NCBI GenBank assembly: GCA_902556905.1
Contig: CACDYK010000004.1
Coordinates: 20,066 to 84,065, forward strand
DNA: 64,000 nucleotides
Source of the DNA: an uncultured Pelagibacteraceae bacterium
GTDB taxonomy: Bacteria; Pseudomonadota; Alphaproteobacteria; Pelagibacterales; Pelagibacteraceae
Direction of reading: 5' to 3'
Shown: one piece after another, positions 1 to 64,000 of the stretch
How the letters are laid out: every line of letters starts with the position of its first letter
How positions within the stretch are numbered: the stretch's first letter is position 1
Notes under the pieces: generated by a model
Databases searched by the model: none
Told to the model about the DNA's origin: nothing
The model's input: only the letters and a program-made list of their open reading frames with translations
Position numbers and translations under genes: made by a program

Positions 1-92
1 TTTAATTGAGTAGCTCTTTCTTTAGCAACAAGCACTAATTCATATGGGCTATCTACTTTATCTATGCAGTCTTCTACGGTTACTCTTGCCAT
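1..92 (-). CDS. rpoZ: RNA polymerase omega subunit (5' part; runs off the window edge)
   Basis: Manual translation [30 protein letters not shown] matches the alphaproteobacterial RpoZ N-terminus; not in the ORF track. Confidence 0.95.
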
Positions 93-135
93 GCGCAGTA
101 TCTATACAGTGAACCTTAAAAAATCAAGGAGTATT

Positions 136-1344
136 TTACATATAATGTGGATTTAATTTATTTCTAACCAAATAAAGAAGAATTATAGAGCATAAAATAT
201 ATACTCCAGAAACAATAGCTATTTGTTCAATTGATAAACCATAATCAATGAGAATCCCAAATAAAGCAGTACCAAACGCAGTTGAAAAAACCATTAATGC
301 TGTAGTCAAAGCTTTAATTGATCCTATGTATTTAACACCATAAATTTCAGCCCAAGTAGAAGAACCTAAAACATTTGCTAATCCATTAGATATGCCTACT
401 AAGCCAAAAAAAATAAATGATGATACTGGGCTTTTAAAATAAAAAAGTACTCCTGCAGAAAACAAAAGAGGAATATTCATATAAATTAATAACTTTCGAC
501 TACTAAATTTATCAATCAAAAAACCTGAAATAAATAATGTAATTACAGAAAATATAGAATAAGCCATAAATGATTGTGCAACAACATATGGACCCCAACC
601 TTTTGATGTTGAAATAAATGACTGATAGACAAAAGTACCTGTAGCAATCCAAGGCATTGCGAGCATAGTCATACAAATTACATAAAACCTATAATCTTTA
701 AGAACTTCAATTCTTTTCCATTGTTTTATTTCTTTCAAAGACCCCATATCAGAGTTGGACTCTTCTCTTGTATCTAACTTAACATTTTTTACTAAGACAT
801 ATGATAAGATTGGCAAAACAATTATAATTAAAATTGAAATTAAGATCCAGATATCTCTCCAATCACTGAAGGTTAGTAAGAAAACAATCAATACCGGTAA
901 AACAAATTCAGCAGATGATAAACCTAGCCAACCTATACTTAAAGCTCGACCTCTATTTTTGTTAAAATAACGAGAAATAGTTGTTGTAGCAGTATGACTT
1001 GATAAGCCTTGACCAGCTAATCTCATTAAAAAAATTCCAATAAACAAAAATATTACTGAAGAAATTTTTGAAAATATAAAACAAGATGCTGATAAAAAAA
1101 TTATTACATAAGATGCAAACTTTAAAATATTTACATCATCAATTTTTTTTCCAATCCAAACTAAAACTAAGCTACTTAACAATGTTGCAGATGCATAAAT
1201 TGAGCCAAATTGTCCATGTGTAATTGATAAAGCATCTCTAATACTAGAATTGAAAAGCCCAAGAAAAAAACTCTGTCCAAAGCTAGAAAAAAATGTAAAT
1301 ATAAATCCAAATACAATTACTTTTAAACTTAAATTTTTAAACAT
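136..1344 (-). CDS. MFS transporter
   Basis: 402 aa, about 12 hydrophobic segments, MFS-like loops (GKKIDD, GFLIDKFSSRK), RGRALSI motif. Confidence 0.85.
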   Translation of the reverse strand: MFKNLSLKVIVFGFIFTFFSSFGQSFFLGLFNSSIRDALSITHGQFGSIYASATLLSSLVLVWIGKKIDDVNILKFASYVIIFLSASCFIFSKISSVIFLFIGIFLMRLAGQGLSSHTATTTISRYFNKNRGRALSIGWLGLSSAEFVLPVLIVFLLTFSDWRDIWILISILIIIVLPILSYVLVKNVKLDTREESNSDMGSLKEIKQWKRIEVLKDYRFYVICMTMLAMPWIATGTFVYQSFISTSKGWGPYVVAQSFMAYSIFSVITLFISGFLIDKFSSRKLLIYMNIPLLFSAGVLFYFKSPVSSFIFFGLVGISNGLANVLGSSTWAEIYGVKYIGSIKALTTALMVFSTAFGTALFGILIDYGLSIEQIAIVSGVYILCSIILLYLVRNKLNPHYM

Positions 1345-1355
1345 AGAAAAAAATT

Positions 1356-2231
1356 ATGACTTGTAATGTTGCTTTCATAGGTCTTGGGGTTATGGGCTAC
1401 CCTATGGCTGGATATATATCAAAAGCCGGACACAATGTAACTGTTTTTAACAGAACCAAAGCTAAAGCTGAAAAATGGATTGGTGAATATAAAGGTAAAA
1501 TGGCGAATACTCCTGCTGAAGCAGCAGATGGTGCTGATTTTATTTTTACATGCGTTGGTAATGACAACGATTTAAGAGAAGTTGCAACAGGTGAAAACGG
1601 ATTGTTTAATACTGCAAAAGCAGGATCAATTTTTATTGATAACTCAACTGTATCTGCTGAAGTTTCAAGACAATTAAATAAAGACGCAAAAGATAAAGGA
1701 TTTAGTTTTTTAGATGCACCTATATCTGGAGGACAGGCTGGAGCCGAAGGAGGAATACTAACTGTTATGGTTGGTGGTGATGAAGAAGTATTTAAAAAAG
1801 CAGAACCTGTAATTGATTGTTATAGCAAGAAGGTAAAATTAATTGGTCCTTGTGGAAGTGGTCAATTAACAAAAATGATGAACCAAATGTGCATTGCAGG
1901 TACTGTTCAAGGATTATCTGAAGCAATTAATTTTGGAATAAACGCTGGTTTAGATATGGATAAAGTTATGGAAACAATATCTAAAGGTGCGGCTCAGTCT
2001 TGGCAAATGGAAAATAGATACAGAACTATGACTGATGATAAATTTGATTATGGTTTTGCAATCGATTGGATGAGAAAAGATCTTGCAATTGTTATTGAAG
2101 AAGCAAAAAGAAATGGTTCACCTATTCCTATTACAGAAATTATTGATGGCTATTATGCAGAAGTTCAAGAAATGGGTGGAAATCGTTGGGATAGCTCAGG
2201 TTTGATAGCTAGGCTAAAAAAGAAAAAATAA
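1356..2231 (+). CDS. beta-hydroxyacid dehydrogenase (3-hydroxyisobutyrate / tartronate semialdehyde reductase family)
   Basis: FIGLGVMGYPMA Rossmann motif, DAPISGG, catalytic Lys in GQLTKMMNQ. Confidence 0.9.
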   Translation: MTCNVAFIGLGVMGYPMAGYISKAGHNVTVFNRTKAKAEKWIGEYKGKMANTPAEAADGADFIFTCVGNDNDLREVATGENGLFNTAKAGSIFIDNSTVSAEVSRQLNKDAKDKGFSFLDAPISGGQAGAEGGILTVMVGGDEEVFKKAEPVIDCYSKKVKLIGPCGSGQLTKMMNQMCIAGTVQGLSEAINFGINAGLDMDKVMETISKGAAQSWQMENRYRTMTDDKFDYGFAIDWMRKDLAIVIEEAKRNGSPIPITEIIDGYYAEVQEMGGNRWDSSGLIARLKKKK

Positions 2232-2236
2232 TATTT

Positions 2237-2842
2237 GTGACTGATACAGTTCCTTATTACGAGGACTTTGCTGAGATCAAAAAGAAAATTTGGTCAATGT
2301 TAGCTAATGCTGTGAAAGATAGAAGTTCACCATTTAGAATACCAGTTTTTATTTGTGGAAATCAGTCTGAATTTGATGGTCGGATAGTTGTTCTTAGGAA
2401 AGCAGATGAAACAAATAATTTTGTTCAATATCACAGTGATATTAGATCAGATAAAATTTCAAAGTTAAAAACTAATCAAAATGCTGCGATGTTATTCTAT
2501 GATAAGGAAGAAAAAATACAGGTAAGACTAAAAGTAGAATGTACTGTTAATCACGAAAATGAAGTTACAAAAGAATCTTGGTCTAAAACACAACATATAT
2601 CTAGAAAATGTTACTTGGTAGATAATGGGCCTGGGACAAGATCTGATATTCCAACTTCGGGATTAAAACCTGAGCTTGATAACTTTGATTACACAAAAGA
2701 ACAAAGCGAAGAAGGTTATAAAAACTTTACTGTTATTCAGTGCAAAATAAAATCCATTGAGTGGCTTTATTTAGCTGCTAAAGGTCACAGAAGAGCAAAA
2801 TTTAACTTAGAAAATAATAAAGAAACTTGGTTAGTTCCATAG
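2237..2842 (+). CDS. pyridoxamine 5'-phosphate oxidase-like FMN-binding protein
   Basis: RIVVLR, SDIRSDK, LFYD..KIQVRL, EWLYL..GHRRA and terminal WLVP motifs. Confidence 0.8.
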   Translation: MTDTVPYYEDFAEIKKKIWSMLANAVKDRSSPFRIPVFICGNQSEFDGRIVVLRKADETNNFVQYHSDIRSDKISKLKTNQNAAMLFYDKEEKIQVRLKVECTVNHENEVTKESWSKTQHISRKCYLVDNGPGTRSDIPTSGLKPELDNFDYTKEQSEEGYKNFTVIQCKIKSIEWLYLAAKGHRRAKFNLENNKETWLVP

Positions 2843-3046
2843 ATGGTTACTGGATATATATTTACAGCATTTTTAATCATTTTAGGGTTAGCTGTAATGA
2901 GATTTGGTAGCATTCATGTTAAAAAATTTAAAGAAGGTAAAACGAAAATTAAAACAAAGTTAAGCGGGCAAATTTCTTTTTTAATTTTATTTTTAATAAT
3001 AATTGGATTAATAGTTTATTCAGTCAATGGTCTACTATTTAAGTAA
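2843..3046 (+). CDS. small two-TM membrane protein
   Basis: 67 aa with two hydrophobic helices; abuts the upstream stop codon. Confidence 0.6.
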   Translation: MVTGYIFTAFLIILGLAVMRFGSIHVKKFKEGKTKIKTKLSGQISFLILFLIIIGLIVYSVNGLLFK

Positions 3047-3059
3047 ATAAAATTATAAG

Positions 3060-4238
3060 TTAATTTCCCACATTGTAAGTACACCACGTCCTCTTTTTTT
3101 TAATTTTTTGAAGCTTTTTATGAGAATACCTTTTTCTCCAATCATAATTTTCTTTTGGAGCTTTACCACGTCCAACCTCAGCTGCCATTGCACATTTTAA
3201 TTCCACTGGATTAAAAGGATTATCAGATGTTGGATCTAGAAAAACAGAGTCTTTAAAATCTGGACAAGTATCGTCACCATGGTCATATAAAACCCCAAGT
3301 TTATATGAATCATCACCAACTGGTCCACCAATTACTGTTGAGCTTGAGGTATGTCCATTAGAATTACCTTTTGTGCATGGCCACGCAAAACCATTTACAT
3401 GCAATATTTCATGCAATGTCATCATCATTCTTTTATTTGCGTTTGAAATGTATTTGCTTTGTAAAAAAATATATCCATGATGGACACTTGCCTGTCCTCC
3501 ATCACTGTGTTTAACATCTGCCCAAGCAAAATATAATTTATTAGGATCGTTAAATCCTTTTTGTGTTAAATAAGCGTCAGGATAGTTCATCCCATAATTA
3601 CCCTTATATTGTTTATTAAATCTAACAAATGAAATATCTAATTTACCATCTTCTCTCATATCATATCTAAATTTTTGTTTACCTTTTGTCATTTTTAAAA
3701 CTTTTTCATTTGCTGCTAATAACTCTTTTTCCATTTTACCATTAATATCCCACTCATTATCTTTACTATCTTTGTTTAATATATATATAAAATGAACTTG
3801 TGGTTCATTTGTAGTATCAGGCTGATCTTCAAAATATCTTCCTGACTTTCTATCATTCTCATCAATTTCTAAATTCATCTTGGTACTTGCAATTGGTCCA
3901 TCAATATTTGTCCAAACAATTTTGTTATTAATTGCAAACAAAAAACAATCATTTTGTGTATATTTTTTTGCTTTCTTCATACACTTTGCGTAAGCTTTTT
4001 CATGAGCTTCATCATTAACTTCTTTTACAATTATAAATCCTGGAGCCCATCCTCCACCACTTGTAGATCCGTAATAAATTAAATTTTGTTTCTTTTTTTC
4101 AGATTTCTTAAGTTGTTTTTTGTAATATTTCTCAAAATCATCCCAGTAATTAATACCACCTGATCCTGGAACTTTAATTTCTGCAAAAAGATTTGTTGAT
4201 AAGAATAAAGAAAATAAAATTATTATTAATTTTTTCAT
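3060..4238 (-). CDS. secreted protein with a HExxH zinc-peptidase-like motif
   Basis: Signal peptide MKKLIIILFSLFLSTNLFA; HEILH motif; several Cys. Confidence 0.6.
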   Translation of the reverse strand: MKKLIIILFSLFLSTNLFAEIKVPGSGGINYWDDFEKYYKKQLKKSEKKKQNLIYYGSTSGGGWAPGFIIVKEVNDEAHEKAYAKCMKKAKKYTQNDCFLFAINNKIVWTNIDGPIASTKMNLEIDENDRKSGRYFEDQPDTTNEPQVHFIYILNKDSKDNEWDINGKMEKELLAANEKVLKMTKGKQKFRYDMREDGKLDISFVRFNKQYKGNYGMNYPDAYLTQKGFNDPNKLYFAWADVKHSDGGQASVHHGYIFLQSKYISNANKRMMMTLHEILHVNGFAWPCTKGNSNGHTSSSTVIGGPVGDDSYKLGVLYDHGDDTCPDFKDSVFLDPTSDNPFNPVELKCAMAAEVGRGKAPKENYDWRKRYSHKKLQKIKKKRTWCTYNVGN

Positions 4239-4525
4239 ATCCCTTTAATAATTATATTTGTACCTTCAGAATTATCGAGTCTTATTTGTTTTATAGGTTT
4301 GTACTCTTCAGAGTTGTACCACTCCAATGCTTTTTCATAACTTGAGAATTTAAGTATAATTATTCTTGGAAATTGAGTTTCACCATCAAAAATCTTATAT
4401 TCTCCATTCCTTACAAGAAATTCTCCACCAAATTTTTTAACAATTGGAGTAACTTTTTCTACATACTCTTTATAATTTTCTGGATTTGTGACTTTTAATT
4501 GTGCAATTACAAAACCTGCAGGCAT
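4235..4525 (-). CDS. DUF1330 family protein
   Basis: 96 aa; Y.EY...V...V..FGGEFLVR and F.SYE.A.EWYNSEEY..I...R pattern. Confidence 0.85.
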   Translation of the reverse strand: MPAGFVIAQLKVTNPENYKEYVEKVTPIVKKFGGEFLVRNGEYKIFDGETQFPRIIILKFSSYEKALEWYNSEEYKPIKQIRLDNSEGTNIIIKGI

Positions 4526-4536
4526 TTAATCCTCCT

Positions 4537-5049
4537 TTAAAATATTGATTTAGAATATTTTTTCCAATTATCTTGATAATGTTTTGTGTTCTCTAAAACT
4601 GATTTTTTTTCTTCTTCTGTCACTTCTCTGATTACCTTACCTGGTGACCCAATTACTAATGAATTATCAGGTATCACTTTGTTTTCGGTAATTAATGCTT
4701 TTGCTCCAATAATACAATTTTTGCCTATTTTAGCTTTATTTAGAATTACAGCTCCAATACCAATCATGCTATTGTCTCCAATCGTGCACCCATGAAGCAT
4801 AACAAGATGGCCAACAGTTACATCTTTTCCAACTTTTAAAGGACAGCCTGGGTCAGTGTGCAAAACACTACCGTCTTGAATATTAGACCCTTCACCAATG
4901 TGAATATTTTCAATATCTCCACGTAAAACTGCGTTAAACCAAATACTTGAGTTTTTTTCTAAAGTAACATCTCCTATAATTGTTGCATTGGGAGCTACCC
5001 AATTTTCGCCAGAGTTTTGAGGTTTTTTATCTTTTAAATCATAGAACAT
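4537..5049 (-). CDS. gamma carbonic anhydrase family (hexapeptide-repeat) protein
   Basis: LRGD, NIQD, LHTD, VGH..MLHGC metal-ligand His residues. Confidence 0.9.
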   Translation of the reverse strand: MFYDLKDKKPQNSGENWVAPNATIIGDVTLEKNSSIWFNAVLRGDIENIHIGEGSNIQDGSVLHTDPGCPLKVGKDVTVGHLVMLHGCTIGDNSMIGIGAVILNKAKIGKNCIIGAKALITENKVIPDNSLVIGSPGKVIREVTEEEKKSVLENTKHYQDNWKKYSKSIF

Positions 5050-5069
5050 AATTTATATATTATTACAGT

Positions 5070-5624
5070 ATGCCAGTTCAAACTCCAATATGCGATTTTG
5101 GTCAAAAAGCTTTACCCTTTGAATTAAAATCTACAGAAAAAAAAATTATTTCTTTAAATGATATCAAAGGTGAAAACGGTACCTTGATAATGTTTATTTG
5201 TAACCATTGTCCCTATGTGAAAGCTGTAACAAGAGAAATTGTTGAGGATTGTAGTGAATTAAAAAAAGTTGGAATTAATTCAGTTGCTATATGTTCTAAT
5301 GACTTCATAAATTATCCAGAGGACTCATTTGAAAATATGATTAAATTTTCAAATGATAATCAGTTTAATTTTCCGTATCTTCAAGATGATACACAAGAAG
5401 TTGCTAAAGCGTATGATGCTGTATGTACTCCAGATTTTTTTGGCTATAATAAAAATTTAGAACTTCAATACAGAGGTAGATTGAGAGAACTTAAAAATTT
5501 TATTCCAGTAAAAGATGGAGAAAGTGATTTACTAAAAGCTATGAGGCAAGTTGCTGAAACTGGCAGCGGACCAAAAGATCAAACTCCAAGTGCTGGTTGT
5601 GGTATCAAGTGGAAGTATGATTAA
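5070..5624 (+). CDS. thioredoxin-fold AhpC/TSA (peroxiredoxin-like) protein
   Basis: FICNHCPYV, AVCTPDFF, YRGR and GCGIKWK motifs. Confidence 0.85.
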   Translation: MPVQTPICDFGQKALPFELKSTEKKIISLNDIKGENGTLIMFICNHCPYVKAVTREIVEDCSELKKVGINSVAICSNDFINYPEDSFENMIKFSNDNQFNFPYLQDDTQEVAKAYDAVCTPDFFGYNKNLELQYRGRLRELKNFIPVKDGESDLLKAMRQVAETGSGPKDQTPSAGCGIKWKYD

Positions 5625-6706
5625 TGTATCTATTTGTTACTAGATCTTTCCCACCTGAACTTGGAGGAATGCAAAGCTTAATGTGGGGACTTGCAAGAGA
5701 ACTTTCAAAAAACTTTATGATTAAAGTATTTGCTGATTACATTGAAAACCATAAATCTTTTGATGAGCAAGCTTCATTTTCAATTGAAAGAGTTGGTGGA
5801 CCTAAATTACTAAGAAAGTATAGAAAAGCTTATCTAATTGATGAGTTTGTTAAAGAAAGTAAAGTTAAAGGTATTATTGCCGACCACTGGAAAAGTTTAG
5901 AACATTTAAAAACTAATAGAAATAAATATTGCTTAATCCATGGTAAAGAAATTAATCATGCAAAAGGATCAGGTATTAATAAACGTTTATTAAATGTTTT
6001 AAATAATGTTGAAAAAGTAATTGCTAATTCAAAATATACTAAAAATTTAGCGATAGAACTTGGGGTAGATCAAGATAAAATTATTGTCATTAACCCTGGA
6101 ATTGATCCAATAAAAGATCTTGATAAAAAATCATTAGATAAAGTTGAAAGTTTACTTAAAGTAAAAACACCAAGATTAATTACAGTTTCAAGATTTGATA
6201 AGAGAAAAAATCATGAAAAGGTAATAATGGCTTTAAGAAATCTTAAACAGATTTATCCTGATATTGTCTACATTTGTGTTGGTTACGGTGATGAAGAAGA
6301 AAATATTAAAAACTTAGTTAAAGAATTAGATTTAGAAGGTCAGGTAATGTTTTTCAAAGATATAAGTGATGAATTAAAAAATGCTTTAATAGCTAAATCA
6401 AATATATTTGTTATGCCTTCTGGTATCTATAAATCTTCAGTCGAAGGATTTGGCATAGCTTATACTGAGGCTGCTCAATATGGTATCCCATCAATTGGTG
6501 GTAAAGATGGTGGTGCTTCTGATGCAATTGATCATGAAAATACTGGTATTATATGTGACGGTGAAAATCTTGATGACGTTTATTCTTCAATAAATTTAAT
6601 GTTAGAAAATAAAAAATATTTAGAGTTTGGCAAAAATGCAAAAGAATTTGTGAATAAATTTCAGTGGTCTAAAATAATAGAAGAATATAAGAAGATATTA
6701 AATTGA
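5624..6706 (+). CDS. GT4 family glycosyltransferase
   Basis: FPPELGGMQ, VSRFDKRKN, EGFGIAYTEA. Confidence 0.9.
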   Translation: MYLFVTRSFPPELGGMQSLMWGLARELSKNFMIKVFADYIENHKSFDEQASFSIERVGGPKLLRKYRKAYLIDEFVKESKVKGIIADHWKSLEHLKTNRNKYCLIHGKEINHAKGSGINKRLLNVLNNVEKVIANSKYTKNLAIELGVDQDKIIVINPGIDPIKDLDKKSLDKVESLLKVKTPRLITVSRFDKRKNHEKVIMALRNLKQIYPDIVYICVGYGDEEENIKNLVKELDLEGQVMFFKDISDELKNALIAKSNIFVMPSGIYKSSVEGFGIAYTEAAQYGIPSIGGKDGGASDAIDHENTGIICDGENLDDVYSSINLMLENKKYLEFGKNAKEFVNKFQWSKIIEEYKKILN

Positions 6707-7593
6707 TTTCAAATAATAAATTAGCAATTTTTTTAATTGTAGCTTCAGTATTATTTGGAACATTAATGCTTACATTTTTAAAATTAGCTCAAGAAGAAGT
6801 AAATGTTTATGTTGCTGGTTTTTTTAGATTTTTATTTGGTTTCCTAATTATTTTTCCTTATATATTAAAATCTAAATTTACGGTTTTTAAAACAAATCAT
6901 CTAAAAAAACATTTCTTTAGAGCTGTTTTAAATCTACCTTCAATGCTTTTATATTTCTCGGCTTTGGTAATGATGCCAATTGAAAAAGCTACAGCAATTT
7001 CTTTTGTTGTCCCTTTCTTGGTAACAATACTGGCTGTTTTATTTCTTGGAGAAAAAATTTATATATACAGAAGTTTTGCCCTAGTTTTAGGATTTATTGG
7101 TATGTTAATAATTTTAAGACCAGGAATAATTGATATCTCTCTTGGGGTTTATATGGCATTAGCCTCATCTTTTATGTGGTCTGTTGTGATTATAATTACA
7201 AAAAGTATTGCAAAAGATGATAGTTCAATAACAATTTTATCTTATGGGTATACGTATATGACAATTTTTAGTTTCATTATTGTATTATTTTACTGGCAAA
7301 CACCTGATTTACAGACTTTGATTTATTTATTTTTTGCAGGTTTATTTGGTACATTGTTGCATCTTTGTATTAATCATGCTTATAAATTAGTAGATGTAAG
7401 CATGACCCAACCTTATTCTTTTCTAAGTTTAGTGTTTGCTTCTCTAATTGGTTATTATGTTTTTAGTGAAACACCTGATCTCTTCACTTGGATTGGTGCT
7501 AGTGTAATATTTTTAGGAGTTTTCATTATTTCATATCGTGAAATGAAGCTTAATAAAGAAATTATTAGAAAACGAATAGATATTAAATCTTAA
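6703..7593 (+). CDS. DMT/EamA family transporter
   Basis: About 10 TM segments in two EamA repeats, LFLGEKI. Confidence 0.85.
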   Translation: MISNNKLAIFLIVASVLFGTLMLTFLKLAQEEVNVYVAGFFRFLFGFLIIFPYILKSKFTVFKTNHLKKHFFRAVLNLPSMLLYFSALVMMPIEKATAISFVVPFLVTILAVLFLGEKIYIYRSFALVLGFIGMLIILRPGIIDISLGVYMALASSFMWSVVIIITKSIAKDDSSITILSYGYTYMTIFSFIIVLFYWQTPDLQTLIYLFFAGLFGTLLHLCINHAYKLVDVSMTQPYSFLSLVFASLIGYYVFSETPDLFTWIGASVIFLGVFIISYREMKLNKEIIRKRIDIKS

Positions 7594-7604
7594 GTTGTAA
7601 AATT

Positions 7605-9104
7605 TTAATTTTTCTTAGTAATAGTTTTATAAATTTGCCATCCAACAATAAGGATTGTTGTGGCTAATATACAAGCTGTAAGAGTTCTGTCCCATAAAAA
7701 AGTCCAAGAACCATCACTTAACAATAAAGATCTTCTTAAATTTTCCTCCATCAATCCACCAAGCACAAAAGCTAAAATAAGTGGAGGCATTGGAAAATCA
7801 TATAAGCGCATAAATGTTGCAACTACAGCAATTCCTATCATTAAATAAATATCAAAATTATTAAATGACATTACATAAATTCCTGTAATTGAAAAAAACA
7901 AAATAAGTGGAATTAAGTAGTTTTTAGGTACAGCTAGAATTCTAGCAATATAAGGAATTAAAGGTAAGTTTAGAATAAGAAGTATTACCATTCCAATATA
8001 CATCGACATTATAACAGACCAGAAAATTTCTGGATTAGTCATATAGAGTCTTGGACCTGGTTGAATACCAAAACCTAATAGAGCACCTAACATTACAGCA
8101 GTAGTTCCACTTCCCGGTATACCTAAAGTTAATAATGGAACAAATGCACCAGAACACGCTGCATTATTTGCAGTCTCAGGTGCAGCTAATCCATGAACGC
8201 TACCTTTTCCAAATTTTTCTTTTTCCTCGTCTTTAACTAAATTTCTCTCCATTCCGTAAGCCAAGAATGATGCAATAGTAGCTCCTGCTCCAGGTAAAAC
8301 TCCAATTATAAAACCAATAATTGATGTTCGAGGAATAGTTTTTAACATCTTTGCCCTTTCCTCTTTGTTAATTCTAATTGAACCTAATTCAGTTAAGGAC
8401 ACTTGTTTTGCAGCAGCTGTTGGATCATTACGTTTTAAAATAATAGTTAAGGCTTCACTCATTGCAAATGTTGCCATTACAACAAGAACAAAACTTATGC
8501 CATCTGTTAAATTCATATTATTAAATGTAAATCTTGTAATGTCAGACAAGCTATCTTGACCAACTGAAGCTAACATTAATCCAAGAACTACCATCATCAT
8601 TGCTTTAATAAATTGACCCTTAGATGAAAAAGCAGCAATTGCTGTTAACCCCAAAACCATTAAAGCAAAATAATCTGGCGATCTAAACGACAAACTTACT
8701 TTTGATAAACTCGGTGCTAAAAACAATAAATAAATTGCAGCAAGTGTTCCGCCTGCAAAAGAACTCCAGGCTGCTATAGCTAAAGCTTTACCAGCTTTTC
8801 CTTGTTGAGCCATTGGATAACCATCAAATGAAGTTGCAACTGTTCCAGGAACACCAGGTGCATTCAATAATATAGAAGAAGTAGATCCACCAAATACAGC
8901 ACCATAATAAACACCAGCCATTAAAATTAATCCAGTTGCTGGATCAAAACCATATGTAATTGGTATCATTAACGCAATCGCTGTCATTGGTCCAAGACCT
9001 GGAAGCATTCCAATAATTGTTCCAAAAAAACAACCAATCATCACCATAAATATATTTTGAAAAGTTAAAGCTGTTGTTAGACCAATTAAAATTCCTTCTA
9101 TCAT
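7605..9104 (-). CDS. tctA: tripartite tricarboxylate transporter, large membrane subunit
   Basis: GMLPGLGP, PETANNAA, LTLGIPGS motifs. Confidence 0.95.
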   Translation of the reverse strand: MIEGILIGLTTALTFQNIFMVMIGCFFGTIIGMLPGLGPMTAIALMIPITYGFDPATGLILMAGVYYGAVFGGSTSSILLNAPGVPGTVATSFDGYPMAQQGKAGKALAIAAWSSFAGGTLAAIYLLFLAPSLSKVSLSFRSPDYFALMVLGLTAIAAFSSKGQFIKAMMMVVLGLMLASVGQDSLSDITRFTFNNMNLTDGISFVLVVMATFAMSEALTIILKRNDPTAAAKQVSLTELGSIRINKEERAKMLKTIPRTSIIGFIIGVLPGAGATIASFLAYGMERNLVKDEEKEKFGKGSVHGLAAPETANNAACSGAFVPLLTLGIPGSGTTAVMLGALLGFGIQPGPRLYMTNPEIFWSVIMSMYIGMVILLILNLPLIPYIARILAVPKNYLIPLILFFSITGIYVMSFNNFDIYLMIGIAVVATFMRLYDFPMPPLILAFVLGGLMEENLRRSLLLSDGSWTFLWDRTLTACILATTILIVGWQIYKTITKKN

Positions 9105-9571
9105 CCCATCACTCCAATTAATTTTAAAAATGGATCTCTAAGATAAATGTCAAGAACGCCATGTAATAAGTACATAAATCCTGCAACAAATGGAAAAGAT
9201 AGCATAAACATTAAGAACCATCTTCTCTCACCTAGAAAATAATATGACCCCATTAAAAAGAAAGAAGTCGTTAAAAAATAACCAACTTTTAAGATGGTTG
9301 CTCCATATATAATTGCAATTAAGACCAAGATTGCAGTCTTTTTATATTCTAGAGTTTTGTGTTCTACTTTAATTGTATTTGGATCAGGTAAGATTAATTT
9401 TAATCCTGAAAAAAATAAACCAGCATAACCTAAGTAAATTGGAAATGTTCTGGCATTAAAAGGTGCATTTTCATCAAATGCAAAAACTTGAATTTGGTAA
9501 GCAGTATATAAATAAAATGCTGAAAAAATAAAAAAGAGCAGTGATATAATTTTTGTAGTATTTATATTCAC
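9101..9571 (-). CDS. tctB: tripartite tricarboxylate transporter, small membrane subunit
   Basis: Four TM segments, ARTFP and LGERR motifs, located between tctC and tctA. Confidence 0.85.
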   Translation of the reverse strand: MNINTTKIISLLFFIFSAFYLYTAYQIQVFAFDENAPFNARTFPIYLGYAGLFFSGLKLILPDPNTIKVEHKTLEYKKTAILVLIAIIYGATILKVGYFLTTSFFLMGSYYFLGERRWFLMFMLSFPFVAGFMYLLHGVLDIYLRDPFLKLIGVMG

Positions 9572-9599
9572 TGCTCTAATTTTTAAATAACCCTAAGGA

Positions 9600-10580
9600 T
9601 TATATAACTCCTAATTTCTTCATAAGAGCTGTCATTTCTTCTGTTTGTTTTTCTAAGAAAGAAACAAACTTGTCACCTGGATTGTAAATATTAACCCAAG
9701 CATTTCTTGCTCTAACAGTTTCCCATTCAGAAGTTTTTTGTACATCGCCTAGCATTTTAGCAATTGCATTTTTATCTGCACTGCTCATACCTGGAGGGCC
9801 AAAAAATCCTCTCCAGTTAACGAATTGCACATCATATCCTTGTTCTTTTAGAGTTGGTGCATCTGGAGCATCAGAAACTCTTGAAGGAGCAGTAATACCA
9901 ATAATTGTTACTTGGTCTCTTGCACCCATCAATTCACCTAAACCTGTAGAGATGATTTGAGTCTCTCCAGATAAAAGTCCAGCTAATGCTTTTCCACCAG
10001 CATCATAAGGAATGTAAGCTACATCATTTGGATTAGCACCAGCAGCTTGAAAAGCTAAAGCACCAATTAAATGGTCCATACTTCCTCTCACTGATCCACC
10101 AGCCATTTTGATTGAGCTTGGATTTTTCTTATAAGCATCAACTACATCTTTAAAGTTTTTGTAAGGTGAGTTTTTTGCAACAGCAATTGCACCATAGTCA
10201 CCAATTACACCAGCGATCGGCACAACATCTTTATATGACAAAGTACCACTACCTTTTACATAACCTTTGTGTCTAGTGATTGATCTTAAAACTAATGGTG
10301 TAGACTGAACTAAAACTGTATTTGCAGGTTTAGTATTAATCATGAAAGCTAATGCTTTACCACCACCACCACCTGACATATTTTCAAATGATGCACTTTT
10401 TAACATACCAGCTTTTGTCAAAGCTTCTCCAGTACCTCTAGCAGTTCCATCCCAACCACCACCAGCACCACCACCAATTACGAAGTGAATTTTATCAATC
10501 GCAATTGAACTAGTTGTAGTTGCTGAGAATAACAGGATTGCTGAAAATAATACTGAAACTATTCTTTTTAAGTTTTTCAT
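9600..10580 (-). CDS. tctC: tripartite tricarboxylate transporter substrate-binding protein
   Basis: Signal peptide, GGGWDGTAR, ENMSGGGG, VNWRGFFGPPG. Confidence 0.92.
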   Translation of the reverse strand: MKNLKRIVSVLFSAILLFSATTTSSIAIDKIHFVIGGGAGGGWDGTARGTGEALTKAGMLKSASFENMSGGGGGKALAFMINTKPANTVLVQSTPLVLRSITRHKGYVKGSGTLSYKDVVPIAGVIGDYGAIAVAKNSPYKNFKDVVDAYKKNPSSIKMAGGSVRGSMDHLIGALAFQAAGANPNDVAYIPYDAGGKALAGLLSGETQIISTGLGELMGARDQVTIIGITAPSRVSDAPDAPTLKEQGYDVQFVNWRGFFGPPGMSSADKNAIAKMLGDVQKTSEWETVRARNAWVNIYNPGDKFVSFLEKQTEEMTALMKKLGVI

Positions 10581-10796
10581 TATTTTTCCCTCTCTAATTT
10601 AAAAAACACAGTAAATTACAGTATAAATATTAATGCAACTTATAATATTATCATTCAACTAATGGTTGATTCTAATTATTGAGATAAAAACTCAGCATTA
10701 ACTATTAACAAATTTTATAAAAAAAATTAAAGTTCACTTTTTTCGTTAACTTCTTTTCTGTTATTTTTTTTTAAAGTGGTGATAGAAGAGCTGATT

Positions 10797-11873
10797 ATGA
10801 ACGAGTCTAAAGTTACTTTTTATTATTCAAGTTTTAAACAACTTTTCTCTAAAAAGTTTATTTCAGTAATCTTAATTTCAATTCCTAGTGCAATAGTTGC
10901 TGACTATTTTAATATTCCTTTAGCTTGGATGTTAGGCCCCATGATTGTCACATCTATTGCTGCATTAGCTGGATTAAAAGTTGTAATGCCTAAAATAGCT
11001 TTAAGTTCAATTTTAATTATCCTTGGACTACATATCGGTAACTATATTGATCAAAATCTTTTTAATCAGATGATTAATTGGATTTGGACATCAGCTATAA
11101 TGCTTATCTACATTATTACTTGCATTTTAATTGTTTCAAAATATTTACAAAAATATGCAGATTACGAGGAAAAGGCCTCAATATTTTCTTCAGCACCAGG
11201 TGCTTTAGGTCCGTTAATGATTTTAGCAGAAAATGAAAAAACTGATTTATCTCAAGTGGCAACTTCACATCTAATTAGATTAATTATAATTATAACAGTT
11301 ATTCCATTTATTATTGTTAATAATACTGGTTCAGAAGCATTGCTATTAGATAACTTTGATTACATGGGGCAAAATCATCTAAATCTAATTTTACTTATCA
11401 TTGCATCTTTATTTTTTATTTTTGTTTTTGATAAGATTAGAGTTCCCGCAGCTTTATTATCAGGAACGCTATTTGCTAGTGGATTATTACAAATTACAGA
11501 TATTGCCTCGTACAAATTGCCTGATGCATCAATTAATTTTTGTCTTTTGATACTTGGTGCTTCTGTTGGATGTAGATTTGCTGAAAAAACTGTTAAAGAA
11601 ATTGCAAATAATTCATTACATAGCATAGTTGCTACAACTATATTGGTCTTACTAGGTTTGCTTGCTGCATATGTTGCAACATTCTTTGTTGATACTAATA
11701 TTTTAACTTTAATATTATCTTTTAGTCCTGGTGGAATTTACGAGGTAGCTGTTATAGCAATTGCTTTTGATTTAGATCCAGACTTTGTAGCATTTCATCA
11801 TATAATAAGATTACTTTTTATACTTTTTACAGTTCCTATATTTTTAAGAATATTAGAAAAGATTAAGAAATAA
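10797..11873 (+). CDS. AbrB-family membrane protein (AidB-regulator type)
   Basis: PLAWMLGPM, SAPGAL, SPGG..E and HIIRL repeats; ATG at 10797 preferred over the GTG at 10776. Confidence 0.8.
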   Translation: MNESKVTFYYSSFKQLFSKKFISVILISIPSAIVADYFNIPLAWMLGPMIVTSIAALAGLKVVMPKIALSSILIILGLHIGNYIDQNLFNQMINWIWTSAIMLIYIITCILIVSKYLQKYADYEEKASIFSSAPGALGPLMILAENEKTDLSQVATSHLIRLIIIITVIPFIIVNNTGSEALLLDNFDYMGQNHLNLILLIIASLFFIFVFDKIRVPAALLSGTLFASGLLQITDIASYKLPDASINFCLLILGASVGCRFAEKTVKEIANNSLHSIVATTILVLLGLLAAYVATFFVDTNILTLILSFSPGGIYEVAVIAIAFDLDPDFVAFHHIIRLLFILFTVPIFLRILEKIKK

Positions 11874-12804
11874 TCTCTGACAATCTTTCAAAAACTTTTT
11901 CTGCTGACAACTTGGATAATTCTGGAGCCTGTATTGCTTTAAAATTTTCTCTTTCGATGCTAACTTTAAAAGGAGTTGTATGAGAACCAAATAAAGCAAT
12001 TCCTTTTGATCCTAAATGAGCTGTCATATGAGCAGGTCCAGTATCATTAGCAACTACAAACGAACTATCTTTAATTAATGCTGCTAACTGAGAAATATCT
12101 AAAGCTTTACCATTATCTAAAACACAAAGAGCATTAATACTTGATGCTTCTTTAATTTCACCAGGACCAGGGGCTATAACTACTTTAAATTTATTGTCTG
12201 ATTTTTCATTAATCATAGAAATTAAATCATTGTAATAAGGCCACTTCTTAGAGGTTAAATGAGGGGAACAAAAAGGAAAAAGAACAATATATTGGTCTAA
12301 TTGATGATAATTTTTTATTTGAGATATATCTGATGGGCTCCATGAAAAATCAGGGCTTAAAGTATGACTGGTATTAATACCAGAACTTTTTAATTGATGA
12401 TCAAATCTAGATAAAACTGAGTCTTTATCAAAATCATCTTTTGTAGTTCCTTTGGGTAATGTGGTTTCTGTAGATGACCATATTTCTTTTGTTGCTTTAG
12501 GAAATAATATATTTTTATAAAATGTTGTTCTGCTTGAGTTTTGTAAATCATAAACTTTAGAAAATTTGTATTTCTTAATATTTTTCATCAATGAATATAA
12601 GTAGATGAGGTTTAATCTTGATAACCGCTTATCTAAAATAACATTTGAAATATGAGGATTTTTTTTAAATAAATCAAAATATGGTTTTGTTGTTAGTAAA
12701 TGAACTTCGTCATTACTATGATTTTCAGAAATATCTTGAATTGCACCACATGCTTGCGCTATATCACCCAATGAACCGTGTTTAATAACTAAAATATTAG
12801 ACAT
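11863..12804 (-). CDS. GT9 glycosyltransferase (ADP-heptose:LPS heptosyltransferase family)
   Basis: ILVIKHGSLGDI, DLQ, KKWP, VANDTGPAHM..H, ALFG. Confidence 0.9.
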   Translation of the reverse strand: MSNILVIKHGSLGDIAQACGAIQDISENHSNDEVHLLTTKPYFDLFKKNPHISNVILDKRLSRLNLIYLYSLMKNIKKYKFSKVYDLQNSSRTTFYKNILFPKATKEIWSSTETTLPKGTTKDDFDKDSVLSRFDHQLKSSGINTSHTLSPDFSWSPSDISQIKNYHQLDQYIVLFPFCSPHLTSKKWPYYNDLISMINEKSDNKFKVVIAPGPGEIKEASSINALCVLDNGKALDISQLAALIKDSSFVVANDTGPAHMTAHLGSKGIALFGSHTTPFKVSIERENFKAIQAPELSKLSAEKVFERLSEIIS

Positions 12805-12836
12805 TTTTATAACAATTTAACATAGTATAAAACTTT

Positions 12837-13226
12837 ATGAACAAAATTCTAGTTGAAGTATCTGTTGGTGAACTTTTTGATAAAATATCTATTTTAGAAA
12901 TCAAAAAAGATAGGATTAAAGATTCTGAAAAACTTAAATTTATAAATGATGAATATGAAGTTTTAAAAAGTGAACTTGAAAAAAATGTTAAACTAGATGA
13001 AAAATTAGAAAAATTTTTTGTAGCATTAAAAAATATAAATTCTAAATTATGGATTATTGAAGACGATAAAAGAAAGTGTGAAAAAGACTCAAACTTTGGA
13101 GAAAATTTTATAAGATTATCTCGAGATGTACATTTTCTTAATGATACTCGAGCTAAAATTAAGCTCGACATAAATAATCATTCAGGATCAAAAATTAAAG
13201 AAATAAAAGAGTATACTAACTACTAA
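12837..13226 (+). CDS. conserved hypothetical protein (DUF6165-like)
   Basis: VSVGELFDKISILEIK, LWIIED..R, F..L.R.V...ND.RA..K..IN...GS.I.E.K.Y. Confidence 0.75.
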   Translation: MNKILVEVSVGELFDKISILEIKKDRIKDSEKLKFINDEYEVLKSELEKNVKLDEKLEKFFVALKNINSKLWIIEDDKRKCEKDSNFGENFIRLSRDVHFLNDTRAKIKLDINNHSGSKIKEIKEYTNY

Positions 13227-14004
13227 AAACTCTGGGAAACCAATCTTCACGCATTAAATCACCAGACTTTAAATTTATTCCATCAAATGGTGGAGAGGTT
13301 GGCCCTCCTCTATTAATGTACTTAACATCATCACCTATAAATCTCATTGAAAATGCCCTTCGAGATTTAGAGGTATTATTTCCAGTTGAGCCATGTACAG
13401 TTTTAAAATTAAACAATACTGCATCACCTAAAGTTAACTCAGGTATTAAAATATTTTTTTTAAATTCTTCTAACGAAGGTAAATTCATAAATGAAGTATC
13501 ATCTTTATACCAAGACTGATCATTAGACCATTTTGTTGGTCTAATTAACTTTAGCCACTTATGAGAGCCTAAAATTAATTGAAGATTATTTTTATTATCA
13601 ACCTCATCTAGTGGTATCCACAAACTCCCTGTATCATTGCCATCAACACAGTAATAAGGCATATCTTGATGCCAAGGTGTTTCTTTATTAGTGCCTGGCT
13701 CCTTAATAAAAATGTGTTCATGAAAAATTTGAGTAGATTTAGAATTAGTTGCCTCAGCAACAATCTGGCCACCAGGTGAATTAAAAATACAATCTTTAAA
13801 TTCTTCTATTCTTTCCCAATTACAATAATCTTCAAAAAATCTACCATTATTATCATTTACGTTTTCTCTTCCGTGTTTACTTGGATTATCTAAAACTTTT
13901 TCAAACCCTTTTCTTAATGGTTCAATCCAGTCTTTAAAAATATCTTTAATAATCAGGGCACCATCAGTTTGATAATCTTTAATTTGTTTCTCTGATAAGA
14001 ACAT
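13216..14004 (-). CDS. PhyH-family Fe(II)/2-oxoglutarate dioxygenase
   Basis: TPWHQD, WIPLD, GSHKW, VHGS..N...RRAFS facial-triad motifs. Confidence 0.9.
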   Translation of the reverse strand: MFLSEKQIKDYQTDGALIIKDIFKDWIEPLRKGFEKVLDNPSKHGRENVNDNNGRFFEDYCNWERIEEFKDCIFNSPGGQIVAEATNSKSTQIFHEHIFIKEPGTNKETPWHQDMPYYCVDGNDTGSLWIPLDEVDNKNNLQLILGSHKWLKLIRPTKWSNDQSWYKDDTSFMNLPSLEEFKKNILIPELTLGDAVLFNFKTVHGSTGNNTSKSRRAFSMRFIGDDVKYINRGGPTSPPFDGINLKSGDLMREDWFPRVFSS

Positions 14005-14009
14005 TTTTA

Positions 14010-14684
14010 TTATTGAAAACTATATTTTTTCTCTAGGTATTTAATAACGTTGTGGATGATAAAAGTCATAAATAAATAAATTCCACCTGCAACAATGAAT
14101 ACTTCTATTGGTTTGAATGTTGTTGAAATAATATACTTTGCAACACCCGTTAGGTCCATTAATGTAACAGTACTTGCTAAAGAAGTTCCCTTCATCATCA
14201 ATATTATCTCATTCCCATATGCGGGCAATGATTGTCTAATGGCAATTGGAATTTGTATTTTATAAAATATTATTTTGTTTGATATTCCTAAGCTTTTACC
14301 AGCCTCAATAATACCTGGTTTTATTGTTTGAAATGCAGATCTTAAAATTTCAGAGGTATAAGCACCAGTATTTAATGTAAAAGCTATGATTGCACACCAG
14401 TAAGGTTCTTTAAGAATAACCCACAAAAATGTTGATCTTAAATATTCAATTTGTCCTAAACCAAAATAAATGATGAAAATCTGAACCAATAAAGGTGTTC
14501 CTCTAAAAACATAAGAATAACCGTAAGCAAATTTGTTAATAAATATATTTTTGTTTAATCTTAAAATTGCAAACAATAATCCAATAAATAAACCAAAGAA
14601 TAAAGAAACAGATAAAAGTTTTAAAGTAACGACAGTGGCTCCTAATAATTTAGGGAAACTAGTGAACATTAAATCAAAATCCAT
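14010..14684 (-). CDS. polar amino-acid ABC permease (HisM/OccM-like)
   Basis: FRGTPLLVQ, AYTSEILR, EAGKSLG. Confidence 0.9.
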   Translation of the reverse strand: MDFDLMFTSFPKLLGATVVTLKLLSVSLFFGLFIGLLFAILRLNKNIFINKFAYGYSYVFRGTPLLVQIFIIYFGLGQIEYLRSTFLWVILKEPYWCAIIAFTLNTGAYTSEILRSAFQTIKPGIIEAGKSLGISNKIIFYKIQIPIAIRQSLPAYGNEIILMMKGTSLASTVTLMDLTGVAKYIISTTFKPIEVFIVAGGIYLFMTFIIHNVIKYLEKKYSFQ

Positions 14685-15376
14685 TAATACCCCCTGCTAT
14701 ATTTTGCTTCTAATCTATTGATTAGTTTCATGCTTAAAAAAGTTAACAATAAATATAAAACAGCGGCAAATGAGTAAAAGAATAATGGATCTCTAGTAGA
14801 GCCTGCTGCAATATAAGATTGTCTCATAATTTCAACCAAACCTGTGACTGAAATAAGAGATGTATCTTTTAAAGTAATTTGCCAAACATTACTAAGATTA
14901 GGAATGGCTAGTCTTAACATTTGAGGTAAAATTATTTTATAAAACTGTGCAAATTTACCTACACCCAAAACTTTAGCAGCTTCAAACTGGCCTTTATCGA
15001 TTGATTGTATTGCTCCACGAAACACTTCGGTTGAATATGCACCTGAAATTATTCCAATTGCCATAGAGCCAGTTATGAAAGCGTTAATCTCTATATATTC
15101 AAAATATCCAAAGATAGATGCAACATACATGATTGCACCACTTCCGCCAAAAAAGAAGAGATAAATTACTAAAAGTTCAGGGACACCTCTAATAACTGTT
15201 GTGTAAAAATTTCCAATTAAATTCAGAGATTTAAATTTTGATAATTTTAAAGGAGTAAATATAAGTGCAAAAAAAAATCCAATAAACATTGCTGTAACCG
15301 ATACAGCAATGGTCATCAGAGTTGCATAAAATAATTCATCGCCCCAACCAGTTTTACCAAATGCGAGAAGTTCCAT
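14684..15376 (-). CDS. polar amino-acid ABC permease (HisQ/OccQ-like)
   Basis: IRGVPELL, AYSTEVFRGA, GQFEAA. Confidence 0.9.
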   Translation of the reverse strand: MELLAFGKTGWGDELFYATLMTIAVSVTAMFIGFFFALIFTPLKLSKFKSLNLIGNFYTTVIRGVPELLVIYLFFFGGSGAIMYVASIFGYFEYIEINAFITGSMAIGIISGAYSTEVFRGAIQSIDKGQFEAAKVLGVGKFAQFYKIILPQMLRLAIPNLSNVWQITLKDTSLISVTGLVEIMRQSYIAAGSTRDPLFFYSFAAVLYLLLTFLSMKLINRLEAKYSRGY

Positions 15377-15382
15377 ATAGAC

Positions 15383-15407
15383 TGGCGACTATATATTATA
15401 GTCGCCA
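15383..15407. terminator. intergenic hairpin downstream of the SBP gene
   Basis: Perfect 11-bp inverted repeat tggcgactata-tat-tatagtcgcca. Confidence 0.6.
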
Positions 15408-15420
15408 AATCTGAAATTAA

Positions 15421-16272
15421 TTACATAGAAGCGTCGAAACCAAAGTGTTTAATAGCAAGTTTGCTAATAATTCCTTTTTTTCTAGCTTTATCAATTGCTT
15501 TGTTGAAGTCTTTTAGAAGTTTTGCGTCTCTTTTTCCGATCGCATCATCTCCACCCTGTCTAATACCAACACCAACACCATTACCAAATGCACCACCTGA
15601 AAAAGTTGGTCCAACTAATGTAACTGGTTTACCTGATTTATCAGCATAGTCCGTAAATGCAACTGCTGCAGCTAAGGCAACATCACATCTTCCAGATGTT
15701 AGGTCTAAGTTAACTTCATCTTGAGTTTTGTAAGTTCTTACATTTACACTTCCAACATCACCAGACTCTAAAAAGTTTTGGTGAATTGTTCCTGTTTGAG
15801 TACAAACAGTTTTTCCAGCTAGTGCGCCTGTTAAAGTTTTAAGAGCTTTTTTAACGTCAGATCCACCTAATGTTAAATTAACACCTTCTGGAGTATCCAT
15901 GCCTTCTAAGCTTGAACCTTTCATTACTGCAAGTGATGCTACTTCGTCAGCATAACCTTGTGAAAAAGTAATAGTTTTTTGTCTTTCAGCTGTAATCGAC
16001 ATTCCAGCCATAATCGCATCAAACTTTCTCATTAACAAAGCTGGAATCATTCCATCCCAATCTTGTTCAACGATAGTACACTCATGTTTCATGATTGCAC
16101 AAAGTTCTTGAGCTAGCTCAACTTCAAAACCTATAAGATTGCCTGAAGCATCTTTAGAGTTCCATGGTGGATAAGCACCTTCAGTTCCAATTTTTATTTT
16201 GTCAGCGTAAACATTTCCGATAACTAATAAAGAAGCAAGAACTGTTAAAATAGATTTTTTAAATATATTCAT
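15421..16272 (-). CDS. polar amino-acid (Arg/Lys/Orn/opine type) ABC substrate-binding protein
   Basis: Signal peptide, GTEGAYPPWN, QDWDGMIPAL...KFDAIMAGMSIT.ER. Confidence 0.9.
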   Translation of the reverse strand: MNIFKKSILTVLASLLVIGNVYADKIKIGTEGAYPPWNSKDASGNLIGFEVELAQELCAIMKHECTIVEQDWDGMIPALLMRKFDAIMAGMSITAERQKTITFSQGYADEVASLAVMKGSSLEGMDTPEGVNLTLGGSDVKKALKTLTGALAGKTVCTQTGTIHQNFLESGDVGSVNVRTYKTQDEVNLDLTSGRCDVALAAAVAFTDYADKSGKPVTLVGPTFSGGAFGNGVGVGIRQGGDDAIGKRDAKLLKDFNKAIDKARKKGIISKLAIKHFGFDASM

Positions 16273-16331
16273 TATTTTCTCCTTTAATTTGGAGCAATTA
16301 TTTCACAGATTTAATAATTTAAAAAGAAAAA

Positions 16332-17372
16332 TTAATGATTTATTGATGACGAAAAATTCCAAGAGCAATCAAAACTTGGGATATAAACTCTAGATAACTT
16401 AGTATTTCCAAAATGATGATTGAATACGTTTAGCCAACTATCAACTTGTTTTGGTTTTTTGTCTTGGCTACCAACTTGAGCGGTAATCACACCTTTTGGT
16501 TTTAAAATCCTAATCATAGAGTCCATATTTTTAGCAGCAAGGTTTATACAAAATTGATCGTCATTAAGATCAACAAAAATATGATCATATGTATCATCTT
16601 CAACTGATTTAATACTTTCAAAAGCATCTCCCCAAACACATTTTACAGAGTTTTTTTCAGTAGCCTTTTTACCTATATCTCCAAGATGTTTATTACAAAC
16701 ATCAACAACTTCTGGGTCTAACTCAAACCAATCTACAAAATTAAAATCTTTAGAAATGCATTCTCTTGCAACACCACCATCTCCACCACCGATAATTGCA
16801 GCTCTTTCATTATTTTTATTCAAATTTAATCCAGCACCAACGAATGTAGAGCTATATAAATGCTCATCCGTTGCAGCAACTTGTATTTCTCCATCAATAA
16901 ATAATGATTTACCAAACTGTTCTAATTCTAAAATTTCAATATGTTGACCAACTTTTGATTTAAAATCTTCAAGAACATCGTTTACAACGTATGATTTCTG
17001 TAATCCTGGTGAACTATAAATATCGTGATATAAAGATTTAGTATCTCTATTAAACTCTTTTTTTACTATTCTTTTATGACCAAACTCTTTCTTAATAATA
17101 TCTATTGCAACTGACGGACTTATTTTTCCACAAGTAAAAAAATCAAAACTAATAATTCCTTTTTCCGGGAATGTATGAAAACTAATATGACTTTCTGCTA
17201 ATAATGCCAATATTGTAAATCCTTGAGGTTCAAATTTATATTTTGAAATATTAAGAATTGTTACTTTTGCTGCTTTTGCAATATCATTAATTACTTTTTC
17301 ATACACAGAAGGATCATATTCTTTTGTTGTGCCAATGATGTCTAGAGTTATATGTTCTCCAACCTTAGTCAT
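16332..17372 (-). CDS. fused S-adenosylmethionine decarboxylase / aminopropyltransferase (SpeD-SpeE)
   Basis: N-terminal LAESHISFHTFPE..DFFTCG pyruvoyl site; C-terminal LFIDGEIQ, IIGGGDGG, ELDPEV. Confidence 0.9.
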   Translation of the reverse strand: MTKVGEHITLDIIGTTKEYDPSVYEKVINDIAKAAKVTILNISKYKFEPQGFTILALLAESHISFHTFPEKGIISFDFFTCGKISPSVAIDIIKKEFGHKRIVKKEFNRDTKSLYHDIYSSPGLQKSYVVNDVLEDFKSKVGQHIEILELEQFGKSLFIDGEIQVAATDEHLYSSTFVGAGLNLNKNNERAAIIGGGDGGVARECISKDFNFVDWFELDPEVVDVCNKHLGDIGKKATEKNSVKCVWGDAFESIKSVEDDTYDHIFVDLNDDQFCINLAAKNMDSMIRILKPKGVITAQVGSQDKKPKQVDSWLNVFNHHFGNTKLSRVYIPSFDCSWNFSSSINH

Positions 17373-18007
17373 TAGTTATCCTTTTTGTAATTCTTTGCCT
17401 TGGATAAAACTTTTTTCATTTCATTTTTAGAAAGAATCTTAGGCTTACCCAATTTTAGGCTGGTTATATACTGAAGCGATATATTTTCAACCTCTTCAGC
17501 CAACTCAAAAGCTTTGGGTAAATTTTCCTCAAATGCAATCTGTCCGTGATTTGCAATTAAACAAGCTTTACGACCTTTTAATGCTTTTAAAATATTTTTT
17601 GATAAATCTCTGGTTCCAAAAGTTGCATATTTTGCACATTTGATATCCTGACCTCCTGCCATAGCTACCATATAATGAAATGATGGAATTCCTCTCTTAT
17701 GAGTAGAAACCGCTGTTGCATTTGTAGAATGGGCATGAACAATTGCTTCAGCCTCTTTTTTATTTTTATAAATATCTTGGTGAAATTGCCATTCTGAAGA
17801 TGGAATACCTTTTTTATTATCAAACTTTCCTTCTAATGAAACAAAAACGATATCTTTAGTTTTTAAAGAAGAATATTTTTTTCCAGATGGAGTAATTAAA
17901 AAACCCTCTTTATATCTGATAGATATATTTCCAGACCTAAGTGCAGATAACTTTCTGCTATTAAGCATTTTTGAATATTTGATTATTTCAGCCTTAATTT
18001 TCCTCAT
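17372..18007 (-). CDS. class II aldolase (FucA-like; probably methylthioribulose-1-P / 5-deoxyribulose-1-P aldolase)
   Basis: SGNIS, PSSEWQFH, VHAHS, NHG Zn ligands; mtnA and mtnP nearby. Confidence 0.85.
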   Translation of the reverse strand: MRKIKAEIIKYSKMLNSRKLSALRSGNISIRYKEGFLITPSGKKYSSLKTKDIVFVSLEGKFDNKKGIPSSEWQFHQDIYKNKKEAEAIVHAHSTNATAVSTHKRGIPSFHYMVAMAGGQDIKCAKYATFGTRDLSKNILKALKGRKACLIANHGQIAFEENLPKAFELAEEVENISLQYITSLKLGKPKILSKNEMKKVLSKAKNYKKDN

Positions 18008-18060
18008 TAAAAAGAACTTGATTTTAACTTAATTTAAGATCAGACTACATAAAGATTAAA

Positions 18061-19422
18061 ATGGCTGATACAATAAAATATTTTCTGGAAGAAGGCAAAA
18101 TGCCAAAAACTTGGTATAATATTGCTGCAGATTTACCAAAACCTATGGAGCCTCCTCTTCATCCAGGAACATTAAAACCAATTGGACCAGATGATCTAGC
18201 TCCTTTGTTTCCAATGGCTTTAATTGGCCAAGAGGTTTCTCAAGATAGAGAAATAGAAATACCTGGGCCTGTAAGAGAAATTTATAGACAGTGGAGACCT
18301 TCTCCACTTTATAGAGCTAGAAAATTAGAAAAACATTTGGATACTCCAGCAAAAATTTACTACAAATACGAAGGTGTTAGTCCTTCTGGTAGTCACAAAC
18401 CAAACACTGCAGTTGCTCAAGCTTTTTACAATAAAGAAGAAGGCACAAAAAAAATAACTACAGAAACAGGAGCAGGTCAGTGGGGAACTTCCCTAGCATT
18501 CGCATGTAAATTATTTGGAATTGAGTTGGATGTTTATATGGTTAAAGTGAGTTTTGAACAAAAACCATATAGAAAACTTGTTATGCAAACTTATGGAGCA
18601 AGATGTGTTGCAAGTCCATCAAACGAGACGGATAGTGGTAAAGCAATTTTAGCAAAAGACCCAAACAATACTGGAAGTTTAGGAATAGCAATTTCTGAGG
18701 CTGTAGAAATGGCTGCTAAAAATCCTGATACAAAATATGCATTAGGAAGTGTTTTAAATCATGTTTTAATGCATCAAACTATCGTAGGTAATGAAGCAAT
18801 ATTACAAATGGAAATGGCAGATGATTATCCTGATATTTTAGTTGGTTGCACAGGAGGTGGAAGTAATTTTTCAGGATTAGTAAATCCATTTTTAGGAAAA
18901 AATTTTAGAGAAGGAACTAATACAAGAGTGATAGCATGTGAACCAAAATCATGTCCTACATTAACAGAAGGTAAATTTGTTTATGATTTTGGCGATACCG
19001 GTAAATTAACACCTTTAGTAAAAATGCATACTTTAGGATCTCAATTTATTCCTCCAGCAACACACTCTGGTGGATTAAGATATCATGGCATGGCTCCTCT
19101 TGTCAGTCACTTAAAAGAAATTAATGCAATTGAAGCAAAAGCATATGGTCAAAAAGAATGTTTTGAAGCAGGAGTAAATTTTGCAAGAACAGAAGGTATA
19201 GTTCCTGCGCCTGAAGCGACACATGCTGTTAAGGGTGCTATTGATGCTGCTTTAGAGTGTAAAAAGAATGGAGAATCTAAAACTATATTATTCAATTTAT
19301 GTGGTCATGGTCATTTTGACATGAAAGCATATGGAGATTACTTCGAAGGAAGCTTAGCGGAAGATAAGTTTGATAAAGGAAGTATGGACAAAGCTTTAGA
19401 AGATCTTCCAAAAATTGCTTAA
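18061..19422 (+). CDS. trpB2: TrpB2-type tryptophan synthase beta (stand-alone)
   Basis: 453 aa, WYNI.ADLP N-terminus, SGSHKPNTA PLP lysine, TETGAGQWG, GGGSNF, LCGHGHFD; no trpA adjacent. Confidence 0.93.
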   Translation: MADTIKYFLEEGKMPKTWYNIAADLPKPMEPPLHPGTLKPIGPDDLAPLFPMALIGQEVSQDREIEIPGPVREIYRQWRPSPLYRARKLEKHLDTPAKIYYKYEGVSPSGSHKPNTAVAQAFYNKEEGTKKITTETGAGQWGTSLAFACKLFGIELDVYMVKVSFEQKPYRKLVMQTYGARCVASPSNETDSGKAILAKDPNNTGSLGIAISEAVEMAAKNPDTKYALGSVLNHVLMHQTIVGNEAILQMEMADDYPDILVGCTGGGSNFSGLVNPFLGKNFREGTNTRVIACEPKSCPTLTEGKFVYDFGDTGKLTPLVKMHTLGSQFIPPATHSGGLRYHGMAPLVSHLKEINAIEAKAYGQKECFEAGVNFARTEGIVPAPEATHAVKGAIDAALECKKNGESKTILFNLCGHGHFDMKAYGDYFEGSLAEDKFDKGSMDKALEDLPKIA

Positions 19423-19431
19423 TTTTCGAAA

Positions 19432-20535
19432 TTGAGTCTAATTAAACCATTTAGCGGAATAAGACCAAAAAAAAAATTTGCAAAACAAGTTACCTCTCCA
19501 AACTTAAGTTATATTGATAATTACAAACAAACCAAAAAATTAAATTTTCTTAGTATATTAAATACTCCAAACATAAATAAATCAAAAAAAATGCTTCAAA
19601 ATCTTAGTGATAAGGGCATTATTCAACAAGACCGATCAAATCATTTCTATTTATATCGAATTACATACAACAAGAAAAAATTACTTGGGATAATTGGAAA
19701 AATAAATTTAGAAAATTATGATGACAAAAAAATATTAGGTCATGAAGAAACCTTTGTAGAAAGGATTAAAAAAAGAAAAGAGCAATTATTAAAATTTAAT
19801 AGTCAAATTAGCCCTATATATACTGCATATAAGTCTAGCCCAAATTCTTTCAAGAAATTAAATAATATTTTTAAATATAAGCCAGATTATAATTTTAAAT
19901 CTGAGGATAAGTGCAGGCATGAACTGTGGGTTGTCAAAAAAGTAAATATAGAAAAATTACTTAAAAACTATCTTAAAAATATTAAAAAAATATACATATG
20001 TGATGGACACCATCGGATCCAGGCCATGTTAAAAAGTAAAAAAAAAATTGCTCCTATGATAATTGCTTTTCCTGATAACCAGGTAAATATACTCGATTAC
20101 AATAGAGTTATAAAAACTAGCTTGAAATTTGAGAAAATTAAAAAAATAATTTCAAAAAACTTCTCTTTAAATGTCTCTAAAAAGAATAATAAACTTAAAC
20201 AAAACCAAATTGAAATGTACGTAAATAAAAAATGGCATACACTTCAGCTATTCAAGCAATCAAAAGAATTGGATGTAACTATATTGAGGAAATTGATATT
20301 AAATAAAATATTAAAAAACAAAAAAAATATTAAATTTGTATCGGGTTTTAAAGGTAAAAAAGTCTTAGAAAATTTTGTAAACTCTAAAAAATACGATTTA
20401 GCATTTAAGTTATATCCTACTAATATTTTGGAAGTTTTGGCTTATGCTGATAAGAAAAAATATATGCCACAAAAATCCACATGGTTTCATCCAAAACCAC
20501 TTGATGGTTTGATTTCTTCTAGAATTATTTCTTAA
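19432..20535 (+). CDS. DUF1015 family protein (putative ParB/Srx-fold kinase)
   Basis: IKPFSGIRP, GHEET, YICDGHHR, YNRV, MPQKSTWFHPKPLDGL. Confidence 0.85.
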   Translation: MSLIKPFSGIRPKKKFAKQVTSPNLSYIDNYKQTKKLNFLSILNTPNINKSKKMLQNLSDKGIIQQDRSNHFYLYRITYNKKKLLGIIGKINLENYDDKKILGHEETFVERIKKRKEQLLKFNSQISPIYTAYKSSPNSFKKLNNIFKYKPDYNFKSEDKCRHELWVVKKVNIEKLLKNYLKNIKKIYICDGHHRIQAMLKSKKKIAPMIIAFPDNQVNILDYNRVIKTSLKFEKIKKIISKNFSLNVSKKNNKLKQNQIEMYVNKKWHTLQLFKQSKELDVTILRKLILNKILKNKKNIKFVSGFKGKKVLENFVNSKKYDLAFKLYPTNILEVLAYADKKKYMPQKSTWFHPKPLDGLISSRIIS

Positions 20536-21598
20536 ATAATTCTTTTAAACCCTTAGATGATGCTTCAGAAATACCTCTTTCGGTAATTAATCCTGTTACA
20601 TATTTTGCAGGTGTTACATCAAACGCTAAATTCATAGCCTTACTTTTTTGTGGGTATATCAAAACTTTCTTAACTTGATTATTTTCATCAATCCCCTCCA
20701 CATGAGATAATTCCTCAGAATTTCTTTCCTCAATAGGAATGTCTTTTGCATCTTTAATATTCCAATCAATTGTTGAGCTAGGTAGTGCTACATAAAAAGG
20801 AACATTGTTATCATAAGCTGCTAATGCTTTAAGATATGTTCCAATTTTGTTACACACATCTCCATTAGATAATGTTCTATCAGTTCCAACAACACACATA
20901 TCAACTTCACCTCTTTGCATTAAAATACCACCAGTATTGTCAGCAATAATAGTATTTGGAATTTCTTCTTCGTTTAACTCATATGAAGTTAAATTTGCTC
21001 CTTGATTTCTTGGCCTTGTTTCATCAACCCAGACATGAACTGGAATTCCTTTTTTATGAGCATGATAAATTGGTGAAGTTGCTGTTCCCCAATTAATAGT
21101 TGCTAACCAACCTGCATTACAATGAGTTAAAATATTTACTGTACTTTTTTTCTTGTTATAAATTTCTTCGATAAGTTTTAATCCATTAATACCTATATTT
21201 TTACAAAAATTTTCATCTTCATCACATATTTCTTTAGCTTCTTTTAAAGCTATATCTAAAATTTGATTATTATTAATTCCTGTTAATTTTTTTATCATAC
21301 GATCTACTGCCCATTTTAAATTGATAGCTGTGGGTCTAGATTGGATTAATTCGTTTGAACTTTTTTTAATAAATTCAAGATCATTACTCTCTTGAATAGC
21401 CAAAACAATTCCATAAGCTGCAGTTGCTCCAATTAGTGGGGCACCTCTCACTTCCATTACCTTTATTGCATTAATTGCGTCTTTTACTGTCTTTAATTCT
21501 TTAATAACAAAATTGTGTGGTAGCTTAGTTTGATTAATTATCTTAACAACACTTTCCTCATACCATATTGTTCGATATTCTTTTCCTTCTATTCTCAT
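20525..21598 (-). CDS. mtnA: methylthioribose-1-phosphate isomerase
   Basis: VRGAPLIG, SRPTAINL, LTHCNAGWLAT, DETRPRNQGA, NKIGTY, FDVTPA. Confidence 0.95.
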   Translation of the reverse strand: MRIEGKEYRTIWYEESVVKIINQTKLPHNFVIKELKTVKDAINAIKVMEVRGAPLIGATAAYGIVLAIQESNDLEFIKKSSNELIQSRPTAINLKWAVDRMIKKLTGINNNQILDIALKEAKEICDEDENFCKNIGINGLKLIEEIYNKKKSTVNILTHCNAGWLATINWGTATSPIYHAHKKGIPVHVWVDETRPRNQGANLTSYELNEEEIPNTIIADNTGGILMQRGEVDMCVVGTDRTLSNGDVCNKIGTYLKALAAYDNNVPFYVALPSSTIDWNIKDAKDIPIEERNSEELSHVEGIDENNQVKKVLIYPQKSKAMNLAFDVTPAKYVTGLITERGISEASSKGLKELFKK

Positions 21599-21599
21599 A

Positions 21600-22514
21600 T
21601 TAATAAATTTGTTCTAAAAAATTAATAATATCATTTGTATTTGATTGTTTCTCAGCAAAGCATTTGGTTAAAGGTATTCCGTGATGTTTACCAAAAATCA
21701 ATTTTGCTTTACAATCAGATTTACTAATATCTTTATACATAACAGTATTTAAATTTAAAAACGAGAGAGTTTTAGAAGTTTCCCAACCATCTTTATCGTG
21801 TACATAAATTATCGTGTTGTTCAAACTTTTCAAATCTATTTGACTGACACCATAAGTTCTCACAAGTTCCCAGAATTTCCATTCTCTTCTATTATTTAAT
21901 TTTCCAGAAAATGCTGGATTAATTGCAATAGTACCTGAGATTTTATTTGGAAATTTAGATTTTAAAGTAATTGATGCCCAACCTCCTGCAGAATGTCCTG
22001 CTAAAATAATATTTTCAAAACCAAGATTAATTAGTTCATCTACTTTATTTATAACAACTTTTTGTTTTCGAAATTGTTTTGCACCATTAAATTTTATTCT
22101 ATCAAAGTCATTTTTAATTATTTTTGAAAAATTATCTTTTGATGAATTTTTATAAATATCATCCATCTTTCTCCAATGATTTTCAGTCCAGCCTCTTACA
22201 CCTGAACAAAGATGATAAATTTTAACTTTAAGATCCTTTATCTTTTTATCATGTAAATTAAGTATTATTGGAGGAACTTTATTCCATTTTTTGTTGCATT
22301 TATCCAGAGTTTGCTCACCTTGACTTCCATGAGTATATACAATTAAAATTATATTTTTTTTATCTGATAAATTTTCAATTGGATAAATCTTTCCTGTATT
22401 GTTAATAAAACCATTATCTTTTGAGACTTTTTTTAAATCCTTTTCAAATTTTTTATCAGCAAATGAATTTGTACTTAGTAAAACAAATAGGGTTATAATT
22501 AATATTTGTCTCAT
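21600..22514 (-). CDS. secreted alpha/beta hydrolase
   Basis: Signal peptide, HGS, GHSAGG nucleophile elbow, distal Asp and His. Confidence 0.7.
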   Translation of the reverse strand: MRQILIITLFVLLSTNSFADKKFEKDLKKVSKDNGFINNTGKIYPIENLSDKKNIILIVYTHGSQGEQTLDKCNKKWNKVPPIILNLHDKKIKDLKVKIYHLCSGVRGWTENHWRKMDDIYKNSSKDNFSKIIKNDFDRIKFNGAKQFRKQKVVINKVDELINLGFENIILAGHSAGGWASITLKSKFPNKISGTIAINPAFSGKLNNRREWKFWELVRTYGVSQIDLKSLNNTIIYVHDKDGWETSKTLSFLNLNTVMYKDISKSDCKAKLIFGKHHGIPLTKCFAEKQSNTNDIINFLEQIY

Positions 22515-23383
22515 TTATTAAGAACTCTACCAGCTACTGTTTTAAGTTTATCTATTGTTTTTTGAGTTCTTTTTTCTGGAGCAGTTATTATTGCTACATT
22601 TAAACAATTGTTAGTTGGGTCATTTGGATCAATATGTTCTTCAAAATTATCTATTATATTTTTGATCATAACCTTAGCCTTTTCGGCGTTACCTAAAAGA
22701 ACTTTAATTACTTGTTGCACATCTACATTTTCATGATCAGGATGCCAACAATCAAAATCAGTCACCATTGATACTGACGCATATCTAATTTCGGCTTCTC
22801 TAGCGAGTTTTGCTTCAGGCATGTTGGTCATTCCAATTACATCTGCTTTCCATGATCGATATAAATTAGACTCTGCAAGTGTAGAAAATTGTGGACCTTC
22901 CATTACAACGTATGTTCCATTTCTCTGGTAATCTATATTTGATTTTTTAATTGCTTCCTCACAAGCATTCATCAATCCATTTGACGTTGGATGAGCCATT
23001 GAAACATGAGCTACAATTTCTTCATCAAAAAAAGTTTTTGTTCTTGCAAAAGTTCTATCAATAAATTGATCTACAATTACAAATTTTCCAGGAGACAAAT
23101 CTTCTTTGAGTGATCCTACTGCTGATACAGAAACGATATCTGTTACTCCTAATTGTTTAAGTGCATCAATATTTGCTCTAAAATTTATATTAGACGGTGA
23201 AACAAAATGACCTCTTCCATGTCTTGGTAAAAAATAAACCTCTTTAGCATTAAAACTAGTTTTTAAAATTTGATCAGATGGTTTCCCCCATGGAGTATTT
23301 AAATCAAGTAATTCTCTATCTTTAAAATCTTCAACATCATAAAGACCACTTCCACCAATTATTGCTAATTTATTAGTTGTCAT
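22511..23383 (-). CDS. mtnP: 5'-methylthioadenosine phosphorylase
   Basis: IIGGSGLY, RHGRGH, EGPQFST.AES, GMTNMPEAKLAREAE, TDFDCW. Confidence 0.95.
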   Translation of the reverse strand: MTTNKLAIIGGSGLYDVEDFKDRELLDLNTPWGKPSDQILKTSFNAKEVYFLPRHGRGHFVSPSNINFRANIDALKQLGVTDIVSVSAVGSLKEDLSPGKFVIVDQFIDRTFARTKTFFDEEIVAHVSMAHPTSNGLMNACEEAIKKSNIDYQRNGTYVVMEGPQFSTLAESNLYRSWKADVIGMTNMPEAKLAREAEIRYASVSMVTDFDCWHPDHENVDVQQVIKVLLGNAEKAKVMIKNIIDNFEEHIDPNDPTNNCLNVAIITAPEKRTQKTIDKLKTVAGRVLNK

Positions 23384-23424
23384 AGTTAAAAATTTAATTA
23401 TTTATACTTTTATATTTAAGTATT

Positions 23425-23952
23425 ATGAATTTAAAAGATTATATTAGATCTATCCCTGATTATCCTAAAAAGGGTATTTTATTTAGAGATATAACCACAT
23501 TAATAAAGAATGAAAATGCTTTTGCGGAAACTATTAATCAAATAGTTGAAAGATCAAAAAAATACAACTTTACTAAAATTGCAGCAATTGAATCTCGTGG
23601 TTTTGTTTTTGCATCAGCTGTTTCTTACATCTTAAAAAAACCATTCATAATGCTAAGAAAAAAAAATAAATTACCCGCCGATGTTCACTCCATTGATTTT
23701 GAGCTTGAGTATGGGACAGCCACAATTGAAGTTCATAAAGACTCATTAGATGAAAAAGATGCTGTCTTGATTATTGATGACTTAATTGCAACTGGTGGTA
23801 CTGCTGAAGCAGCTGCAAAACTTGTTGAAATTTCAAAAAGTAAAGTAGCAGCATTTGTATTTGTAATTAACTTATTTGATTTAGGTGGATCCGATAATTT
23901 AATTAAAAATAATTATAAAGTTGAAAATTTAATTGATTTTCCGGGACATTAA
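23425..23952 (+). CDS. apt: adenine phosphoribosyltransferase
   Basis: PDYPKKGILFRDIT, ESRGF, LEYG, IDDLIATGGT. Confidence 0.96.
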   Translation: MNLKDYIRSIPDYPKKGILFRDITTLIKNENAFAETINQIVERSKKYNFTKIAAIESRGFVFASAVSYILKKPFIMLRKKNKLPADVHSIDFELEYGTATIEVHKDSLDEKDAVLIIDDLIATGGTAEAAAKLVEISKSKVAAFVFVINLFDLGGSDNLIKNNYKVENLIDFPGH

Positions 23953-23953
23953 T

Positions 23954-24030
23954 TGGTAGCGGGAAGTGGGATCGAACCACTGACCTCAGGCTTATGAGTC
24001 CTGCGCTCTAACCAACTGAGCTACCCCGCC
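23954..24030 (-). tRNA. tRNA-Met(CAU), probably elongator
   Basis: GGCGGGGTAGCTCAGTTGGTTAGAGCGCAGGACT-CAT-AAGCCTGAGGTCAGTGGTTCGATCCCACTTCCCGCTACCA cloverleaf with encoded CCA; lacks the initiator C1:A72 mismatch and GGG/CCC anticodon stem. Confidence 0.93.
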
Positions 24031-24132
24031 AAATAATTCTCGTTGATTTATAATAGATTTTATTTTGAGTGCAATCAAGTATTTGCCTTATTTTACCTCT
24101 TACAATGTCAGATATTGAAACTTTGAATATTC

Positions 24133-24342
24133 TTAAATTACGAAAAAAAAACCTACTAAACTTATAGTTAATATTAATAAAGATGAAAAAATAATTTTTT
24201 TTTTAAATTCTGTTTTTTTTGAATGTCTCACTCTATTAAGGAGTATATTTACGTCTGTCGTTTTTACTTTATCAGATACAGTGTTTTTGTTTTTGGTTGG
24301 AGATACTTCAAATAAATTTATTTCTCTCTGACCTTTTTTCAT
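24133..24342 (-). CDS. small protein with a C-terminal TM anchor
   Basis: 69 aa; basic stretch then terminal TM helix; resembles 35253..35447. Confidence 0.65.
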   Translation of the reverse strand: MKKGQREINLFEVSPTKNKNTVSDKVKTTDVNILLNRVRHSKKTEFKKKIIFSSLLILTISLVGFFFVI

Positions 24343-24391
24343 AACTATATTTAATCAGCAATTTATAAAAAAAACAAATCAATAATTCTAA

Positions 24392-26836
24392 TTAAGCATT
24401 TTTAAAGTTAGTTTGTTTTAAAGGTTTAATAAGTATTTCTGCTTTATATTTTCTCTTTTCAATCTCAATATAAATATTCCTATCAATTAACTCCTCATTT
24501 GAAAGATCAGAATTTATATAACCATATGATAAATTTTTATTATAATTAAAAGAATAATTTCCAGATGTTGTTTTTCCAATAATTCTTTCATCTAAATAAA
24601 TAGGCTCTTCATGCATTAAAAGAGGATTGCCAGGCATATTATCTTTTAAAACTAGCATGATAAATCTTCTATCCAATTTTTGATCTTTAATTTCTAGTAG
24701 CTTTTTTTTTCCAATAAAATCAAATTTTTTTTTATAACTAATTGCAAAATTTAAGCCTGCTTGATATTGGTTTTCTTCAGGAGAAATGTCATGTCCCCAA
24801 TGTAAAAAACCACTTTCCATTCTCATTGTATCCATGGTGTGGGCACCACAATGAGTAACTTCAAAATCTTTTCCAGTATTAATAATTAAATCATATATTT
24901 TTTTACCATTTTTTTTTTGTATATAAAACTCATAACCAAGCTCACCCACATAAGACAGTCTTTGAACCCAAACATTTATTAAATTTAATTTAATATTTTT
25001 ACCTGTACCAAATTTAAAATTTTTATTAGATAAATCTTCATTGGTAATTTTTGACAATAAGTCCCTGCTTTTAGGTCCAAAAATTCCTAAGCATACCAAT
25101 TCATCTGTAACGTCTTTAAATTCAAGATCTTTCGATAAATGTTTTAGTATATGAGCTTTATCATGTGTTCTAACAGCTGCTGAACTTATTATTCTAAAAT
25201 GATTTTTTTTAATACAAACAACAGTTAGATCTGTTTCAATACCAGCACCTTCGTTAAGCATGTGAGTATAGGTACATTTTCCTATTTCATTCTTTATATT
25301 TGCAGTACATAATCTCTGTAATTCTTCATATGCTTTCTCACCTTTAATTTCATATTTAGAAAAAGGAGAAAGCTCAAACAAACCTACATTTTTAACTGTG
25401 TTTTTACTTTCTCGCTCAACAGAGGGATACCAATTTTGATAATTAAAACTATATTTGTATTCTGGATTAATATCATCTAGCGCATACCACATTGGTCTTT
25501 CATACTCTCCTGATTGACCAAAGCACGCACCTGCTTTTTTTAATTCATTATGATATGGAAGTAGTTTTTGATCCCTTGAAGTTTTGTGTTGCTTATACGG
25601 CCAATGCATTCCATATAGATCACCTAATGTCTCTGTAACTCTGCTCATTATAAATTTTTTAGATGAATGAAATTTTTGAAATCTTTTGATATCTAATGAA
25701 AATAAGTCTTCATTCATATACCCATTAATCATCCATTCTGCTGTAACTCTGCCCGCACCCCCAGAACTTGCAATTCCAATGCTGTTAAAACCACAACACG
25801 TGAACAAGTTTGTTACCTCTGGAGTTTCTCCAAGTAAATATTGGGTATCAGGTGTAAAAGACTCTGGTCCTGAAAAAAATTTTCTAATTCCAGCATTTTC
25901 TAATAATGGGAGTCTTTTAAATGATTTTTCTAAATAAGGTTCGAAATGATCGAAATCATCAGGAAACTCACCAAATGAAAAATTATCAGGAACTATTCCT
26001 TTATCTTTGAAAGCATTTTTTGCACCAGGTTCAAAAATACCAACAAGCATTTTTCCAGCATCTTCTTTTAGATAAAGACAATCATTGTAATCTCTAAGCA
26101 CTGGAAGGTCTTTTGGCAGATCCTTCATAGGTTCAGTTATTATGTAAAAATGCTCATTTGGATAAAGAGGAACACTTACTCCTATATCTTCACCAATTTG
26201 TCTTGACCACATGCCTGTTGCAAGCACTACGTACTCACATTCTATCTTGCCCTCTGATGTTTCTACGCCAATAATCCTTTTATTTTTTACTAATATTTTA
26301 GTTACTGGTTTTTTTTCAAATATTTGTGCACCTTCTATTTTGGCAGCTTTTGCCAACACATTAGTTACGCCTACTGGATCTGCCTGACCATCTTCAGGCA
26401 TATACACTCCTCCCAAGATATCTTTATTATTGATGACGGGGTATAAATCTTGAACCTGTTGTTTGTTTAAAACGTCAACATTTACATCAAAAAGTTGAGC
26501 AGACGTTGCCTGTCTTAACAGTTCTTGAAGTCTTTGTTCTGAGCTAGCAACTGTAATTGCCCCATTTTGTTTAAGTCCAGTTGATAGTTCAGTTTTTTTT
26601 TCTAATTCTTTATATAGATTTAGAGAATACTTTCTAAGTTTGGTAATTGTTGCTGTTGCACCTAGTTGACCAACAAGACCAGCCGCATGCCAAGTGGTTC
26701 CAGATGTTAATTGATCTCTTTCAAGAAGAATTATGTCTTTCCATCCAAATTTTGCTAAATGATAAGCTACTGAACACCCAGCAACACCTCCACCAATTAC
26801 TACAACCTTACATTTTTTGGGAAGATTTTTTATCAT
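24392..26836 (-). CDS. GcvT-family FAD-dependent oxidoreductase (dimethylglycine/sarcosine dehydrogenase-like)
   Basis: VIGGGVAG, SGTTWHAAG, GPESFTPD, C-terminal GcvT folate-binding domain. Confidence 0.9.
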   Translation of the reverse strand: MIKNLPKKCKVVVIGGGVAGCSVAYHLAKFGWKDIILLERDQLTSGTTWHAAGLVGQLGATATITKLRKYSLNLYKELEKKTELSTGLKQNGAITVASSEQRLQELLRQATSAQLFDVNVDVLNKQQVQDLYPVINNKDILGGVYMPEDGQADPVGVTNVLAKAAKIEGAQIFEKKPVTKILVKNKRIIGVETSEGKIECEYVVLATGMWSRQIGEDIGVSVPLYPNEHFYIITEPMKDLPKDLPVLRDYNDCLYLKEDAGKMLVGIFEPGAKNAFKDKGIVPDNFSFGEFPDDFDHFEPYLEKSFKRLPLLENAGIRKFFSGPESFTPDTQYLLGETPEVTNLFTCCGFNSIGIASSGGAGRVTAEWMINGYMNEDLFSLDIKRFQKFHSSKKFIMSRVTETLGDLYGMHWPYKQHKTSRDQKLLPYHNELKKAGACFGQSGEYERPMWYALDDINPEYKYSFNYQNWYPSVERESKNTVKNVGLFELSPFSKYEIKGEKAYEELQRLCTANIKNEIGKCTYTHMLNEGAGIETDLTVVCIKKNHFRIISSAAVRTHDKAHILKHLSKDLEFKDVTDELVCLGIFGPKSRDLLSKITNEDLSNKNFKFGTGKNIKLNLINVWVQRLSYVGELGYEFYIQKKNGKKIYDLIINTGKDFEVTHCGAHTMDTMRMESGFLHWGHDISPEENQYQAGLNFAISYKKKFDFIGKKKLLEIKDQKLDRRFIMLVLKDNMPGNPLLMHEEPIYLDERIIGKTTSGNYSFNYNKNLSYGYINSDLSNEELIDRNIYIEIEKRKYKAEILIKPLKQTNFKNA

Positions 26837-26858
26837 TTATAAATTAAGTATAGATAAA

Positions 26859-27845
26859 ATGTCTAAATCAAGCAAAAATATTTTAGTAACAGGTGGAGCT
26901 GGCTACGTTGGTAGTCATATAGTCGAACAATTAATCAAAAATAAAGAGTCAGTAATTATTCTAGATAATTTAGTTACTGGATATGAAAGATTAATAAATA
27001 AAAAAGCTAAATTTATTAAAGCTGACATCAAAAATAAATCTAATATGACTAAAATTATCAAAGATTATAATATAAATTCAATTATTCATCTTGCTGCATA
27101 TCTAAATATTAGTGAAGCTGAAAAAAATAAAAGAAAATATTACACTAATAATATTACTGGAACCATGAACCTTTTAGAGGCTTGTAAAAATTCTAATGTT
27201 AAGAATATTATTTTTTCATCATCCTGTAGCGTTTATGGAAATGTAAAAGGCTCAGTTAGTGAAAATAGAAAGCCAAATCCACAAGGATATTATGGATATA
27301 CTAAATTTAAAGGTGAAGAATTAATAAAAAAACTATCTCTTAAATATAATTTAAAATATGGAATTTTGAGATATTTTAATGTTGCAGGCGCAAGTAATTC
27401 AGGAAAAATTGGAGAAATCGAAACATCCCATGGTCATTTAATAAAAAATTTAGCAATTAGATCTTTAGAAAAGAAACCTAAAGTTAAAATTTTTGGAAAT
27501 AATTATAAGACTAAAGATGGTACCTGTATAAGAGACTATATTCACATATCTGATTTAGCCGATATACACATTAAAGGGTTAAAATATTTAAATAATAACA
27601 AAAAATCATTCGTCCTAAATTGTGGTTATGGAAAAGGATATTCAGTTCAACAAATTGTAAATATCTTTAAAAAAATAAAAAAAGGTGTTGAGATACAATA
27701 TCAAAAAAGAAGACCTGGAGACATTGCTCAAGTATATGCTAATACTAAAAAATTTAAGAAAATCTTGAGATGGAAACCAAAATATAACGATATAAAATTA
27801 ATTATAAAAAGTGCAATAAGTTGGGAAAAAAAATTAGACTACTGA
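26859..27845 (+). CDS. galE: UDP-glucose 4-epimerase
   Basis: TGGAGYVGSH, YGYTK, LRYFNVAGA, DGTCIRDYIH, RRPGD; start moved to ATG 26859 to avoid overlap with the divergent gene. Confidence 0.9.
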   Translation: MSKSSKNILVTGGAGYVGSHIVEQLIKNKESVIILDNLVTGYERLINKKAKFIKADIKNKSNMTKIIKDYNINSIIHLAAYLNISEAEKNKRKYYTNNITGTMNLLEACKNSNVKNIIFSSSCSVYGNVKGSVSENRKPNPQGYYGYTKFKGEELIKKLSLKYNLKYGILRYFNVAGASNSGKIGEIETSHGHLIKNLAIRSLEKKPKVKIFGNNYKTKDGTCIRDYIHISDLADIHIKGLKYLNNNKKSFVLNCGYGKGYSVQQIVNIFKKIKKGVEIQYQKRRPGDIAQVYANTKKFKKILRWKPKYNDIKLIIKSAISWEKKLDY

Positions 27846-28946
27846 ATTAGGATCAACATATTCGTGACCAAATACATCAGCAACAGCTTTGTATGTTACA
27901 TCACCTTTATGAACATTTAATCCAGCTAAAAAGTTTTTATCTTCACCTAATGCTTTTTGATAACCTTTGTTAGCAAGTTTTACTAAAAATGGTAATGTTG
28001 CGTTGTTTAATGCAAGCGTTGAAGTTCTTGGAACCCCACCTGGCATGTTAGCAACGCAGTAATGAACCACATCATCAACAATATAAGTTGGATCACCATG
28101 TGTTGTTGGTTTGCTTGTTTCAACACAACCACCTTGATCAATTGCCACATCAACAATAACAGATCCTCTTTTCATTAATTTAATCATATCTTTAGTAACT
28201 AATTTTGGAGCTTCAGCTCCTGGAATTAAAACTCCTCCAACTAAAAGATCCGCTTCAGAAACTAATTTATTTAAATCAATTTTATCACTTTGTTCTGGAA
28301 TTATTTTATTACCAAACATTTCAACAAGTTGTTTTAATCTTGCTTCTGATTTATCAACGATGTGAACTTTAGCTTGCATACCAGTTGCAATGACAGCTGC
28401 ATTTTCTCCAACAACTCCACCACCTAAAATTACAACAGTACCACCTGTTACTCCTGGTGCTCCACCCAACAAAAGTCCTCGTCCTTTTTGATTTTTCTCT
28501 AAACAATGCGCTCCTGCCTGAACTGACATTCTTCCTGCAACAGCACTCATTGGTGCTAGTAAAGGTAATCTTCCATTATCATCTGTTACTGTTTCATAAG
28601 CTATATTAATACTTTTAGATTTAATAAGCCCTTCTGTTAATTCTTTAGCGGCAGCTAGATGAAGGTAAGTATAAACAATTTGATTTTCTCTAATCATATC
28701 TACTTCAACTTTTTGAGGCTCTTTAACTTTAACTATAATTTCGGCATCATTAAAAATATCGGCAGCAGTACTTGCAATTTTAGCACCTACATTTGTATAT
28801 TGTTCATTTTCAAAGCCTGCTTCAAAACCACCATTGTTTTCAACAATTACTTCATGGCCTTCTGAAACTAAAGTTTTAGCGCTCTCCGGTGTAAGACCTA
28901 TTCTGTTTTCCTGAGGCTTGATTTCCTTAGGTACGCCTATCTTCAT
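27834..28946 (-). CDS. ald: alanine dehydrogenase
   Basis: MKIGVPKEIK..ENR, PLLAPMS.VAGR, DVAIDQGGC.ETS, HYCVANMPG.VPRTST. Confidence 0.97.
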   Translation of the reverse strand: MKIGVPKEIKPQENRIGLTPESAKTLVSEGHEVIVENNGGFEAGFENEQYTNVGAKIASTAADIFNDAEIIVKVKEPQKVEVDMIRENQIVYTYLHLAAAKELTEGLIKSKSINIAYETVTDDNGRLPLLAPMSAVAGRMSVQAGAHCLEKNQKGRGLLLGGAPGVTGGTVVILGGGVVGENAAVIATGMQAKVHIVDKSEARLKQLVEMFGNKIIPEQSDKIDLNKLVSEADLLVGGVLIPGAEAPKLVTKDMIKLMKRGSVIVDVAIDQGGCVETSKPTTHGDPTYIVDDVVHYCVANMPGGVPRTSTLALNNATLPFLVKLANKGYQKALGEDKNFLAGLNVHKGDVTYKAVADVFGHEYVDPNSVV

Positions 28947-28981
28947 AACTATTCTCTCTTTTTGCTATATTTAAAAACTTA

Positions 28982-30328
28982 TTAGTTTTTTTGGTTTTTT
29001 TGATAGTTAGTGATACCTGTTCTCAGTTTATCAATAATTTCATCAATATGTTTTTCTTCACAGATAAATTGTGGAGCAATAATTAAACAGTCACCAGTTG
29101 CTTTAAAATTTACACCTGCTTCATAACAAGATTTAAAACACTCATAACCAGCTTTACCAGGTTTGGTATTTAATTTCATATCAATGCCACCCATCATTCC
29201 ATATCCTCTAATATTATCTACCGACTCTAAGTCTTGAAGAGAGAATAAACCTTTTTGGAAATATGGAGCTAAATTTTTAGCTCTATTAAAAATATCATCT
29301 TTTTCAAAAATATCTTGTACCGCTAATGCTGCAGCTACTGCAACAGGAATTCCGGAATAAGTATATCCGTGAAATAATTCAACTGCACCTGTTGGTGAAG
29401 CATCCATTACAGCATCATAAATACTATCATTACATGCAACAACACCCATTGGTACAACTCCATTAGTTGTAGCTTTTGCCATTGTCATAATATCTGGTGT
29501 TACACCAAACTCATGTGCACCAAACTTAGAGCCAGTTCTTCCCCATCCAGTGATTACTTCATCAAAAATTAAAAGTATTCCATGTTTGTCACAAATTTCT
29601 CTAAGCTTTTGTAAATATCCTTTTGGTGGAACTAATGTTCCTGTTGATCCTGCTATTGGTTCTACAATACATGCTGCAATATTTTCACCACCAAAGTTTG
29701 CGCAAATAGTTTCTAGATCATCGGCCAGATAATCACCTGTTTCAGGTTGGCCACTTACAAATTTATGTTCTGGTAAATGAGTGTGTCTCATGTGCTGTAC
29801 ACCCGGCATTAAAATACTTGCAAAAGTTTTAACATTATTAACCATTCCCCCAACTGATACACAACCAATATTCATACCGTGGTAGGCTCTTTCACGACCA
29901 ACAAATCTAAATCTATTCCCATTACCTTTTGCTCTATGGTATGCAACAGCAATTTTGATAGCAGTCTCTACAGCAGTTGATCCACAAATTGTAAAAAACA
30001 TTTTATTCAAATCACCTGGTGTGTGTTTTGAAATTCGTGTTGCTAATTCAAATGATCCACCAAATCCTTGTTGGAAGGGTTGAGCGTAATCTAAAGTTTC
30101 TAATTGTTTGGTGACAGCTTCTGTAATTTCTTTTCTGCCATGACCTAATGGATTACAAAATAATCCTGAGCTTGCGTCTATTTGAGTTTTTCCATGGTGA
30201 GTTTTTAGATAAACTCCCTTTGCTTCAGTTATTAATCTTGGATTAGCTTTAAAATCTTTATTAGATGTAAACGGCATCCAGTGTTCATTTAATGAATTTG
30301 GAACTGATGTTCTATTTTCTGAGCTCAT
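28982..30328 (-). CDS. class III omega-amino acid:pyruvate aminotransferase (probably taurine/hypotaurine or beta-alanine)
   Basis: WMPFT, AYHG, FDEVITGWGRTG, MAK, HGYTYSG; lies between ald and tauABC. Confidence 0.85.
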   Translation of the reverse strand: MSSENRTSVPNSLNEHWMPFTSNKDFKANPRLITEAKGVYLKTHHGKTQIDASSGLFCNPLGHGRKEITEAVTKQLETLDYAQPFQQGFGGSFELATRISKHTPGDLNKMFFTICGSTAVETAIKIAVAYHRAKGNGNRFRFVGRERAYHGMNIGCVSVGGMVNNVKTFASILMPGVQHMRHTHLPEHKFVSGQPETGDYLADDLETICANFGGENIAACIVEPIAGSTGTLVPPKGYLQKLREICDKHGILLIFDEVITGWGRTGSKFGAHEFGVTPDIMTMAKATTNGVVPMGVVACNDSIYDAVMDASPTGAVELFHGYTYSGIPVAVAAALAVQDIFEKDDIFNRAKNLAPYFQKGLFSLQDLESVDNIRGYGMMGGIDMKLNTKPGKAGYECFKSCYEAGVNFKATGDCLIIAPQFICEEKHIDEIIDKLRTGITNYQKNQKN

Positions 30329-30517
30329 AAATTTTTTTTGTTTAAATATATTTTTTTATAATTTCTAAACTTATGGCCTCTTTAGACTAAAATAAATATA
30401 TTAACTAGAATAATATTGACACAACTTCAGATTGTATAAATTGTTTTTTTTGTTTTACATCACCTCTAAATTGAATTTTAATGAGGATAATTTAATTAAA
30501 TTAACTAAGGGGAATAA

Positions 30518-31459
30518 ATGAAAAAAATACTAAGTTTTATTCTTGGATCTATCGTTGCTCTTAACCTATCTATTTCAGTTGCAAACTCAGCTGCAAAAGA
30601 AGTTAGAGTTGCATTCTTTCTAGAATGGCCAACGCCAAACCAAGAAGATAAAGTTAAAGGCTTATACGAAAAAGCTCTAGGTGTTCCAGTAAAATGGACT
30701 AACTTTTCAAATGGTGGTGCAATGACAGATGCTATGTTAGCAGGAGATATTGATATTTCTTACTCTCAAGGTTTAGTGCCTTTCATTAACGCTGTTAAAT
30801 CAAAAGCTCCTTTAAAACTTGTAGACATTGCTATGGAATACGGAATGGGTGGAACAACATGTGTAACATCTAATGCTTCTGGTATTACTAAAGCAAATGG
30901 TTCTGAGTTAGAAGGTAAAAAAGTTGCTGTTCCACTAGGAACAATGGCTGAATATGTTTTTGACGAAAGTATGAAAGTTATTGGAGCTGACAGATCTAAA
31001 ATGGATGTTATTCAAATGGACCCAGAAGAAGGTGCTGCTGCATTAGTAAGTGGTGACGTTGTTATGGCTTGTCTATTTGGTGGTAACTCTATCAAAGCTG
31101 CAACTGCAGTTGGATCAAGACTTTTAACTGTTCAAGAAGCTAGAGATGCTGGTATCTTAGGTATTGATATTACATCTGTAACTGACAAGTTCATGAAAGA
31201 AAATCCAGGTATGTTAAGAACTTTCATCGAGGTAACTCACGAAGCAAACGCTAGATACGCATCTGGTAAATCAGATATGGGTGTTATAGCTAAAGATGCT
31301 GAAATGAAACTTGCTGATATGAAAGAAACAATCGGTGGATTTAAATTTCTAACACCTGCAGAAACTGAAAAGTCTATGACTTCTGGAAACCTTGCTGGTT
31401 TCTTAAAAGGAATGGATACTCCTAACGGAGCAGTTGATACAAGCTTTTTACCTCTATAA
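30518..31459 (+). CDS. tauA: taurine ABC transporter substrate-binding protein
   Basis: Signal peptide, FLEWPTPN, DISYSQGLVPF, VAVPLGT (marine alphaproteobacterial TauA type). Confidence 0.8.
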   Translation: MKKILSFILGSIVALNLSISVANSAAKEVRVAFFLEWPTPNQEDKVKGLYEKALGVPVKWTNFSNGGAMTDAMLAGDIDISYSQGLVPFINAVKSKAPLKLVDIAMEYGMGGTTCVTSNASGITKANGSELEGKKVAVPLGTMAEYVFDESMKVIGADRSKMDVIQMDPEEGAAALVSGDVVMACLFGGNSIKAATAVGSRLLTVQEARDAGILGIDITSVTDKFMKENPGMLRTFIEVTHEANARYASGKSDMGVIAKDAEMKLADMKETIGGFKFLTPAETEKSMTSGNLAGFLKGMDTPNGAVDTSFLPL

Positions 31460-31482
31460 TTTAAGAGCGTAAAATAAATTTT

Positions 31483-31521
31483 AATAGGCGCCAATTAGAA
31501 ATAGTTGGTGCCTATTTTTTT
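31483..31521 (+). terminator. hairpin plus U-tract after tauA
   Basis: aataggcgccaatta-gaaa-tagttggtgcctatt followed by a T run. Confidence 0.7.
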
Positions 31522-31547
31522 AAAATATTCTAATATAAAGTATTCTT

Positions 31548-32345
31548 ATGTCTGATTTGATTTCACAAAATCTAAACATGATTTTTAAAACTCCTAAAGG
31601 AGAAACAGTTCACGCATTAAAAGATGTAAACTTTACTTTAAAAAAAGGAGAACTTTTAACAGTTCTTGGCCCCTCTGGTTGTGGAAAAACTACTTTACTT
31701 AACATTACAGCAGGATTTTTAAGACCTACATCAGGTCAAATAACATTGGGTGATAATGAAATTAACGGACCTGGTGTCGAAAGAGGAATGGTGTTTCAAC
31801 AAGGAGCTTTATTTGAATGGCTAACAGTTGCTGAAAATGTCAATTTTGGATTAAGAATGAAAAAAGAAGATCCAGTTGAAACTGCAAAAAAAGTTGAAGA
31901 ATGGTTAGAAATTGTTGGTCTTCAAGGATTTGGTAATACGCCTACCTATCAATTATCGGGCGGTATGCAGCAGAGAGTTGCTCTTGCAAGATGCTTAATA
32001 AATGACCCTGATTTAATTTTAATGGATGAGCCTTTAGGAGCTCTAGATGCACTTACTAGAGAAAAAATGCAGTCACTTGTTTTAAAAATTTGGAAGGAAA
32101 CTGGAAAAACAATTATTTTAATTACTCACTCAGTTGAAGAAGCTTTATTGCTTGGTGAAAGACTTTATGTAATGGCACCAAGACCAGGAAGAATACATAA
32201 AGAATATAAACTTCCTTTTGCAGAAATGGGATTAAAAGAAGATTTAAGAGAAATAAAAAAAAATAAAGAATTTTCATCTAAAAGAGAAGAGATTTTAACC
32301 ATGATTTGGAACATGGAAGAAGAAATAATGGGAAAAGATATTTAA
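31548..32345 (+). CDS. tauB: taurine ABC transporter ATPase
   Basis: GPSGCGKTT, LSGGMQQRV, MDEPLGALDALTRE. Confidence 0.85.
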   Translation: MSDLISQNLNMIFKTPKGETVHALKDVNFTLKKGELLTVLGPSGCGKTTLLNITAGFLRPTSGQITLGDNEINGPGVERGMVFQQGALFEWLTVAENVNFGLRMKKEDPVETAKKVEEWLEIVGLQGFGNTPTYQLSGGMQQRVALARCLINDPDLILMDEPLGALDALTREKMQSLVLKIWKETGKTIILITHSVEEALLLGERLYVMAPRPGRIHKEYKLPFAEMGLKEDLREIKKNKEFSSKREEILTMIWNMEEEIMGKDI

Positions 32346-32346
32346 T

Positions 32347-34257
32347 ATGTTTACTCAAATCATCACCTTTTTTATTATAGTCGCTATCATTGGCTGCATT
32401 ATGTATGGCCGAAAGCTTATCAGAACTGAAAAAGTTGATGCAGTTTTTGGAAACCCTGAAAGAGCTAAAGGTGGTACACACTGGATTATTGTTGGAAGTA
32501 GTGTCATTTTATTAACGTGGCTTTATTATTCATGGGATATAGCTAAATCGTTTTATCCTCAATCAGCCAACGAATTATGTCAAGTTGGTAAAGTAAACGA
32601 CTCTTTATTATCATTAAAATATTTATTCCCAATTGAGGAAAGAGAATTCAAAAGTACATCAATTATTAAATCTGAAAATAAAAATATAGTTAAACTTAAA
32701 AATGAAATTCAAGATTCAAAAGAAATTAGCGAACAACATAGATCATTTTTAATTGGATTAATTAATAAAACTAAATCAACTATACCGTTATTAACAAATG
32801 AAAGTTTACTTGAAAATCAAACAAAAATTAAAATTTCAGAGCTTGCTGGTAAAATTGATCAATTATCTAATGAATTTAAAAAGCAAGATTATCCTTATGA
32901 AACTTCAGAACAAAGAAGTAAAAGATTAATCGATGCTCAGGCTGAAGGTGGTTGGGGTGCATCTGGAACTGCTGTAGAAAATACAGTTGAAGTTCCAACA
33001 ATTCCTAAAACTAATAAAGGTTTAAAGTTTGATGCTGCCGCTCAAGAATTAAAAGTAATTAGTGATGAGTTCTTTAAGTTAAGAAATCATAACTTTCAGT
33101 ACAAATCACTAATGAAAGAAATTAAAGATGATGTTAAAGCATTTAGAAAAGCTGCTGATGATAGTGAAGAAGTAGCTTCAACATTGGCTAAAGATGTTCT
33201 TAAAATTGCAAGACGAATTGAATATGCAAGTATTTTTCCACCAAATACTTTGGATGAGATGCAAAAATCTATACTTACATTTGATAAGGTGCAAAAAGAT
33301 GAGCAAGGATCTCTAAGATTTGTTGATATTCTTTTATTTCCAGCAGGAACCATTGTATCAAGTGGCCCAAACTGTTCAGAACAAGGTTCTGGTAGATGGC
33401 TACCTAAACCATCAGATACATTAAGCAAATTTATTCTTCTATCAAAACCAAGTGTTGGATTTAAAAATATTCCATTGCTTTGGTTTGAAATGATGGATGT
33501 AAGTAAAATTTTTGGTTTTATTTTACCTGACTGGATTGCAGATATTATTCCAGGCAAATACCCTGTTCATAATGAATTTGGTGTTGTTGAGCCCAATTTT
33601 AAAAGTAAAGTTTTAAGTGTTGTAACTGGTGAGTTTAGCTTATTTAAAATACCAATCCCCATGGGTCACATCTGGGACTCTTTTTTAAGAGTATTATTAG
33701 GTTTAGTAATTGGAATTATCCTAGGAGTTCCTCTTGGATTATTTATGGGCTTAAATAGATTTGCTAAAGGCTTTTTTGATCCATTAATTGAACTTTATAG
33801 ACCTGTTCCACCGCTTGCATGGGCTCCACTTATTATATCAGTGCTTGGAATTGATAACGTTGGAAAAGTGTTTTTGCTATTTATGGTATCGTTTTCTATC
33901 ATGATTATTTCAGCTAGAGCTGGAGCATCAGGAACTCAATTATCAAAAATTCATGCCTCACACTCATTAGGTGCTTCTAGATGGCAAATACTTAGGTACG
34001 TAATATTTCCTAATTCATTACCTGAAATTCTAACTGGAGTTAGAGTAGCAATTGGTATGTGTTGGGGAACATTGGTTGCAGCCGAGTTTTTAGCAGGAAC
34101 AACTGGTATTGGATTTGTTGAAAACGTTGCTAAAAAATACTTCCAATATGAAGTTATCTGGATCACTATTTTTGTTATGGGAATGTTAGGTTTATTATTT
34201 GATGTAACTTTAAGAAAACTTATAGACAAATATATTCCATGGCGTGGTAAAGGGTAA
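32347..34257 (+). CDS. tauC: taurine ABC permease with a long N-terminal extension
   Basis: C-terminal about 200 aa is TauC/SsuC-like (RPVPPLAWAPL, WGTLVAAE, PWRGKG); about 430 aa N-terminal extension. Confidence 0.8.
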   Translation: MFTQIITFFIIVAIIGCIMYGRKLIRTEKVDAVFGNPERAKGGTHWIIVGSSVILLTWLYYSWDIAKSFYPQSANELCQVGKVNDSLLSLKYLFPIEEREFKSTSIIKSENKNIVKLKNEIQDSKEISEQHRSFLIGLINKTKSTIPLLTNESLLENQTKIKISELAGKIDQLSNEFKKQDYPYETSEQRSKRLIDAQAEGGWGASGTAVENTVEVPTIPKTNKGLKFDAAAQELKVISDEFFKLRNHNFQYKSLMKEIKDDVKAFRKAADDSEEVASTLAKDVLKIARRIEYASIFPPNTLDEMQKSILTFDKVQKDEQGSLRFVDILLFPAGTIVSSGPNCSEQGSGRWLPKPSDTLSKFILLSKPSVGFKNIPLLWFEMMDVSKIFGFILPDWIADIIPGKYPVHNEFGVVEPNFKSKVLSVVTGEFSLFKIPIPMGHIWDSFLRVLLGLVIGIILGVPLGLFMGLNRFAKGFFDPLIELYRPVPPLAWAPLIISVLGIDNVGKVFLLFMVSFSIMIISARAGASGTQLSKIHASHSLGASRWQILRYVIFPNSLPEILTGVRVAIGMCWGTLVAAEFLAGTTGIGFVENVAKKYFQYEVIWITIFVMGMLGLLFDVTLRKLIDKYIPWRGKG

Positions 34258-34259
34258 TC

Positions 34260-35264
34260 ATGAAAACCCCTATTCTTAAAAAACAAATCATAAAAATCTT
34301 TCAAAAATATGGTCTTAGCAAAGATCATGCTTTAATTTCAGCTAATGCATTAATTAATGCAGAATTAGTTGGAGCTTATGGTCATGGTTTATCAAGATTG
34401 AAAATGTATTGTGATCGTATTTCAAAAAAAGTAATTAATCCAAAACCAAAAATTAAAATAAAAAAAATTTCTCAATCTATTTCACACATAGATGCAAATA
34501 ACAGTATTGGTTTTGTTGCAGCAGATCTTGGCATTAAAACAGCAATTAAACATGCTCAAAAAACTGGAATAGGAATGGTTGCTGTAAAGAATAGTGGTCA
34601 TTATGGATTGTCAGGTTATTACGCAGAACAAGCTGTTAAGAAAAATTTAATAGCGATGATTTATACAAATGCACCTCCAGCAGTTGCACCCCATGGCGCT
34701 TTAAAATCTTTGTTTGGAACTAATCCTGTTTGTTTTGGAACCCCTACTGGTTCTAAGATTCCTTTTATATTAGATACATCAATCTCTGTAATAAACAGAG
34801 GTAAAATTAGAGTAGCTGCTAGAAATAATCAAAAAATTCCAGAAGGAGTTGCTTTAGATAAATTAGGCAATCCAACAACTGATGCAAAAAAAGCTTTAGC
34901 AGGTGTTCAGCTTCCAATTGCTGGTTTTAGAGGTTCAGGTCTTGCTTGGATGGTAGATGTTTTAAGTGGAGTTTTAACTGGAGGAAATCATGCAGGAAGA
35001 GTTAAAGATCCTTTTGATGATTTTACTGGTCCACAAAATATAGGACATTTATTTATTACTTTTAAAGCAAATCTATTTCAAAAAAATTATAACCAAAGAA
35101 TTAAAGATAATATTAAAACAATTAAAAAACTTCCTAAGATTAAAGGTGTTAAAGAAATAATGTATCCTGGCCAAAACAAATTTAATCGATATAAACAAAA
35201 TCTTAAAAAAGAAATTTCAATACCTGATATTATTAAAAAAGACTTGGAAACTTTAATAAGTTAA
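34260..35264 (+). CDS. Ldh_2 family oxidoreductase (ComC sulfolactate dehydrogenase / malate DH type 2-like)
   Basis: GHGLSRL..Y, NSGHYG, GTNPV, LDTS, YPG. Confidence 0.8.
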   Translation: MKTPILKKQIIKIFQKYGLSKDHALISANALINAELVGAYGHGLSRLKMYCDRISKKVINPKPKIKIKKISQSISHIDANNSIGFVAADLGIKTAIKHAQKTGIGMVAVKNSGHYGLSGYYAEQAVKKNLIAMIYTNAPPAVAPHGALKSLFGTNPVCFGTPTGSKIPFILDTSISVINRGKIRVAARNNQKIPEGVALDKLGNPTTDAKKALAGVQLPIAGFRGSGLAWMVDVLSGVLTGGNHAGRVKDPFDDFTGPQNIGHLFITFKANLFQKNYNQRIKDNIKTIKKLPKIKGVKEIMYPGQNKFNRYKQNLKKEISIPDIIKKDLETLIS

Positions 35265-35447
35265 AAGCGTCAAAGCACCTAAAGATACACATACTGTAGA
35301 AAAAATAATTGTTCTTTTAACTCTATCTTTTTTCTTTTGCTCTATTAGTCTTTGCTTTAGAACATCCACATTAACTCTTGGTGTCTCAATTGATTGAGAG
35401 GGGGTCCCAACAATGTCAGATGTTCTATTTAAGCTTTCCGTACTCAT
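35253..35447 (-). CDS. small protein with a C-terminal TM anchor
   Basis: 64 aa, VNVDVLKQRL..KKK...IIF then TM helix; divergent from the tandem wHTH gene. Confidence 0.65.
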   Translation of the reverse strand: MSTESLNRTSDIVGTPSQSIETPRVNVDVLKQRLIEQKKKDRVKRTIIFSTVCVSLGALTLLTY

Positions 35448-35491
35448 TCACATAATTAATCATCTAATAGCTTAATAATAAATAGATCTAT

Positions 35492-35538
35492 TGTCCAAAA
35501 TGGGTTGACTATTATTTATGAGCTGTTCATATTGGGTT
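35492..35538 (+). promoter_or_regulatory. sigma70 promoter overlapped by two operator-like repeats
   Basis: TTGACT(35505-35510)-17 bp-CATATT(35528-35533); TGTCCAAAATGGGTT and TGTTCATATTGGGTT overlap the -35 and -10. Confidence 0.65.
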
Positions 35539-35547
35539 TTTTAAATT

Positions 35548-36555
35548 ATGAAAAGTTTGCCCAGTATATCAGATCAAATTGATGAGAAATTAATTAATCA
35601 AATAATTAAAAATAACTTTGCTTTATTAGCTCCCTCTTTTTTTACATTAACCAGCAATTGGTTTATTAGAGCATATGAACATTTCAAAGACATAGATAAG
35701 TTTGTGATAATTATATATTTGATTAATAAAGATCTAATATTCTTTAGAAAGAATGGAGTAAAAATTGACTACGAAACTTTTTACAGAGATAAAAGTATCG
35801 AAATTGATAAAATTAACATTTCAGACATTTCTAAAGATCTAAATATACCTAAAGAAAGCACAAGAAGAAAACTTCTAGATTTAGAAAAAGGTGGTGTAAT
35901 TAAAAAATCTGGAAAAAAAATATTTATTATTAGAGACGCATTCTATGCAGCTAGAGCAACAGATACTCTTAATGAAATTTCAACTATATTACATGAATTT
36001 AATAAAATTTTAAAAAAAGAAAAACTAGTAAATGAAGTTTATTCTGTGAAGGAAATAATTGCATCAATGAAAGAAAATTTTTCTTTCTGTTGGTACCAAT
36101 TTAATAAATTCTGGTTTTCATATATGGGTAGATGGAGAAATGAGCTTAAAGATTTAGAAATTTTGTGTATTGGTATGGTTGTTTTGATTAATGCGGTAAA
36201 AAATAAAGAATTTAATCCAAAAAAAAATCTACACTCATTTCAAAAAGAACTTATGGGATCTGACACAAGAGGGGTAAACGCAATGTCTATTTCTGAAATA
36301 ACTGGTATCCCAAGACCTACTGTTGTTAGAAAATTAAAATATTTGATTGATAAGAAATTTCTTCAGATAGACAAAAAAAACTTAATTACGTTCAATGCTA
36401 AAGAAAGTGCTTTTACTACAACAACTAAAATGGTGGATCAAAATATGCTTGATCTAAGTAATTTTATTTTTAGAGTTTTTAATCAAATAAAGATTATTAA
36501 TGAAAATAAAAAAAAAGATAACAATGAAGACTTTGTGCCTGGCTACTTAAGATAG
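35548..36555 (+). CDS. tandem winged helix-turn-helix DNA-binding protein
   Basis: Two internal repeats ending INISDISKDLNIPKESTRRKL and VNAMSISEITGIPRPTVVRKL. Confidence 0.75.
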   Translation: MKSLPSISDQIDEKLINQIIKNNFALLAPSFFTLTSNWFIRAYEHFKDIDKFVIIIYLINKDLIFFRKNGVKIDYETFYRDKSIEIDKINISDISKDLNIPKESTRRKLLDLEKGGVIKKSGKKIFIIRDAFYAARATDTLNEISTILHEFNKILKKEKLVNEVYSVKEIIASMKENFSFCWYQFNKFWFSYMGRWRNELKDLEILCIGMVVLINAVKNKEFNPKKNLHSFQKELMGSDTRGVNAMSISEITGIPRPTVVRKLKYLIDKKFLQIDKKNLITFNAKESAFTTTTKMVDQNMLDLSNFIFRVFNQIKIINENKKKDNNEDFVPGYLR

Positions 36556-36556
36556 A

Positions 36557-37402
36557 TTAATTAGATTTACGTAAAATATAGATAAAGATAAAACCAGTTA
36601 TATACATGATTAACGCATAAGCAGCAGTTGGTATCATGTAGGCAATATCATCAAAAATTAATGTTGCAACAAAAATTGCCAGTGTTCCATTTTGCAAACC
36701 ACATTCTAATGCAATACATTTTTGTTGAGCTATTCCTGATACAAATTTTTTAGCTACAAAATAAGCTAACGTCATCATTACAATGTTTAAAATTAAAACT
36801 GCTAAACCTGCCTCTGCAAGATAAGTTAAAATATTATCTTTTTCTTCTATCCATATTGCTGCAAAGACAATTACAAATAGCCAACCAGTTATTTTATTAA
36901 TGATATTAATTTTTGATGAAATAAAATTTTCTGCAAAACCTCTAATGGTCATTCCAATAACAACTGGCACTGTAACAACTAATGCCATTTTTAAAGCAAT
37001 TCCAGTCATTGAAATATCAGATGATACAGAAACTCCTAAAATATCTGCAGATGTAATTACTACAAATGGAACAGATACAATACTAATTAAACTAACAACT
37101 GCAGTTAAAGAGATAGATAAAGCAACATCTCCATTAGCAAATTTTGTTAATACATTTGATGTTACGCCTCCTGGTGCGGCCGCTATAATCATTAATCCAA
37201 CAGCTAATGCTTCTGGTAAATTTAATATTAAAGCTATTCCTAAAGCAACAATAGGTAAAATTACTAATTGTGAAAAAAATCCAACAAAAAAATCTTTAGG
37301 AACTCTTAATATTCTTGTGAAATCTTTAATTGAAAGGCCTAGACCTAGCCCTAGCATAATCAATGCCAAACAAATTGGTGCAATTTTAGTTACTATTTCC
37401 AT
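36557..37402 (-). CDS. bile acid:sodium symporter (BASS) family transporter
   Basis: MLGLGLGL, AAPGGVTSN, GDVALS, ECGLQNGTLA. Confidence 0.9.
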   Translation of the reverse strand: MEIVTKIAPICLALIMLGLGLGLSIKDFTRILRVPKDFFVGFFSQLVILPIVALGIALILNLPEALAVGLMIIAAAPGGVTSNVLTKFANGDVALSISLTAVVSLISIVSVPFVVITSADILGVSVSSDISMTGIALKMALVVTVPVVIGMTIRGFAENFISSKINIINKITGWLFVIVFAAIWIEEKDNILTYLAEAGLAVLILNIVMMTLAYFVAKKFVSGIAQQKCIALECGLQNGTLAIFVATLIFDDIAYMIPTAAYALIMYITGFIFIYILRKSN

Positions 37403-37564
37403 AGAGTATTTCGCTATCTATATTTAATTATATTATTTACAGCAAAAATATCAAACTGAATTAAACCTATGATTGTAACTGTTTTATAAGTATTAAAAAA
37501 CTAGTGACAAATATTACTAATTCATAATAACATTTAAAAATAATAACTAGAGAGAGAGGACATA

Positions 37565-38602
37565 ATGAAAAATATAATGAAACTCGCTTCAATTGCTTTA
37601 GTTCTTTTATTTACATTGTTCGGATTAACAAACAAGGCTTCTGCTGCAAAGCTTACTTTGTACTGTAGTGTTGAAATTGATGTTTGTGAAATGCTTGAAC
37701 AAGCTTATGAAAAAGAAACTGGAACAAAAGTTGCAATGACAAGAGCAAGTAGTGGTGAAACATTTGCTAAAATAAAAGCTGAATCATCAAATCCAAAAGG
37801 AGATGTTTGGTTTGGTGGAACAGGTGATCCACACCTTACAGCTGCTCAAGAAAATCTGACTGCGGAATATAAATCATCACATTTTAATGATTTATTGCCA
37901 GCAGCTCAAAATCAAGCAGTAAATGCAAACTATAAATCTGTAGGTATTTATGTTGGTGCATTAGGTTTTGGATACAATAAAGAGCTTTTAGCAAAAAAAG
38001 GTTTACCAGCTCCTAAATCATGGATGGATTTAACTAAACCTATTTATAAAGGTGAAATCCAAATAGCTAATCCAAATTCATCTGGAACTGCTTACACAAC
38101 TTTAGCAACAATTATTCAGATTTTTGGTGAAGATAAAGGTTGGGATTATATGAAAGCACTTCATTTGAATGTGAATACATATACTAAATCTGGTTCTGCT
38201 CCAATTAAAGCAACTGGAAGAGGTGAAAACTTAATAGGTATCTGTTTCCAACACGATGGTGTGAAACAAACTAAAAAAGGTTTACCTGTTGTAACTGTTT
38301 CTCCTGCTGAAGGAACTGGTTACGAAGTTGGATCTATGAGTATTATTGCAGGTGCAAGAAATATGAAGGAAGCTAAAAAGTTTTATGACTGGGCTTTAAG
38401 TCCTGCCATTCAAACTATGGTTTTCACTTCAGGAAAATCTTTGCAGGTGCCATCTAATACAAAAGCACAAGCTGATCCTGATGCTCCAGATTTATCTACT
38501 ATAAACTTGATTGATTATAACTTTAAAGTTTATGGAGATAAGAGTACTAGAGCAGGACTGTTATCTAAGTGGGATAACGACGTATCTGTAATTCCTAGAT
38601 AA
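37565..38602 (+). CDS. ABC substrate-binding protein, AfuA/FbpA-like family
   Basis: Signal peptide, YCS, WFGGTGDPH, NPNSSGTAYT, TKSGSAP, GTGYEVG. Confidence 0.85.
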   Translation: MKNIMKLASIALVLLFTLFGLTNKASAAKLTLYCSVEIDVCEMLEQAYEKETGTKVAMTRASSGETFAKIKAESSNPKGDVWFGGTGDPHLTAAQENLTAEYKSSHFNDLLPAAQNQAVNANYKSVGIYVGALGFGYNKELLAKKGLPAPKSWMDLTKPIYKGEIQIANPNSSGTAYTTLATIIQIFGEDKGWDYMKALHLNVNTYTKSGSAPIKATGRGENLIGICFQHDGVKQTKKGLPVVTVSPAEGTGYEVGSMSIIAGARNMKEAKKFYDWALSPAIQTMVFTSGKSLQVPSNTKAQADPDAPDLSTINLIDYNFKVYGDKSTRAGLLSKWDNDVSVIPR

Positions 38603-38614
38603 TATCAGGAATTA

Positions 38615-40813
38615 ATGAGAGGACTCGTTATCTGTTGGATGCTCATAGGAGGATTGGGTTTCCTAATCTTTCCATGGTATGTAACGGGTGACGGGTTTTT
38701 CTCAATTAACTGGATTAGAGAATATTCTCTAGAAGATTATGGCTCGATATTACCTCAGGTATTTATCAATAATAAATATTGGCTATTACCATTAACTCTT
38801 CCCCTATTTTTTCCTTTAACCACACTTAAATTAAGCCAAAATAATCCTCTTTATTCAAAGATCTTTTTATATTCAGGTTTAATAGGTTTTTTTTATTTTT
38901 TTCTTCAAGGATTTTCAATTGGTATTAGAGGATGGAATTTTGAAATATTTCAATCAATATTTGGTGATGTAGAAAATCAGTTTGGAGTAGGTTCTGGTGC
39001 AGTCTTAACTTGCTGTACTTTTATCTTCTATATTACTCATGGCTTGTCTTCACGAGGATGGTTAAATGGGGATAATTTTATTGTAGGTAGTATTGGAAGT
39101 ATTGTAATATTAGTTTCAACTTTTGTATTTTTTCCAATTTTTAGGATGTTTGGAGTTGCTTTTAAAGGAACTGAGGGCGGTTATGAAATTAGCAATTTTT
39201 CAGACAAAATATTTAATAAAGGAATTTGGGGACTAGATTGTACTTATAGTGATTATGCTTGTGGAGTTTTTTGGAACACAGTTACCATGGGAACACTTAC
39301 TGCATTTTCATCGACAGTTTTAGGTTTAGCTTTTGCACTTTTAATAGCAAGAACAAGTTTCAAGTTTAAAAAAACAATAAGAATATTATCTGTCTTACCA
39401 ATAATCACTCCACCATTTGTAATTGGTTTAGCAATAATAATTTTATTTGGAAGAACAGGAGTAGTAAGCACTTTTCTTGAGTGGGCATTTGATATTGAAC
39501 CTTCAAGATGGATTTATGGTTTACCTGGAATATGGTTTGCCCAAACTCTTGCATTCACCCCTATTGCATTCTTAGTTTTAATTGGTGTTGTTGAAAGTGT
39601 TAGCCCATCAATGGAAGAAGCTTCACAAACATTGAGGGCTTCTAAGTGGCAAGTTTTTAAAACTGTTACTTTACCATTAATGAGGCCAGGAATAGCTAAT
39701 GCATTTTTACTTGGCTTTATTGAAAGCTTGGCAGACTTTGGTAATCCTTTGGTGCTTGGAGCAGAGTACGACGTCTTATCTACTGAAATATTTTTTGCAA
39801 TTGTAGGTGCACAATACGATGAAACAAAAGCAGCTATACTTGCAATGATTTTGTTATCTGTTGTTCTTGTTGTGTTTTATCTTCAAAACCAATGGTTAGG
39901 AAAAAAATCTTATATTTCAATTTCTGGTAAAGGAGACAGTGGAGTTCACCCTGAACTACCAAATAAAACCAAGTGGGTTATATACTCAACCGTACTGCCG
40001 TGGGCATTTATGACATTTATAATTTATGTGATGATTATGTTTGGAGGTTTTGTTGAAATGTGGGGAGTTGATCATAGCTTTACATTAAAACACTACATCG
40101 AAGCATTTAGTATTGATTGGGTCAAAGAAAGGGGATTATTGTGGACTGGTACTGCGTGGAATTCATTTAATACTACATTTACAATAGCAATAATTTCTGC
40201 TTTACCAACTGCTGCAATAGGAATTTTAACTGCGTATTTACTTACAAGGCATAGATTTAGAGGTAAAAACGCTTTTGAATTTGGTACCATGTTAAGTTTT
40301 GCAATTCCTGGAAGTGTGATTGGAGTAAGTTATGTTTTTGCTTTTAATGTTCCTCCTCTTGAATTGACTGGAACAGGAATAATTCTAGTAATTGCTTTTG
40401 TGTTTAGAAATATGCCTGTTGGTGTGAGAGCAGGAATAGCTGCAATGAACCAACTAGATCCTCATTTAGATGAAGCTTCATCAACTTTAAATGCTTCGAG
40501 TTCCCAAACATTTAGAAATATAATTCTTCCATTATTAAAGCCTGCTATTACTGCATCATTAGTCTTTAGTTTTGTAAGAGCAATGACTGCAATAAGTGCT
40601 GTTATCTTCCTTGTCAGTGCAAATTACGATTTAGCTGTTTCATATATTTTAGGAAGATTAGAAAATAATGACTACGGTCTAGCAATAGTATATTCATCTG
40701 CATTAATAGTTGTTATGTTAATTACAATTATGTTAATGCAATTAATAATAGGTAAACGTAAACTAGGTAGAAGAGATCAATCTGCAGGAATTTTACAAGG
40801 AAACTTAGGATAA
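38615..40813 (+). CDS. ABC permease, AfuB/FbpB-like (two permease domains)
   Basis: LPIITPPFV, EEASQTL, ADFGNP, DEASSTL. Confidence 0.85.
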   Translation: MRGLVICWMLIGGLGFLIFPWYVTGDGFFSINWIREYSLEDYGSILPQVFINNKYWLLPLTLPLFFPLTTLKLSQNNPLYSKIFLYSGLIGFFYFFLQGFSIGIRGWNFEIFQSIFGDVENQFGVGSGAVLTCCTFIFYITHGLSSRGWLNGDNFIVGSIGSIVILVSTFVFFPIFRMFGVAFKGTEGGYEISNFSDKIFNKGIWGLDCTYSDYACGVFWNTVTMGTLTAFSSTVLGLAFALLIARTSFKFKKTIRILSVLPIITPPFVIGLAIIILFGRTGVVSTFLEWAFDIEPSRWIYGLPGIWFAQTLAFTPIAFLVLIGVVESVSPSMEEASQTLRASKWQVFKTVTLPLMRPGIANAFLLGFIESLADFGNPLVLGAEYDVLSTEIFFAIVGAQYDETKAAILAMILLSVVLVVFYLQNQWLGKKSYISISGKGDSGVHPELPNKTKWVIYSTVLPWAFMTFIIYVMIMFGGFVEMWGVDHSFTLKHYIEAFSIDWVKERGLLWTGTAWNSFNTTFTIAIISALPTAAIGILTAYLLTRHRFRGKNAFEFGTMLSFAIPGSVIGVSYVFAFNVPPLELTGTGIILVIAFVFRNMPVGVRAGIAAMNQLDPHLDEASSTLNASSSQTFRNIILPLLKPAITASLVFSFVRAMTAISAVIFLVSANYDLAVSYILGRLENNDYGLAIVYSSALIVVMLITIMLMQLIIGKRKLGRRDQSAGILQGNLG

Positions 40814-41868
40814 TGAAAAAAGCTGAAGTTAAATTTGAAAATATTACAAAAAAATTTAATGAGACTGTAGCAGTTGATAATGTAAGTTGCAGTTTTGAAG
40901 CTGGAACTTTAACAACATTACTTGGTCCATCTGGTTGTGGGAAAACTACATCATTAAGAATAATTGCAGGACTAGAAAGAGCTACAAGTGGAAAAATTTT
41001 AGTCGATGATGAGGATGTTACTATACTACCAGCAACTGACAGAGATGTATCAATGGTGTTTCAATCTTATGCATTATTCCCACATATGAGTGTAATTGAA
41101 AATGTTTCATATGGATTAAAAATGATCAATGTAAATAAAGAAGAATATATTGAGAAAGCTTTAGAAACTTTAAAATTAGTAAACTTAGAGGGATATGAGA
41201 ATAGAATGCCGTCTGAGTTATCTGGAGGACAACAACAAAGGGTGGCAGTAGCTAGAGCTATTGTATTAAAACCTAAAGTATTATTATTTGATGAACCTCT
41301 TTCAAATTTAGATGCTAAACTAAGACGACAAGTTCGAGAAGATATTAGAGAAATTCAACAGAAACTTGGGGTAACTACTATATATGTAACTCATGACCAG
41401 GAAGAAGCATTAGCAATTTCTGATAAAGTTATAGTTATGAATAAAGCTGTAATTGCACAAGAAGGTAGTCCAAAAGATCTTTACAACTTTCCTAAAAATA
41501 AGTTTGTTGCTAATTTTATTGGAGATGCAAATGTTGTTAAAGCAGAAATAGTTAACAAACAATCAAATTCATATGAATTAAAACTAGCAGAAATGAACAT
41601 TAAAATTGAAAGTGATAAGGACTTAAAAAACTCAGTTTCTGTAGCCTTAAGACCAGAAAAAATTAGAATTGAAACTACTAATAATGATAACTGTATTCAT
41701 GCATCAGTAAATAACGCTTCTTTTGTTGGTAGCAGTTATCAATATATTTTAAATTCTAAAATAGGAAAATTGTATGTTATTTCGGGAGACACAAGTGATC
41801 CATTCAAAGTTGGTGAAGAGGTATTTTTAAGTTTAGATGAAAAAGACGTTAAAGTGCTTAACGATTAG
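40813..41868 (+). CDS. ABC ATPase, AfuC/FbpC-like with TOBE domain
   Basis: GPSGCGKTT, VFQSYALFPH, LSGGQQQR, DEPLSNLDAKLR. Confidence 0.9.
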   Translation: MKKAEVKFENITKKFNETVAVDNVSCSFEAGTLTTLLGPSGCGKTTSLRIIAGLERATSGKILVDDEDVTILPATDRDVSMVFQSYALFPHMSVIENVSYGLKMINVNKEEYIEKALETLKLVNLEGYENRMPSELSGGQQQRVAVARAIVLKPKVLLFDEPLSNLDAKLRRQVREDIREIQQKLGVTTIYVTHDQEEALAISDKVIVMNKAVIAQEGSPKDLYNFPKNKFVANFIGDANVVKAEIVNKQSNSYELKLAEMNIKIESDKDLKNSVSVALRPEKIRIETTNNDNCIHASVNNASFVGSSYQYILNSKIGKLYVISGDTSDPFKVGEEVFLSLDEKDVKVLND

Positions 41869-43037
41869 AATCCACCTTTTTCGTCGTATGGATTAAACCT
41901 TAAACTTCTTGAAAATTTTCTAATATCATTAACTAGTAGATTTGGTTTTTCTAAAGCTGCAAAGTGCCCACCTGCAGGCATTTCAGTCCATTGCTTAATA
42001 TTAAATATTCTCTCAACATAAGACCTTGGTGGCCATTCAGACATTTCAGCAGGAAATACTGCTGCAGCCGTTGGAATTTCAATTTTTTTGAAATCTTTTG
42101 GAAAAAATCTTCCCCCCTCTTCTCTTCTGCCAAAATAAATCCAACTAGCTGTGTCAAATGTTTTTGTTAAAATATAAACCATTATATTTGCTAACAATGT
42201 ATCTTTTGAATAAACACTTTCTAGTTGGTTGTCTTTTAAATCAGACCAAGAGTACATTTTTTCAATAATCCAAGCAGCAATTCCTACGGGACTATCCATC
42301 ATTCCATAACTCAAAGATTGAGGTTTTGTTGCTTGTTGTGTTCTGTACCCATCTTGCATAACCTGATCTTTATCAAACTTTATTTGCCAATTTTTTTCTT
42401 CATCAGATTGAGGACCATTAGGATGACGCATTGTAAGACAGTTTATATGTATCGCTTTACAAAATTTAAAATGATCGTAGCCTATCCAATTAGCAATAGT
42501 TGCTCCCCAGTCACCCCCTTGAGCCATATAGTCTTTATAACCAAGATTTTCTGTCATAAGTTTATTTAATATTTCAGCCATTTTTCTTGGTCCAATTGGT
42601 TTATTCGGTTTTCCAGAAAAACCAAAACCTGGTAATGAAGGAATTATCACATCAAAAGAGTCTTTTTCATTTCCACCAAATTTTTCAGGATGGGCAAGTT
42701 TTTCAATGATATGTAAAAATTCTACAACTGAACCTGGCCAACCATGCATTAGTAGTAATGGTTTCGAATTTGAACTGGTTCCTTTTTCTTTAATAAAATG
42801 AATATCTATACCATCAACATTGGAAATAAAATTTTGAAATTTATTAATTTCAACTTCATGTTTTTGCCAATCAAATTCATTTATCCAATAATCACACAAC
42901 TCTTTTAAATATGTTTTATTGGTTCCGTGCTCCCAACCTTCTAAATCAGGGATAGAATTCCAAGGATAGTCCTTAATCTTTTGATAAATAGGCGATATCT
43001 CTTTTTCAGTAAAATTAACGTTGAAATCTGTTATCAT
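41865..43037 (-). CDS. epoxide hydrolase (microsomal/EHN type)
   Basis: FDW..HE..IN, HGWPGS, PSLPGFGFS, QGGDWG, GGHFAALE. Confidence 0.92.
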   Translation of the reverse strand: MITDFNVNFTEKEISPIYQKIKDYPWNSIPDLEGWEHGTNKTYLKELCDYWINEFDWQKHEVEINKFQNFISNVDGIDIHFIKEKGTSSNSKPLLLMHGWPGSVVEFLHIIEKLAHPEKFGGNEKDSFDVIIPSLPGFGFSGKPNKPIGPRKMAEILNKLMTENLGYKDYMAQGGDWGATIANWIGYDHFKFCKAIHINCLTMRHPNGPQSDEEKNWQIKFDKDQVMQDGYRTQQATKPQSLSYGMMDSPVGIAAWIIEKMYSWSDLKDNQLESVYSKDTLLANIMVYILTKTFDTASWIYFGRREEGGRFFPKDFKKIEIPTAAAVFPAEMSEWPPRSYVERIFNIKQWTEMPAGGHFAALEKPNLLVNDIRKFSRSLRFNPYDEKGGF

Positions 43038-43109
43038 TTAGTAAAATTTATTATCTATAATTATAAATTGAACTATATACATTTAACAAATTATTTATAA
43101 TTATAACTT

Positions 43110-44021
43110 ATGCTTTCAAACAAAGAAATTATCTGCCCTAATAATCTACTTGATCATGCCCATAAAAAAAAGGGTGTGAAAGCAGCAATAGTTAATGCTG
43201 GATTACCTTTGCCTATGCTTTCAGTTCAGGATGCAGTTAATGAAAATTTAATAATACCGATATTTATAGGTAATAAAGAGGAAATTTTAAAATGTGCCGA
43301 TCAATTAAAGTGGGATATTTCTGAGTATGAAATTATTGATGAGCCTGTAGAAAATAAAACTGCAAAAATTGCTGCTAAACTTGCAAGTAAAGATAAGGTT
43401 AAGATCATTGTTAAAGGGCATATTCATACTGATGTTTTGATGAAGGAAGTTTTAAAACGCGAATATAACTTGCTTGGCAAAACTAGACTTAGCCATATAT
43501 GGCATATGACTATTGAAAAAGAGGATAAACCATTAATTATTACCGATGGTGCTTTAAATGTTTTGCCAAATGTGAAAACTAAAATGCATATTTTAAGAAA
43601 TGTTATAGATTTTTCAAATAGATTAGGAAATGAAAGACCAAAAGTTGCTATTCTTTCAGCAACTGAAGAAATTTTAGATAGTGTTCCAAGCTCTGTTGAA
43701 GCTAATGAAATTACTAAACTTGCAAAAGAAGATAATTTAAATGCTGATGTTTTTGGGCCTTTGGCTTTTGATAACAGTATTTCAAAAAAATCTGCAGCTA
43801 TAAAAGGTGTAAAAAATATAGTAGCTGGTGACGCAGATGTATTATTAGTTCCAAGTGTCGAAGCTGGAAATAGCTTAGTTAAAATGATGATCTATTTTAT
43901 GGGAGCTTGTGCAGCAGGTGTTGTTGTTGGCGGAAAAGTTCCAATAGTAATCACTAGTCGTTCTGATGAAGCTCAAGCAAGACTTGCATCTATTGCAGCA
44001 GCTGTAGTTGCTCTAGATTAA
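43110..44021 (+). CDS. pta: phosphate acetyl/butyryltransferase
   Basis: KGHIHT, TDGALN, GPLAFDNSIS, GDADVLLVP..EAGN, TSRSD. Confidence 0.8.
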   Translation: MLSNKEIICPNNLLDHAHKKKGVKAAIVNAGLPLPMLSVQDAVNENLIIPIFIGNKEEILKCADQLKWDISEYEIIDEPVENKTAKIAAKLASKDKVKIIVKGHIHTDVLMKEVLKREYNLLGKTRLSHIWHMTIEKEDKPLIITDGALNVLPNVKTKMHILRNVIDFSNRLGNERPKVAILSATEEILDSVPSSVEANEITKLAKEDNLNADVFGPLAFDNSISKKSAAIKGVKNIVAGDADVLLVPSVEAGNSLVKMMIYFMGACAAGVVVGGKVPIVITSRSDEAQARLASIAAAVVALD

Positions 44022-44035
44022 TTCTAAGTATTAAA

Positions 44036-44125
44036 ATGAGACCATTTAATTACATTAGTCTATATTTCCTAGTTATTATCTTGTGCGTTGTCAGTGTTAA
44101 TATTGGTTATAGATTTTATTTTTAA
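44036..44125 (+). CDS. putative 29-aa single-TM microprotein
   Basis: Manual ORF MRPFNYISLYFLVIILCVVSVNIGYRFYF in the pta-hpsN gap; below the track cutoff. Confidence 0.3.
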   Translation: MRPFNYISLYFLVIILCVVSVNIGYRFYF

Positions 44126-44185
44126 ATCATTGAATAAAACTTACTTTTACTTTATTAAGATATTTCAAAATAAAGGAATTTATCA

Positions 44186-45472
44186 ATGGCTATACAATAT
44201 TTAAAAAAATCACCAAAAACATCTTCTACAGATGACACTAAAACAAGAGAAATTGTTGAAAATATTCTTAAGGATATCGAACAAACTAAAGAAGAAGGAT
44301 GTAAAGAATATTCAAAAAAATTAGATAAGTACGAAGGTGATGTAGTCGTTTCAAAAGAAAAAATTGAAGAAATTAAAAAAAGTTTAGATCAAAAAACAAA
44401 AGACGATATTCAGTTTTCACACGAAAGAGTTAGAAAATTTGCTGAAGCACAACTTAAAAATTATGGACAAGATTTTGAAGTTGAATTATCTGATGGGTTA
44501 TTTGCAGGGCAAAAATTAATTCCTGTTAACACAGCAGGTTGTTATGTACCTGCAGGTAGATATGCTCATATAGCGTCAGCTGTGATGAGTGTAACGACTG
44601 CAAAAGTTGCAGGTGTAAAAAATATTATTGTAGCAAGTTCACCAAAACCAGGTGTAGGTGTTCATCCATCAATTGTTTATACTGCTGATCTTTGTGGTGC
44701 AGACTCGATTTTAAACTTAGGGGGTGTTCAAGGTATAGCAGCAATGACTAATGGTTTATTTGGTAATGCTCCAGCTGATATATTAGTTGGTCCTGGTAAC
44801 CAATTTGTTGCTGAAGCTAAAAGAATGTTATTTGGAAAAGTTGGAATTGACTTATTTGCAGGTCCAACTGAAATAGCTGTAATTGCTGACGATAAAGCTG
44901 ATGAAGAGTTAGTTGCAGTTGATTTAGTTGGTCAAGCAGAGCATGGCTATAATTCTCCTGCTTGGTTATATACAACAAGTAAAAGAGTAGCTGAATATGT
45001 GATTAAAAGAGTTCCAGAGTTAATTGCAGAACTTCCAGAATTACCAAGAGAAAATGCGGGTGCTGCATGGAGAGATTACGGAGAAGTAATTCTTTGTGAT
45101 ACTGATGAAGAAATGGCAACAATTAGTGATGAATATGCTCCAGAGCATTTAGAAGTTCAAACTCAAAACTTAGAATGGTTTCACAAAAGATTAAAAAATT
45201 ATGGATCCTTGTTTATTGGAGAAGAAACTACTGTTGCTTATGGTGATAAGTGTTCTGGTACAAACCACATTTTACCAACTAAAGGTGCAGGAAGATATAC
45301 CGGTGGTCTTTTTGTTGGAAAATTTATTAAAACACTAAGTTTCCAAAGAATGACAAAAGAGTCTACCAAAACTGTTGGTGCTGCTTGTGCTAGAATTTCA
45401 AGATACGAAGGAATGGAAGCTCATGCTAGAACTGGTGATGTAAGACTAAGAAAATATGGATTTTCAAATTAA
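44186..45472 (+). CDS. hpsN: HisD-family dehydrogenase, most likely sulfopropanediol (DHPS) 3-dehydrogenase
   Basis: MAIQYLK start, GRYAHIASA, GQAEHGYNSP, YGDKCSGTNH.LPT (true HisD has GDY..G.NH); sulfonate gene context, no his genes nearby. Confidence 0.8.
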   Translation: MAIQYLKKSPKTSSTDDTKTREIVENILKDIEQTKEEGCKEYSKKLDKYEGDVVVSKEKIEEIKKSLDQKTKDDIQFSHERVRKFAEAQLKNYGQDFEVELSDGLFAGQKLIPVNTAGCYVPAGRYAHIASAVMSVTTAKVAGVKNIIVASSPKPGVGVHPSIVYTADLCGADSILNLGGVQGIAAMTNGLFGNAPADILVGPGNQFVAEAKRMLFGKVGIDLFAGPTEIAVIADDKADEELVAVDLVGQAEHGYNSPAWLYTTSKRVAEYVIKRVPELIAELPELPRENAGAAWRDYGEVILCDTDEEMATISDEYAPEHLEVQTQNLEWFHKRLKNYGSLFIGEETTVAYGDKCSGTNHILPTKGAGRYTGGLFVGKFIKTLSFQRMTKESTKTVGAACARISRYEGMEAHARTGDVRLRKYGFSN

Positions 45473-45476
45473 ATAT

Positions 45477-46229
45477 TTAATTAATAAAATCTTTAATTAA
45501 TTTATTAAATTTATCTGCCTCTTCTAAGTGAACATTGTGAGCACAATCTTTAAATATTTCTAACTTACTATTTTTAATATTTTTATTAAGTGTGTCTACT
45601 TGGTCAAAATTATAGGAAGTATCTTTATCTCCCCACACTATTAATGTTTTATTCTTTATATTTTTTAAATTATCTATACCAGACCAATTCTTCATTGCCT
45701 TAAGAGCATTGTCTGCAGTTTCAGATGAAACATTTTGAACTGCATTAGCACATAAATAATAATTTTTATCTTTATCTCCTTTGACAAACCATTTTTTAGG
45801 AACTCTTGAAAATGAAATATCAGCACCTTCTTCTTTGAGTCTTTTTCTGGTCTCATCAATTGGCTCAAACCTTCCTGGTATTTCACCAATAGAACCAGTT
45901 GCAAAACAGATTAATTTATTAATTCTGTCTCCTGCTAATTTAGCTATTTCTTGAACTATCATTCCACCCATGGAGTGACCTAATAAATTAAACTTATCAA
46001 TTTTTTTTTCATCAATAATATTAATTATAAACTTAGCCATATCATTAATTGAATCTAGAGATTGTGCTTCATGACTTTCTCCAAAACCAGGTAAGGCAGG
46101 AGATATTACTCTAAAAAACTTTGATAAATAATCTCTTTGAAGACACCACATCTCTGAAGAGCCCAAATAACCATGAACTAATACTAGCGGAAAACCTTGA
46201 CCTGTATCATTTATATAGATTTTGCTCAT
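45477..46229 (-). CDS. alpha/beta hydrolase
   Basis: VHGYLG, LPGFGES, GHSMGG, WGDKD, AHNVHLE. Confidence 0.88.
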   Translation of the reverse strand: MSKIYINDTGQGFPLVLVHGYLGSSEMWCLQRDYLSKFFRVISPALPGFGESHEAQSLDSINDMAKFIINIIDEKKIDKFNLLGHSMGGMIVQEIAKLAGDRINKLICFATGSIGEIPGRFEPIDETRKRLKEEGADISFSRVPKKWFVKGDKDKNYYLCANAVQNVSSETADNALKAMKNWSGIDNLKNIKNKTLIVWGDKDTSYNFDQVDTLNKNIKNSKLEIFKDCAHNVHLEEADKFNKLIKDFIN

Positions 46230-46311
46230 AGAAGCTGATTATTTCGTTCAATAAATATTAAAATATTGTAATATTCTATCAACTAAAGCAATTAACATAA
46301 AAGGATTTTTT

Positions 46312-46503
46312 ATGAATACTTATGAATGCTCAAAATGTGGTATGTCGGTTAATGCTAATTGTGGAAAATGCAATGAGCCTTTAGTTAATGACATGCTTAA
46401 ATTAGATGATGGGAATGAAGTACAAATATCTAAGTGTCCTAATGATCATGGTAAAATAAAATCACCATTATGCTGTGGACAAGATATGTCTTGTAACGTT
46501 TAA
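46312..46503 (+). CDS. small Cys-rich metal-binding protein
   Basis: CxxC, CxxC, CxxxH, CCG; AAAGGA RBS upstream. Confidence 0.75.
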   Translation: MNTYECSKCGMSVNANCGKCNEPLVNDMLKLDDGNEVQISKCPNDHGKIKSPLCCGQDMSCNV

Positions 46504-47105
46504 ATTATTTCTAAAAAAATATAAAAAGTTAAAAAACTCATAAAAGTAATAATAAATATATTAATTACTTTCCAAATTTTTTGATTTTGAGCATATTTAG
46601 ATAAAAATTTAGATAAATATCCAATTAAAAAGAAAAACAAAAAAGAAGATATAGAGGCTCCTAATCCAAATAAAATTTTTTGATTTATTAAAAAATTTTT
46701 CGAGAAGTTTCCAAGAAAAAAGACAGTATCTGAGTAAACATGAGGATTAAGGTAAGTAAATCCAAGTGTTTTTAATAGAATGTTAAATTTTGAAATTTCT
46801 TTTGTTTCACTATTAAAATTAATACTTGAATTATAAGTCCTTATTTTTGAATAAATAAAATGAAGTAAAAAAATTAATAATAGAATATTAAATACTAATT
46901 CAATAGTTGAATTAAAATATTTAGTAAAATAATGAAATAAAAATATTCCTAAAAATATCAGGATCAAGTCTGATATTGAACAAATTATACAAACTAAAAA
47001 AATATATTGTTTTTTTAAACCCTGTTCGATAACAAATATATTCTGTGCACCAATTGCAAGAATAAGACTTAAACCAGTAAAAAAACCTAACAATAAATAT
47101 TCCAT
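46500..47105 (-). CDS. LysE/ArgO family amino-acid exporter
   Basis: LSLILAIGAQN.FV..QG, TYLNPHVYSDT. Confidence 0.9.
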   Translation of the reverse strand: MEYLLLGFFTGLSLILAIGAQNIFVIEQGLKKQYIFLVCIICSISDLILIFLGIFLFHYFTKYFNSTIELVFNILLLIFLLHFIYSKIRTYNSSINFNSETKEISKFNILLKTLGFTYLNPHVYSDTVFFLGNFSKNFLINQKILFGLGASISSFLFFFLIGYLSKFLSKYAQNQKIWKVINIFIITFMSFLTFYIFLEII

Positions 47106-47114
47106 TAAGTTTTA

Positions 47115-48620
47115 TTAAACTCTTTTTTTACCTTGAACAACCCTATCTAAAATTAATGCAACAAATAATATTGCAACACCTGCAAGAATACCTTGACCTA
47201 CATTTGCGTACTGAAGTGCTTCAAGAACATCTTGTCCTAAACCTTTCGCACCAATTAGAGATGCAACTACAACCATAGCTAAACTTAACATCACTGTTTG
47301 ATTTACACCTGCTAAAATAGAAGGTGTTGCTAGAGGTAAATCTACTTTTCTAAGTAGATACCATTTACTAGCTCCATAGGCAATTGCAGCTTCTCGAATT
47401 GTCTCTGGAACTCCTCTCAATCCAAGTACAGTTAATCTTACTACAGGTGTTCCCCCAAAAATCATTGTAATTATTACTGCTGCAACTTTACCTGTTCCAA
47501 AAAAAGCAATTACAGGAATCATGAATACAAATGCTGGCATTGTTTGCATAAAATCCATGATGGGTCTAATCATTGAATAAAATCTTTGACGTCTTGCACA
47601 AAAAATTCCAAGAGGTATACCAATAGCTATGCTCAATATTGCAGCTGTTCCAAGTAAAGCTAGAGTGGTCATTGCTTTTACCCAAAAACCCAAAAATCCC
47701 ATGTAACATAAAAATCCAGCTGAATATATTGCAGCTCTAGGTCCAGCAGATAACCCTGTTAAAGTTACTATAGCGGTAATAATTACTATCCATGGAGTTT
47801 TAACAAATAATAATTCTAAAAAGTCCAAAACTGACCTAATACCAATAGTAATAGCTGTAAATAATGCATCTCCTTTTAAGACTGCATAATTGAATATTTT
47901 TTCAACCCAAGCTATTGATGTTAATCTGATATCTGGATGAGTTGGGAATTCATTCATCATTATAATTAAACCAGGAAAACTATAATGAACTACTGAAAAA
48001 AACATTATTACAGATGTAAAAATAGTACTTAAAATGTAATTCTTAGTCTGCATACCAGGGCTTATCGTTTTATCAGACAACCACTCTGAATATCTCTTTT
48101 CTAACTTAGAGTTAGCAAGAATTCCTTGAACTATTTTAATTGAGATTAATAAAACTACCCCAAAAATAGTAATCCAAATAGCTGAGGCTTCAATTCTACT
48201 AACTTCATCTATATATCCTTGCATGGCATCTTCTAAAGATTTAATGTTTCGCTTGTATACATCAACCTTATCAGGGTTATTTGTAATTGCTGCCTCTAGT
48301 TGTTTATTTCTAAATGCGATAGTTGATTGTACTTGTTCAATTTTTTGAACTGCCTCTGCTGTAATATTCCCAAACAAACCTCTTATTATTTGTACTACTG
48401 AAAAAGTTTCAATAATTAAAAAAGTTAATGCCCAATTCCAAATGTTCCTCATTCCAAACCAAATAGGTCCAAGAATTGCAGCATATAAATTAAAAGAAAA
48501 AGAAAATGTCGGTTTACTTCCAATTTGTTTGAATTTCTCGATATAATATTCTGGATTAGTTTTTACAAAATCAGTTATTAACTCAGATCTAGATTGATTA
48601 TTAAGCTCTTTACTCACCAT
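47115..48620 (-). CDS. proW: glycine betaine/proline ABC permease with an N-terminal extension
   Basis: MDFMQTMPAFVF, EAAIAYGA, GVNQTVMLSLAMVV.ASLIGA.GLG. Confidence 0.88.
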   Translation of the reverse strand: MVSKELNNQSRSELITDFVKTNPEYYIEKFKQIGSKPTFSFSFNLYAAILGPIWFGMRNIWNWALTFLIIETFSVVQIIRGLFGNITAEAVQKIEQVQSTIAFRNKQLEAAITNNPDKVDVYKRNIKSLEDAMQGYIDEVSRIEASAIWITIFGVVLLISIKIVQGILANSKLEKRYSEWLSDKTISPGMQTKNYILSTIFTSVIMFFSVVHYSFPGLIIMMNEFPTHPDIRLTSIAWVEKIFNYAVLKGDALFTAITIGIRSVLDFLELLFVKTPWIVIITAIVTLTGLSAGPRAAIYSAGFLCYMGFLGFWVKAMTTLALLGTAAILSIAIGIPLGIFCARRQRFYSMIRPIMDFMQTMPAFVFMIPVIAFFGTGKVAAVIITMIFGGTPVVRLTVLGLRGVPETIREAAIAYGASKWYLLRKVDLPLATPSILAGVNQTVMLSLAMVVVASLIGAKGLGQDVLEALQYANVGQGILAGVAILFVALILDRVVQGKKRV

Positions 48621-49671
48621 CCCCTCCTTCTATAACCGCTTTTAAAAGATCTGATTGTGAAATAACGCCAATAGTTTCACTATTACTGTTATGAACTAAA
48701 ATAGGTTTGTCTTTAGATGCAGAAGTTTCAATAAGTTTACTTAATAAATCATGTTCATCAACTCTTTCCAAATCATTAGATAATTTACCATTCATATTTT
48801 CAAAACTTTCTATTGGTTGCATAATTGATTTTGCTTGAACAACCTTTAATCTAGAAATTCCTTTTACAAAATCAGCTACATAATTATCAGCAGGGCTAAC
48901 TACGATTTCTTCTGGGGTTCCAACTTGAATTACTTTACCGTCTCTCATAATTGCAATACGGTGACCTACTCTTACCGCCTCATCTAAATCATGGGTTATA
49001 AAAACAGTTGTTTTTTTCATTTGTTTTGAAAGTTTGATAAATTCTGATTGCAACTGCCTTCTAATCAAAGGATCTAACGCACTAAAAGGTTCGTCCATTA
49101 ATAAAAATTCAGGATCAGCTGCTAAAGCTCTTGCAAGCCCTACTCTTTGCTGCATACCTCCGGACAATTCATGGGCAAATTTGTTACCCCAACCTTGTAA
49201 TTCAACAATTTCTAAAATCTTATTTGCAGCATCCAATCTATCATTTTTACTTATTCCTCTTATCTCAAGAGGCATTGCAATATTATCAACAACAGATCTA
49301 TGGGGCATTAAGGCAAAGTTCTGAAAAACCATACCAATTTTTTTATTTCTTAATTCTTGTAGGTTATTTCTATCAAGTGTCATTACATCTTGACCATTAA
49401 TTAAAATTTTTCCCGATGTTGGCTCTAACAGTCTATTAATATGCCTTACTAAAGTTGATTTACCGCTACCTGATAAGCCCATTACACAAAATATCTCACC
49501 TTTTTTAACATCAAAAGAAACATCGGATACACCAATTACTGAATTGTATTTTTCTAAAGCTTCAGTTTTTGAAATTTTTTGATTTTGAATTGCATCTAAA
49601 GCCTCTGATGAAGTATTACCAAACACTTTCCAAACATTCTCAATTTTAATAGCTGATCCAGATGAATCCAT
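48610..49671 (-). CDS. proV: glycine betaine/proline ABC ATPase
   Basis: MGLSGSGKST, LSGGMQQRVGLARAL, DEPFSALDPLIR, C-terminal CBS-like region. Confidence 0.92.
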   Translation of the reverse strand: MDSSGSAIKIENVWKVFGNTSSEALDAIQNQKISKTEALEKYNSVIGVSDVSFDVKKGEIFCVMGLSGSGKSTLVRHINRLLEPTSGKILINGQDVMTLDRNNLQELRNKKIGMVFQNFALMPHRSVVDNIAMPLEIRGISKNDRLDAANKILEIVELQGWGNKFAHELSGGMQQRVGLARALAADPEFLLMDEPFSALDPLIRRQLQSEFIKLSKQMKKTTVFITHDLDEAVRVGHRIAIMRDGKVIQVGTPEEIVVSPADNYVADFVKGISRLKVVQAKSIMQPIESFENMNGKLSNDLERVDEHDLLSKLIETSASKDKPILVHNSNSETIGVISQSDLLKAVIEGGDGE

Positions 49672-49696
49672 TTAACTCTCTTTTATTAAAGGAAGA

Positions 49697-49727
49697 TATA
49701 CTCGGCAATATAAAATTGCCGAGTATA
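49697..49727. terminator. hairpin between proX and proV
   Basis: Perfect 13-bp stem tatactcggcaat-ataaa-attgccgagtata. Confidence 0.65.
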
Positions 49728-49743
49728 GATAATTTATATTAGA

Positions 49744-50706
49744 TTAAAGACCTAACCAACCATCAACTGTTGATTTGTTAGCTTCCATCCAAGCTCTTGC
49801 AACATCAGCTGGTTGTTTTTTTTCAACTGAAATAGCATATGCCATAGATGAAACATCATCCGCTGTTAATTGAAAGTTCTTAAAGAATTCAACAATAGCT
49901 GGTGATTTACTTTCTAGAGAAGTACCCCAACCAATTTGAATTTGCTTAAGTGCATCTTTTGAAGCTACATAAGATTTTTTGTACCAGTCAGCATCTTCTT
50001 TAGGTTGTACCATTTTGTATTTAGCTGGATCAAATTTTGGCTCTTCCAACATAACTACATCAGCCATTCCCCAAATTGCATGCGGTTTGTAACAATAGAA
50101 TGCATATCCTTCACCTTTTTTAATAGAGTCAAGAACTCTTGCATTTTTAACTGCTTCAGCTGCTCTGATTGGTTCAATACCAGCATCATATAAACCATAG
50201 TCTCTTAATTTAACTTGGTTAACATTTGCTGAAGCCCAACCATCTGCACCAATCCAGAATTCACCTTTACCATTGCCATCACTATCCATAGCTTTAACAA
50301 CTTCTGGTCTTCCTAGATCTTCAATTGCAGTAATATTCATTTTTTTTGCAAACTGTTGCGAAACACAATAACCTTGGTTTCCTTCATATGGTTTGCTGCT
50401 TAATTTCAAAGTTCCTTTTGGAACTAAATCATTTGTATAAGCTTGTTGGTTTGGTAGCCAGATATCAGGGTGAACTTCAATTTCACCTTTGCTTCTGTCA
50501 ATTGCACCGTAGATTGCAGTATTGTTACCTGGAACAAGCTCTGCTTCTCCACCCATTTTATCAGTAACAACTGCTGCTAATAAATTTGCAATAGCTGTTG
50601 CACCTGTCCAACCTGGATCACCAATTTTTACTTTTTCAGCAAATGATGAAAAAATTGCAAAAAGTGAAATAAGTCCAGCTACAAGTGTAGTTTTTATTAT
50701 TCTCAT
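49744..50706 (-). CDS. proX: betaine-type ABC substrate-binding protein
   Basis: Signal peptide, W residues of the aromatic cage, HPDIWLPNQ, YKPH, A..W...N...V..W C-terminus. Confidence 0.8.
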   Translation of the reverse strand: MRIIKTTLVAGLISLFAIFSSFAEKVKIGDPGWTGATAIANLLAAVVTDKMGGEAELVPGNNTAIYGAIDRSKGEIEVHPDIWLPNQQAYTNDLVPKGTLKLSSKPYEGNQGYCVSQQFAKKMNITAIEDLGRPEVVKAMDSDGNGKGEFWIGADGWASANVNQVKLRDYGLYDAGIEPIRAAEAVKNARVLDSIKKGEGYAFYCYKPHAIWGMADVVMLEEPKFDPAKYKMVQPKEDADWYKKSYVASKDALKQIQIGWGTSLESKSPAIVEFFKNFQLTADDVSSMAYAISVEKKQPADVARAWMEANKSTVDGWLGL

Positions 50707-50730
50707 TATCTCTCTCCTGTTAATTTAAAA

Positions 50731-50798
50731 ATTAAGTCTAACGTGAAGGATTAAAGTGAGTCAAAGAATATGACGGCCCAATTTGGGTTTAATGATAT
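50731..50798 (-). promoter_or_regulatory. proX promoter module (copy 1) with upstream palindromic operator
   Basis: Minus strand TTGACT(50764-50759)-18 bp-TAGACT(50740-50735); CCCA-N3-TGGG at 50777-50787; 55/68 identical to 53834-53901 by hand count. Confidence 0.75.
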
Positions 50799-50870
50799 GC
50801 AAATAAATTATATTATTTTTTTTTAATTTTTCAGAAAAAGTATCTAATTATTGTGAATTATTATAAATAA

Positions 50871-51380
50871 TTAGACCTTTTTCACAAAACTAATAGCAGC
50901 ACCAATGGTCGTCAAAAATCCAGCTAATGGCAAGATTGCAACTGCGTATTTCTTTGGCATATAATTCTCTTTGAATTCAATACCTTGGAAACTAATTTCA
51001 AAGTACCACATTTCCCAATACTTCCCTCGCATACCTTCAACAAGTTCAACTCCATAAATTATCAGGACTATACCAATTGCCATAATCATAAGTTTCCAGA
51101 ATTGGCGTATATATAGTGAAATTCTATTTGGTAATTTTTCATAGATTAAATTTAAGGCTATGTGTTCATTATCTCTAGCTGTCAGAGAAAGTGCTAAAAA
51201 CATTAGCCAAATATTACTTAACACTGTTAGCAAATCACCCCAAACAGGAGGGTTGTTGAAAACATATCGCATGATAACGTTATAAAGAGTAAAACCGACC
51301 ATCGCAGCCAAAAATAGTGAACACATAGCTTCCAACATACGATGGATGAAACGATCAAAGTTGTTAAAAAATTTTAACAT
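50871..51380 (-). CDS. dctQ: TRAP transporter small permease
   Basis: VIMRYVFN.P..W..L, HI.L motif, four TM segments. Confidence 0.85.
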   Translation of the reverse strand: MLKFFNNFDRFIHRMLEAMCSLFLAAMVGFTLYNVIMRYVFNNPPVWGDLLTVLSNIWLMFLALSLTARDNEHIALNLIYEKLPNRISLYIRQFWKLMIMAIGIVLIIYGVELVEGMRGKYWEMWYFEISFQGIEFKENYMPKKYAVAILPLAGFLTTIGAAISFVKKV

Positions 51381-51384
51381 ATCA

Positions 51385-52668
51385 TTAATTACTCAATAGG
51401 TTTGGAAGAAACATGGTCAACTCTGGAACAACAAGGATAAAAAATAAAAGTAAAAACAGCCCAACTAAATAAGGAATTAGTGCGACAGCTACCTTTTCTA
51501 AACGCACTTGTGCTATTGTTGCAGCAGTAAAGTATGCGACACCAACAGGTGGTGTTACTGATCCTATTAAGAAGCCAACTATTACAACGATAGCTGCTTG
51601 AACTTCAGGAAAGCCAGCTTGAGCCATAACATTAACTAGGACAGGACCAACTATAATAATGTTTACCGCAGAGTCCATTACCGTTCCAAGAAGAAAAATA
51701 AATAATATCACAGCTAAAATAAAAATAATCGGGGATTCTGTAAGGCTTAAAAGCCATTTTTCAAGATCACCGATTGCACCTAGAGAGGTAAGTAACCAAC
51801 TGAAAGGTCCTGACGCAGCTATGATAATGAAAACCATTGCTGAGTTACGGAATGCTCGACGAAAAGCACCAGTGCAATCTTTCCATTTAATAGTTCGATA
51901 TACGAATACACCTGTAAATAATGCAACCATTGCTGTGATAGCACCAGCCTCAACAACCGATGCAACACCACCCATTACTGAACCTACTAAAACTAAAGGT
52001 ATTAAAAGAGCAAACGAGGATCTATATAATTCTTTACCGGCTCGACGCACCGAAAATGGTTCATCACTGCGCTCGAAGTTATATTTAATTGCAAAGTAAT
52101 GATTGATTATCATGATTACAACGCCAATCAATACACCTGGAATAATCCCAGCCGCAAATAATGCTGCAATCGAAATCTCAGTTGAGTTAGCAAGCACAAT
52201 CATCATGATACTAGGTGGAATTATCCCTCCTATGGTTGAGCTTACGCCTGTAACTGCAGCCGAAAACGCAGCAGGATAGCCAGCTTTTTTCATAGCTGGT
52301 AAAACTAATGCTCCAACTGTAGCTGTATCTGCTACCACGGAACCATTCATCCCAGCAAAAAACATACTCACGAGAACATTAACTTGAGCCAAACCCCCTC
52401 GTATACGTCCAATTAATGCTCTACTCAAAGCCACTAACCGGTCAGTAATCGTTGCACTTGTCATTAATTCACCTGTTAACATAAAGAAAGCAATTGCAGT
52501 TAATGGTACCGAGTCAATAGCGTTAAACATTTGACTTGGAATTAATACAAGCGGTACAGCGTCGGTAAATAGAATATAAACAAATGGTATCAATATTAAG
52601 ATGAAGCCAATGGGAGCACCTAATAAGATTAGAAAAAGTAGTACTACGAGTAGAATGATACTTTCCAT
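51385..52668 (-). CDS. dctM: TRAP transporter large permease
   Basis: FFMLTGELM, GGLAQVNV, GSVVAD, IIPPSI, TPPVG. Confidence 0.92.
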   Translation of the reverse strand: MESIILLVVLLFLILLGAPIGFILILIPFVYILFTDAVPLVLIPSQMFNAIDSVPLTAIAFFMLTGELMTSATITDRLVALSRALIGRIRGGLAQVNVLVSMFFAGMNGSVVADTATVGALVLPAMKKAGYPAAFSAAVTGVSSTIGGIIPPSIMMIVLANSTEISIAALFAAGIIPGVLIGVVIMIINHYFAIKYNFERSDEPFSVRRAGKELYRSSFALLIPLVLVGSVMGGVASVVEAGAITAMVALFTGVFVYRTIKWKDCTGAFRRAFRNSAMVFIIIAASGPFSWLLTSLGAIGDLEKWLLSLTESPIIFILAVILFIFLLGTVMDSAVNIIIVGPVLVNVMAQAGFPEVQAAIVVIVGFLIGSVTPPVGVAYFTAATIAQVRLEKVAVALIPYLVGLFLLLFFILVVPELTMFLPNLLSN

Positions 52669-52697
52669 AATTACTTATATGTTATGAATTGTTTAAG

Positions 52698-52740
52698 GTA
52701 AAGATCATCTAGTTCTTAAATTTAACTAAATGATCTTTAC
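52698..52740. terminator. hairpin between dctP and dctM
   Basis: gtaaagatcat ... atgatctttac inverted repeat with partial inner pairing. Confidence 0.55.
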
Positions 52741-52760
52741 ACAGTTTTTTGTTGAACGAT

Positions 52761-53810
52761 TTACAGAGCCCCAGCTTTCTCTAACTGAGCTACAAATCCA
52801 TCCATTCCTTGTTCTAGAAGTACTCTTTTAGCTACCTCTGGTTCAAAAGTACCTTTGGCATCTAACCAAGCACCAATTGCACCTTCTCTCCATTTAGACA
52901 TTTCCGCTTCAGATGGTACATACCACTCTTTCGCAGATGCTTTAATTGCATCTTCTCCATTCTTGATCCAAGCGTTGTCTAACTGATTTACTTTTTCTCC
53001 ATAAGCATCAGCTGCTTCATGTAACCATTTTCTCTGTTGATCAGACAATGCATTATACTGCTTAGCATCCATTGCTAGAATGTTTCCAGACCACATACCA
53101 CCAATCTCAGTGAAGTATTTTGCAACTTCATGAAGTTTTGCTACGTGCTGCCATGGACTAGCAACATACTGCCCTTCAACTACACCCGACTGTAGGCCTG
53201 AGTATAACTGGCTCCAGTCATAAGGTGTTGGAGTTGCACCCCAGTTTTTAACTAGCATGAACTCAACTGGACTTTTAGTAGTACGCCATTTCAGTCCCTT
53301 CATATCACTAGGAACATGAATTGGTTTTGTTGCATTCCCAAGCTGTCTGAATCCACCACTTGAATATACAGAAAGGCAAATATGACCTGCATTTTCAAGC
53401 GCAAGTTTACATTGTCTTTCAGCTAACCATTCATCTGATATTCTTTTCGCATCTTCAAGTGATTTGAAAATGAAAGGCAAATCAAAAATTGCTAATTCTG
53501 GGCCAAAATTACCATAGTTTGCAGTTGAACTAGTCCATAGAGCTATAAGCCCTTGGTTGGCTTGTTCACCACATTTCTGTTCAGCACATAAACTTTTTTG
53601 ATAATGTGGTTCAACTTTCATTTTACCACCAGAAGCTTTTGCTAATGCCGGTATCAATGCTTGATCTATAGCATCACCGATTGGCATACCCAATCTACCA
53701 GTAGTCCCAAGCTTAAGAGTTACCTCTGCATAGGCTGCTTGAGTAAAAAAAGCAATTGCAACCACCTTAAGTAGTGTCTTACAGATTGTTTTAATGTTTA
53801 ATATTTTCAT
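52761..53810 (-). CDS. dctP: TRAP transporter substrate-binding protein
   Basis: Signal peptide, FDLPFIF, GFRQ, DMKGLKWR, LYSGLQSGVVEG. Confidence 0.88.
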   Translation of the reverse strand: MKILNIKTICKTLLKVVAIAFFTQAAYAEVTLKLGTTGRLGMPIGDAIDQALIPALAKASGGKMKVEPHYQKSLCAEQKCGEQANQGLIALWTSSTANYGNFGPELAIFDLPFIFKSLEDAKRISDEWLAERQCKLALENAGHICLSVYSSGGFRQLGNATKPIHVPSDMKGLKWRTTKSPVEFMLVKNWGATPTPYDWSQLYSGLQSGVVEGQYVASPWQHVAKLHEVAKYFTEIGGMWSGNILAMDAKQYNALSDQQRKWLHEAADAYGEKVNQLDNAWIKNGEDAIKASAKEWYVPSEAEMSKWREGAIGAWLDAKGTFEPEVAKRVLLEQGMDGFVAQLEKAGAL

Positions 53811-53833
53811 TATATCTCCTATTAATTTGAAAG

Positions 53834-53901
53834 ATTAAGTCTAACTTAGATCTTTAAAGCGAGTCAAAGGAAATGAGTGCCCACTTTGGGTTTACTGATA
53901 T
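53834..53901 (-). promoter_or_regulatory. dctP promoter module (copy 2) with upstream palindromic operator
   Basis: Minus strand TTGACT(53867-53862)-18 bp-TAGACT(53843-53838); CCCA-N3-TGGG at 53880-53890. Confidence 0.75.
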
Positions 53902-53932
53902 ACTATTAAGTTGATTAGCTAGCCAAATCGTC

Positions 53933-55414
53933 TCAAGTGTGGCTAATCCAAATTGTTTTGGTTTGAAGAAATGAATTTAATGCTTCTGTACCTTGGTCTC
54001 TAGACAGTGACCCAGATTGTTTATAACCTCCAAAAGGAGTTTTAATATCTCCTTCAGAGAAAGTATTAACAGATACAGTTCCACAAGGTAAACTTTTAGC
54101 TAAATGAAATGCACGGTTTATGTCTTGAGTAAATACACTTGCATGAAGTCCATATTTGGAATTATTGGCTACTTTTAGAGCTTCTTCATCATTTTTAACT
54201 GTTAAAATGCCCAAAACTGGGCCAAAAATTTCTTCCTGAGCTATTTTCATGTTTTCTTTTAAACCGTCAAATAATGTTGGTTTTGCATAGAAACCTTTTT
54301 GCTTATCATTTGAAACTCCTCCAGATAAAAGTTTTGCACCCTGATCTATACCTTTTTGAATATAACCATCAACAGTTTGTAAATGTCCTTTTGAAATCAT
54401 AGATCCCATATTAGATTTTAGATCTAATGGATCGCCTACTTTTAATTTTTTAACTCTTTTTAAAACTTTATCTAAAAACTCATCCTTGACATTTTTATGA
54501 ACTATCTGTCTCATATTTGCAGAACAGTTTTGGCCACCATTCCAAAAAGCAGAATTTATTGCGTTATCAATTAAATCATCATTAATTTTAGCATCTTCTA
54601 AAACTATAAATGGACTTTTGCCACCCATCTCTAATGCAACAGGTTTTAAATTACTTTCACTTGAGTATTTTAAAAAATAACCCCCTACTTCCGTTGAACC
54701 TGTAAAAGAAACTGCATCAACATCTTTATGACGACCAAGTGCTTCACCAACATCACCGAAACCAGGAAGAACATTTAAAACGCCATCTGGAATTCCAGCT
54801 TCTTGAGCAATTTTTGCAACTCGAATTGCAGTTAATGGAGTATCTTCTGCTGGTTTAATTATTACCGAACAACCTGCCGCAAGAGCCGGTGCCATTTTCC
54901 AAACAGCCATCATTAGCGGAAAATTCCAGGGAACAATTCCTGCTACAACTCCAATAGGCTCTTTTACAATCAAGCTTGTAATTGATGGTTCTGTTGGACC
55001 AACTTTACCAAATACTTTATCAATCAATTCTCCATACCACTGGAAATGCATTGGAGCATCATTTGCAACTTCATTAACGCAATCTGAAATTAATTTTCCT
55101 GTATCAACACATTCTAAGACTGAATTTTCATCACCATGCTTTCGAAGTAACTCTGCAAATTTTAACAAAACTTCTTTTCTATGCTCTGGAGAACATCTTG
55201 ACCAAACGCCGCTATTAAAAGCTTTTCTTGAAACTTTTACTGCAAGATCAACATCTTTATGATTACACTTTGCTACTGCACAAAGTTTTTCTTCCGTCGC
55301 TGGATTTATTGTTTCAAACTTTTTACCATCAATAGCGTTAACATATTTACCGTTGATAAAGGCTCTACCTTCAAACTTAAGTTTTTTTGCTATTGCTTTG
55401 TAGTTGATAGACAT
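53933..55414 (-). CDS. NAD-dependent aldehyde dehydrogenase (PuuC-like)
   Basis: PWNFP, FTGSTEVG, LEMGGKSP, GQNCSA, EEIFGPV, PFGGYKQSG. Confidence 0.92.
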   Translation of the reverse strand: MSINYKAIAKKLKFEGRAFINGKYVNAIDGKKFETINPATEEKLCAVAKCNHKDVDLAVKVSRKAFNSGVWSRCSPEHRKEVLLKFAELLRKHGDENSVLECVDTGKLISDCVNEVANDAPMHFQWYGELIDKVFGKVGPTEPSITSLIVKEPIGVVAGIVPWNFPLMMAVWKMAPALAAGCSVIIKPAEDTPLTAIRVAKIAQEAGIPDGVLNVLPGFGDVGEALGRHKDVDAVSFTGSTEVGGYFLKYSSESNLKPVALEMGGKSPFIVLEDAKINDDLIDNAINSAFWNGGQNCSANMRQIVHKNVKDEFLDKVLKRVKKLKVGDPLDLKSNMGSMISKGHLQTVDGYIQKGIDQGAKLLSGGVSNDKQKGFYAKPTLFDGLKENMKIAQEEIFGPVLGILTVKNDEEALKVANNSKYGLHASVFTQDINRAFHLAKSLPCGTVSVNTFSEGDIKTPFGGYKQSGSLSRDQGTEALNSFLQTKTIWISHT

Positions 55415-55518
55415 ATTTTATAAGCTATTATTTATGAATTTAATAATCAAGTCTTTATTTTGGAAGTTGGCAGTGCACTCAAGGCAAGAAACTGAGGATT
55501 TTTTGACCATTAAATTGT

Positions 55519-56448
55519 TTAATAACCTTTCATAGGATTAATTTTATTTAACAATTTATTTTTCTTTTTGTATCTTTGAAAATTATTTAAGAAAAAGTTA
55601 ACTTTATCTATTATCTCATCTTTGTATCCACCACCAGTATGTTGTGTAAGTATTAAATTTGGACAAGACCATAGCGGGTTATTTTTTCTTAGGGGTTCTT
55701 CAGCTGTAACGTCTAAAACAGCCCCTTTTAGATCATTATTTTTTAATTTTTTGATTAAATATTTTTCATTAATTAAATTGCCCCTACCAACATTAATTAA
55801 AATAGTTTGTTTTGATAAACTGTTAATCATTTTTTTATTAAAAAGCATTTTAGTTTTGCTAGTTCCGGGCAACGCGCAGATAACTATTTCGGCTTTTTTT
55901 ACCTTTTTAATGGAAAAACTTTTTTTTGAATTTGAGTCAATAAATGAATATTTACAATTAAATACTTTTATATATTTTGCTATTTCCTGGTTTATTGACC
56001 CTTTTCCAAAAAATAAAATATTTTTATCATTTAATATTTCTAACTTAGTTCTAATTGGATCTCCAATCCATTTTTTCCTTTTTTTTAACAAAGTAAAACT
56101 ATCCAAACCTCTATAAAAAGAAAAAATTCCAGCCATTACTGTTTGAGCTACTTGATACGCAAAAAAACTTTTTAGATTTGTAATAATTACATCTTTATTT
56201 AAAAAATTTTTTTTAACATTAGAATATTCAGCAAAGCCAGTTGATTCCAATTGAATCCACCTTATTTTGCTACTTTGTTTTATCCAATCAGGCGGAATAT
56301 TTCCAAATACAATCTCACATTTTAGGAAATTGTTATCAGCAATTTTTTTAAATTTAAGTTTTGAAAAATATAAATTATGTTTTTTTAAATTATTTTTAAT
56401 AATTTTTTTTTCTGAATTATCTAACTCACATGCAATATAAATGTTCAT
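55519..56448 (-). CDS. D-2-hydroxyacid dehydrogenase family protein
   Basis: WIQLESTG, ALPGT..T, INVGRG, LDV..EEPL, TQHTGG. Confidence 0.85.
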   Translation of the reverse strand: MNIYIACELDNSEKKIIKNNLKKHNLYFSKLKFKKIADNNFLKCEIVFGNIPPDWIKQSSKIRWIQLESTGFAEYSNVKKNFLNKDVIITNLKSFFAYQVAQTVMAGIFSFYRGLDSFTLLKKRKKWIGDPIRTKLEILNDKNILFFGKGSINQEIAKYIKVFNCKYSFIDSNSKKSFSIKKVKKAEIVICALPGTSKTKMLFNKKMINSLSKQTILINVGRGNLINEKYLIKKLKNNDLKGAVLDVTAEEPLRKNNPLWSCPNLILTQHTGGGYKDEIIDKVNFFLNNFQRYKKKNKLLNKINPMKGY

Positions 56449-56511
56449 AAATTTTTATGTTGATGATTATTGTTGTTAAGTCTAGTTTGTTTTAAGATCA
56501 TTTTTTTAGGA

Positions 56512-57702
56512 TTATTCCTTCCAAAAAGAGTCCTTTGGTTGTCCTCTATCAACAACGACGCATGAATAAACCGACTCTTTATCAAATGAAAAATCTTTTT
56601 CGATTTTATTATTCATAGTAATACCTATCCCTGGATTTTCAGGCCTTAAAAGATTGCCATCTTTAATAACTCTTTGATCACCAAACATTATTGGTTCTAG
56701 CTTGTATGGTATCATTGGAAATTCAACTAAATTTCCATTGCACCCAAATGCAACTTGATAATTTGCCATAATAGCTACTGGTCCTCCCCAAGCATGTACA
56801 ACAGGTTTTGTTTTTGCATTCTCAAACACTTCTTTCACAGCATGCATTCCTCCAATAACTGATGCATCTGGTTGAACAAAATTATAAATATCCAAATTTA
56901 TCCTCTCTATCATTTCTAAAGGTGTGGTTATAACTTCACCACCACAAATATCTATATTGAGAGTTTCTTTTAATTTTTTAAATCCTTTTATATCCGTTGG
57001 TCCAACAGCTTCTTCTAAAAATAAGATTTTTTCTTTTGAAATATTTTTAACGTTTTTTATATAATTTATTACTTCCCCTGCATCTATTGGTGGATCTGCA
57101 AGATTTTGACACATATCAATGCCTACATCTATTTTATATTTTCTAGCTTCTTTAAGCACCCAGGCAGTCTTATTTATATCACTTGGAACTGCTCTAATTT
57201 TATATTTTTTTATTCCCAGTTTTTGTAATTGTTCTAGCTCTTCAATAAAGTGTTCTTTAGTGTCACAAATTCCTCCACTTCCATAGACTTCTATTTTATC
57301 TTTAGTACTATTTCCAAATAATTTATATGCAGGACATTTTTGAGTTTTAGATTTTGCATCAACTAAAGCTATTTCAATTGCGCTTGTAGTATGTCTAGCA
57401 GCCCCTTGTAGTGACCAATAATCACAAACACTACATAAATCTTTATATCTTCTTAGAATATCAAACCCATCTTTTCCAATAAGGTAAGGTGCACAAAGTT
57501 CAACAATGGATTTAAAAACTTGTGGTGCAAAAACTCCTAAGTAACCTTCGCCATAACCTTTCACTCCATTTTCTAAGGTCACTTCAACTAACCCAATTGT
57601 TCTTTTTGGACCATTAGGAAAGCACTCTAAAATCTCTGGGTGTTTTTCATCACCATATTCTGCACTTAGTAGAATTGATCTAATATTTTCAATTTTACTC
57701 AT
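56512..57702 (-). CDS. enolase superfamily, mandelate-racemase subgroup (probable acid-sugar dehydratase)
   Basis: GYGE, YKIR, metal ligands in IDM / LEE / GGE, QPD plus VVHAW His-Asp dyad, PGIG. Confidence 0.85.
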   Translation of the reverse strand: MSKIENIRSILLSAEYGDEKHPEILECFPNGPKRTIGLVEVTLENGVKGYGEGYLGVFAPQVFKSIVELCAPYLIGKDGFDILRRYKDLCSVCDYWSLQGAARHTTSAIEIALVDAKSKTQKCPAYKLFGNSTKDKIEVYGSGGICDTKEHFIEELEQLQKLGIKKYKIRAVPSDINKTAWVLKEARKYKIDVGIDMCQNLADPPIDAGEVINYIKNVKNISKEKILFLEEAVGPTDIKGFKKLKETLNIDICGGEVITTPLEMIERINLDIYNFVQPDASVIGGMHAVKEVFENAKTKPVVHAWGGPVAIMANYQVAFGCNGNLVEFPMIPYKLEPIMFGDQRVIKDGNLLRPENPGIGITMNNKIEKDFSFDKESVYSCVVVDRGQPKDSFWKE

Positions 57703-58664
57703 TAAAACTTTAAATGAGGAACTTTAATTTTTTTCATATAATCAAGAGTTTTTTGCCTATATTGTTCTCGCATATCTCTTGTTGGTGGCCTGCATCTACT
57801 TGATGGAAGTCCGACTAATTCCATACACAGTTTATCTAAATATCCGTCCCCAGAAGTATAGTTAGTTTCAATTTCTACCCAAAGTTTATAGAAAGGCATA
57901 GCTTCTTCAACCATCATCCTAGCAATCTCTTCAAAGTTTTTCTTTTTAACTTCATTAATTAATTTTGCTCCCCATTCTGGCCAAAAGTTACACATATGAA
58001 CTTCAAAGGCTTTTGCATTTAATGATTTCATTGCTGAGTAAGGAAAAAATAAATTATTATCAATTATTGTGAATCTGCTAGAATAAGTTGAAGTCACATC
58101 TTCAAATTCCATTGCATCAGTTCGTGGTGTTGCCCATTTTAATCCAACAATATTTGGAAGATCTTTTATTTTGTCAATAAGTTGGTTGGAAACACTAGTT
58201 GAAGTCCAAAAGGTGTTATATAAGATTATACCTGGTCCACCTTCCGCTGCACTTGATGCAGCTCTTACATATTCAATAAAATCATCTTCCGTATGTTTGA
58301 AGTAAAAAGGACAGGAGACTTGAATGAAATCATAACCAAAATCTTTAGCAACATTTGCAAGTTTTTCTAATTCTTGAGTGTTGGTTGTTTGACCTCCTAA
58401 AGCAATTGGAGTTCTTCCATTGACTATTTTTGCACTTTCTTTAGCTAAAGATAACCTCTCATCAAAACTCATTGCTGAAAAATCACCAGCAGCTCCACCA
58501 AAAAGTAATGTACAATTTTCATTATTTAAACCATTACCCAATAAAAACTCTACATAATCTTTAAGTGCGTCAAAGTTAAGAGGTAAGTTTTTTACATCCT
58601 TAAAAGGAGTTGGAACAGTTACATAACAACCTTCTAGTTTTTTTTTTAAATTTTCATAATCCAT
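57702..58664 (-). CDS. DHDPS/NAL-family Schiff-base lyase
   Basis: TPF, GAAGDF..S..ER, PFY, ILYN, NIVGLK, RPP. Confidence 0.85.
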   Translation of the reverse strand: MDYENLKKKLEGCYVTVPTPFKDVKNLPLNFDALKDYVEFLLGNGLNNENCTLLFGGAAGDFSAMSFDERLSLAKESAKIVNGRTPIALGGQTTNTQELEKLANVAKDFGYDFIQVSCPFYFKHTEDDFIEYVRAASSAAEGGPGIILYNTFWTSTSVSNQLIDKIKDLPNIVGLKWATPRTDAMEFEDVTSTYSSRFTIIDNNLFFPYSAMKSLNAKAFEVHMCNFWPEWGAKLINEVKKKNFEEIARMMVEEAMPFYKLWVEIETNYTSGDGYLDKLCMELVGLPSSRCRPPTRDMREQYRQKTLDYMKKIKVPHLKF

Positions 58665-58674
58665 AATGTTTCCC

Positions 58675-59454
58675 TTATTTATTAATTCTTTTCATTGATA
58701 TATGCCAAGGTATTAATATTTTTTCCATCATTGTAACAAAACCAAATATTGTTAAGCCTAGAACTGTTAAGAAAAATATTCCTGCAAAAGCTAAATCTGG
58801 TCTCATATTTCCTGTTACAATAGAGATATAAAAACCAAGTCCTTTATCTGATCCAATAAATTCTGCTATTGTTGCTCCCACTGTTGCATTAATTGCCGCA
58901 TATTTAAAACCAACAAAACATTGAGGTAAAGCGGCTGGCAAACGAATTGAAAAAAATGTTTTCAATCTACTGGCACCAGTAGATTGGTAAAATAGAGTGA
59001 GTTCATTGCTTAATGAATTAAATGCTAAAATTGCATTTAATACTATCGGAAAAAAACAAACTAAGACTACAATAATTACTTTAGGCATTAACCCGAAGCC
59101 AAACCAAGATATAAATAGTGGAGCAAAGGCTATTTTGGGTGTCATCTCAATACTAACAAAAAAAGGATATAAAGTTCTTCTTAATATAGATGAAAAAGAA
59201 ATAGCTATTCCAAAACCTACTCCTAAAATTAAAGCAATAATATATCCAAGTACAGTCTCGAGAGCAGTTACACCTGTATAATAAACTAGTTTATCTAGAT
59301 CAGCAGAGCCTTTTAAAACAATTTCTGATGGAGATGGTAAAATATACCTAGGTATATCAAATAAAGGTATGGAATATTCCCAAAATAAAAAGAAACCTAC
59401 AAAAAATAAAATTAACATCCATCCACTAGCTATCCATTTAATAAATTTTTTCAT
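58675..59454 (-). CDS. NitT/TauT-type ABC permease
   Basis: YILPSPS, PKIAFAPL...WFGFG, IAEFIG...GLG. Confidence 0.88.
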   Translation of the reverse strand: MKKFIKWIASGWMLILFFVGFFLFWEYSIPLFDIPRYILPSPSEIVLKGSADLDKLVYYTGVTALETVLGYIIALILGVGFGIAISFSSILRRTLYPFFVSIEMTPKIAFAPLFISWFGFGLMPKVIIVVLVCFFPIVLNAILAFNSLSNELTLFYQSTGASRLKTFFSIRLPAALPQCFVGFKYAAINATVGATIAEFIGSDKGLGFYISIVTGNMRPDLAFAGIFFLTVLGLTIFGFVTMMEKILIPWHISMKRINK

Positions 59455-59469
59455 TTTTAATATTACTTT

Positions 59470-60237
59470 CTAAATTACTCCATATTTGTGGAAAACTTCT
59501 TGTATTGAATTAACATATTCAGTAAATTTTGCTGATCTTTTAATCTGTAAATCTCTTGGGTATGGAAGGTCTATTTTTATCTCTCTATCAATTTTACCAG
59601 GTCTTGGTGTAATCAAAATAACCCTATTAGATAGCTGTACTGCTTCCTCAATAGAATGAGTAACAAATATAACTGTTGGTTTTTTAACCATCCATAGTTT
59701 TTGAAAATCCGCTCTAATTTTTTCTCTAGTCATTGCATCTAACTTACCTAAGGGCTCATCAAGTAAAATTATTTTTGGATCATGTATCATTGCTTGACAA
59801 AAAGCAGCTCGTTGCTGCATACCCCCCGATAATTCATTGGGAAATCTATCTGCAAAATCATCTAAATTTACAGACTTTAAAATATTATTAATTTTTTCTT
59901 GATAATCTTTAAGATTGAGCCCTCTTAACTCTAGTTGTAGTTCAATATTACCCCTAACAGTTCGCCAAGGAACTAGAGTATTATCTTGAAACATTATTCC
60001 AATATCTGTCTTTGGTCCACTTACAACTTTGTTTTCAAATTCTACTTTTCCACTTGTTGAATCTAATAATCCAGCAACCATAAGCATTAGAGTTGATTTT
60101 CCACATCCTGATGGCCCTAAGACTGAAACAAACTCTCCAGAATTAATATTTATAGTTGCGGGTCCAAAAGCATGAACTTCGTCTTCACCATTTCCAAATA
60201 CTTTTTTTAATTCTGTTACTTCTATGAAATTTTTCAT
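59470..60237 (-). CDS. NitT/TauT-type ABC ATPase
   Basis: GPSGCGKST, LSGGMQQR, LDEPLGKLDAMTRE, VTHSIEEA. Confidence 0.9.
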   Translation of the reverse strand: MKNFIEVTELKKVFGNGEDEVHAFGPATININSGEFVSVLGPSGCGKSTLMLMVAGLLDSTSGKVEFENKVVSGPKTDIGIMFQDNTLVPWRTVRGNIELQLELRGLNLKDYQEKINNILKSVNLDDFADRFPNELSGGMQQRAAFCQAMIHDPKIILLDEPLGKLDAMTREKIRADFQKLWMVKKPTVIFVTHSIEEAVQLSNRVILITPRPGKIDREIKIDLPYPRDLQIKRSAKFTEYVNSIQEVFHKYGVI

Positions 60238-60252
60238 TTATATAAATTTAAA

Positions 60253-60283
60253 ACTAGCCGAATATTATTTATACTCGGCTAGT
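60253..60283. terminator. hairpin between the SBP and ATPase genes
   Basis: actagccgaata ... tactcggctagt inverted repeat. Confidence 0.6.
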
Positions 60284-60298
60284 GATTTAATGAGTTGA

Positions 60299-61297
60299 TT
60301 AATTTACGAATTTATTTGTATAAAAGTCAGATGCCTTAGCGTTTTTGTCTAAGTCATTATATTCTTTCATCAATTTAACCATACTATCCCAATCAGAAGG
60401 AACATTTAGACCAAGAACTTTTTTCTTGTTTGCTCCAGAATATAATATTCCTAAAGTTACATCTAAAACTTCTCTTGATTGAGCTTTACCAGCATCTTCA
60501 GCCATTGAACCACCAACAATGTCAGCGATTGCATCTACTGCAGCATCTGGATTTTTTTCTGCTTTAGCATAAGACTCAATAGTAGCTTTCATAAATCTTT
60601 TTGCTATATCAGCATTATTTTTAATAGTATCGTTATGAGCACCTATACAGTATCCAACCTGATTTACTCCAAAATCAGAGTAAGGAAAAGCTACTGGTTG
60701 AGCGCCACCGTTTGCTTTAATTTCAGCTGGTTTATCATCTAATCCACCTAAAATTCCTACAGAACCGCCACTAGCTTGTAAGTAACTTGATACAAGAGCA
60801 CCGTCTGGAACAACTGTTATGTTAACATCTGATTCCTTAAGGCCAGCATTTTTTAAAACAATTGGGAAAAAAGTATTTACCCCAGCATTAGCTGTTGTTA
60901 ATATTTTTTTTCCTTTTAAGTCTTGAATTGTCTTAACACCTGCATCAGGTCTTACTAGAACTGCTTCCGTTCCCATAGCATCAATTACACCAATTGACTT
61001 TAATGGTGCTCCTTTAGACACAAGATCTGTCATAGCTCCACATGAACCATAAGAAAAATGACTGTCTTTATTAGCCACTAATCTGTGTGCAGAACTTGAT
61101 CCGTTCCCTGATCTAATATCTAAATCAATACCATGTTTAGCATATGTTCCATCAACAAACCCTAATGCAAAACCTGCATGTGATCCGTAATACATCCAGT
61201 TCAATCTTAATTTAACCTTATCAGCGGCAAATGAAGTCGAAGCTGTTAATAAAAATATAACTGCAACTTTGCAGATATTATTTAATAGTTTAATCAT
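60299..61297 (-). CDS. SsuA/THI5(NMT1)-like ABC substrate-binding protein
   Basis: Signal peptide, LRLNW....H, GNGS, DLKGK, NPDAAV, YTNKFV. Confidence 0.85.
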   Translation of the reverse strand: MIKLLNNICKVAVIFLLTASTSFAADKVKLRLNWMYYGSHAGFALGFVDGTYAKHGIDLDIRSGNGSSSAHRLVANKDSHFSYGSCGAMTDLVSKGAPLKSIGVIDAMGTEAVLVRPDAGVKTIQDLKGKKILTTANAGVNTFFPIVLKNAGLKESDVNITVVPDGALVSSYLQASGGSVGILGGLDDKPAEIKANGGAQPVAFPYSDFGVNQVGYCIGAHNDTIKNNADIAKRFMKATIESYAKAEKNPDAAVDAIADIVGGSMAEDAGKAQSREVLDVTLGILYSGANKKKVLGLNVPSDWDSMVKLMKEYNDLDKNAKASDFYTNKFVN

Positions 61298-61362
61298 ATT
61301 GTCCCCTATCTGTTATTATTTTTAATAGTTTCTCAATAATTTTTATAAAATAAACTATTTAA

Positions 61363-61458
61363 AACGACAAAATATCATAATTTATAGACAAAAATTAAAT
61401 TGTTTAAATATCTATTTAATTCTATGATATTGTCATAAATGAATAAAATTGTGTCGTT
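61363..61458. promoter_or_regulatory. two inverted tandem AraC/GlxA-type operators in the divergent promoter
   Basis: GACA-(21 bp period)-GACA at 61363-61391 and TGTC-(21 bp period)-TGTCG at 61430-61458; minus strand TTGTCG-17 bp-TATAAA toward the SBP gene. Confidence 0.65.
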
Positions 61459-61487
61459 AATAATTAACTTTTTTATTAATTAATATT

Positions 61488-62471
61488 ATGAAAAAAAAAA
61501 CATTTTCATTTGATATTATTCTACAGCCAGAATTTCCATCTAACTCTCTAGTCTTAATACAGGAAGCACTAAGAATAACTAATCAATATAGAATTAATGA
61601 AATTTTTAAAAGTAAGCTTATAACAATTAATGCAAAAAAAATTAGATCAAGCAATGGCCAGTGGTGGAAAACAGATGGTGGATTAGAAGCTATTAAAAAT
61701 CCAGATTTTATAATTGTGATAGGTGGGAATTTACCTGTGCAAAAAAAATCAAAAAAATTATTCTCTGCATTAAGAACAGCTCATAAAAATTCATCTAAAA
61801 TAATTGCAGTAGATACTGGAGCTTTTTTAATTGCTGAATCTGGCTTAATTAATAAAGAAACAATTGTTTGCACCCATTGGGAAACTAAAAGTAATTTTAT
61901 AGAAAGATATCCAGATATCAAAATTGTAGACAATATTTATACTATAAACGCTAATGGACTAATGTTTGCTGCGGGTGGGATATCCACCCTAGATTTAATA
62001 CTTGAGTGCATTAAAAAGATAAAAGGTAAAGATTATTCTGACGAAATTGCAAATGCTTTAATTTACAGACCCAGAGAAAAATCAACAACGCAAAAAAATG
62101 AGCGATACAATCTATCAATGGATAATATATGTCAAAAATCAATTTTAATAATGGAAAAAAATATTGAAACACCTATCAAAATAAATGAGATAGCAAAAAA
62201 ACTTAACATATCTTTAAGAACATTAGAGCGTAAATTTTATAAACTGTATAAAATATCTCCAATTAAATTTTATGTTAATTTAAGAATAAAATTTGCTAGA
62301 AATCTTCTTTTTTATGATGATCGCAAAATTAATGAAATATCAAGCATTGCTGGATTTAACTACAACTCTGTATTTATTAATTCGTTCAAAAAAATTTATA
62401 ATAAAACACCTTCTGAATACCGAAAATATTTTAGAAATCAACAATTTGATAAATCTATTCAAAAAAATTAA
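61488..62471 (+). CDS. GlxA-family (DJ-1/GATase plus AraC) transcriptional regulator
   Basis: EALR..N, DTGAFLIAESGL, THWE, AAGG...LDL, C-terminal SLRTLERKF ... GF...F...Y..TPSEYR. Confidence 0.92.
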   Translation: MKKKTFSFDIILQPEFPSNSLVLIQEALRITNQYRINEIFKSKLITINAKKIRSSNGQWWKTDGGLEAIKNPDFIIVIGGNLPVQKKSKKLFSALRTAHKNSSKIIAVDTGAFLIAESGLINKETIVCTHWETKSNFIERYPDIKIVDNIYTINANGLMFAAGGISTLDLILECIKKIKGKDYSDEIANALIYRPREKSTTQKNERYNLSMDNICQKSILIMEKNIETPIKINEIAKKLNISLRTLERKFYKLYKISPIKFYVNLRIKFARNLLFYDDRKINEISSIAGFNYNSVFINSFKKIYNKTPSEYRKYFRNQQFDKSIQKN

Positions 62472-62523
62472 CTTGAACTATATTTTGACAATATTGAATA
62501 ATAAAGCATAATTTAACCTTAAA

Positions 62524-63000
62524 TTAATCTTTAAAGTTTAAAATTTCATCTAAAGATTTATTTTTTTTTAGAGATTGTAAAAATTTTGAAAGCGATTTTA
62601 ATTCGTTTAGTGCAAAAGGTTTCATGATTTCTTCAGATTTATTTGTTGGTAAAAGACCAAGTTTGGATGAATGATTTATCAATTTTTTTTTCTTTAAAAT
62701 ATAAATTTTTCTTCTAACAGTTTCTTTTGGTAAATTCAAAATCGATGCGACAGCAAAAATTGTTAATTTCCTTGAAGAGTAAAATTCTTCTACTTTAGAT
62801 TTTCTTATGTTCTCCCACACATCATCCCAATTTTTTCCCAATTTGGTATTGTTTTTTATATAGTGGGAACCCATTACATTAAGTATCATAAATGAGTCGT
62901 AATCAACTCCTATCATAGCTTTTGATTGTTGGAATTGCTCAGTTCGAAAATTAATTAAATGATATAAAGTTTCACTATAAGCTTCTAGTTTTTTTTTCAC
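62524..63000 (-). CDS. single-domain winged helix protein, same family as 35548..36555
   Basis: LTIFAVASILNLPKETVRRKI..L.KK.LI. Confidence 0.7.
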   Translation of the reverse strand: MKKKLEAYSETLYHLINFRTEQFQQSKAMIGVDYDSFMILNVMGSHYIKNNTKLGKNWDDVWENIRKSKVEEFYSSRKLTIFAVASILNLPKETVRRKIYILKKKKLINHSSKLGLLPTNKSEEIMKPFALNELKSLSKFLQSLKKNKSLDEILNFKD

Positions 63001-63014
63001 AGAATGAGCTTAAC

Positions 63015-63425
63015 TCATTCTGGGTTACTTGTAAGTGTTTTAATTTCTAAAATATTTTCGTTAGGGTCTTTTACAAAGAAAGTTTCTTGCTCGTATTTAG
63101 TGCCCTTAAATCTAAGATATGGTTCATCATAGTATTTAGTACCATTATCTTTTAATCTTTGCTTAAGAGCATCAAAATCTTTTCTTGAAAGGTGGACACC
63201 AAAATGAGGTACAGACACATTTCCCATATCAACATCATGTCTTTCACTATCTAATTTATGATCACTTGCATGAAGAGTTAATTCATTTCCCCAAAAATCA
63301 ACATCTGCCCATTCTTGAGCAGAATTATCTAATCTACATCCTAGTGCTTCATTATAAAATTTTTTTGCAGTCTCTAAATCTCCACATGGCACAGCCAAAT
63401 GAAAACAGTTCGTATTTTTGTACAT
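63015..63425 (-). CDS. VOC/glyoxalase family protein
   Basis: FHLAVP..DL...K.FY, DFWGN.L..H, VPHFG, EQ.T.F..DP..N.LE.K. Confidence 0.88.
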   Translation of the reverse strand: MYKNTNCFHLAVPCGDLETAKKFYNEALGCRLDNSAQEWADVDFWGNELTLHASDHKLDSERHDVDMGNVSVPHFGVHLSRKDFDALKQRLKDNGTKYYDEPYLRFKGTKYEQETFFVKDPNENILEIKTLTSNPE

Positions 63426-63495
63426 AATTCTCCTTTAAATTCAAAAATTAATAACTATATGATGATCAACTTTTTATCAATACAACAAAAATAAC

Positions 63496-64000
63496 ATGAA
63501 TAATTTCTTACAATCTATAATTGATAGAGATCCTGCAGCAAAATCTAAGCTAAGTTTGATATTAACTTACCCGGGTGTGAAAGCAGTATTTTTTCATAGG
63601 ATTGCTAATTTTTTTAGCATTGCGAAATTTCATTTAATTGCAAGAATCATTTCTCAGTTTTCAAGATTTTTAACTGGTATTGAAATTCACCCAGGGGCAA
63701 AAATTGGAAAAAATTTATTCATTGATCATGGTATGGGTGTTGTAATTGGAGAAACATCTGACATTGGAGACAATGTTACTATTTATCATATGGCAACATT
63801 AGGTGGTATTGCACCTAGTATAAATTCAAATGATCAACGTAATATAAAAAGACATCCAACAATTGAAGATGAAGTTGTAATTGGATCAGGTGCGCAAGTA
63901 TTAGGACCGGTTATAGTTGGAAGATGTGCAAAGATTGGAGCAAACGCTGTAATCACAAAAGATGTTCCAGAAAAAGCGGTGATGGTTGGAATACCAGCTA
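63496..64000 (+). CDS. cysE: serine O-acetyltransferase (partial; runs off the window edge)
   Basis: Manual translation RDPAA, YPG..A...[37 protein letters not shown]. Confidence 0.95.

Follow-up and report, generated by a model that had tools for sequence, protein, structure and literature searches.

A trpB2–DUF1015 gene pair in serC-less Pelagibacter and its possible role in phosphoserine-dependent indole salvage

In the window, the 64,000-nt stretch of Pelagibacteraceae DNA analyzed here, a gene for a stand-alone TrpB2 is directly followed by one for a DUF1015 protein, and related genomes hold the same pair both with and without the genes of phosphoserine synthesis. What is new is the link between DUF1015 and trpB2. 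DUF1015 as a serine kinase is an existing proposal, made under the name "SerBK" for a reversible serine kinase-like replacement of SerB (Price et al., GapMind 2026; bioRxiv 10.1101/2024.10.14.618325, PLoS Genet PMC13759103), and the expectation in our initial annotation of giving DUF1015 a function was thus already anticipated; a link to trpB2 goes unmentioned in that paper (Price et al., PMC13759103). The reading that best fits a pair kept after the loss of serC is a two-gene operon in which DUF1015 would make O-phospho-L-serine (OPS) from serine and TrpB2 would use that OPS to turn indole into tryptophan, and we consider the case for it evenly balanced.

The two genes and their surroundings

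The open reading frames were exactly as the initial annotation had described them, with the pair forming a plus-strand island among minus-strand genes. The first gene, trpB2 (18061..19422, + strand), encodes a 453-residue stand-alone TrpB2-type PLP-dependent tryptophan synthase beta-like enzyme. A spacer of 9 nt (19423..19431, + strand) leads from its TAA stop to the TTG start of the DUF1015 gene, which is an operon-type junction. This second, SerBK-like gene (19432..20535, + strand) encodes a shortened free serine kinase homologue of 367 residues, the proposed L-serine kinase yielding OPS, and its TTG start is backed by the family-wide N-terminus M-x-x-I-x-P-F. The pair is flanked by minus-strand genes at 13216-18007 and 20525-23383, among them genes of MTA salvage. 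Upstream, a divergent intergenic region of 53 nt (18008..18060, + strand), the presumed promoter region of the pair, lies between trpB2 and a class II aldolase gene (17372..18007, - strand; PF00596; NF005984, 218 bits) whose product is fuculose-phosphate-aldolase-like and possibly the MTRu-1-P aldolase of the DHAP shunt; mtnB models scored under cut-off for it. Downstream, mtnA for S-methyl-5-thioribose-1-phosphate isomerase (20525..21598, - strand; TIGR00512, 420 bits, over cut-off) is convergent with the DUF1015 gene and overlaps its 3' end by 11 nt. Both the aldolase gene and mtnA are outside the module, the aldolase gene marking the insertion site. We rejected a functional tie of the pair to these MTA-salvage neighbors, as the context is found only in genomes G000, G101, and G042, whereas the six remaining genomes with the pair lack it.

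Promoter and terminator scans around the pair gave nothing better than shuffled sequence did; a sigma-70-like match at 18034-18062 was weak (9/12), and such matches were no commoner here than in shuffled sequence. An Rfam scan of 12000-28000 in E-value mode showed neither a riboswitch nor a leader close to the pair, its sole match being a tRNA. RNA-library contigs cover both genes, and those from three studies bridge the trpB2/DUF1015 junction (X1, 19390-19808; X5, 19237-19473; X6, 18472-19487), which is consistent with co-transcription of the two genes. Depth in the RNA libraries was greater over trpB2 than over DUF1015, but we set this difference aside: contig depths do not serve to rank genes, and the conserved trpB2 also draws in relatives.

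The identity of TrpB2 was upheld by scores over cut-off to NF009057 (724 bits, cut-off 366) and TIGR01415 (622 bits, cut-off 519), versus 148 bits to the canonical trpB model TIGR00263 (cut-off 392). The closest solved structures are those of Sulfolobus solfataricus TrpB2 (6HUL_B, 4QYS, and 6HTE; E-values 1e-113 to 1e-130), with ~55% identity to the characterized S. solfataricus enzyme over the aligned length. The fold-type-II core is full length, with the PALP domain spanning residues 77-415, and the PLP-binding lysine lies in a conserved GSHKxNTA motif, GSHKPNTA aligning to GSHKINTA of 6HUL_B (residues 10-425). Identity to the TrpB2 proteins of other Pelagibacteraceae, including those of operon-type SAR11, is 82-92%, and the trpB2 dN/dS is 0.055. 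The annotated absence of trpA nearby also held, as the genome carries trpA on contig C8 and canonical trpB1 fragments on C16 and C8, neither gene being in the window. The characterized TrpB2 enzymes, reportedly TrpB2a and TrpB2i of S. solfataricus and TrpB2o of Thermotoga maritima (Hettwer & Sterner 2002; Busch et al. 2014), are of the same equivalog family and likewise stand alone, away from trpA. TrpB2 enzymes accept L-serine as well as OPS. We know of no characterized TrpB2 reported with a dedicated OPS-supplying gene; here and in marine alphaproteobacteria, by contrast, trpB2 is the first gene of an operon for phosphoserine metabolism. For other TrpB2 enzymes the literature describes a preference for OPS over L-serine and tight binding of indole; their use of OPS is credited to Busch et al. 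2014 (cited in PMC11917138), and by analogy we infer that the window TrpB2 may prefer OPS. A complex prediction for TrpB2 with DUF1015 gave a score of 0.00, which speaks neither for nor against binding or channelling.

DUF1015 as a distant homologue of SerK and SbnI

The second protein matched the DUF1015 family PF06245 with an E-value of 9e-50 and 170 bits (gathering score 25.8). Its GHEET (H104-E105) and YICDGHHR (D191-R195) motifs are present as annotated, all 8 invariant family columns are kept (E105, D191, G192, H194, R195, K348, T350, and P354), and so are 42 of the 45 columns conserved at ≥85% in the family. It is ~40 residues shorter than typical family members, with ~30% identity to them, and is only ~36% identical, with several deletions, to the operon-type SAR11 DUF1015, a comparison in which TrpB2 reaches 83%. 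The ORF is a genuine gene, since more than 100 marine metagenomic clusters match it at 70-96% identity, almost always over the full length (366-367 residues) and with a few truncated fragments, and its dN/dS against the congeneric genome G101 is 0.11.

Searching the PDB with an AF2 model of the protein (pLDDT 95), Foldseek found significant matches only to SbnI (6NR6, 5UJE, and 5UJD) and SerK (5X0B/E/G/J/K and 1VK1), with E-values of 5e-7 to 2e-5 and the next-best match at E > 0.01. Z-scores from VIA were 12.4-14.9 to these two proteins (214-226 aligned of ~240 residues), being best for SerK (14.7-14.9, ~225 of 240 residues) and 12.4-13.4 for SbnI, compared with 5.6 for sulfiredoxin and 3.7 for ParB-N. 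The predicted structure has the two-domain fold of these kinases, a ParB/Srx-like N-domain plus a C-domain, and is homologous over its full length to SerK and SbnI but to no other PDB protein; the likeness to these kinases claimed in the initial annotation was borne out. In profile alignments the HE, DGHHR, and PK(S/T)T motifs line up in the same order as those of SerK: H104-E105 falls on SerK H29-E30, DGHHR on D69-R73 (the DUF1015 profile segment YIADGHHR on 66-LIVDGHHR-73), and PKST on PKTT (P220-T223). The match is one of sequence profiles, its single segments scoring weakly (E-values 0.016-0.28 overall). The SerK glutamate E30 is catalytic and is replaced in PDB entries that carry E30A and E30Q in their titles, and DGHHR is the nucleotide/phosphate motif. 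A phmmer search of DUF1015 against PDB sequences gave no match, and only the profile and fold searches produced the link; at 12-16% identity, DUF1015 is a distant homologue of SerK and SbnI, outside their sequence family.

These kinases lend the pair a logic. In Staphylococcus aureus, the free serine kinase SbnI feeds OPS to the OPS-dependent fold-type-II PLP enzyme SbnA for staphyloferrin B, and a ParB/Srx-fold kinase supplying OPS to a neighboring PALP-superfamily beta-replacement enzyme is what we propose here. The acceptor there is glutamate, whereas here it would be indole, giving tryptophan; moreover, DUF1015 has extra N-terminal and inserted segments, shares ~12-16% identity, and is not set among siderophore genes. 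SerK (TK0378) of Thermococcus kodakarensis is an ADP-dependent free serine kinase that feeds cysteine synthesis (PMC5120207), where a PLP enzyme is supplied with OPS made from free serine, as proposed for DUF1015, although it is archaeal, 242 residues long, and of another sequence family. By analogy, SbnI/SbnA and SerK/cysteine synthase can be taken as precedents for the trpB2–DUF1015 pair. The SerBK proteins (CDIF630erm_01132, CBO1128, and BT1151) have in common with the window protein the Pfam family, the structural tie to SbnI, and a host genome with no SerB. SerBK restored function in an E. coli serB mutant, and B. thetaiotaomicron requires it for serine utilization, the genetic data being for CBO1128 and BT1151 only; its kinase direction is thermodynamically favored (reverse K ~4e-4), and its molecular function and working direction were left as a question (Price et al., PMC13759103).

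Adjacency and the serine route across genomes

In all seven Pelagibacteraceae genomes with both genes, the two are direct neighbors on one strand with trpB2 on the 5' side, and the order recurs in two further marine alphaproteobacteria (L025 and L043). Conservation of the adjacency, which the initial annotation had named as a check in related genomes, stops there: in our phylum sample it was seen in none of the 34 other Pseudomonadota where the genes co-occur, and in a global sample it was present at 2 of 80 diverse DUF1015 loci, the other 78 having no trpB2 within 6 kb. The link is therefore lineage-specific, confined to marine alphaproteobacteria. Within the Pelagibacteraceae the pair recurs in at least four different flanking contexts and its adjacency is thus more than chance; the spacing is 9-26 nt in ORF coordinates. 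The fuller form, found in four of the seven pair-bearing Pelagibacteraceae and also in marine alphaproteobacteria outside the family, is the four-gene operon trpB2-DUF1015-serC-serA. G051 has serC-serA inverted with the pair order unchanged, and G000, G101, and G042 have lost serC-serA with trpB2 still directly 5' of DUF1015. G051 and G030 have common flanks and differ solely in the presence of trpB2 exactly 5' of DUF1015. The window pair is a reduced derivative of the fuller cluster. We had considered the adjacency as a product of serC loss, and the initial annotation had tied co-location to the absence of serC; this is ruled out by the four family genomes that carry serC in the cluster itself.

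A profile search of the window's own genome (86.6% complete) found no match to serC_1, serC_2, or serB, with TIGR00338 (SerB) likewise unmatched, and the window has no serA or serC neighbor to the pair. As none of the 21 genomes of the genus carried serC, a set that is mostly 99% complete and includes the complete, pair-bearing G101, the description of the host as having no SerC/SerB route was correct. With neither serC nor serB, the only evident source of OPS in the genus would be DUF1015 acting as a kinase. The genome does have eight 2-hydroxyacid dehydrogenase paralogues. Among SAR11 relatives, serA/serC stand beside DUF1015 in G003, G009, G024, G051, and G030, and SerB occurs in none of the five SAR11 genomes with serC and DUF1015 and in all five with serC but without DUF1015. 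This is independent support for DUF1015 taking the place of SerB in relatives with serC/serA, and the neighborhood and the distribution complementary to SerB are as for SerBK. The window gene differs in having no serA/serC beside it or elsewhere in its genome, and trpB2 as partner. One genome, G048 (93% complete), lacks both DUF1015 and serC yet carries TrpB2; TrpB2 can evidently persist without OPS supply from DUF1015, and is not strictly dependent on it.

The DUF1015 of the window type (class C) is fast-evolving, with a long branch (0.59) and changes beside its motifs (A190C and P347Q). A FastTree phylogeny placed it, weakly, as sister to the other SAR11 DUF1015s; support was 11 at the join itself and 89 at the larger clade of 15 rows. 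Because the linked trpB2 is 83% identical, vertical descent with acceleration would be the parsimonious reading. Given its divergence and deletions, the substrate of the window DUF1015 could have shifted.

Proposed role of the pair and alternatives

Of the serine-kinase and indole-salvage interpretation in the initial annotation, the fold, the motifs, the absence of serC and serB, and the adjacency stood up, while the novelty of the DUF1015 function and an origin of the pair in serC loss did not. In the mechanism we propose, DUF1015 would be a SerBK-type ParB/Srx-fold enzyme interconverting L-serine and OPS. In relatives with serC and serA it would act in place of SerB, and TrpB2 would tap the OPS pool directly. 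In the genus of the window it would run as a kinase, making OPS from serine and ATP or ADP, and TrpB2 would convert OPS and indole to tryptophan and phosphate, the net effect being a nucleotide-driven salvage of free indole beside the canonical TrpA/TrpB1 synthase. Gene identities, fold, motif conservation, adjacency, the lack of serC/serB, and purifying selection are the observations on which this builds; the use of OPS by TrpB2 and the genetics of SerBK are taken from the literature, and the kinase direction and the OPS preference of this TrpB2 are the steps we supply. The broader evolutionary form of the proposal, which we advance tentatively and at somewhat less than even confidence, is that TrpB2 in marine alphaproteobacteria is wired to the phosphoserine pool, and that serC-less Pelagibacter has repurposed a slimmed SerBK as a dedicated serine kinase for TrpB2, giving ATP-driven, high-affinity indole salvage. 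Speaking against the kinase model, a serine kinase in a cell lacking serC, with TrpB2 as the sole outlet for its product, would be liable to lock serine up as OPS if it were not regulated, and we identified no regulator or other drain.

The pair might instead be left over from the serine operon, with DUF1015 working only from OPS to serine as a SerB substitute and TrpB2 using free L-serine; the company of trpB2 would then be historical, or OPS would come from an unrecognized source such as a route by another aminotransferase and dehydrogenase. DUF1015 does complement serB (Price et al., PMC13759103), it sits beside serC and serA in SerB's place in relatives, TrpB2 occurs alone in G048, and the eight dehydrogenase paralogues could in principle include PGDH. 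However, serC of neither type is found in the window's genome, the complete G101, or any of the 21 genomes of the genus, and in a genome streamlined to 1.3 Mb a gene for an enzyme of the phosphatase direction would be expected to decay for want of a substrate, yet its dN/dS is low and nearly all of its conserved positions are kept. Since it was serC and serA that went and the gene adjoining trpB2 that stayed, we regard such a remnant as unlikely. There is little likelihood, too, that the gene order merely reflects the shared ancestry of one clade, with no functional coupling: the absence of the adjacency elsewhere in the phylum and its rarity globally would fit, but the pair has survived changes of flanking context, the serC-serA inversion in G051, and the loss of serC-serA in three genomes, all with tight spacing.

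Changed chemistry, with DUF1015 acting on another hydroxy-amino acid or TrpB2 on a non-indole nucleophile such as a thiol, and possibly a tie to MTA salvage, would be in keeping with the long class-C branch, its motif-adjacent changes, and the insertion of the pair between the aldolase gene and mtnA of the MTA salvage cluster in G000, G101, and G042. Against this, every invariant catalytic column of DUF1015 is kept, TrpB2 is close to its operon-type SAR11 counterparts and shares over half its residues with the S. solfataricus enzyme, and the MTA context is missing in the other pair-bearing genomes, making this explanation improbable. We would give still less weight, as a very improbable case, to a module for external phosphoserine, in which imported OPS from dissolved organic phosphorus would be used by both enzymes, TrpB2 yielding tryptophan and phosphate and DUF1015 running in reverse to provide a cell auxotrophic for glycine/serine with serine and possibly with ATP. 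The host genus has no serine biosynthesis, and a polar-amino-acid ABC transporter (13216-16272) lies ~2 kb from the pair in an arrangement conserved in G101 and G042; this neighborhood is missing from the other contexts of the pair, no OPS transporter was identified, and the idea is purely speculative. SerBK was proposed to be reversible, but the reverse reaction is unfavorable at cellular ATP/ADP ratios (Price et al., PMC13759103).

The physiological role of TrpB2 and its phosphoserine preference are questions dating from 2002 and 2014, and the locus amounts to a natural experiment on them: in a host without the SerA/SerC/SerB route, the only sensible job for SerBK would be to make OPS, and the sole adjacent consumer is TrpB2. 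Both the role of TrpB2 and the direction of SerBK are therefore directly testable with two small proteins. Should the kinase reading be true, it would explain for the first time in vivo why TrpB2 depends on OPS, and would add a third natural case in which a serine kinase is paired with a PLP enzyme that requires OPS. A minority of Pelagibacter may scavenge indole, which in plankton communities is both a signal and a waste product. Some Pelagibacteraceae have the serine pathway with DUF1015 for SerB, and so not all of the family need be glycine/serine auxotrophs.

The trpB2-DUF1015 locus

The pair consists of a 453-aa trpB2 ORF with an ATG start (18061-19422, +) and, 9 nt after its TAA stop, a 367-aa DUF1015 ORF with a TTG start (19432-20535, +), both taken from the ORF listing and flanked on either side by minus-strand genes (13216-18007 and 20525-23383). 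The first product scored far over the curated cut-offs of the NCBIfam equivalog models NF009057 (724 bits) and TIGR01415 (622 bits) and far under that of the canonical trpB model (only 148 bits); it keeps the PLP-lysine motif, and its nearest solved structures were S. solfataricus TrpB2 (6HUL_B, 4QYS, and 6HTE). The second product was called as DUF1015 by PF06245 (E-value 9e-50), received no name in the NCBIfam model search, and contains both GHEET and YICDGHHR. ORFs, spacer, family scores, and motifs thus confirm the observation of the initial annotation, which had seen a plus-strand pair amid minus-strand genes. Contigs from seawater RNA libraries (three studies) covered both genes and bridged their junction, in keeping with expression as a bicistronic unit, subject to the customary caveats on contig evidence.

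Judging by the identities and minus strand of its neighbors, the pair interrupts, in opposite orientation, an MTA-salvage and polyamine cluster (16332-23383, -), sitting between a fuculose-phosphate-aldolase-like class II aldolase that scored under the MtnB cut-offs (17372-18007, -) and mtnA (20525-21598, -). The cluster, which looks like a DHAP-shunt-type gene set, also has an AdoMet decarboxylase/spermidine synthase fusion (16332-17372, -) and an MTA phosphorylase (22511-23383, -); other neighbors are a polar-amino-acid ABC transporter, a phosphoribosyltransferase, and a DMGDH-like oxidase. A 304-aa ORF (21600-22514, -), lying between the mtnA and MTA phosphorylase genes, had no Pfam or NCBIfam match and is missing from G101, a complete congeneric genome that is otherwise syntenic here. 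Directly downstream of the phosphoribosyltransferase gene is a tRNA gene (23957-24030, -; Rfam RF00005, 63 bits).

DUF1015 and the free serine kinases

The initial annotation presented a function for DUF1015 as new, but a kinase-like assignment had already been published by Price et al. (GapMind 2026; bioRxiv 10.1101/2024.10.14.618325; PLoS Genet PMC13759103), who reported that a DUF1015 gene complements E. coli serB, that growth on serine as nitrogen source requires BT1151, that DUF1015 genes cluster with serA and serC, and that Foldseek ties the family to SbnI. They named the family SerBK, its biochemical function and working direction being putative there; trpB2 and SAR11 are not mentioned.

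Our family alignment comprised 134 DUF1015 representatives (25-51% identity) and had eight invariant columns (E105, D191, G192, H194, R195, K348, T350, and P354). The window protein has every one of them and agrees with 42 of the 45 columns conserved at ≥85%, departing at A190C, P254K, and P347Q. An AlphaFold2 model built from this alignment (pLDDT 95, pTM 0.92) gave nine significant Foldseek matches in the PDB, all to free serine kinases (E-values 5e-7 to 2e-5): SbnI (6NR6, 5UJE, and 5UJD) and SerK or its P. furiosus homolog (5X0B/E/G/J/K and 1VK1). The tenth match (E-value 0.011) we regarded as noise. Realignment on SerK/SbnI gave Z-scores of 12.4-14.9 over 214-226 of ~240 residues, the runners-up being sulfiredoxin (5.6) and a ParB N-domain (3.7). 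In a profile search of PDB sequences the SerK segments were individually weak (E-values 0.016-0.28), yet collinear, placing DUF1015 "kkHElT" on SerK K27-P-H29-E30, "YIADGHHR" on 66-LIVDGHHR-73, and "MPpKST" on "SPKTT"; E30 is the position substituted in the E30A and E30Q variants whose structures have been deposited. With fold matches and motifs in agreement, the predicted likeness to SerK and SbnI, including the HE and DGHHR match, holds.

Gene order and serine genes in SAR11

Among 151 Pelagibacteraceae-family genomes nine carried DUF1015, eight TrpB2, and seven both, and in all seven (the window's own genome G000, G101, G003, G009, G024, G042, and G051) trpB2 immediately preceded DUF1015 in the same orientation, so that the adjacency is conserved in related genomes. 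In class A (G003, G009, G024, and G051) the order is trpB2-DUF1015-serC-serA, with a short serA, in a tight four-gene operon; serC-serA is inverted beside the pair in G051, and the flanks of the blocks are unrelated among G003, G009, and G024. Class B (G030 and G085) has DUF1015, serA, and serC, flanked by sucCD and ppc, as in G051, from which it differs by a trpB2 indel exactly 5' of DUF1015; serC of G085 is 9 kb away. In class C (G000, G101, and G042) the pair stands by itself amid the MTA-salvage genes, and the genomes lack serC. Class D (G048, 93% complete) has trpB2 without DUF1015 or serC, at 6405-7766 (-) of locus L016 (G048:C1:41000-55000), flanked by genes for a MORN-repeat protein and a transaldolase/FSA-like protein.

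Among serC-positive SAR11-family genomes SerB and DUF1015 were complementary: canonical serB lay 2-3 kb from serC in 5/5 complete genomes lacking DUF1015 (G012, G014, G017, G026, and G037), and SerB exceeded its cut-off in 0/5 genomes with DUF1015 (G003, G009, G024, G051, and G030; 65-86% complete). This distribution agrees independently with the SerBK proposal and shows the DUF1015 protein of classes A and B as a putative enzyme whose main job would be to convert O-phospho-L-serine (OPS) to serine.

The host assembly (1.28 Mb, 42 contigs, 86.6% complete, GC ~30%) has close protein relatives labelled Pelagibacterales. No trpA is near the pair, as had been noted; trpA and a canonical trpB1 are on contigs other than the window's, so TrpB2 is an extra enzyme. 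The trpB1 gene is split over two contig ends (C16:8-574 and C8:68341-68709), indicating an assembly break inside it, beside trpA. Neither serC type 1, serC type 2, nor serB was found in this 86.6% complete genome, tblastn with SAR11 SerC gave no match, and its 2-hydroxyacid dehydrogenases were only ~35% identical to the SAR11 serA-like gene. Since serC was also found in 0/21 sampled genomes of the genus (most 99% complete), including the one-contig G101, which carries the same pair, its absence is not an assembly artefact. Across the family 47/151 genomes have serC, making serine auxotrophy a genus-level rather than family-level trait; the claim that SAR11 lack the SerC/SerB route stands for the host (neither gene found) and, as to serC, for its genus, but not family-wide.

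TrpB2 was 82-92% identical over all SAR11 carriers. Class-C DUF1015 proteins were 35-42% identical to those of classes A and B (mutually 76-91%), had lost five segments (~40 residues in total), and in a FastTree phylogeny sat on a long branch (0.59) beside other SAR11 DUF1015 proteins, a weakly supported join. The window gene is not decaying: dN/dS against G101 was 0.11 (0.055 for trpB2), the motifs are intact, and nearly all of >100 metagenomic clusters were full length (366-367 aa), the few shorter ones being truncated fragments.

Proposed role of the pair

OPS is the chemical link between a serine/phosphoserine phosphotransferase and TrpB2, the TrpB2 enzymes being described, in the account of Busch et al. 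2014 and Hettwer & Sterner 2002 given in PMC11917138, as OPS-dependent tryptophan synthases with high indole affinity. In class A, SerA/SerC would make OPS, part of which SerBK would turn into serine and part of which TrpB2 would turn into tryptophan; the place of trpB2 at the head of a phosphoserine operon would thereby be explained. In class C, SerBK would make OPS from serine, the thermodynamically favored direction (Price et al., PMC13759103), for the adjacent TrpB2, with the net reaction Ser + NTP + indole -> Trp + NDP + Pi; with no serC, a conserved SerBK would make sense only as such a producer. We see about an even chance that the class-C pair performs this indole-to-tryptophan salvage. 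The mechanism is that of the initial annotation with one major amendment: the pair is a secondary, reduced state of the older four-gene operon, and the idea that the module came about as compensation for serC loss is rejected.

This salvage reading has weak points, namely possible OPS build-up when indole is absent, and G048, the one counter-example to coupling. The adjacency is also lineage-restricted, a further weak point: among 400 other Pseudomonadota, 72 genomes carried DUF1015, 45 TrpB2, and 34 both, never adjacent in those 34, and 80 diverse DUF1015 loci had a serA-like neighbor in 18 cases and trpB2 within 6 kb in only two. Both of the latter are marine alphaproteobacteria: a single-cell genome (L025) in which all four genes of the operon are present and TrpB2 is 69% identical, and a Rhodospirillaceae MAG (L043) with trpB2-DUF1015 on a short contig. 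A metagenomic sister of the SAR11 DUF1015 proteins has the order DUF1015-serC-like-serA. Among other readings, the pair might be a historical remnant in which DUF1015 acts as a phosphatase on some other OPS source; this is unlikely, though it deserves consideration. Adjacency without functional coupling strikes us as improbable. Changed substrates are improbable too, and use of external OPS is very improbable.

A ParB/Srx-fold serine kinase supplying an OPS-dependent fold-type-II PLP enzyme is a known design, with precedents in SbnI/SbnA and in T. kodakarensis SerK with cysteine synthesis (PMC5120207). Within the searchable literature we found neither the DUF1015-TrpB2 pairing, nor the four-gene operon of marine alphaproteobacteria, nor a two-gene remnant that lacks serC and whose SerBK has evolved at an accelerated rate.

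The host genome also encodes a cysteine synthase A-like PLP enzyme (PRK10717, 521 bits) ~75 nt past the window's 3' end (G000:C4:84139-85140; L105:640-1641), potentially a further OPS- or OAS-using beta-replacement candidate. On contig C2 a diaminopropionate ammonia-lyase-like PLP enzyme (L004:1042-2169, -) adjoins a type III glutamine synthetase-like gene.

What the first reader, a model, noticed from the sequence alone, without database searches (positions are those of the whole stretch)
35492..36555. Unrecognised operator (T/G)GYYCA-N3-TGGGTT and a tandem winged-helix protein as its candidate regulator
Seen: four intergenic copies in the same orientation: TGTCCAAAATGGGTT (35492-35506), TGTTCATATTGGGTT (35524-35538), GGCCCAATTTGGGTT (50775-50789) and TGCCCACTTTGGGTT (53878-53892). 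The first two overlap the -35 (TTGACT) and -10 (CATATT) of the tandem-wHTH gene's own promoter, which is autorepression geometry. The other two sit exactly 12 bp upstream of the -35 of proX and dctP, which is activator geometry. GC-rich motifs like this are rare in these AT-rich spacers. Inference: the uncharacterised two-HTH protein represses itself and controls osmolyte/organic-acid uptake genes. A single chain with two non-identical HTHs would fit the imperfect palindrome with one invariant half (TGGGTT).
Basis: partly seen in the sequence, partly recalled or inferred. Interest (0 to 1): 0.8.

Follow-up and report, generated by a model that had tools for sequence, protein, structure and literature searches.

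The report
SAR11 fused MarR-like regulator and operator
The 15-bp motif is very likely the DNA-binding site of an uncharacterised, SAR11-specific regulator built from two fused MarR-like halves. The regulator sits on its own promoter in dozens of genomes, while its link to the osmolyte and organic-acid uptake genes is real but confined to a narrow lineage, and the protein that binds there is still unidentified.

Summary
**Observation: confirmed.**
- The four copies are at the stated coordinates (0.06 expected by chance in the window).
- The 1.28-Mb, 29% GC, SAR11-type genome has six strict matches, all intergenic.

**Autoregulation: strongly supported.**
- Of 25 homologue loci in the genus (31–76% protein identity), 18 carry two copies of GTYCA-N3-TGGGTY exactly 32 bp apart at the gene's promoter; one more has 31 bp.
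- The protein is an internal duplication of a ~160-aa MarR-like unit, a covalent pseudo-dimer. Each half has a nearly invariant recognition helix. This fits the asymmetric site.

**New here.**
- The operator pair also lies at a near-fixed distance (about −60 and −92) from a conserved divergent gene for a 64-aa tail-anchored membrane protein. That gene is the most conserved target.

**proX/dctP part: only partly supported.**
- The module "operator, 10 bp (not 12), TTGACT" is under constraint. It occurs in 8 of 301 genomes, before dctP, proX and an aldehyde dehydrogenase.
- Most proX/dctP orthologues lack it.
- A 158-aa unfused paralogue (62524–63000) is an equally possible binder.
- Whether binding activates or represses is not shown.

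Two unchecked notes from this scan describe the same protein family in other genomes. I found no literature on it.

The parts
35492..35506 (+). Operator O1 (TGTCCAAAATGGGTT). It abuts and overlaps the -35 of the regulator's promoter. Seen from the divergent small gene it is the proximal site, starting 59-60 nt from that gene's ATG.
35524..35538 (+). Operator O2 (TGTTCATATTGGGTT), 32 bp from O1. It covers the -10 (CATATT) of the regulator's promoter.
35505..35533 (+). Predicted sigma-70-type promoter of the regulator gene: TTGACT, 17 nt, CATATT.
   Evidence: the sequence
35548..36555 (+). 335-aa regulator made of two fused MarR-like wHTH units. HTH1 is IPKESTRRK (about residues 100-108) and HTH2 is IPRPTVVRK (about 254-262).
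35253..35447 (-). Divergent gene for a 64-aa protein: polar N-terminus, RVNVDVLKQRL motif, Lys-rich stretch, C-terminal transmembrane helix. Conserved partner and target of the regulator.
50775..50789 (-). Cassette operator upstream of proX. On the gene strand it reads AACCCAAATTGGGCC, then 10 nt, then TTGACT (50759-50764), then 18 nt, then TAGACT (50735-50740).
53878..53892 (-). Cassette operator upstream of dctP. On the gene strand it reads AACCCAAAGTGGGCA, then 10 nt, then TTGACT (53862-53867), then 18 nt, then TAGACT (53838-53843).
49744..50706 (-). proX-type (OpuAC) binding protein, first gene of an ABC transporter operon. Putative lineage-specific target.
50871..53810 (-). dctP-dctM-dctQ TRAP transporter operon. 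Putative lineage-specific target.
62524..63000 (-). 158-aa unfused (single-unit) paralogue of the regulator family, with HTH LNLPKETVRRK. Alternative candidate binder of the cassette operators.

Best explanation
The motif is the operator of a Pelagibacterales-specific family of MarR-like winged-helix regulators. The 335-aa protein is a fusion of two homologous ~160-aa units, a covalent pseudo-dimer. It most likely binds one asymmetric 15-bp site per molecule, with one recognition helix on TGGGT and the other on TGRAC (the reverse of GTYCA). Two such sites lie 32 bp (three helical turns) apart in the ~100-bp bidirectional control region between the regulator gene and a divergent gene for a 64-aa tail-anchored membrane protein. 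O1 touches the -35 and O2 covers the -10 of the regulator's promoter, so bound protein should shut off its own transcription (inferred from geometry). The same pair sits at near-fixed positions from the small gene's start codon, so the small gene is the conserved primary target; whether it is switched on or off is unknown. In this strain's narrow lineage, the operator has also been placed in front of proX, dctPQM and ALDH-DUF779, and in degenerate form before a DAO/GS-like operon. There it has the same orientation and the same 10-bp distance from a -35 as at the small gene. It is centred near -54, upstream of the core promoter. A family member bound there would either recruit RNA polymerase (activation) or block upstream-element contacts (repression). 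Whether the fused protein or its 158-aa unfused paralogue binds these added sites is unresolved; motif similarity slightly favours the fused protein.
For: Shown: (1) Site pairs with exact 32-bp spacing occur upstream of homologues in 18 of 25 loci (one more at 31 bp), although the proteins diverge to 31% identity. A related site is present even in the sister family. (2) In a complete genome (G013) and in G024 and G006, the strict motif occurs only at this promoter. (3) Internal duplication: hhalign of the N half against the C half gives 97.7% probability, E 1.6e-12, over 148 columns. The invariant residues cluster in the two recognition helices. (4) A confident model (pLDDT 86, pTM 0.85) has almost only MarR-family proteins as structural neighbours (Z 5-6.7). 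The two-domain protein SarS aligns across both halves. (5) The small gene is adjacent in 25 of 38 fused-protein loci and 0 of 29 unfused-paralogue loci. Operators lie at about -60 and -92 from its ATG even where the gene order is rearranged. (6) The cassette gives 11 hits in 8 of 301 genomes against 1 hit for the reversed control. Operator, -35 and -10 are conserved while the spacer diverges. (7) In G219, G246 and G100 the dctP cassette operator equals the auto-site consensus GTCCA-N3-TGGGTT, and all three genomes carry the fused protein. (8) The independent PWM picks the cassette and DAO sites as the top intergenic hits.
Against: There is no binding, TSS or expression data; repression and activation are inferred from geometry alone. 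Full operators are not conserved upstream of most proX/dctP orthologues, and the DAO site exists only in G000 and its close relative G026. The cassette operators in this genome are more symmetric (GCCCA-N3-TGGGT) than the auto-sites, which would suit a homodimer of the unfused paralogue. That paralogue is found in 6 of the 8 cassette-bearing genomes, against 4 of 8 for the fused protein, although at least two of the fused-protein 'absences' are assembly gaps. The structural matches are middling (Z<8), and the Pfam MarR models are below threshold.
Confidence: 0.7

Rival explanations
1. Division of labour between paralogues. The fused protein controls only its own bidirectional promoter. The more symmetric cassette operators at proX, dctP and ALDH are bound by a homodimer of the 158-aa unfused paralogue (62524-63000).
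For: The paralogue is homologous to each half of the fused protein (hhalign 93.7%) and has the HTH1-type helix LPKETVRRK. It lies in the same ~20-kb island as the three cassettes. It is rare in the genus (12/300 at >=43% identity) yet present in 5 of the 7 other cassette genomes. RCCCA-N3-TGGGY occurs only three times in this genome, two of them at the proX and dctP sites. Distant unfused paralogues have arrays of similar, roughly symmetric boxes upstream.
Against: G246 has the cassette and the fused protein, but no unfused paralogue was found there. The dctP cassettes in G219, G246 and G100 carry the exact fused-protein consensus. Genomes with 62-73% identical paralogues show no excess of cassette-type sites. 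No operator could be defined at the paralogue's own promoter. Co-occurrence may only reflect linkage within one island.
Confidence: 0.3
2. The copies at proX, dctP, ALDH and DAO are non-functional passengers of promoter duplication or recombination in one lineage. Only the auto-sites are functional.
For: The module is confined to close relatives whose proteins are 96-99% identical. The DAO site sits in a lineage-specific ~100-bp longer spacer.
Against: Among seven dctP promoters the operator, -35 and -10 columns are invariant while the -35/-10 spacer and flanks have diverged. The ALDH promoter shares only the operator-to--35 segment, not the rest. Operator-to--35 spacing is identical in all 11 copies, but the search pattern required that spacing.
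Confidence: 0.12
3. The motif is not a site for this family. It is an RNA hairpin (CCCA-N3-TGGG), a site for another regulator such as the adjacent GbdR-like AraC protein, or a set of iterons for a Rep-like tandem winged-helix initiator.
For: There is a weak Pfam hit to Phage_rep_O (19 bits, below its cut-off). The auto-sites are direct repeats. A GbdR-like regulator lies at 61488-62471, and proX is an osmolyte-type binding protein.
Against: No Rfam family matches, and the local folds are no better than shuffles (z -0.2 to -0.5). The sites lie upstream of or over promoters, not in transcripts. The motif travels with the fused-protein gene across two families of the order regardless of neighbouring genes. 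There are only two repeats, the fold neighbours are MarR proteins rather than RepA-type proteins, and the gene is chromosomal and often single-copy.
Confidence: 0.04

Closest known systems
SarS / SarU / SarY, the two-domain members of the staphylococcal SarA (MarR-superfamily) regulators
   Same: A single polypeptide holds two homologous wHTH units that form an intramolecular pseudo-dimer. SarS (1p4x) is the top Foldseek hit and aligns over 192 residues spanning both halves.
   Different: No detectable sequence homology (Foldseek E 0.03, 12-13% identity; no PDB sequence hit). Each unit here is larger (~160 aa against ~125 aa). The lineage is different (SAR11, Alphaproteobacteria). Here there is a defined asymmetric 15-bp operator in a 32-bp-spaced pair, and a conserved small membrane-protein partner.
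Classical MarR-family repressors (MarR, SlyA, OhrR, MepR and others)
   Same: The fold of each half (VIA Z 5-6.7). The gene is divergent from its target. Two (pseudo)palindromic operators in the shared intergenic region overlap the -35 and -10. From general knowledge of the family, some members such as SlyA and RovA also act positively from upstream sites.
   Different: MarR proteins are non-covalent homodimers that bind symmetric sites. The Pfam MarR models are below threshold here. Any ligand is unknown.
TrmB family (PF01978)
   Same: The second HTH (residues 243-284) scores above the Pfam gathering threshold for the TrmB HTH domain (30.8 against 25.6 bits).
   Different: No TrmB C-terminal sugar-binding domain was detected. 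The match covers only the ~40-residue HTH core, so it indicates the wHTH class and not family membership.

Membership tests
MarR family | Sequence match to the Pfam MarR / MarR_2 models above the gathering score | tested here: not met
   MarR_2 scores 19.2 bits against a cut-off of 27. NCBIfam has no family for it.
MarR family | MarR fold: a wHTH flanked by N- and C-terminal helices that form the dimer interface | tested here: inconclusive
   Nearly all of the top 50 VIA-align hits are MarR proteins, but Z is only 5-6.7, below the level the tool calls safe. The model itself is confident (pLDDT 86).
MarR family | Binds (pseudo)palindromic operators that overlap its own or a divergent promoter | tested here: met
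   Computationally only: conserved site pairs over the -35 and -10 in 19 of 25 loci. No binding assay was done.
MarR family | DNA binding released by a small-molecule ligand or by oxidation | not testable with these tools
   No ligand can be inferred. No conserved Cys stands out among the invariant columns.
Two-domain SarA-type regulators (SarS-like) | Two homologous wHTH units in one chain | tested here: met
   hhalign of the N half against the C half: 97.7%, E 1.6e-12, 148 columns.
Two-domain SarA-type regulators (SarS-like) | Sequence homology to the SarA family | tested here: not met
   No SarA-family hit in Pfam or in the PDB sequence search. Foldseek to SarS gives E 0.03 at 13% identity.
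TrmB family | N-terminal TrmB HTH plus the C-terminal TrmB effector domain | tested here: not met
   Only the HTH core matches, and it lies in the second half of the protein. No TrmB C-terminal domain hit was found.
Iteron-binding Rep initiators (RepA/RepE/pi type) | WH1-WH2 fold, an array of iterons next to an AT-rich unwinding region, and a plasmid or phage context | tested here: inconclusive
   Only a sub-threshold Phage_rep_O hit. No Rep protein appears among the listed fold neighbours. There are two repeats only, and the context is chromosomal. Nothing supports this reading.

The most novel reading that the evidence does not exclude
The fused regulator and the 64-aa tail-anchored membrane protein form a minimal signalling pair peculiar to SAR11. 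The small protein would tether or release the regulator at the membrane, possibly in response to transporter or osmotic status. One operator pair would then act as a switch that represses the regulator gene and activates the small gene from about -53. In some lineages the same operator/-35 module has been copied in front of osmolyte, organic-acid and aldehyde genes, building a new regulon in an organism known for having almost no transcriptional regulation. Fused and unfused paralogues would compete for overlapping sites.
Probability: 0.15. Interest if true: 0.8.

Novelty: new variant of a known kind. Interest (0 to 1): 0.6.

Why it matters
SAR11 bacteria dominate ocean surface waters and, from general knowledge, are thought to have very few transcription factors and little transcriptional control. 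This finding gives a lineage-specific, very abundant regulator family (over 4000 database relatives, all unnamed) with a precisely predicted operator. It also gives a conserved small-protein partner and, in one lineage, a traceable case of regulon growth by copying an operator/-35 module in front of transporter and aldehyde-oxidation genes. It yields direct predictions that can be tested in vitro (EMSA or DAP-seq with two proteins and a 15-bp site) and a handle on how uptake of osmolytes and organic acids might be regulated in SAR11. It is not a new principle: autoregulated MarR-like repressors and fused pseudo-dimers are already known.

Tried and rejected
- **RNA element.** No Rfam family matches at the sites (the only hit in the window is a tRNA). 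Local folds are no better than shuffled sequence.
- **Site at 63012 as an auto-operator of the 158-aa paralogue.** It lies in the codons for the C-terminus (…NPE*) of the upstream VOC-family gene and is not conserved in orthologues. No operator-like box or convincing palindrome lies upstream of that two-gene unit.
- **Co-occurrence as a test between the fused protein and its unfused paralogue.** Inconclusive. G148's contig ends at window position 43068, and G026's contig C31 begins inside the SBF gene, so their 'missing' fused genes are assembly gaps.
- **SBF transporter promoter in this genome.** No site there.
- **Conservation of the DAO-operon site.** It is absent from 18 other genomes' homologous spacers.
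- **Cassette-type sites in genomes with 62-73% identical unfused paralogues.** No excess over the control pattern.
- **A fixed -10 hexamer downstream of the small gene's proximal operator.** No single sharp peak. Only a conserved 'TGATT + A/T-rich hexamer' just before the ATG.
- **Names or literature.** Four full-text searches found no description of this family or motif; the MarR in PMC12753301 is phage-encoded. Pfam, NCBIfam, the PDB sequence search and the ESM Atlas give only generic HTH labels or 'hypothetical protein'.
- **ESM Atlas for the small protein.** The server could not be reached.

Full report
**The observation**

The four 15-mers matching KGYYCANNNTGGGTT are at 35492, 35524, 50775 and 53878 on the + strand. 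Dinucleotide shuffles of the window give 0.06 matches on average and never four.

The window is part of a 1.28-Mb, 29% GC, 42-contig genome. An earlier follow-up in this scan, and my own relatives search, place it in a SAR11-type lineage.

Genome-wide there are six strict matches, all intergenic. The two extra ones are:
- One lies 53 bp upstream of an aldehyde dehydrogenase + DUF779 pair, at contig C4:90458, about 6 kb beyond the window's end.
- The other lies 125 bp upstream of a DAO-oxidoreductase / glutamine-synthetase-like pair on contig C2.

proX (49744-50706) and the dctPQM genes (50871-53810) are on the minus strand. Relative to transcription, their sites therefore read AACCCA-N3-TGGGC.

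The gap between the 15-mer and the TTGACT -35 is 10 bp, not 12.

**Who binds it: phylogenetic footprinting at the regulator gene**

The 335-aa protein has homologues in 25 of 36 sampled genomes of the genus, at 31-76% identity. Weaker ones (about 26% identity) occur in 13 of 24 genomes of the sister family.

I took the DNA upstream of each homologue:
- 18 of 25 loci have two copies of GTYCA-N3-TGGGTY exactly 32 bp apart.
- One more locus has 31-bp spacing.
- In another the second copy runs into the start codon.

In the G000-like clade, O1 abuts TTGACT and O2 covers CATATT. The promoter scan independently calls this pair (TTGACT-17-CATATT, 35505-35533). In a more distant clade, a TTGACA sits between the two sites and O2 fills the spacer and the -10.

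The sister-family homologues carry T(G/A)CCCAATATGGGTTT just upstream.

In the complete genome G013 and in G024 and G006, the strict pattern GYYCANNNTGGGTY occurs only at this promoter.

A PWM built solely from other genomes' sites ranks the two auto-sites, the DAO site and the ALDH site as the four best hits in this genome. The proX and dctP sites rank 11th and 12th. Six of the top 12 hits are intergenic, against an intergenic fraction of about 8% (P = 1.6e-4).

This is strong comparative evidence that the protein recognises the motif and regulates itself. That the regulation is negative is inferred from the overlap with the -35 and -10.

**What the protein is**

Pfam gives only short HTH matches: TrmB HTH at residues 243-284, above threshold, and HTH_Crp_2 at 88-130, below threshold. 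NCBIfam, the PDB sequence search and the ESM Atlas give nothing specific.

Over 4000 database relatives carry only labels such as 'hypothetical' or 'ArsR family'.

An alignment of 20 diverse members shows that the invariant residues cluster in two similar helices: IPKETxRRK and IPR(A/P)TVxRK.

Profile-profile comparison of the N-terminal and C-terminal halves gives 97.7% probability, E 1.6e-12, over 148 columns. The protein is therefore an internal duplication of a ~160-aa unit.

The AlphaFold model is confident (pLDDT 86, pTM 0.85). Its structural neighbours are almost exclusively MarR-family proteins, one per half (Z 5-6.7). The best Foldseek hit is SarS, the staphylococcal two-domain SarA/MarR-type protein, which aligns across both halves. 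These scores are middling, so I call the fold MarR-like and do not claim membership.

A class-wide sample of 200 genomes found no full-length relative outside the window's own family.

A covalent pseudo-dimer with two diverged recognition helices explains the asymmetric site.

Divergent from the regulator gene (35253-35447, minus strand) is a 64-aa ORF. It has a polar N-terminus, an RVNVDVLKQRL motif, a Lys-rich stretch and a C-terminal transmembrane helix.
- It matches no Pfam or NCBIfam family.
- It has 2937 database relatives, many at 91-100% identity, so it is a real gene and better conserved than the regulator.
- A gene of this type is adjacent in 25 of 38 fused-protein loci and in 0 of 29 loci of the unfused paralogue.

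The operator pair lies at about -60 and -92 from its ATG in at least 15 loci. This includes a subfamily (L013, L015) in which the small gene is convergent with the regulator gene and has its own operators.

The small gene is therefore the most conserved target. A conserved 'TGATT + A/T-rich hexamer' lies just before its ATG, and the region 10 nt downstream of the operator has only weak -35-like sequences. This suggests an extended -10 promoter and a very short leader. That would centre the proximal operator near -53. This is a tentative reading.

An SBF-family transporter gene is a recurrent neighbour. In this genome its promoter has no site.

**The proX/dctP part**

In this genome the proX, dctP and ALDH promoters share a module: AAACCCAAAkTGrGC, then 10 nt containing TCAT, then CTTTGACT, then an 18-nt spacer and a -10.

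Searching 301 genomes of the genus for operator-N10-TTTGAC (one mismatch allowed) gave 11 hits in 8 genomes, against one hit for the reversed control. The hits precede dctP (7), proX (2) and ALDH (2).

Across the seven dctP promoters, the operator, -35 and -10 are invariant while the spacer and flanks have diverged. That is a footprint of selection.

The module is narrow in distribution, however:
- proX and dctP orthologues exist in only 8-9 of 61 sampled genomes.
- Most of them have other upstream boxes. dctP keeps only the AACCCA half-site. proX has CCATTTTAGGCTT about 44 bp upstream of its -35.
- The DAO-operon site exists only in G000 and its 97%-identical relative G026, inside a spacer about 100 bp longer than in 18 other genomes.

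The extended regulon is therefore a recent, lineage-specific acquisition.

In orientation and in its 10-bp distance to the -35 position, the cassette copies the small gene's promoter, not the regulator's own promoter.

**Which family member binds the cassette?**

hhalign against the family profile gives 93.7% probability, and its HTH is LNLPKETVRRK.

It is uncommon in the genus: 32 of 300 genomes at E<=1e-10, and 12 of 300 at >=43% identity.

| Cassette-bearing genomes (8) | Unfused paralogue found | Fused protein found |
|---|---|---|
| Count | 6 | 4 |

At least two 'absences' of the fused gene are assembly gaps:
- G148's contig is 97-98% identical to the window and ends at window position 43068.
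- G026's contig C31 begins inside the SBF gene.

Points for the unfused paralogue:
- The cassette operators here are nearly symmetric (GCCCA-N3-TGGGT).
- RCCCA-N3-TGGGY occurs only three times in the genome, two of them these sites.

Points for the fused protein:
- The orthologous dctP operators in G219, G246 and G100 read GTCCA-N3-TGGGTT, the exact auto-site consensus.
- Those three genomes all carry the fused protein.
- The DAO site is also of the auto-site type.
- The independent PWM finds all of these sites.

I put about 55-60% on the fused protein, about 30% on the paralogue, and the rest on non-function or something else.

Distant unfused paralogues have arrays of related boxes upstream (ACYMA-N3-TGRGTT, or TACCTA-N3-TAGGTT, with about a 21-bp period). 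The whole family therefore seems to read this class of motif.

**Activator or repressor at the cassette?**

The operator is centred about 54 bp upstream of the predicted start, outside the core promoter. This fits class-I-type activation. It equally fits repression by blocking upstream-element contacts. Nothing available here decides between the two.

**Rejected alternatives**

- RNA element: no Rfam family, and folds no better than shuffles.
- Rep/iteron reading: only a sub-threshold Pfam hit, two repeats, a chromosomal gene and MarR-like neighbours.
- A PWM hit at 63012 upstream of the paralogue: it is the coding sequence of the upstream gene's C-terminus and is not conserved.

**Prior knowledge**

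Four full-text searches found no description of the family or motif.

Two unchecked first-stage notes of this scan, on other genomes, describe the same protein as a covalent pseudo-dimer of MarR-like units facing two direct repeats three helical turns apart. My tests agree with them. A note on this window recorded the duplicated promoter module around the TRAP cassette.

**Verdict**

The operator and the autoregulated fused MarR-like regulator are real and well supported. The osmolyte and organic-acid regulon is plausible, but it is specific to one lineage, and neither the direction of regulation nor the binding protein is known. This is a new, SAR11-specific variant of a known kind of regulator. 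It is of solid interest for SAR11 biology but is not a new principle.

Noticed in passing
window 50790-50802 and 53893-53905 (minus-strand view); also L035-L040: A second conserved element, TTGCATATCAG (variants GTATATCAG, GCATAGCAG), lies immediately upstream of the cassette operator at proX and dctP in all cassette genomes. It also lies just downstream of the different box (CCATTTTAGGCTT) in the proX promoters of G004, G005, G072 and G076. It may be the site of another factor. In this genome the strict form is rare: 8 hits, 2 of them intergenic.
   Followed up: partly
L036, L038, L039, L040 (proX upstream in G005, G076, G004, G072): These proX orthologues carry NNNCCATTTTAGGCTT about 44 bp upstream of their -35, in place of the TGGGTT operator. 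The box resembles the TACCTATTTTAGGTT boxes upstream of distant unfused paralogues. Different family members may control proX in different lineages.
   Followed up: no
L096-L112 (distant unfused paralogues, 27-37% identity): Three or four related boxes (ACCCA/ACTAA-N3-TGAGT/TGGGT, or TACCTA-N3-TAGGTT) with about a 21-bp period lie directly upstream of these ~150-175-aa genes. This suggests cooperative autoregulation by arrays.
   Followed up: no
L001:4669-6414 (contig C4:88668-90413, outside the window): The aldehyde dehydrogenase ORF is 581 aa, with a ~100-aa Lys-rich N-terminal extension before the Aldedh domain (MAIKKNKVAKSKTKKKK…). Its ATG lies only 4 nt after the -10-like TAAATT, so the mRNA may be leaderless. 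G026 has the same form.
   Followed up: no
window about 35000-43000 in relatives G026 and G148: Two closely related MAGs both have assembly breaks at or next to the regulator locus. G148's contig ends at window position 43068, and G026's contig C31 starts inside the SBF gene. The region may be hypervariable in the population.
   Followed up: partly
window 63000-63027: An inverted repeat, CAGAATGAG-N5-CTCATTCTG, spans the stop codon of the VOC/glyoxalase-family gene (63015-63425) and ends at the GTG start of the 158-aa paralogue. Only 14 bp separate the two genes, so they are probably co-transcribed, and the hairpin could affect translation of the paralogue.
   Followed up: no
L064 (G066), site at 601-616; L013, L015, L017: An SBF-family (bile acid:Na+ symporter-like) transporter gene neighbours the fused regulator in several subfamilies. 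In G066 an operator-like site (AGTTCATTTTGAGTTT) ends 15 bp before the transporter's ATG. The window's own SBF gene (36557-37402) has no site.
   Followed up: partly
G288 (L125, L126): One complete genome carries two full-length fused paralogues at distant loci. One of them has the small gene and a perfect operator pair.
   Followed up: no
window 61488-62471: A GbdR/FtrA-like AraC-family regulator (NCBIfam GbdR model, 164 bits, below its cut-off) is convergent with the 158-aa paralogue. G026 has the same arrangement.
   Followed up: no
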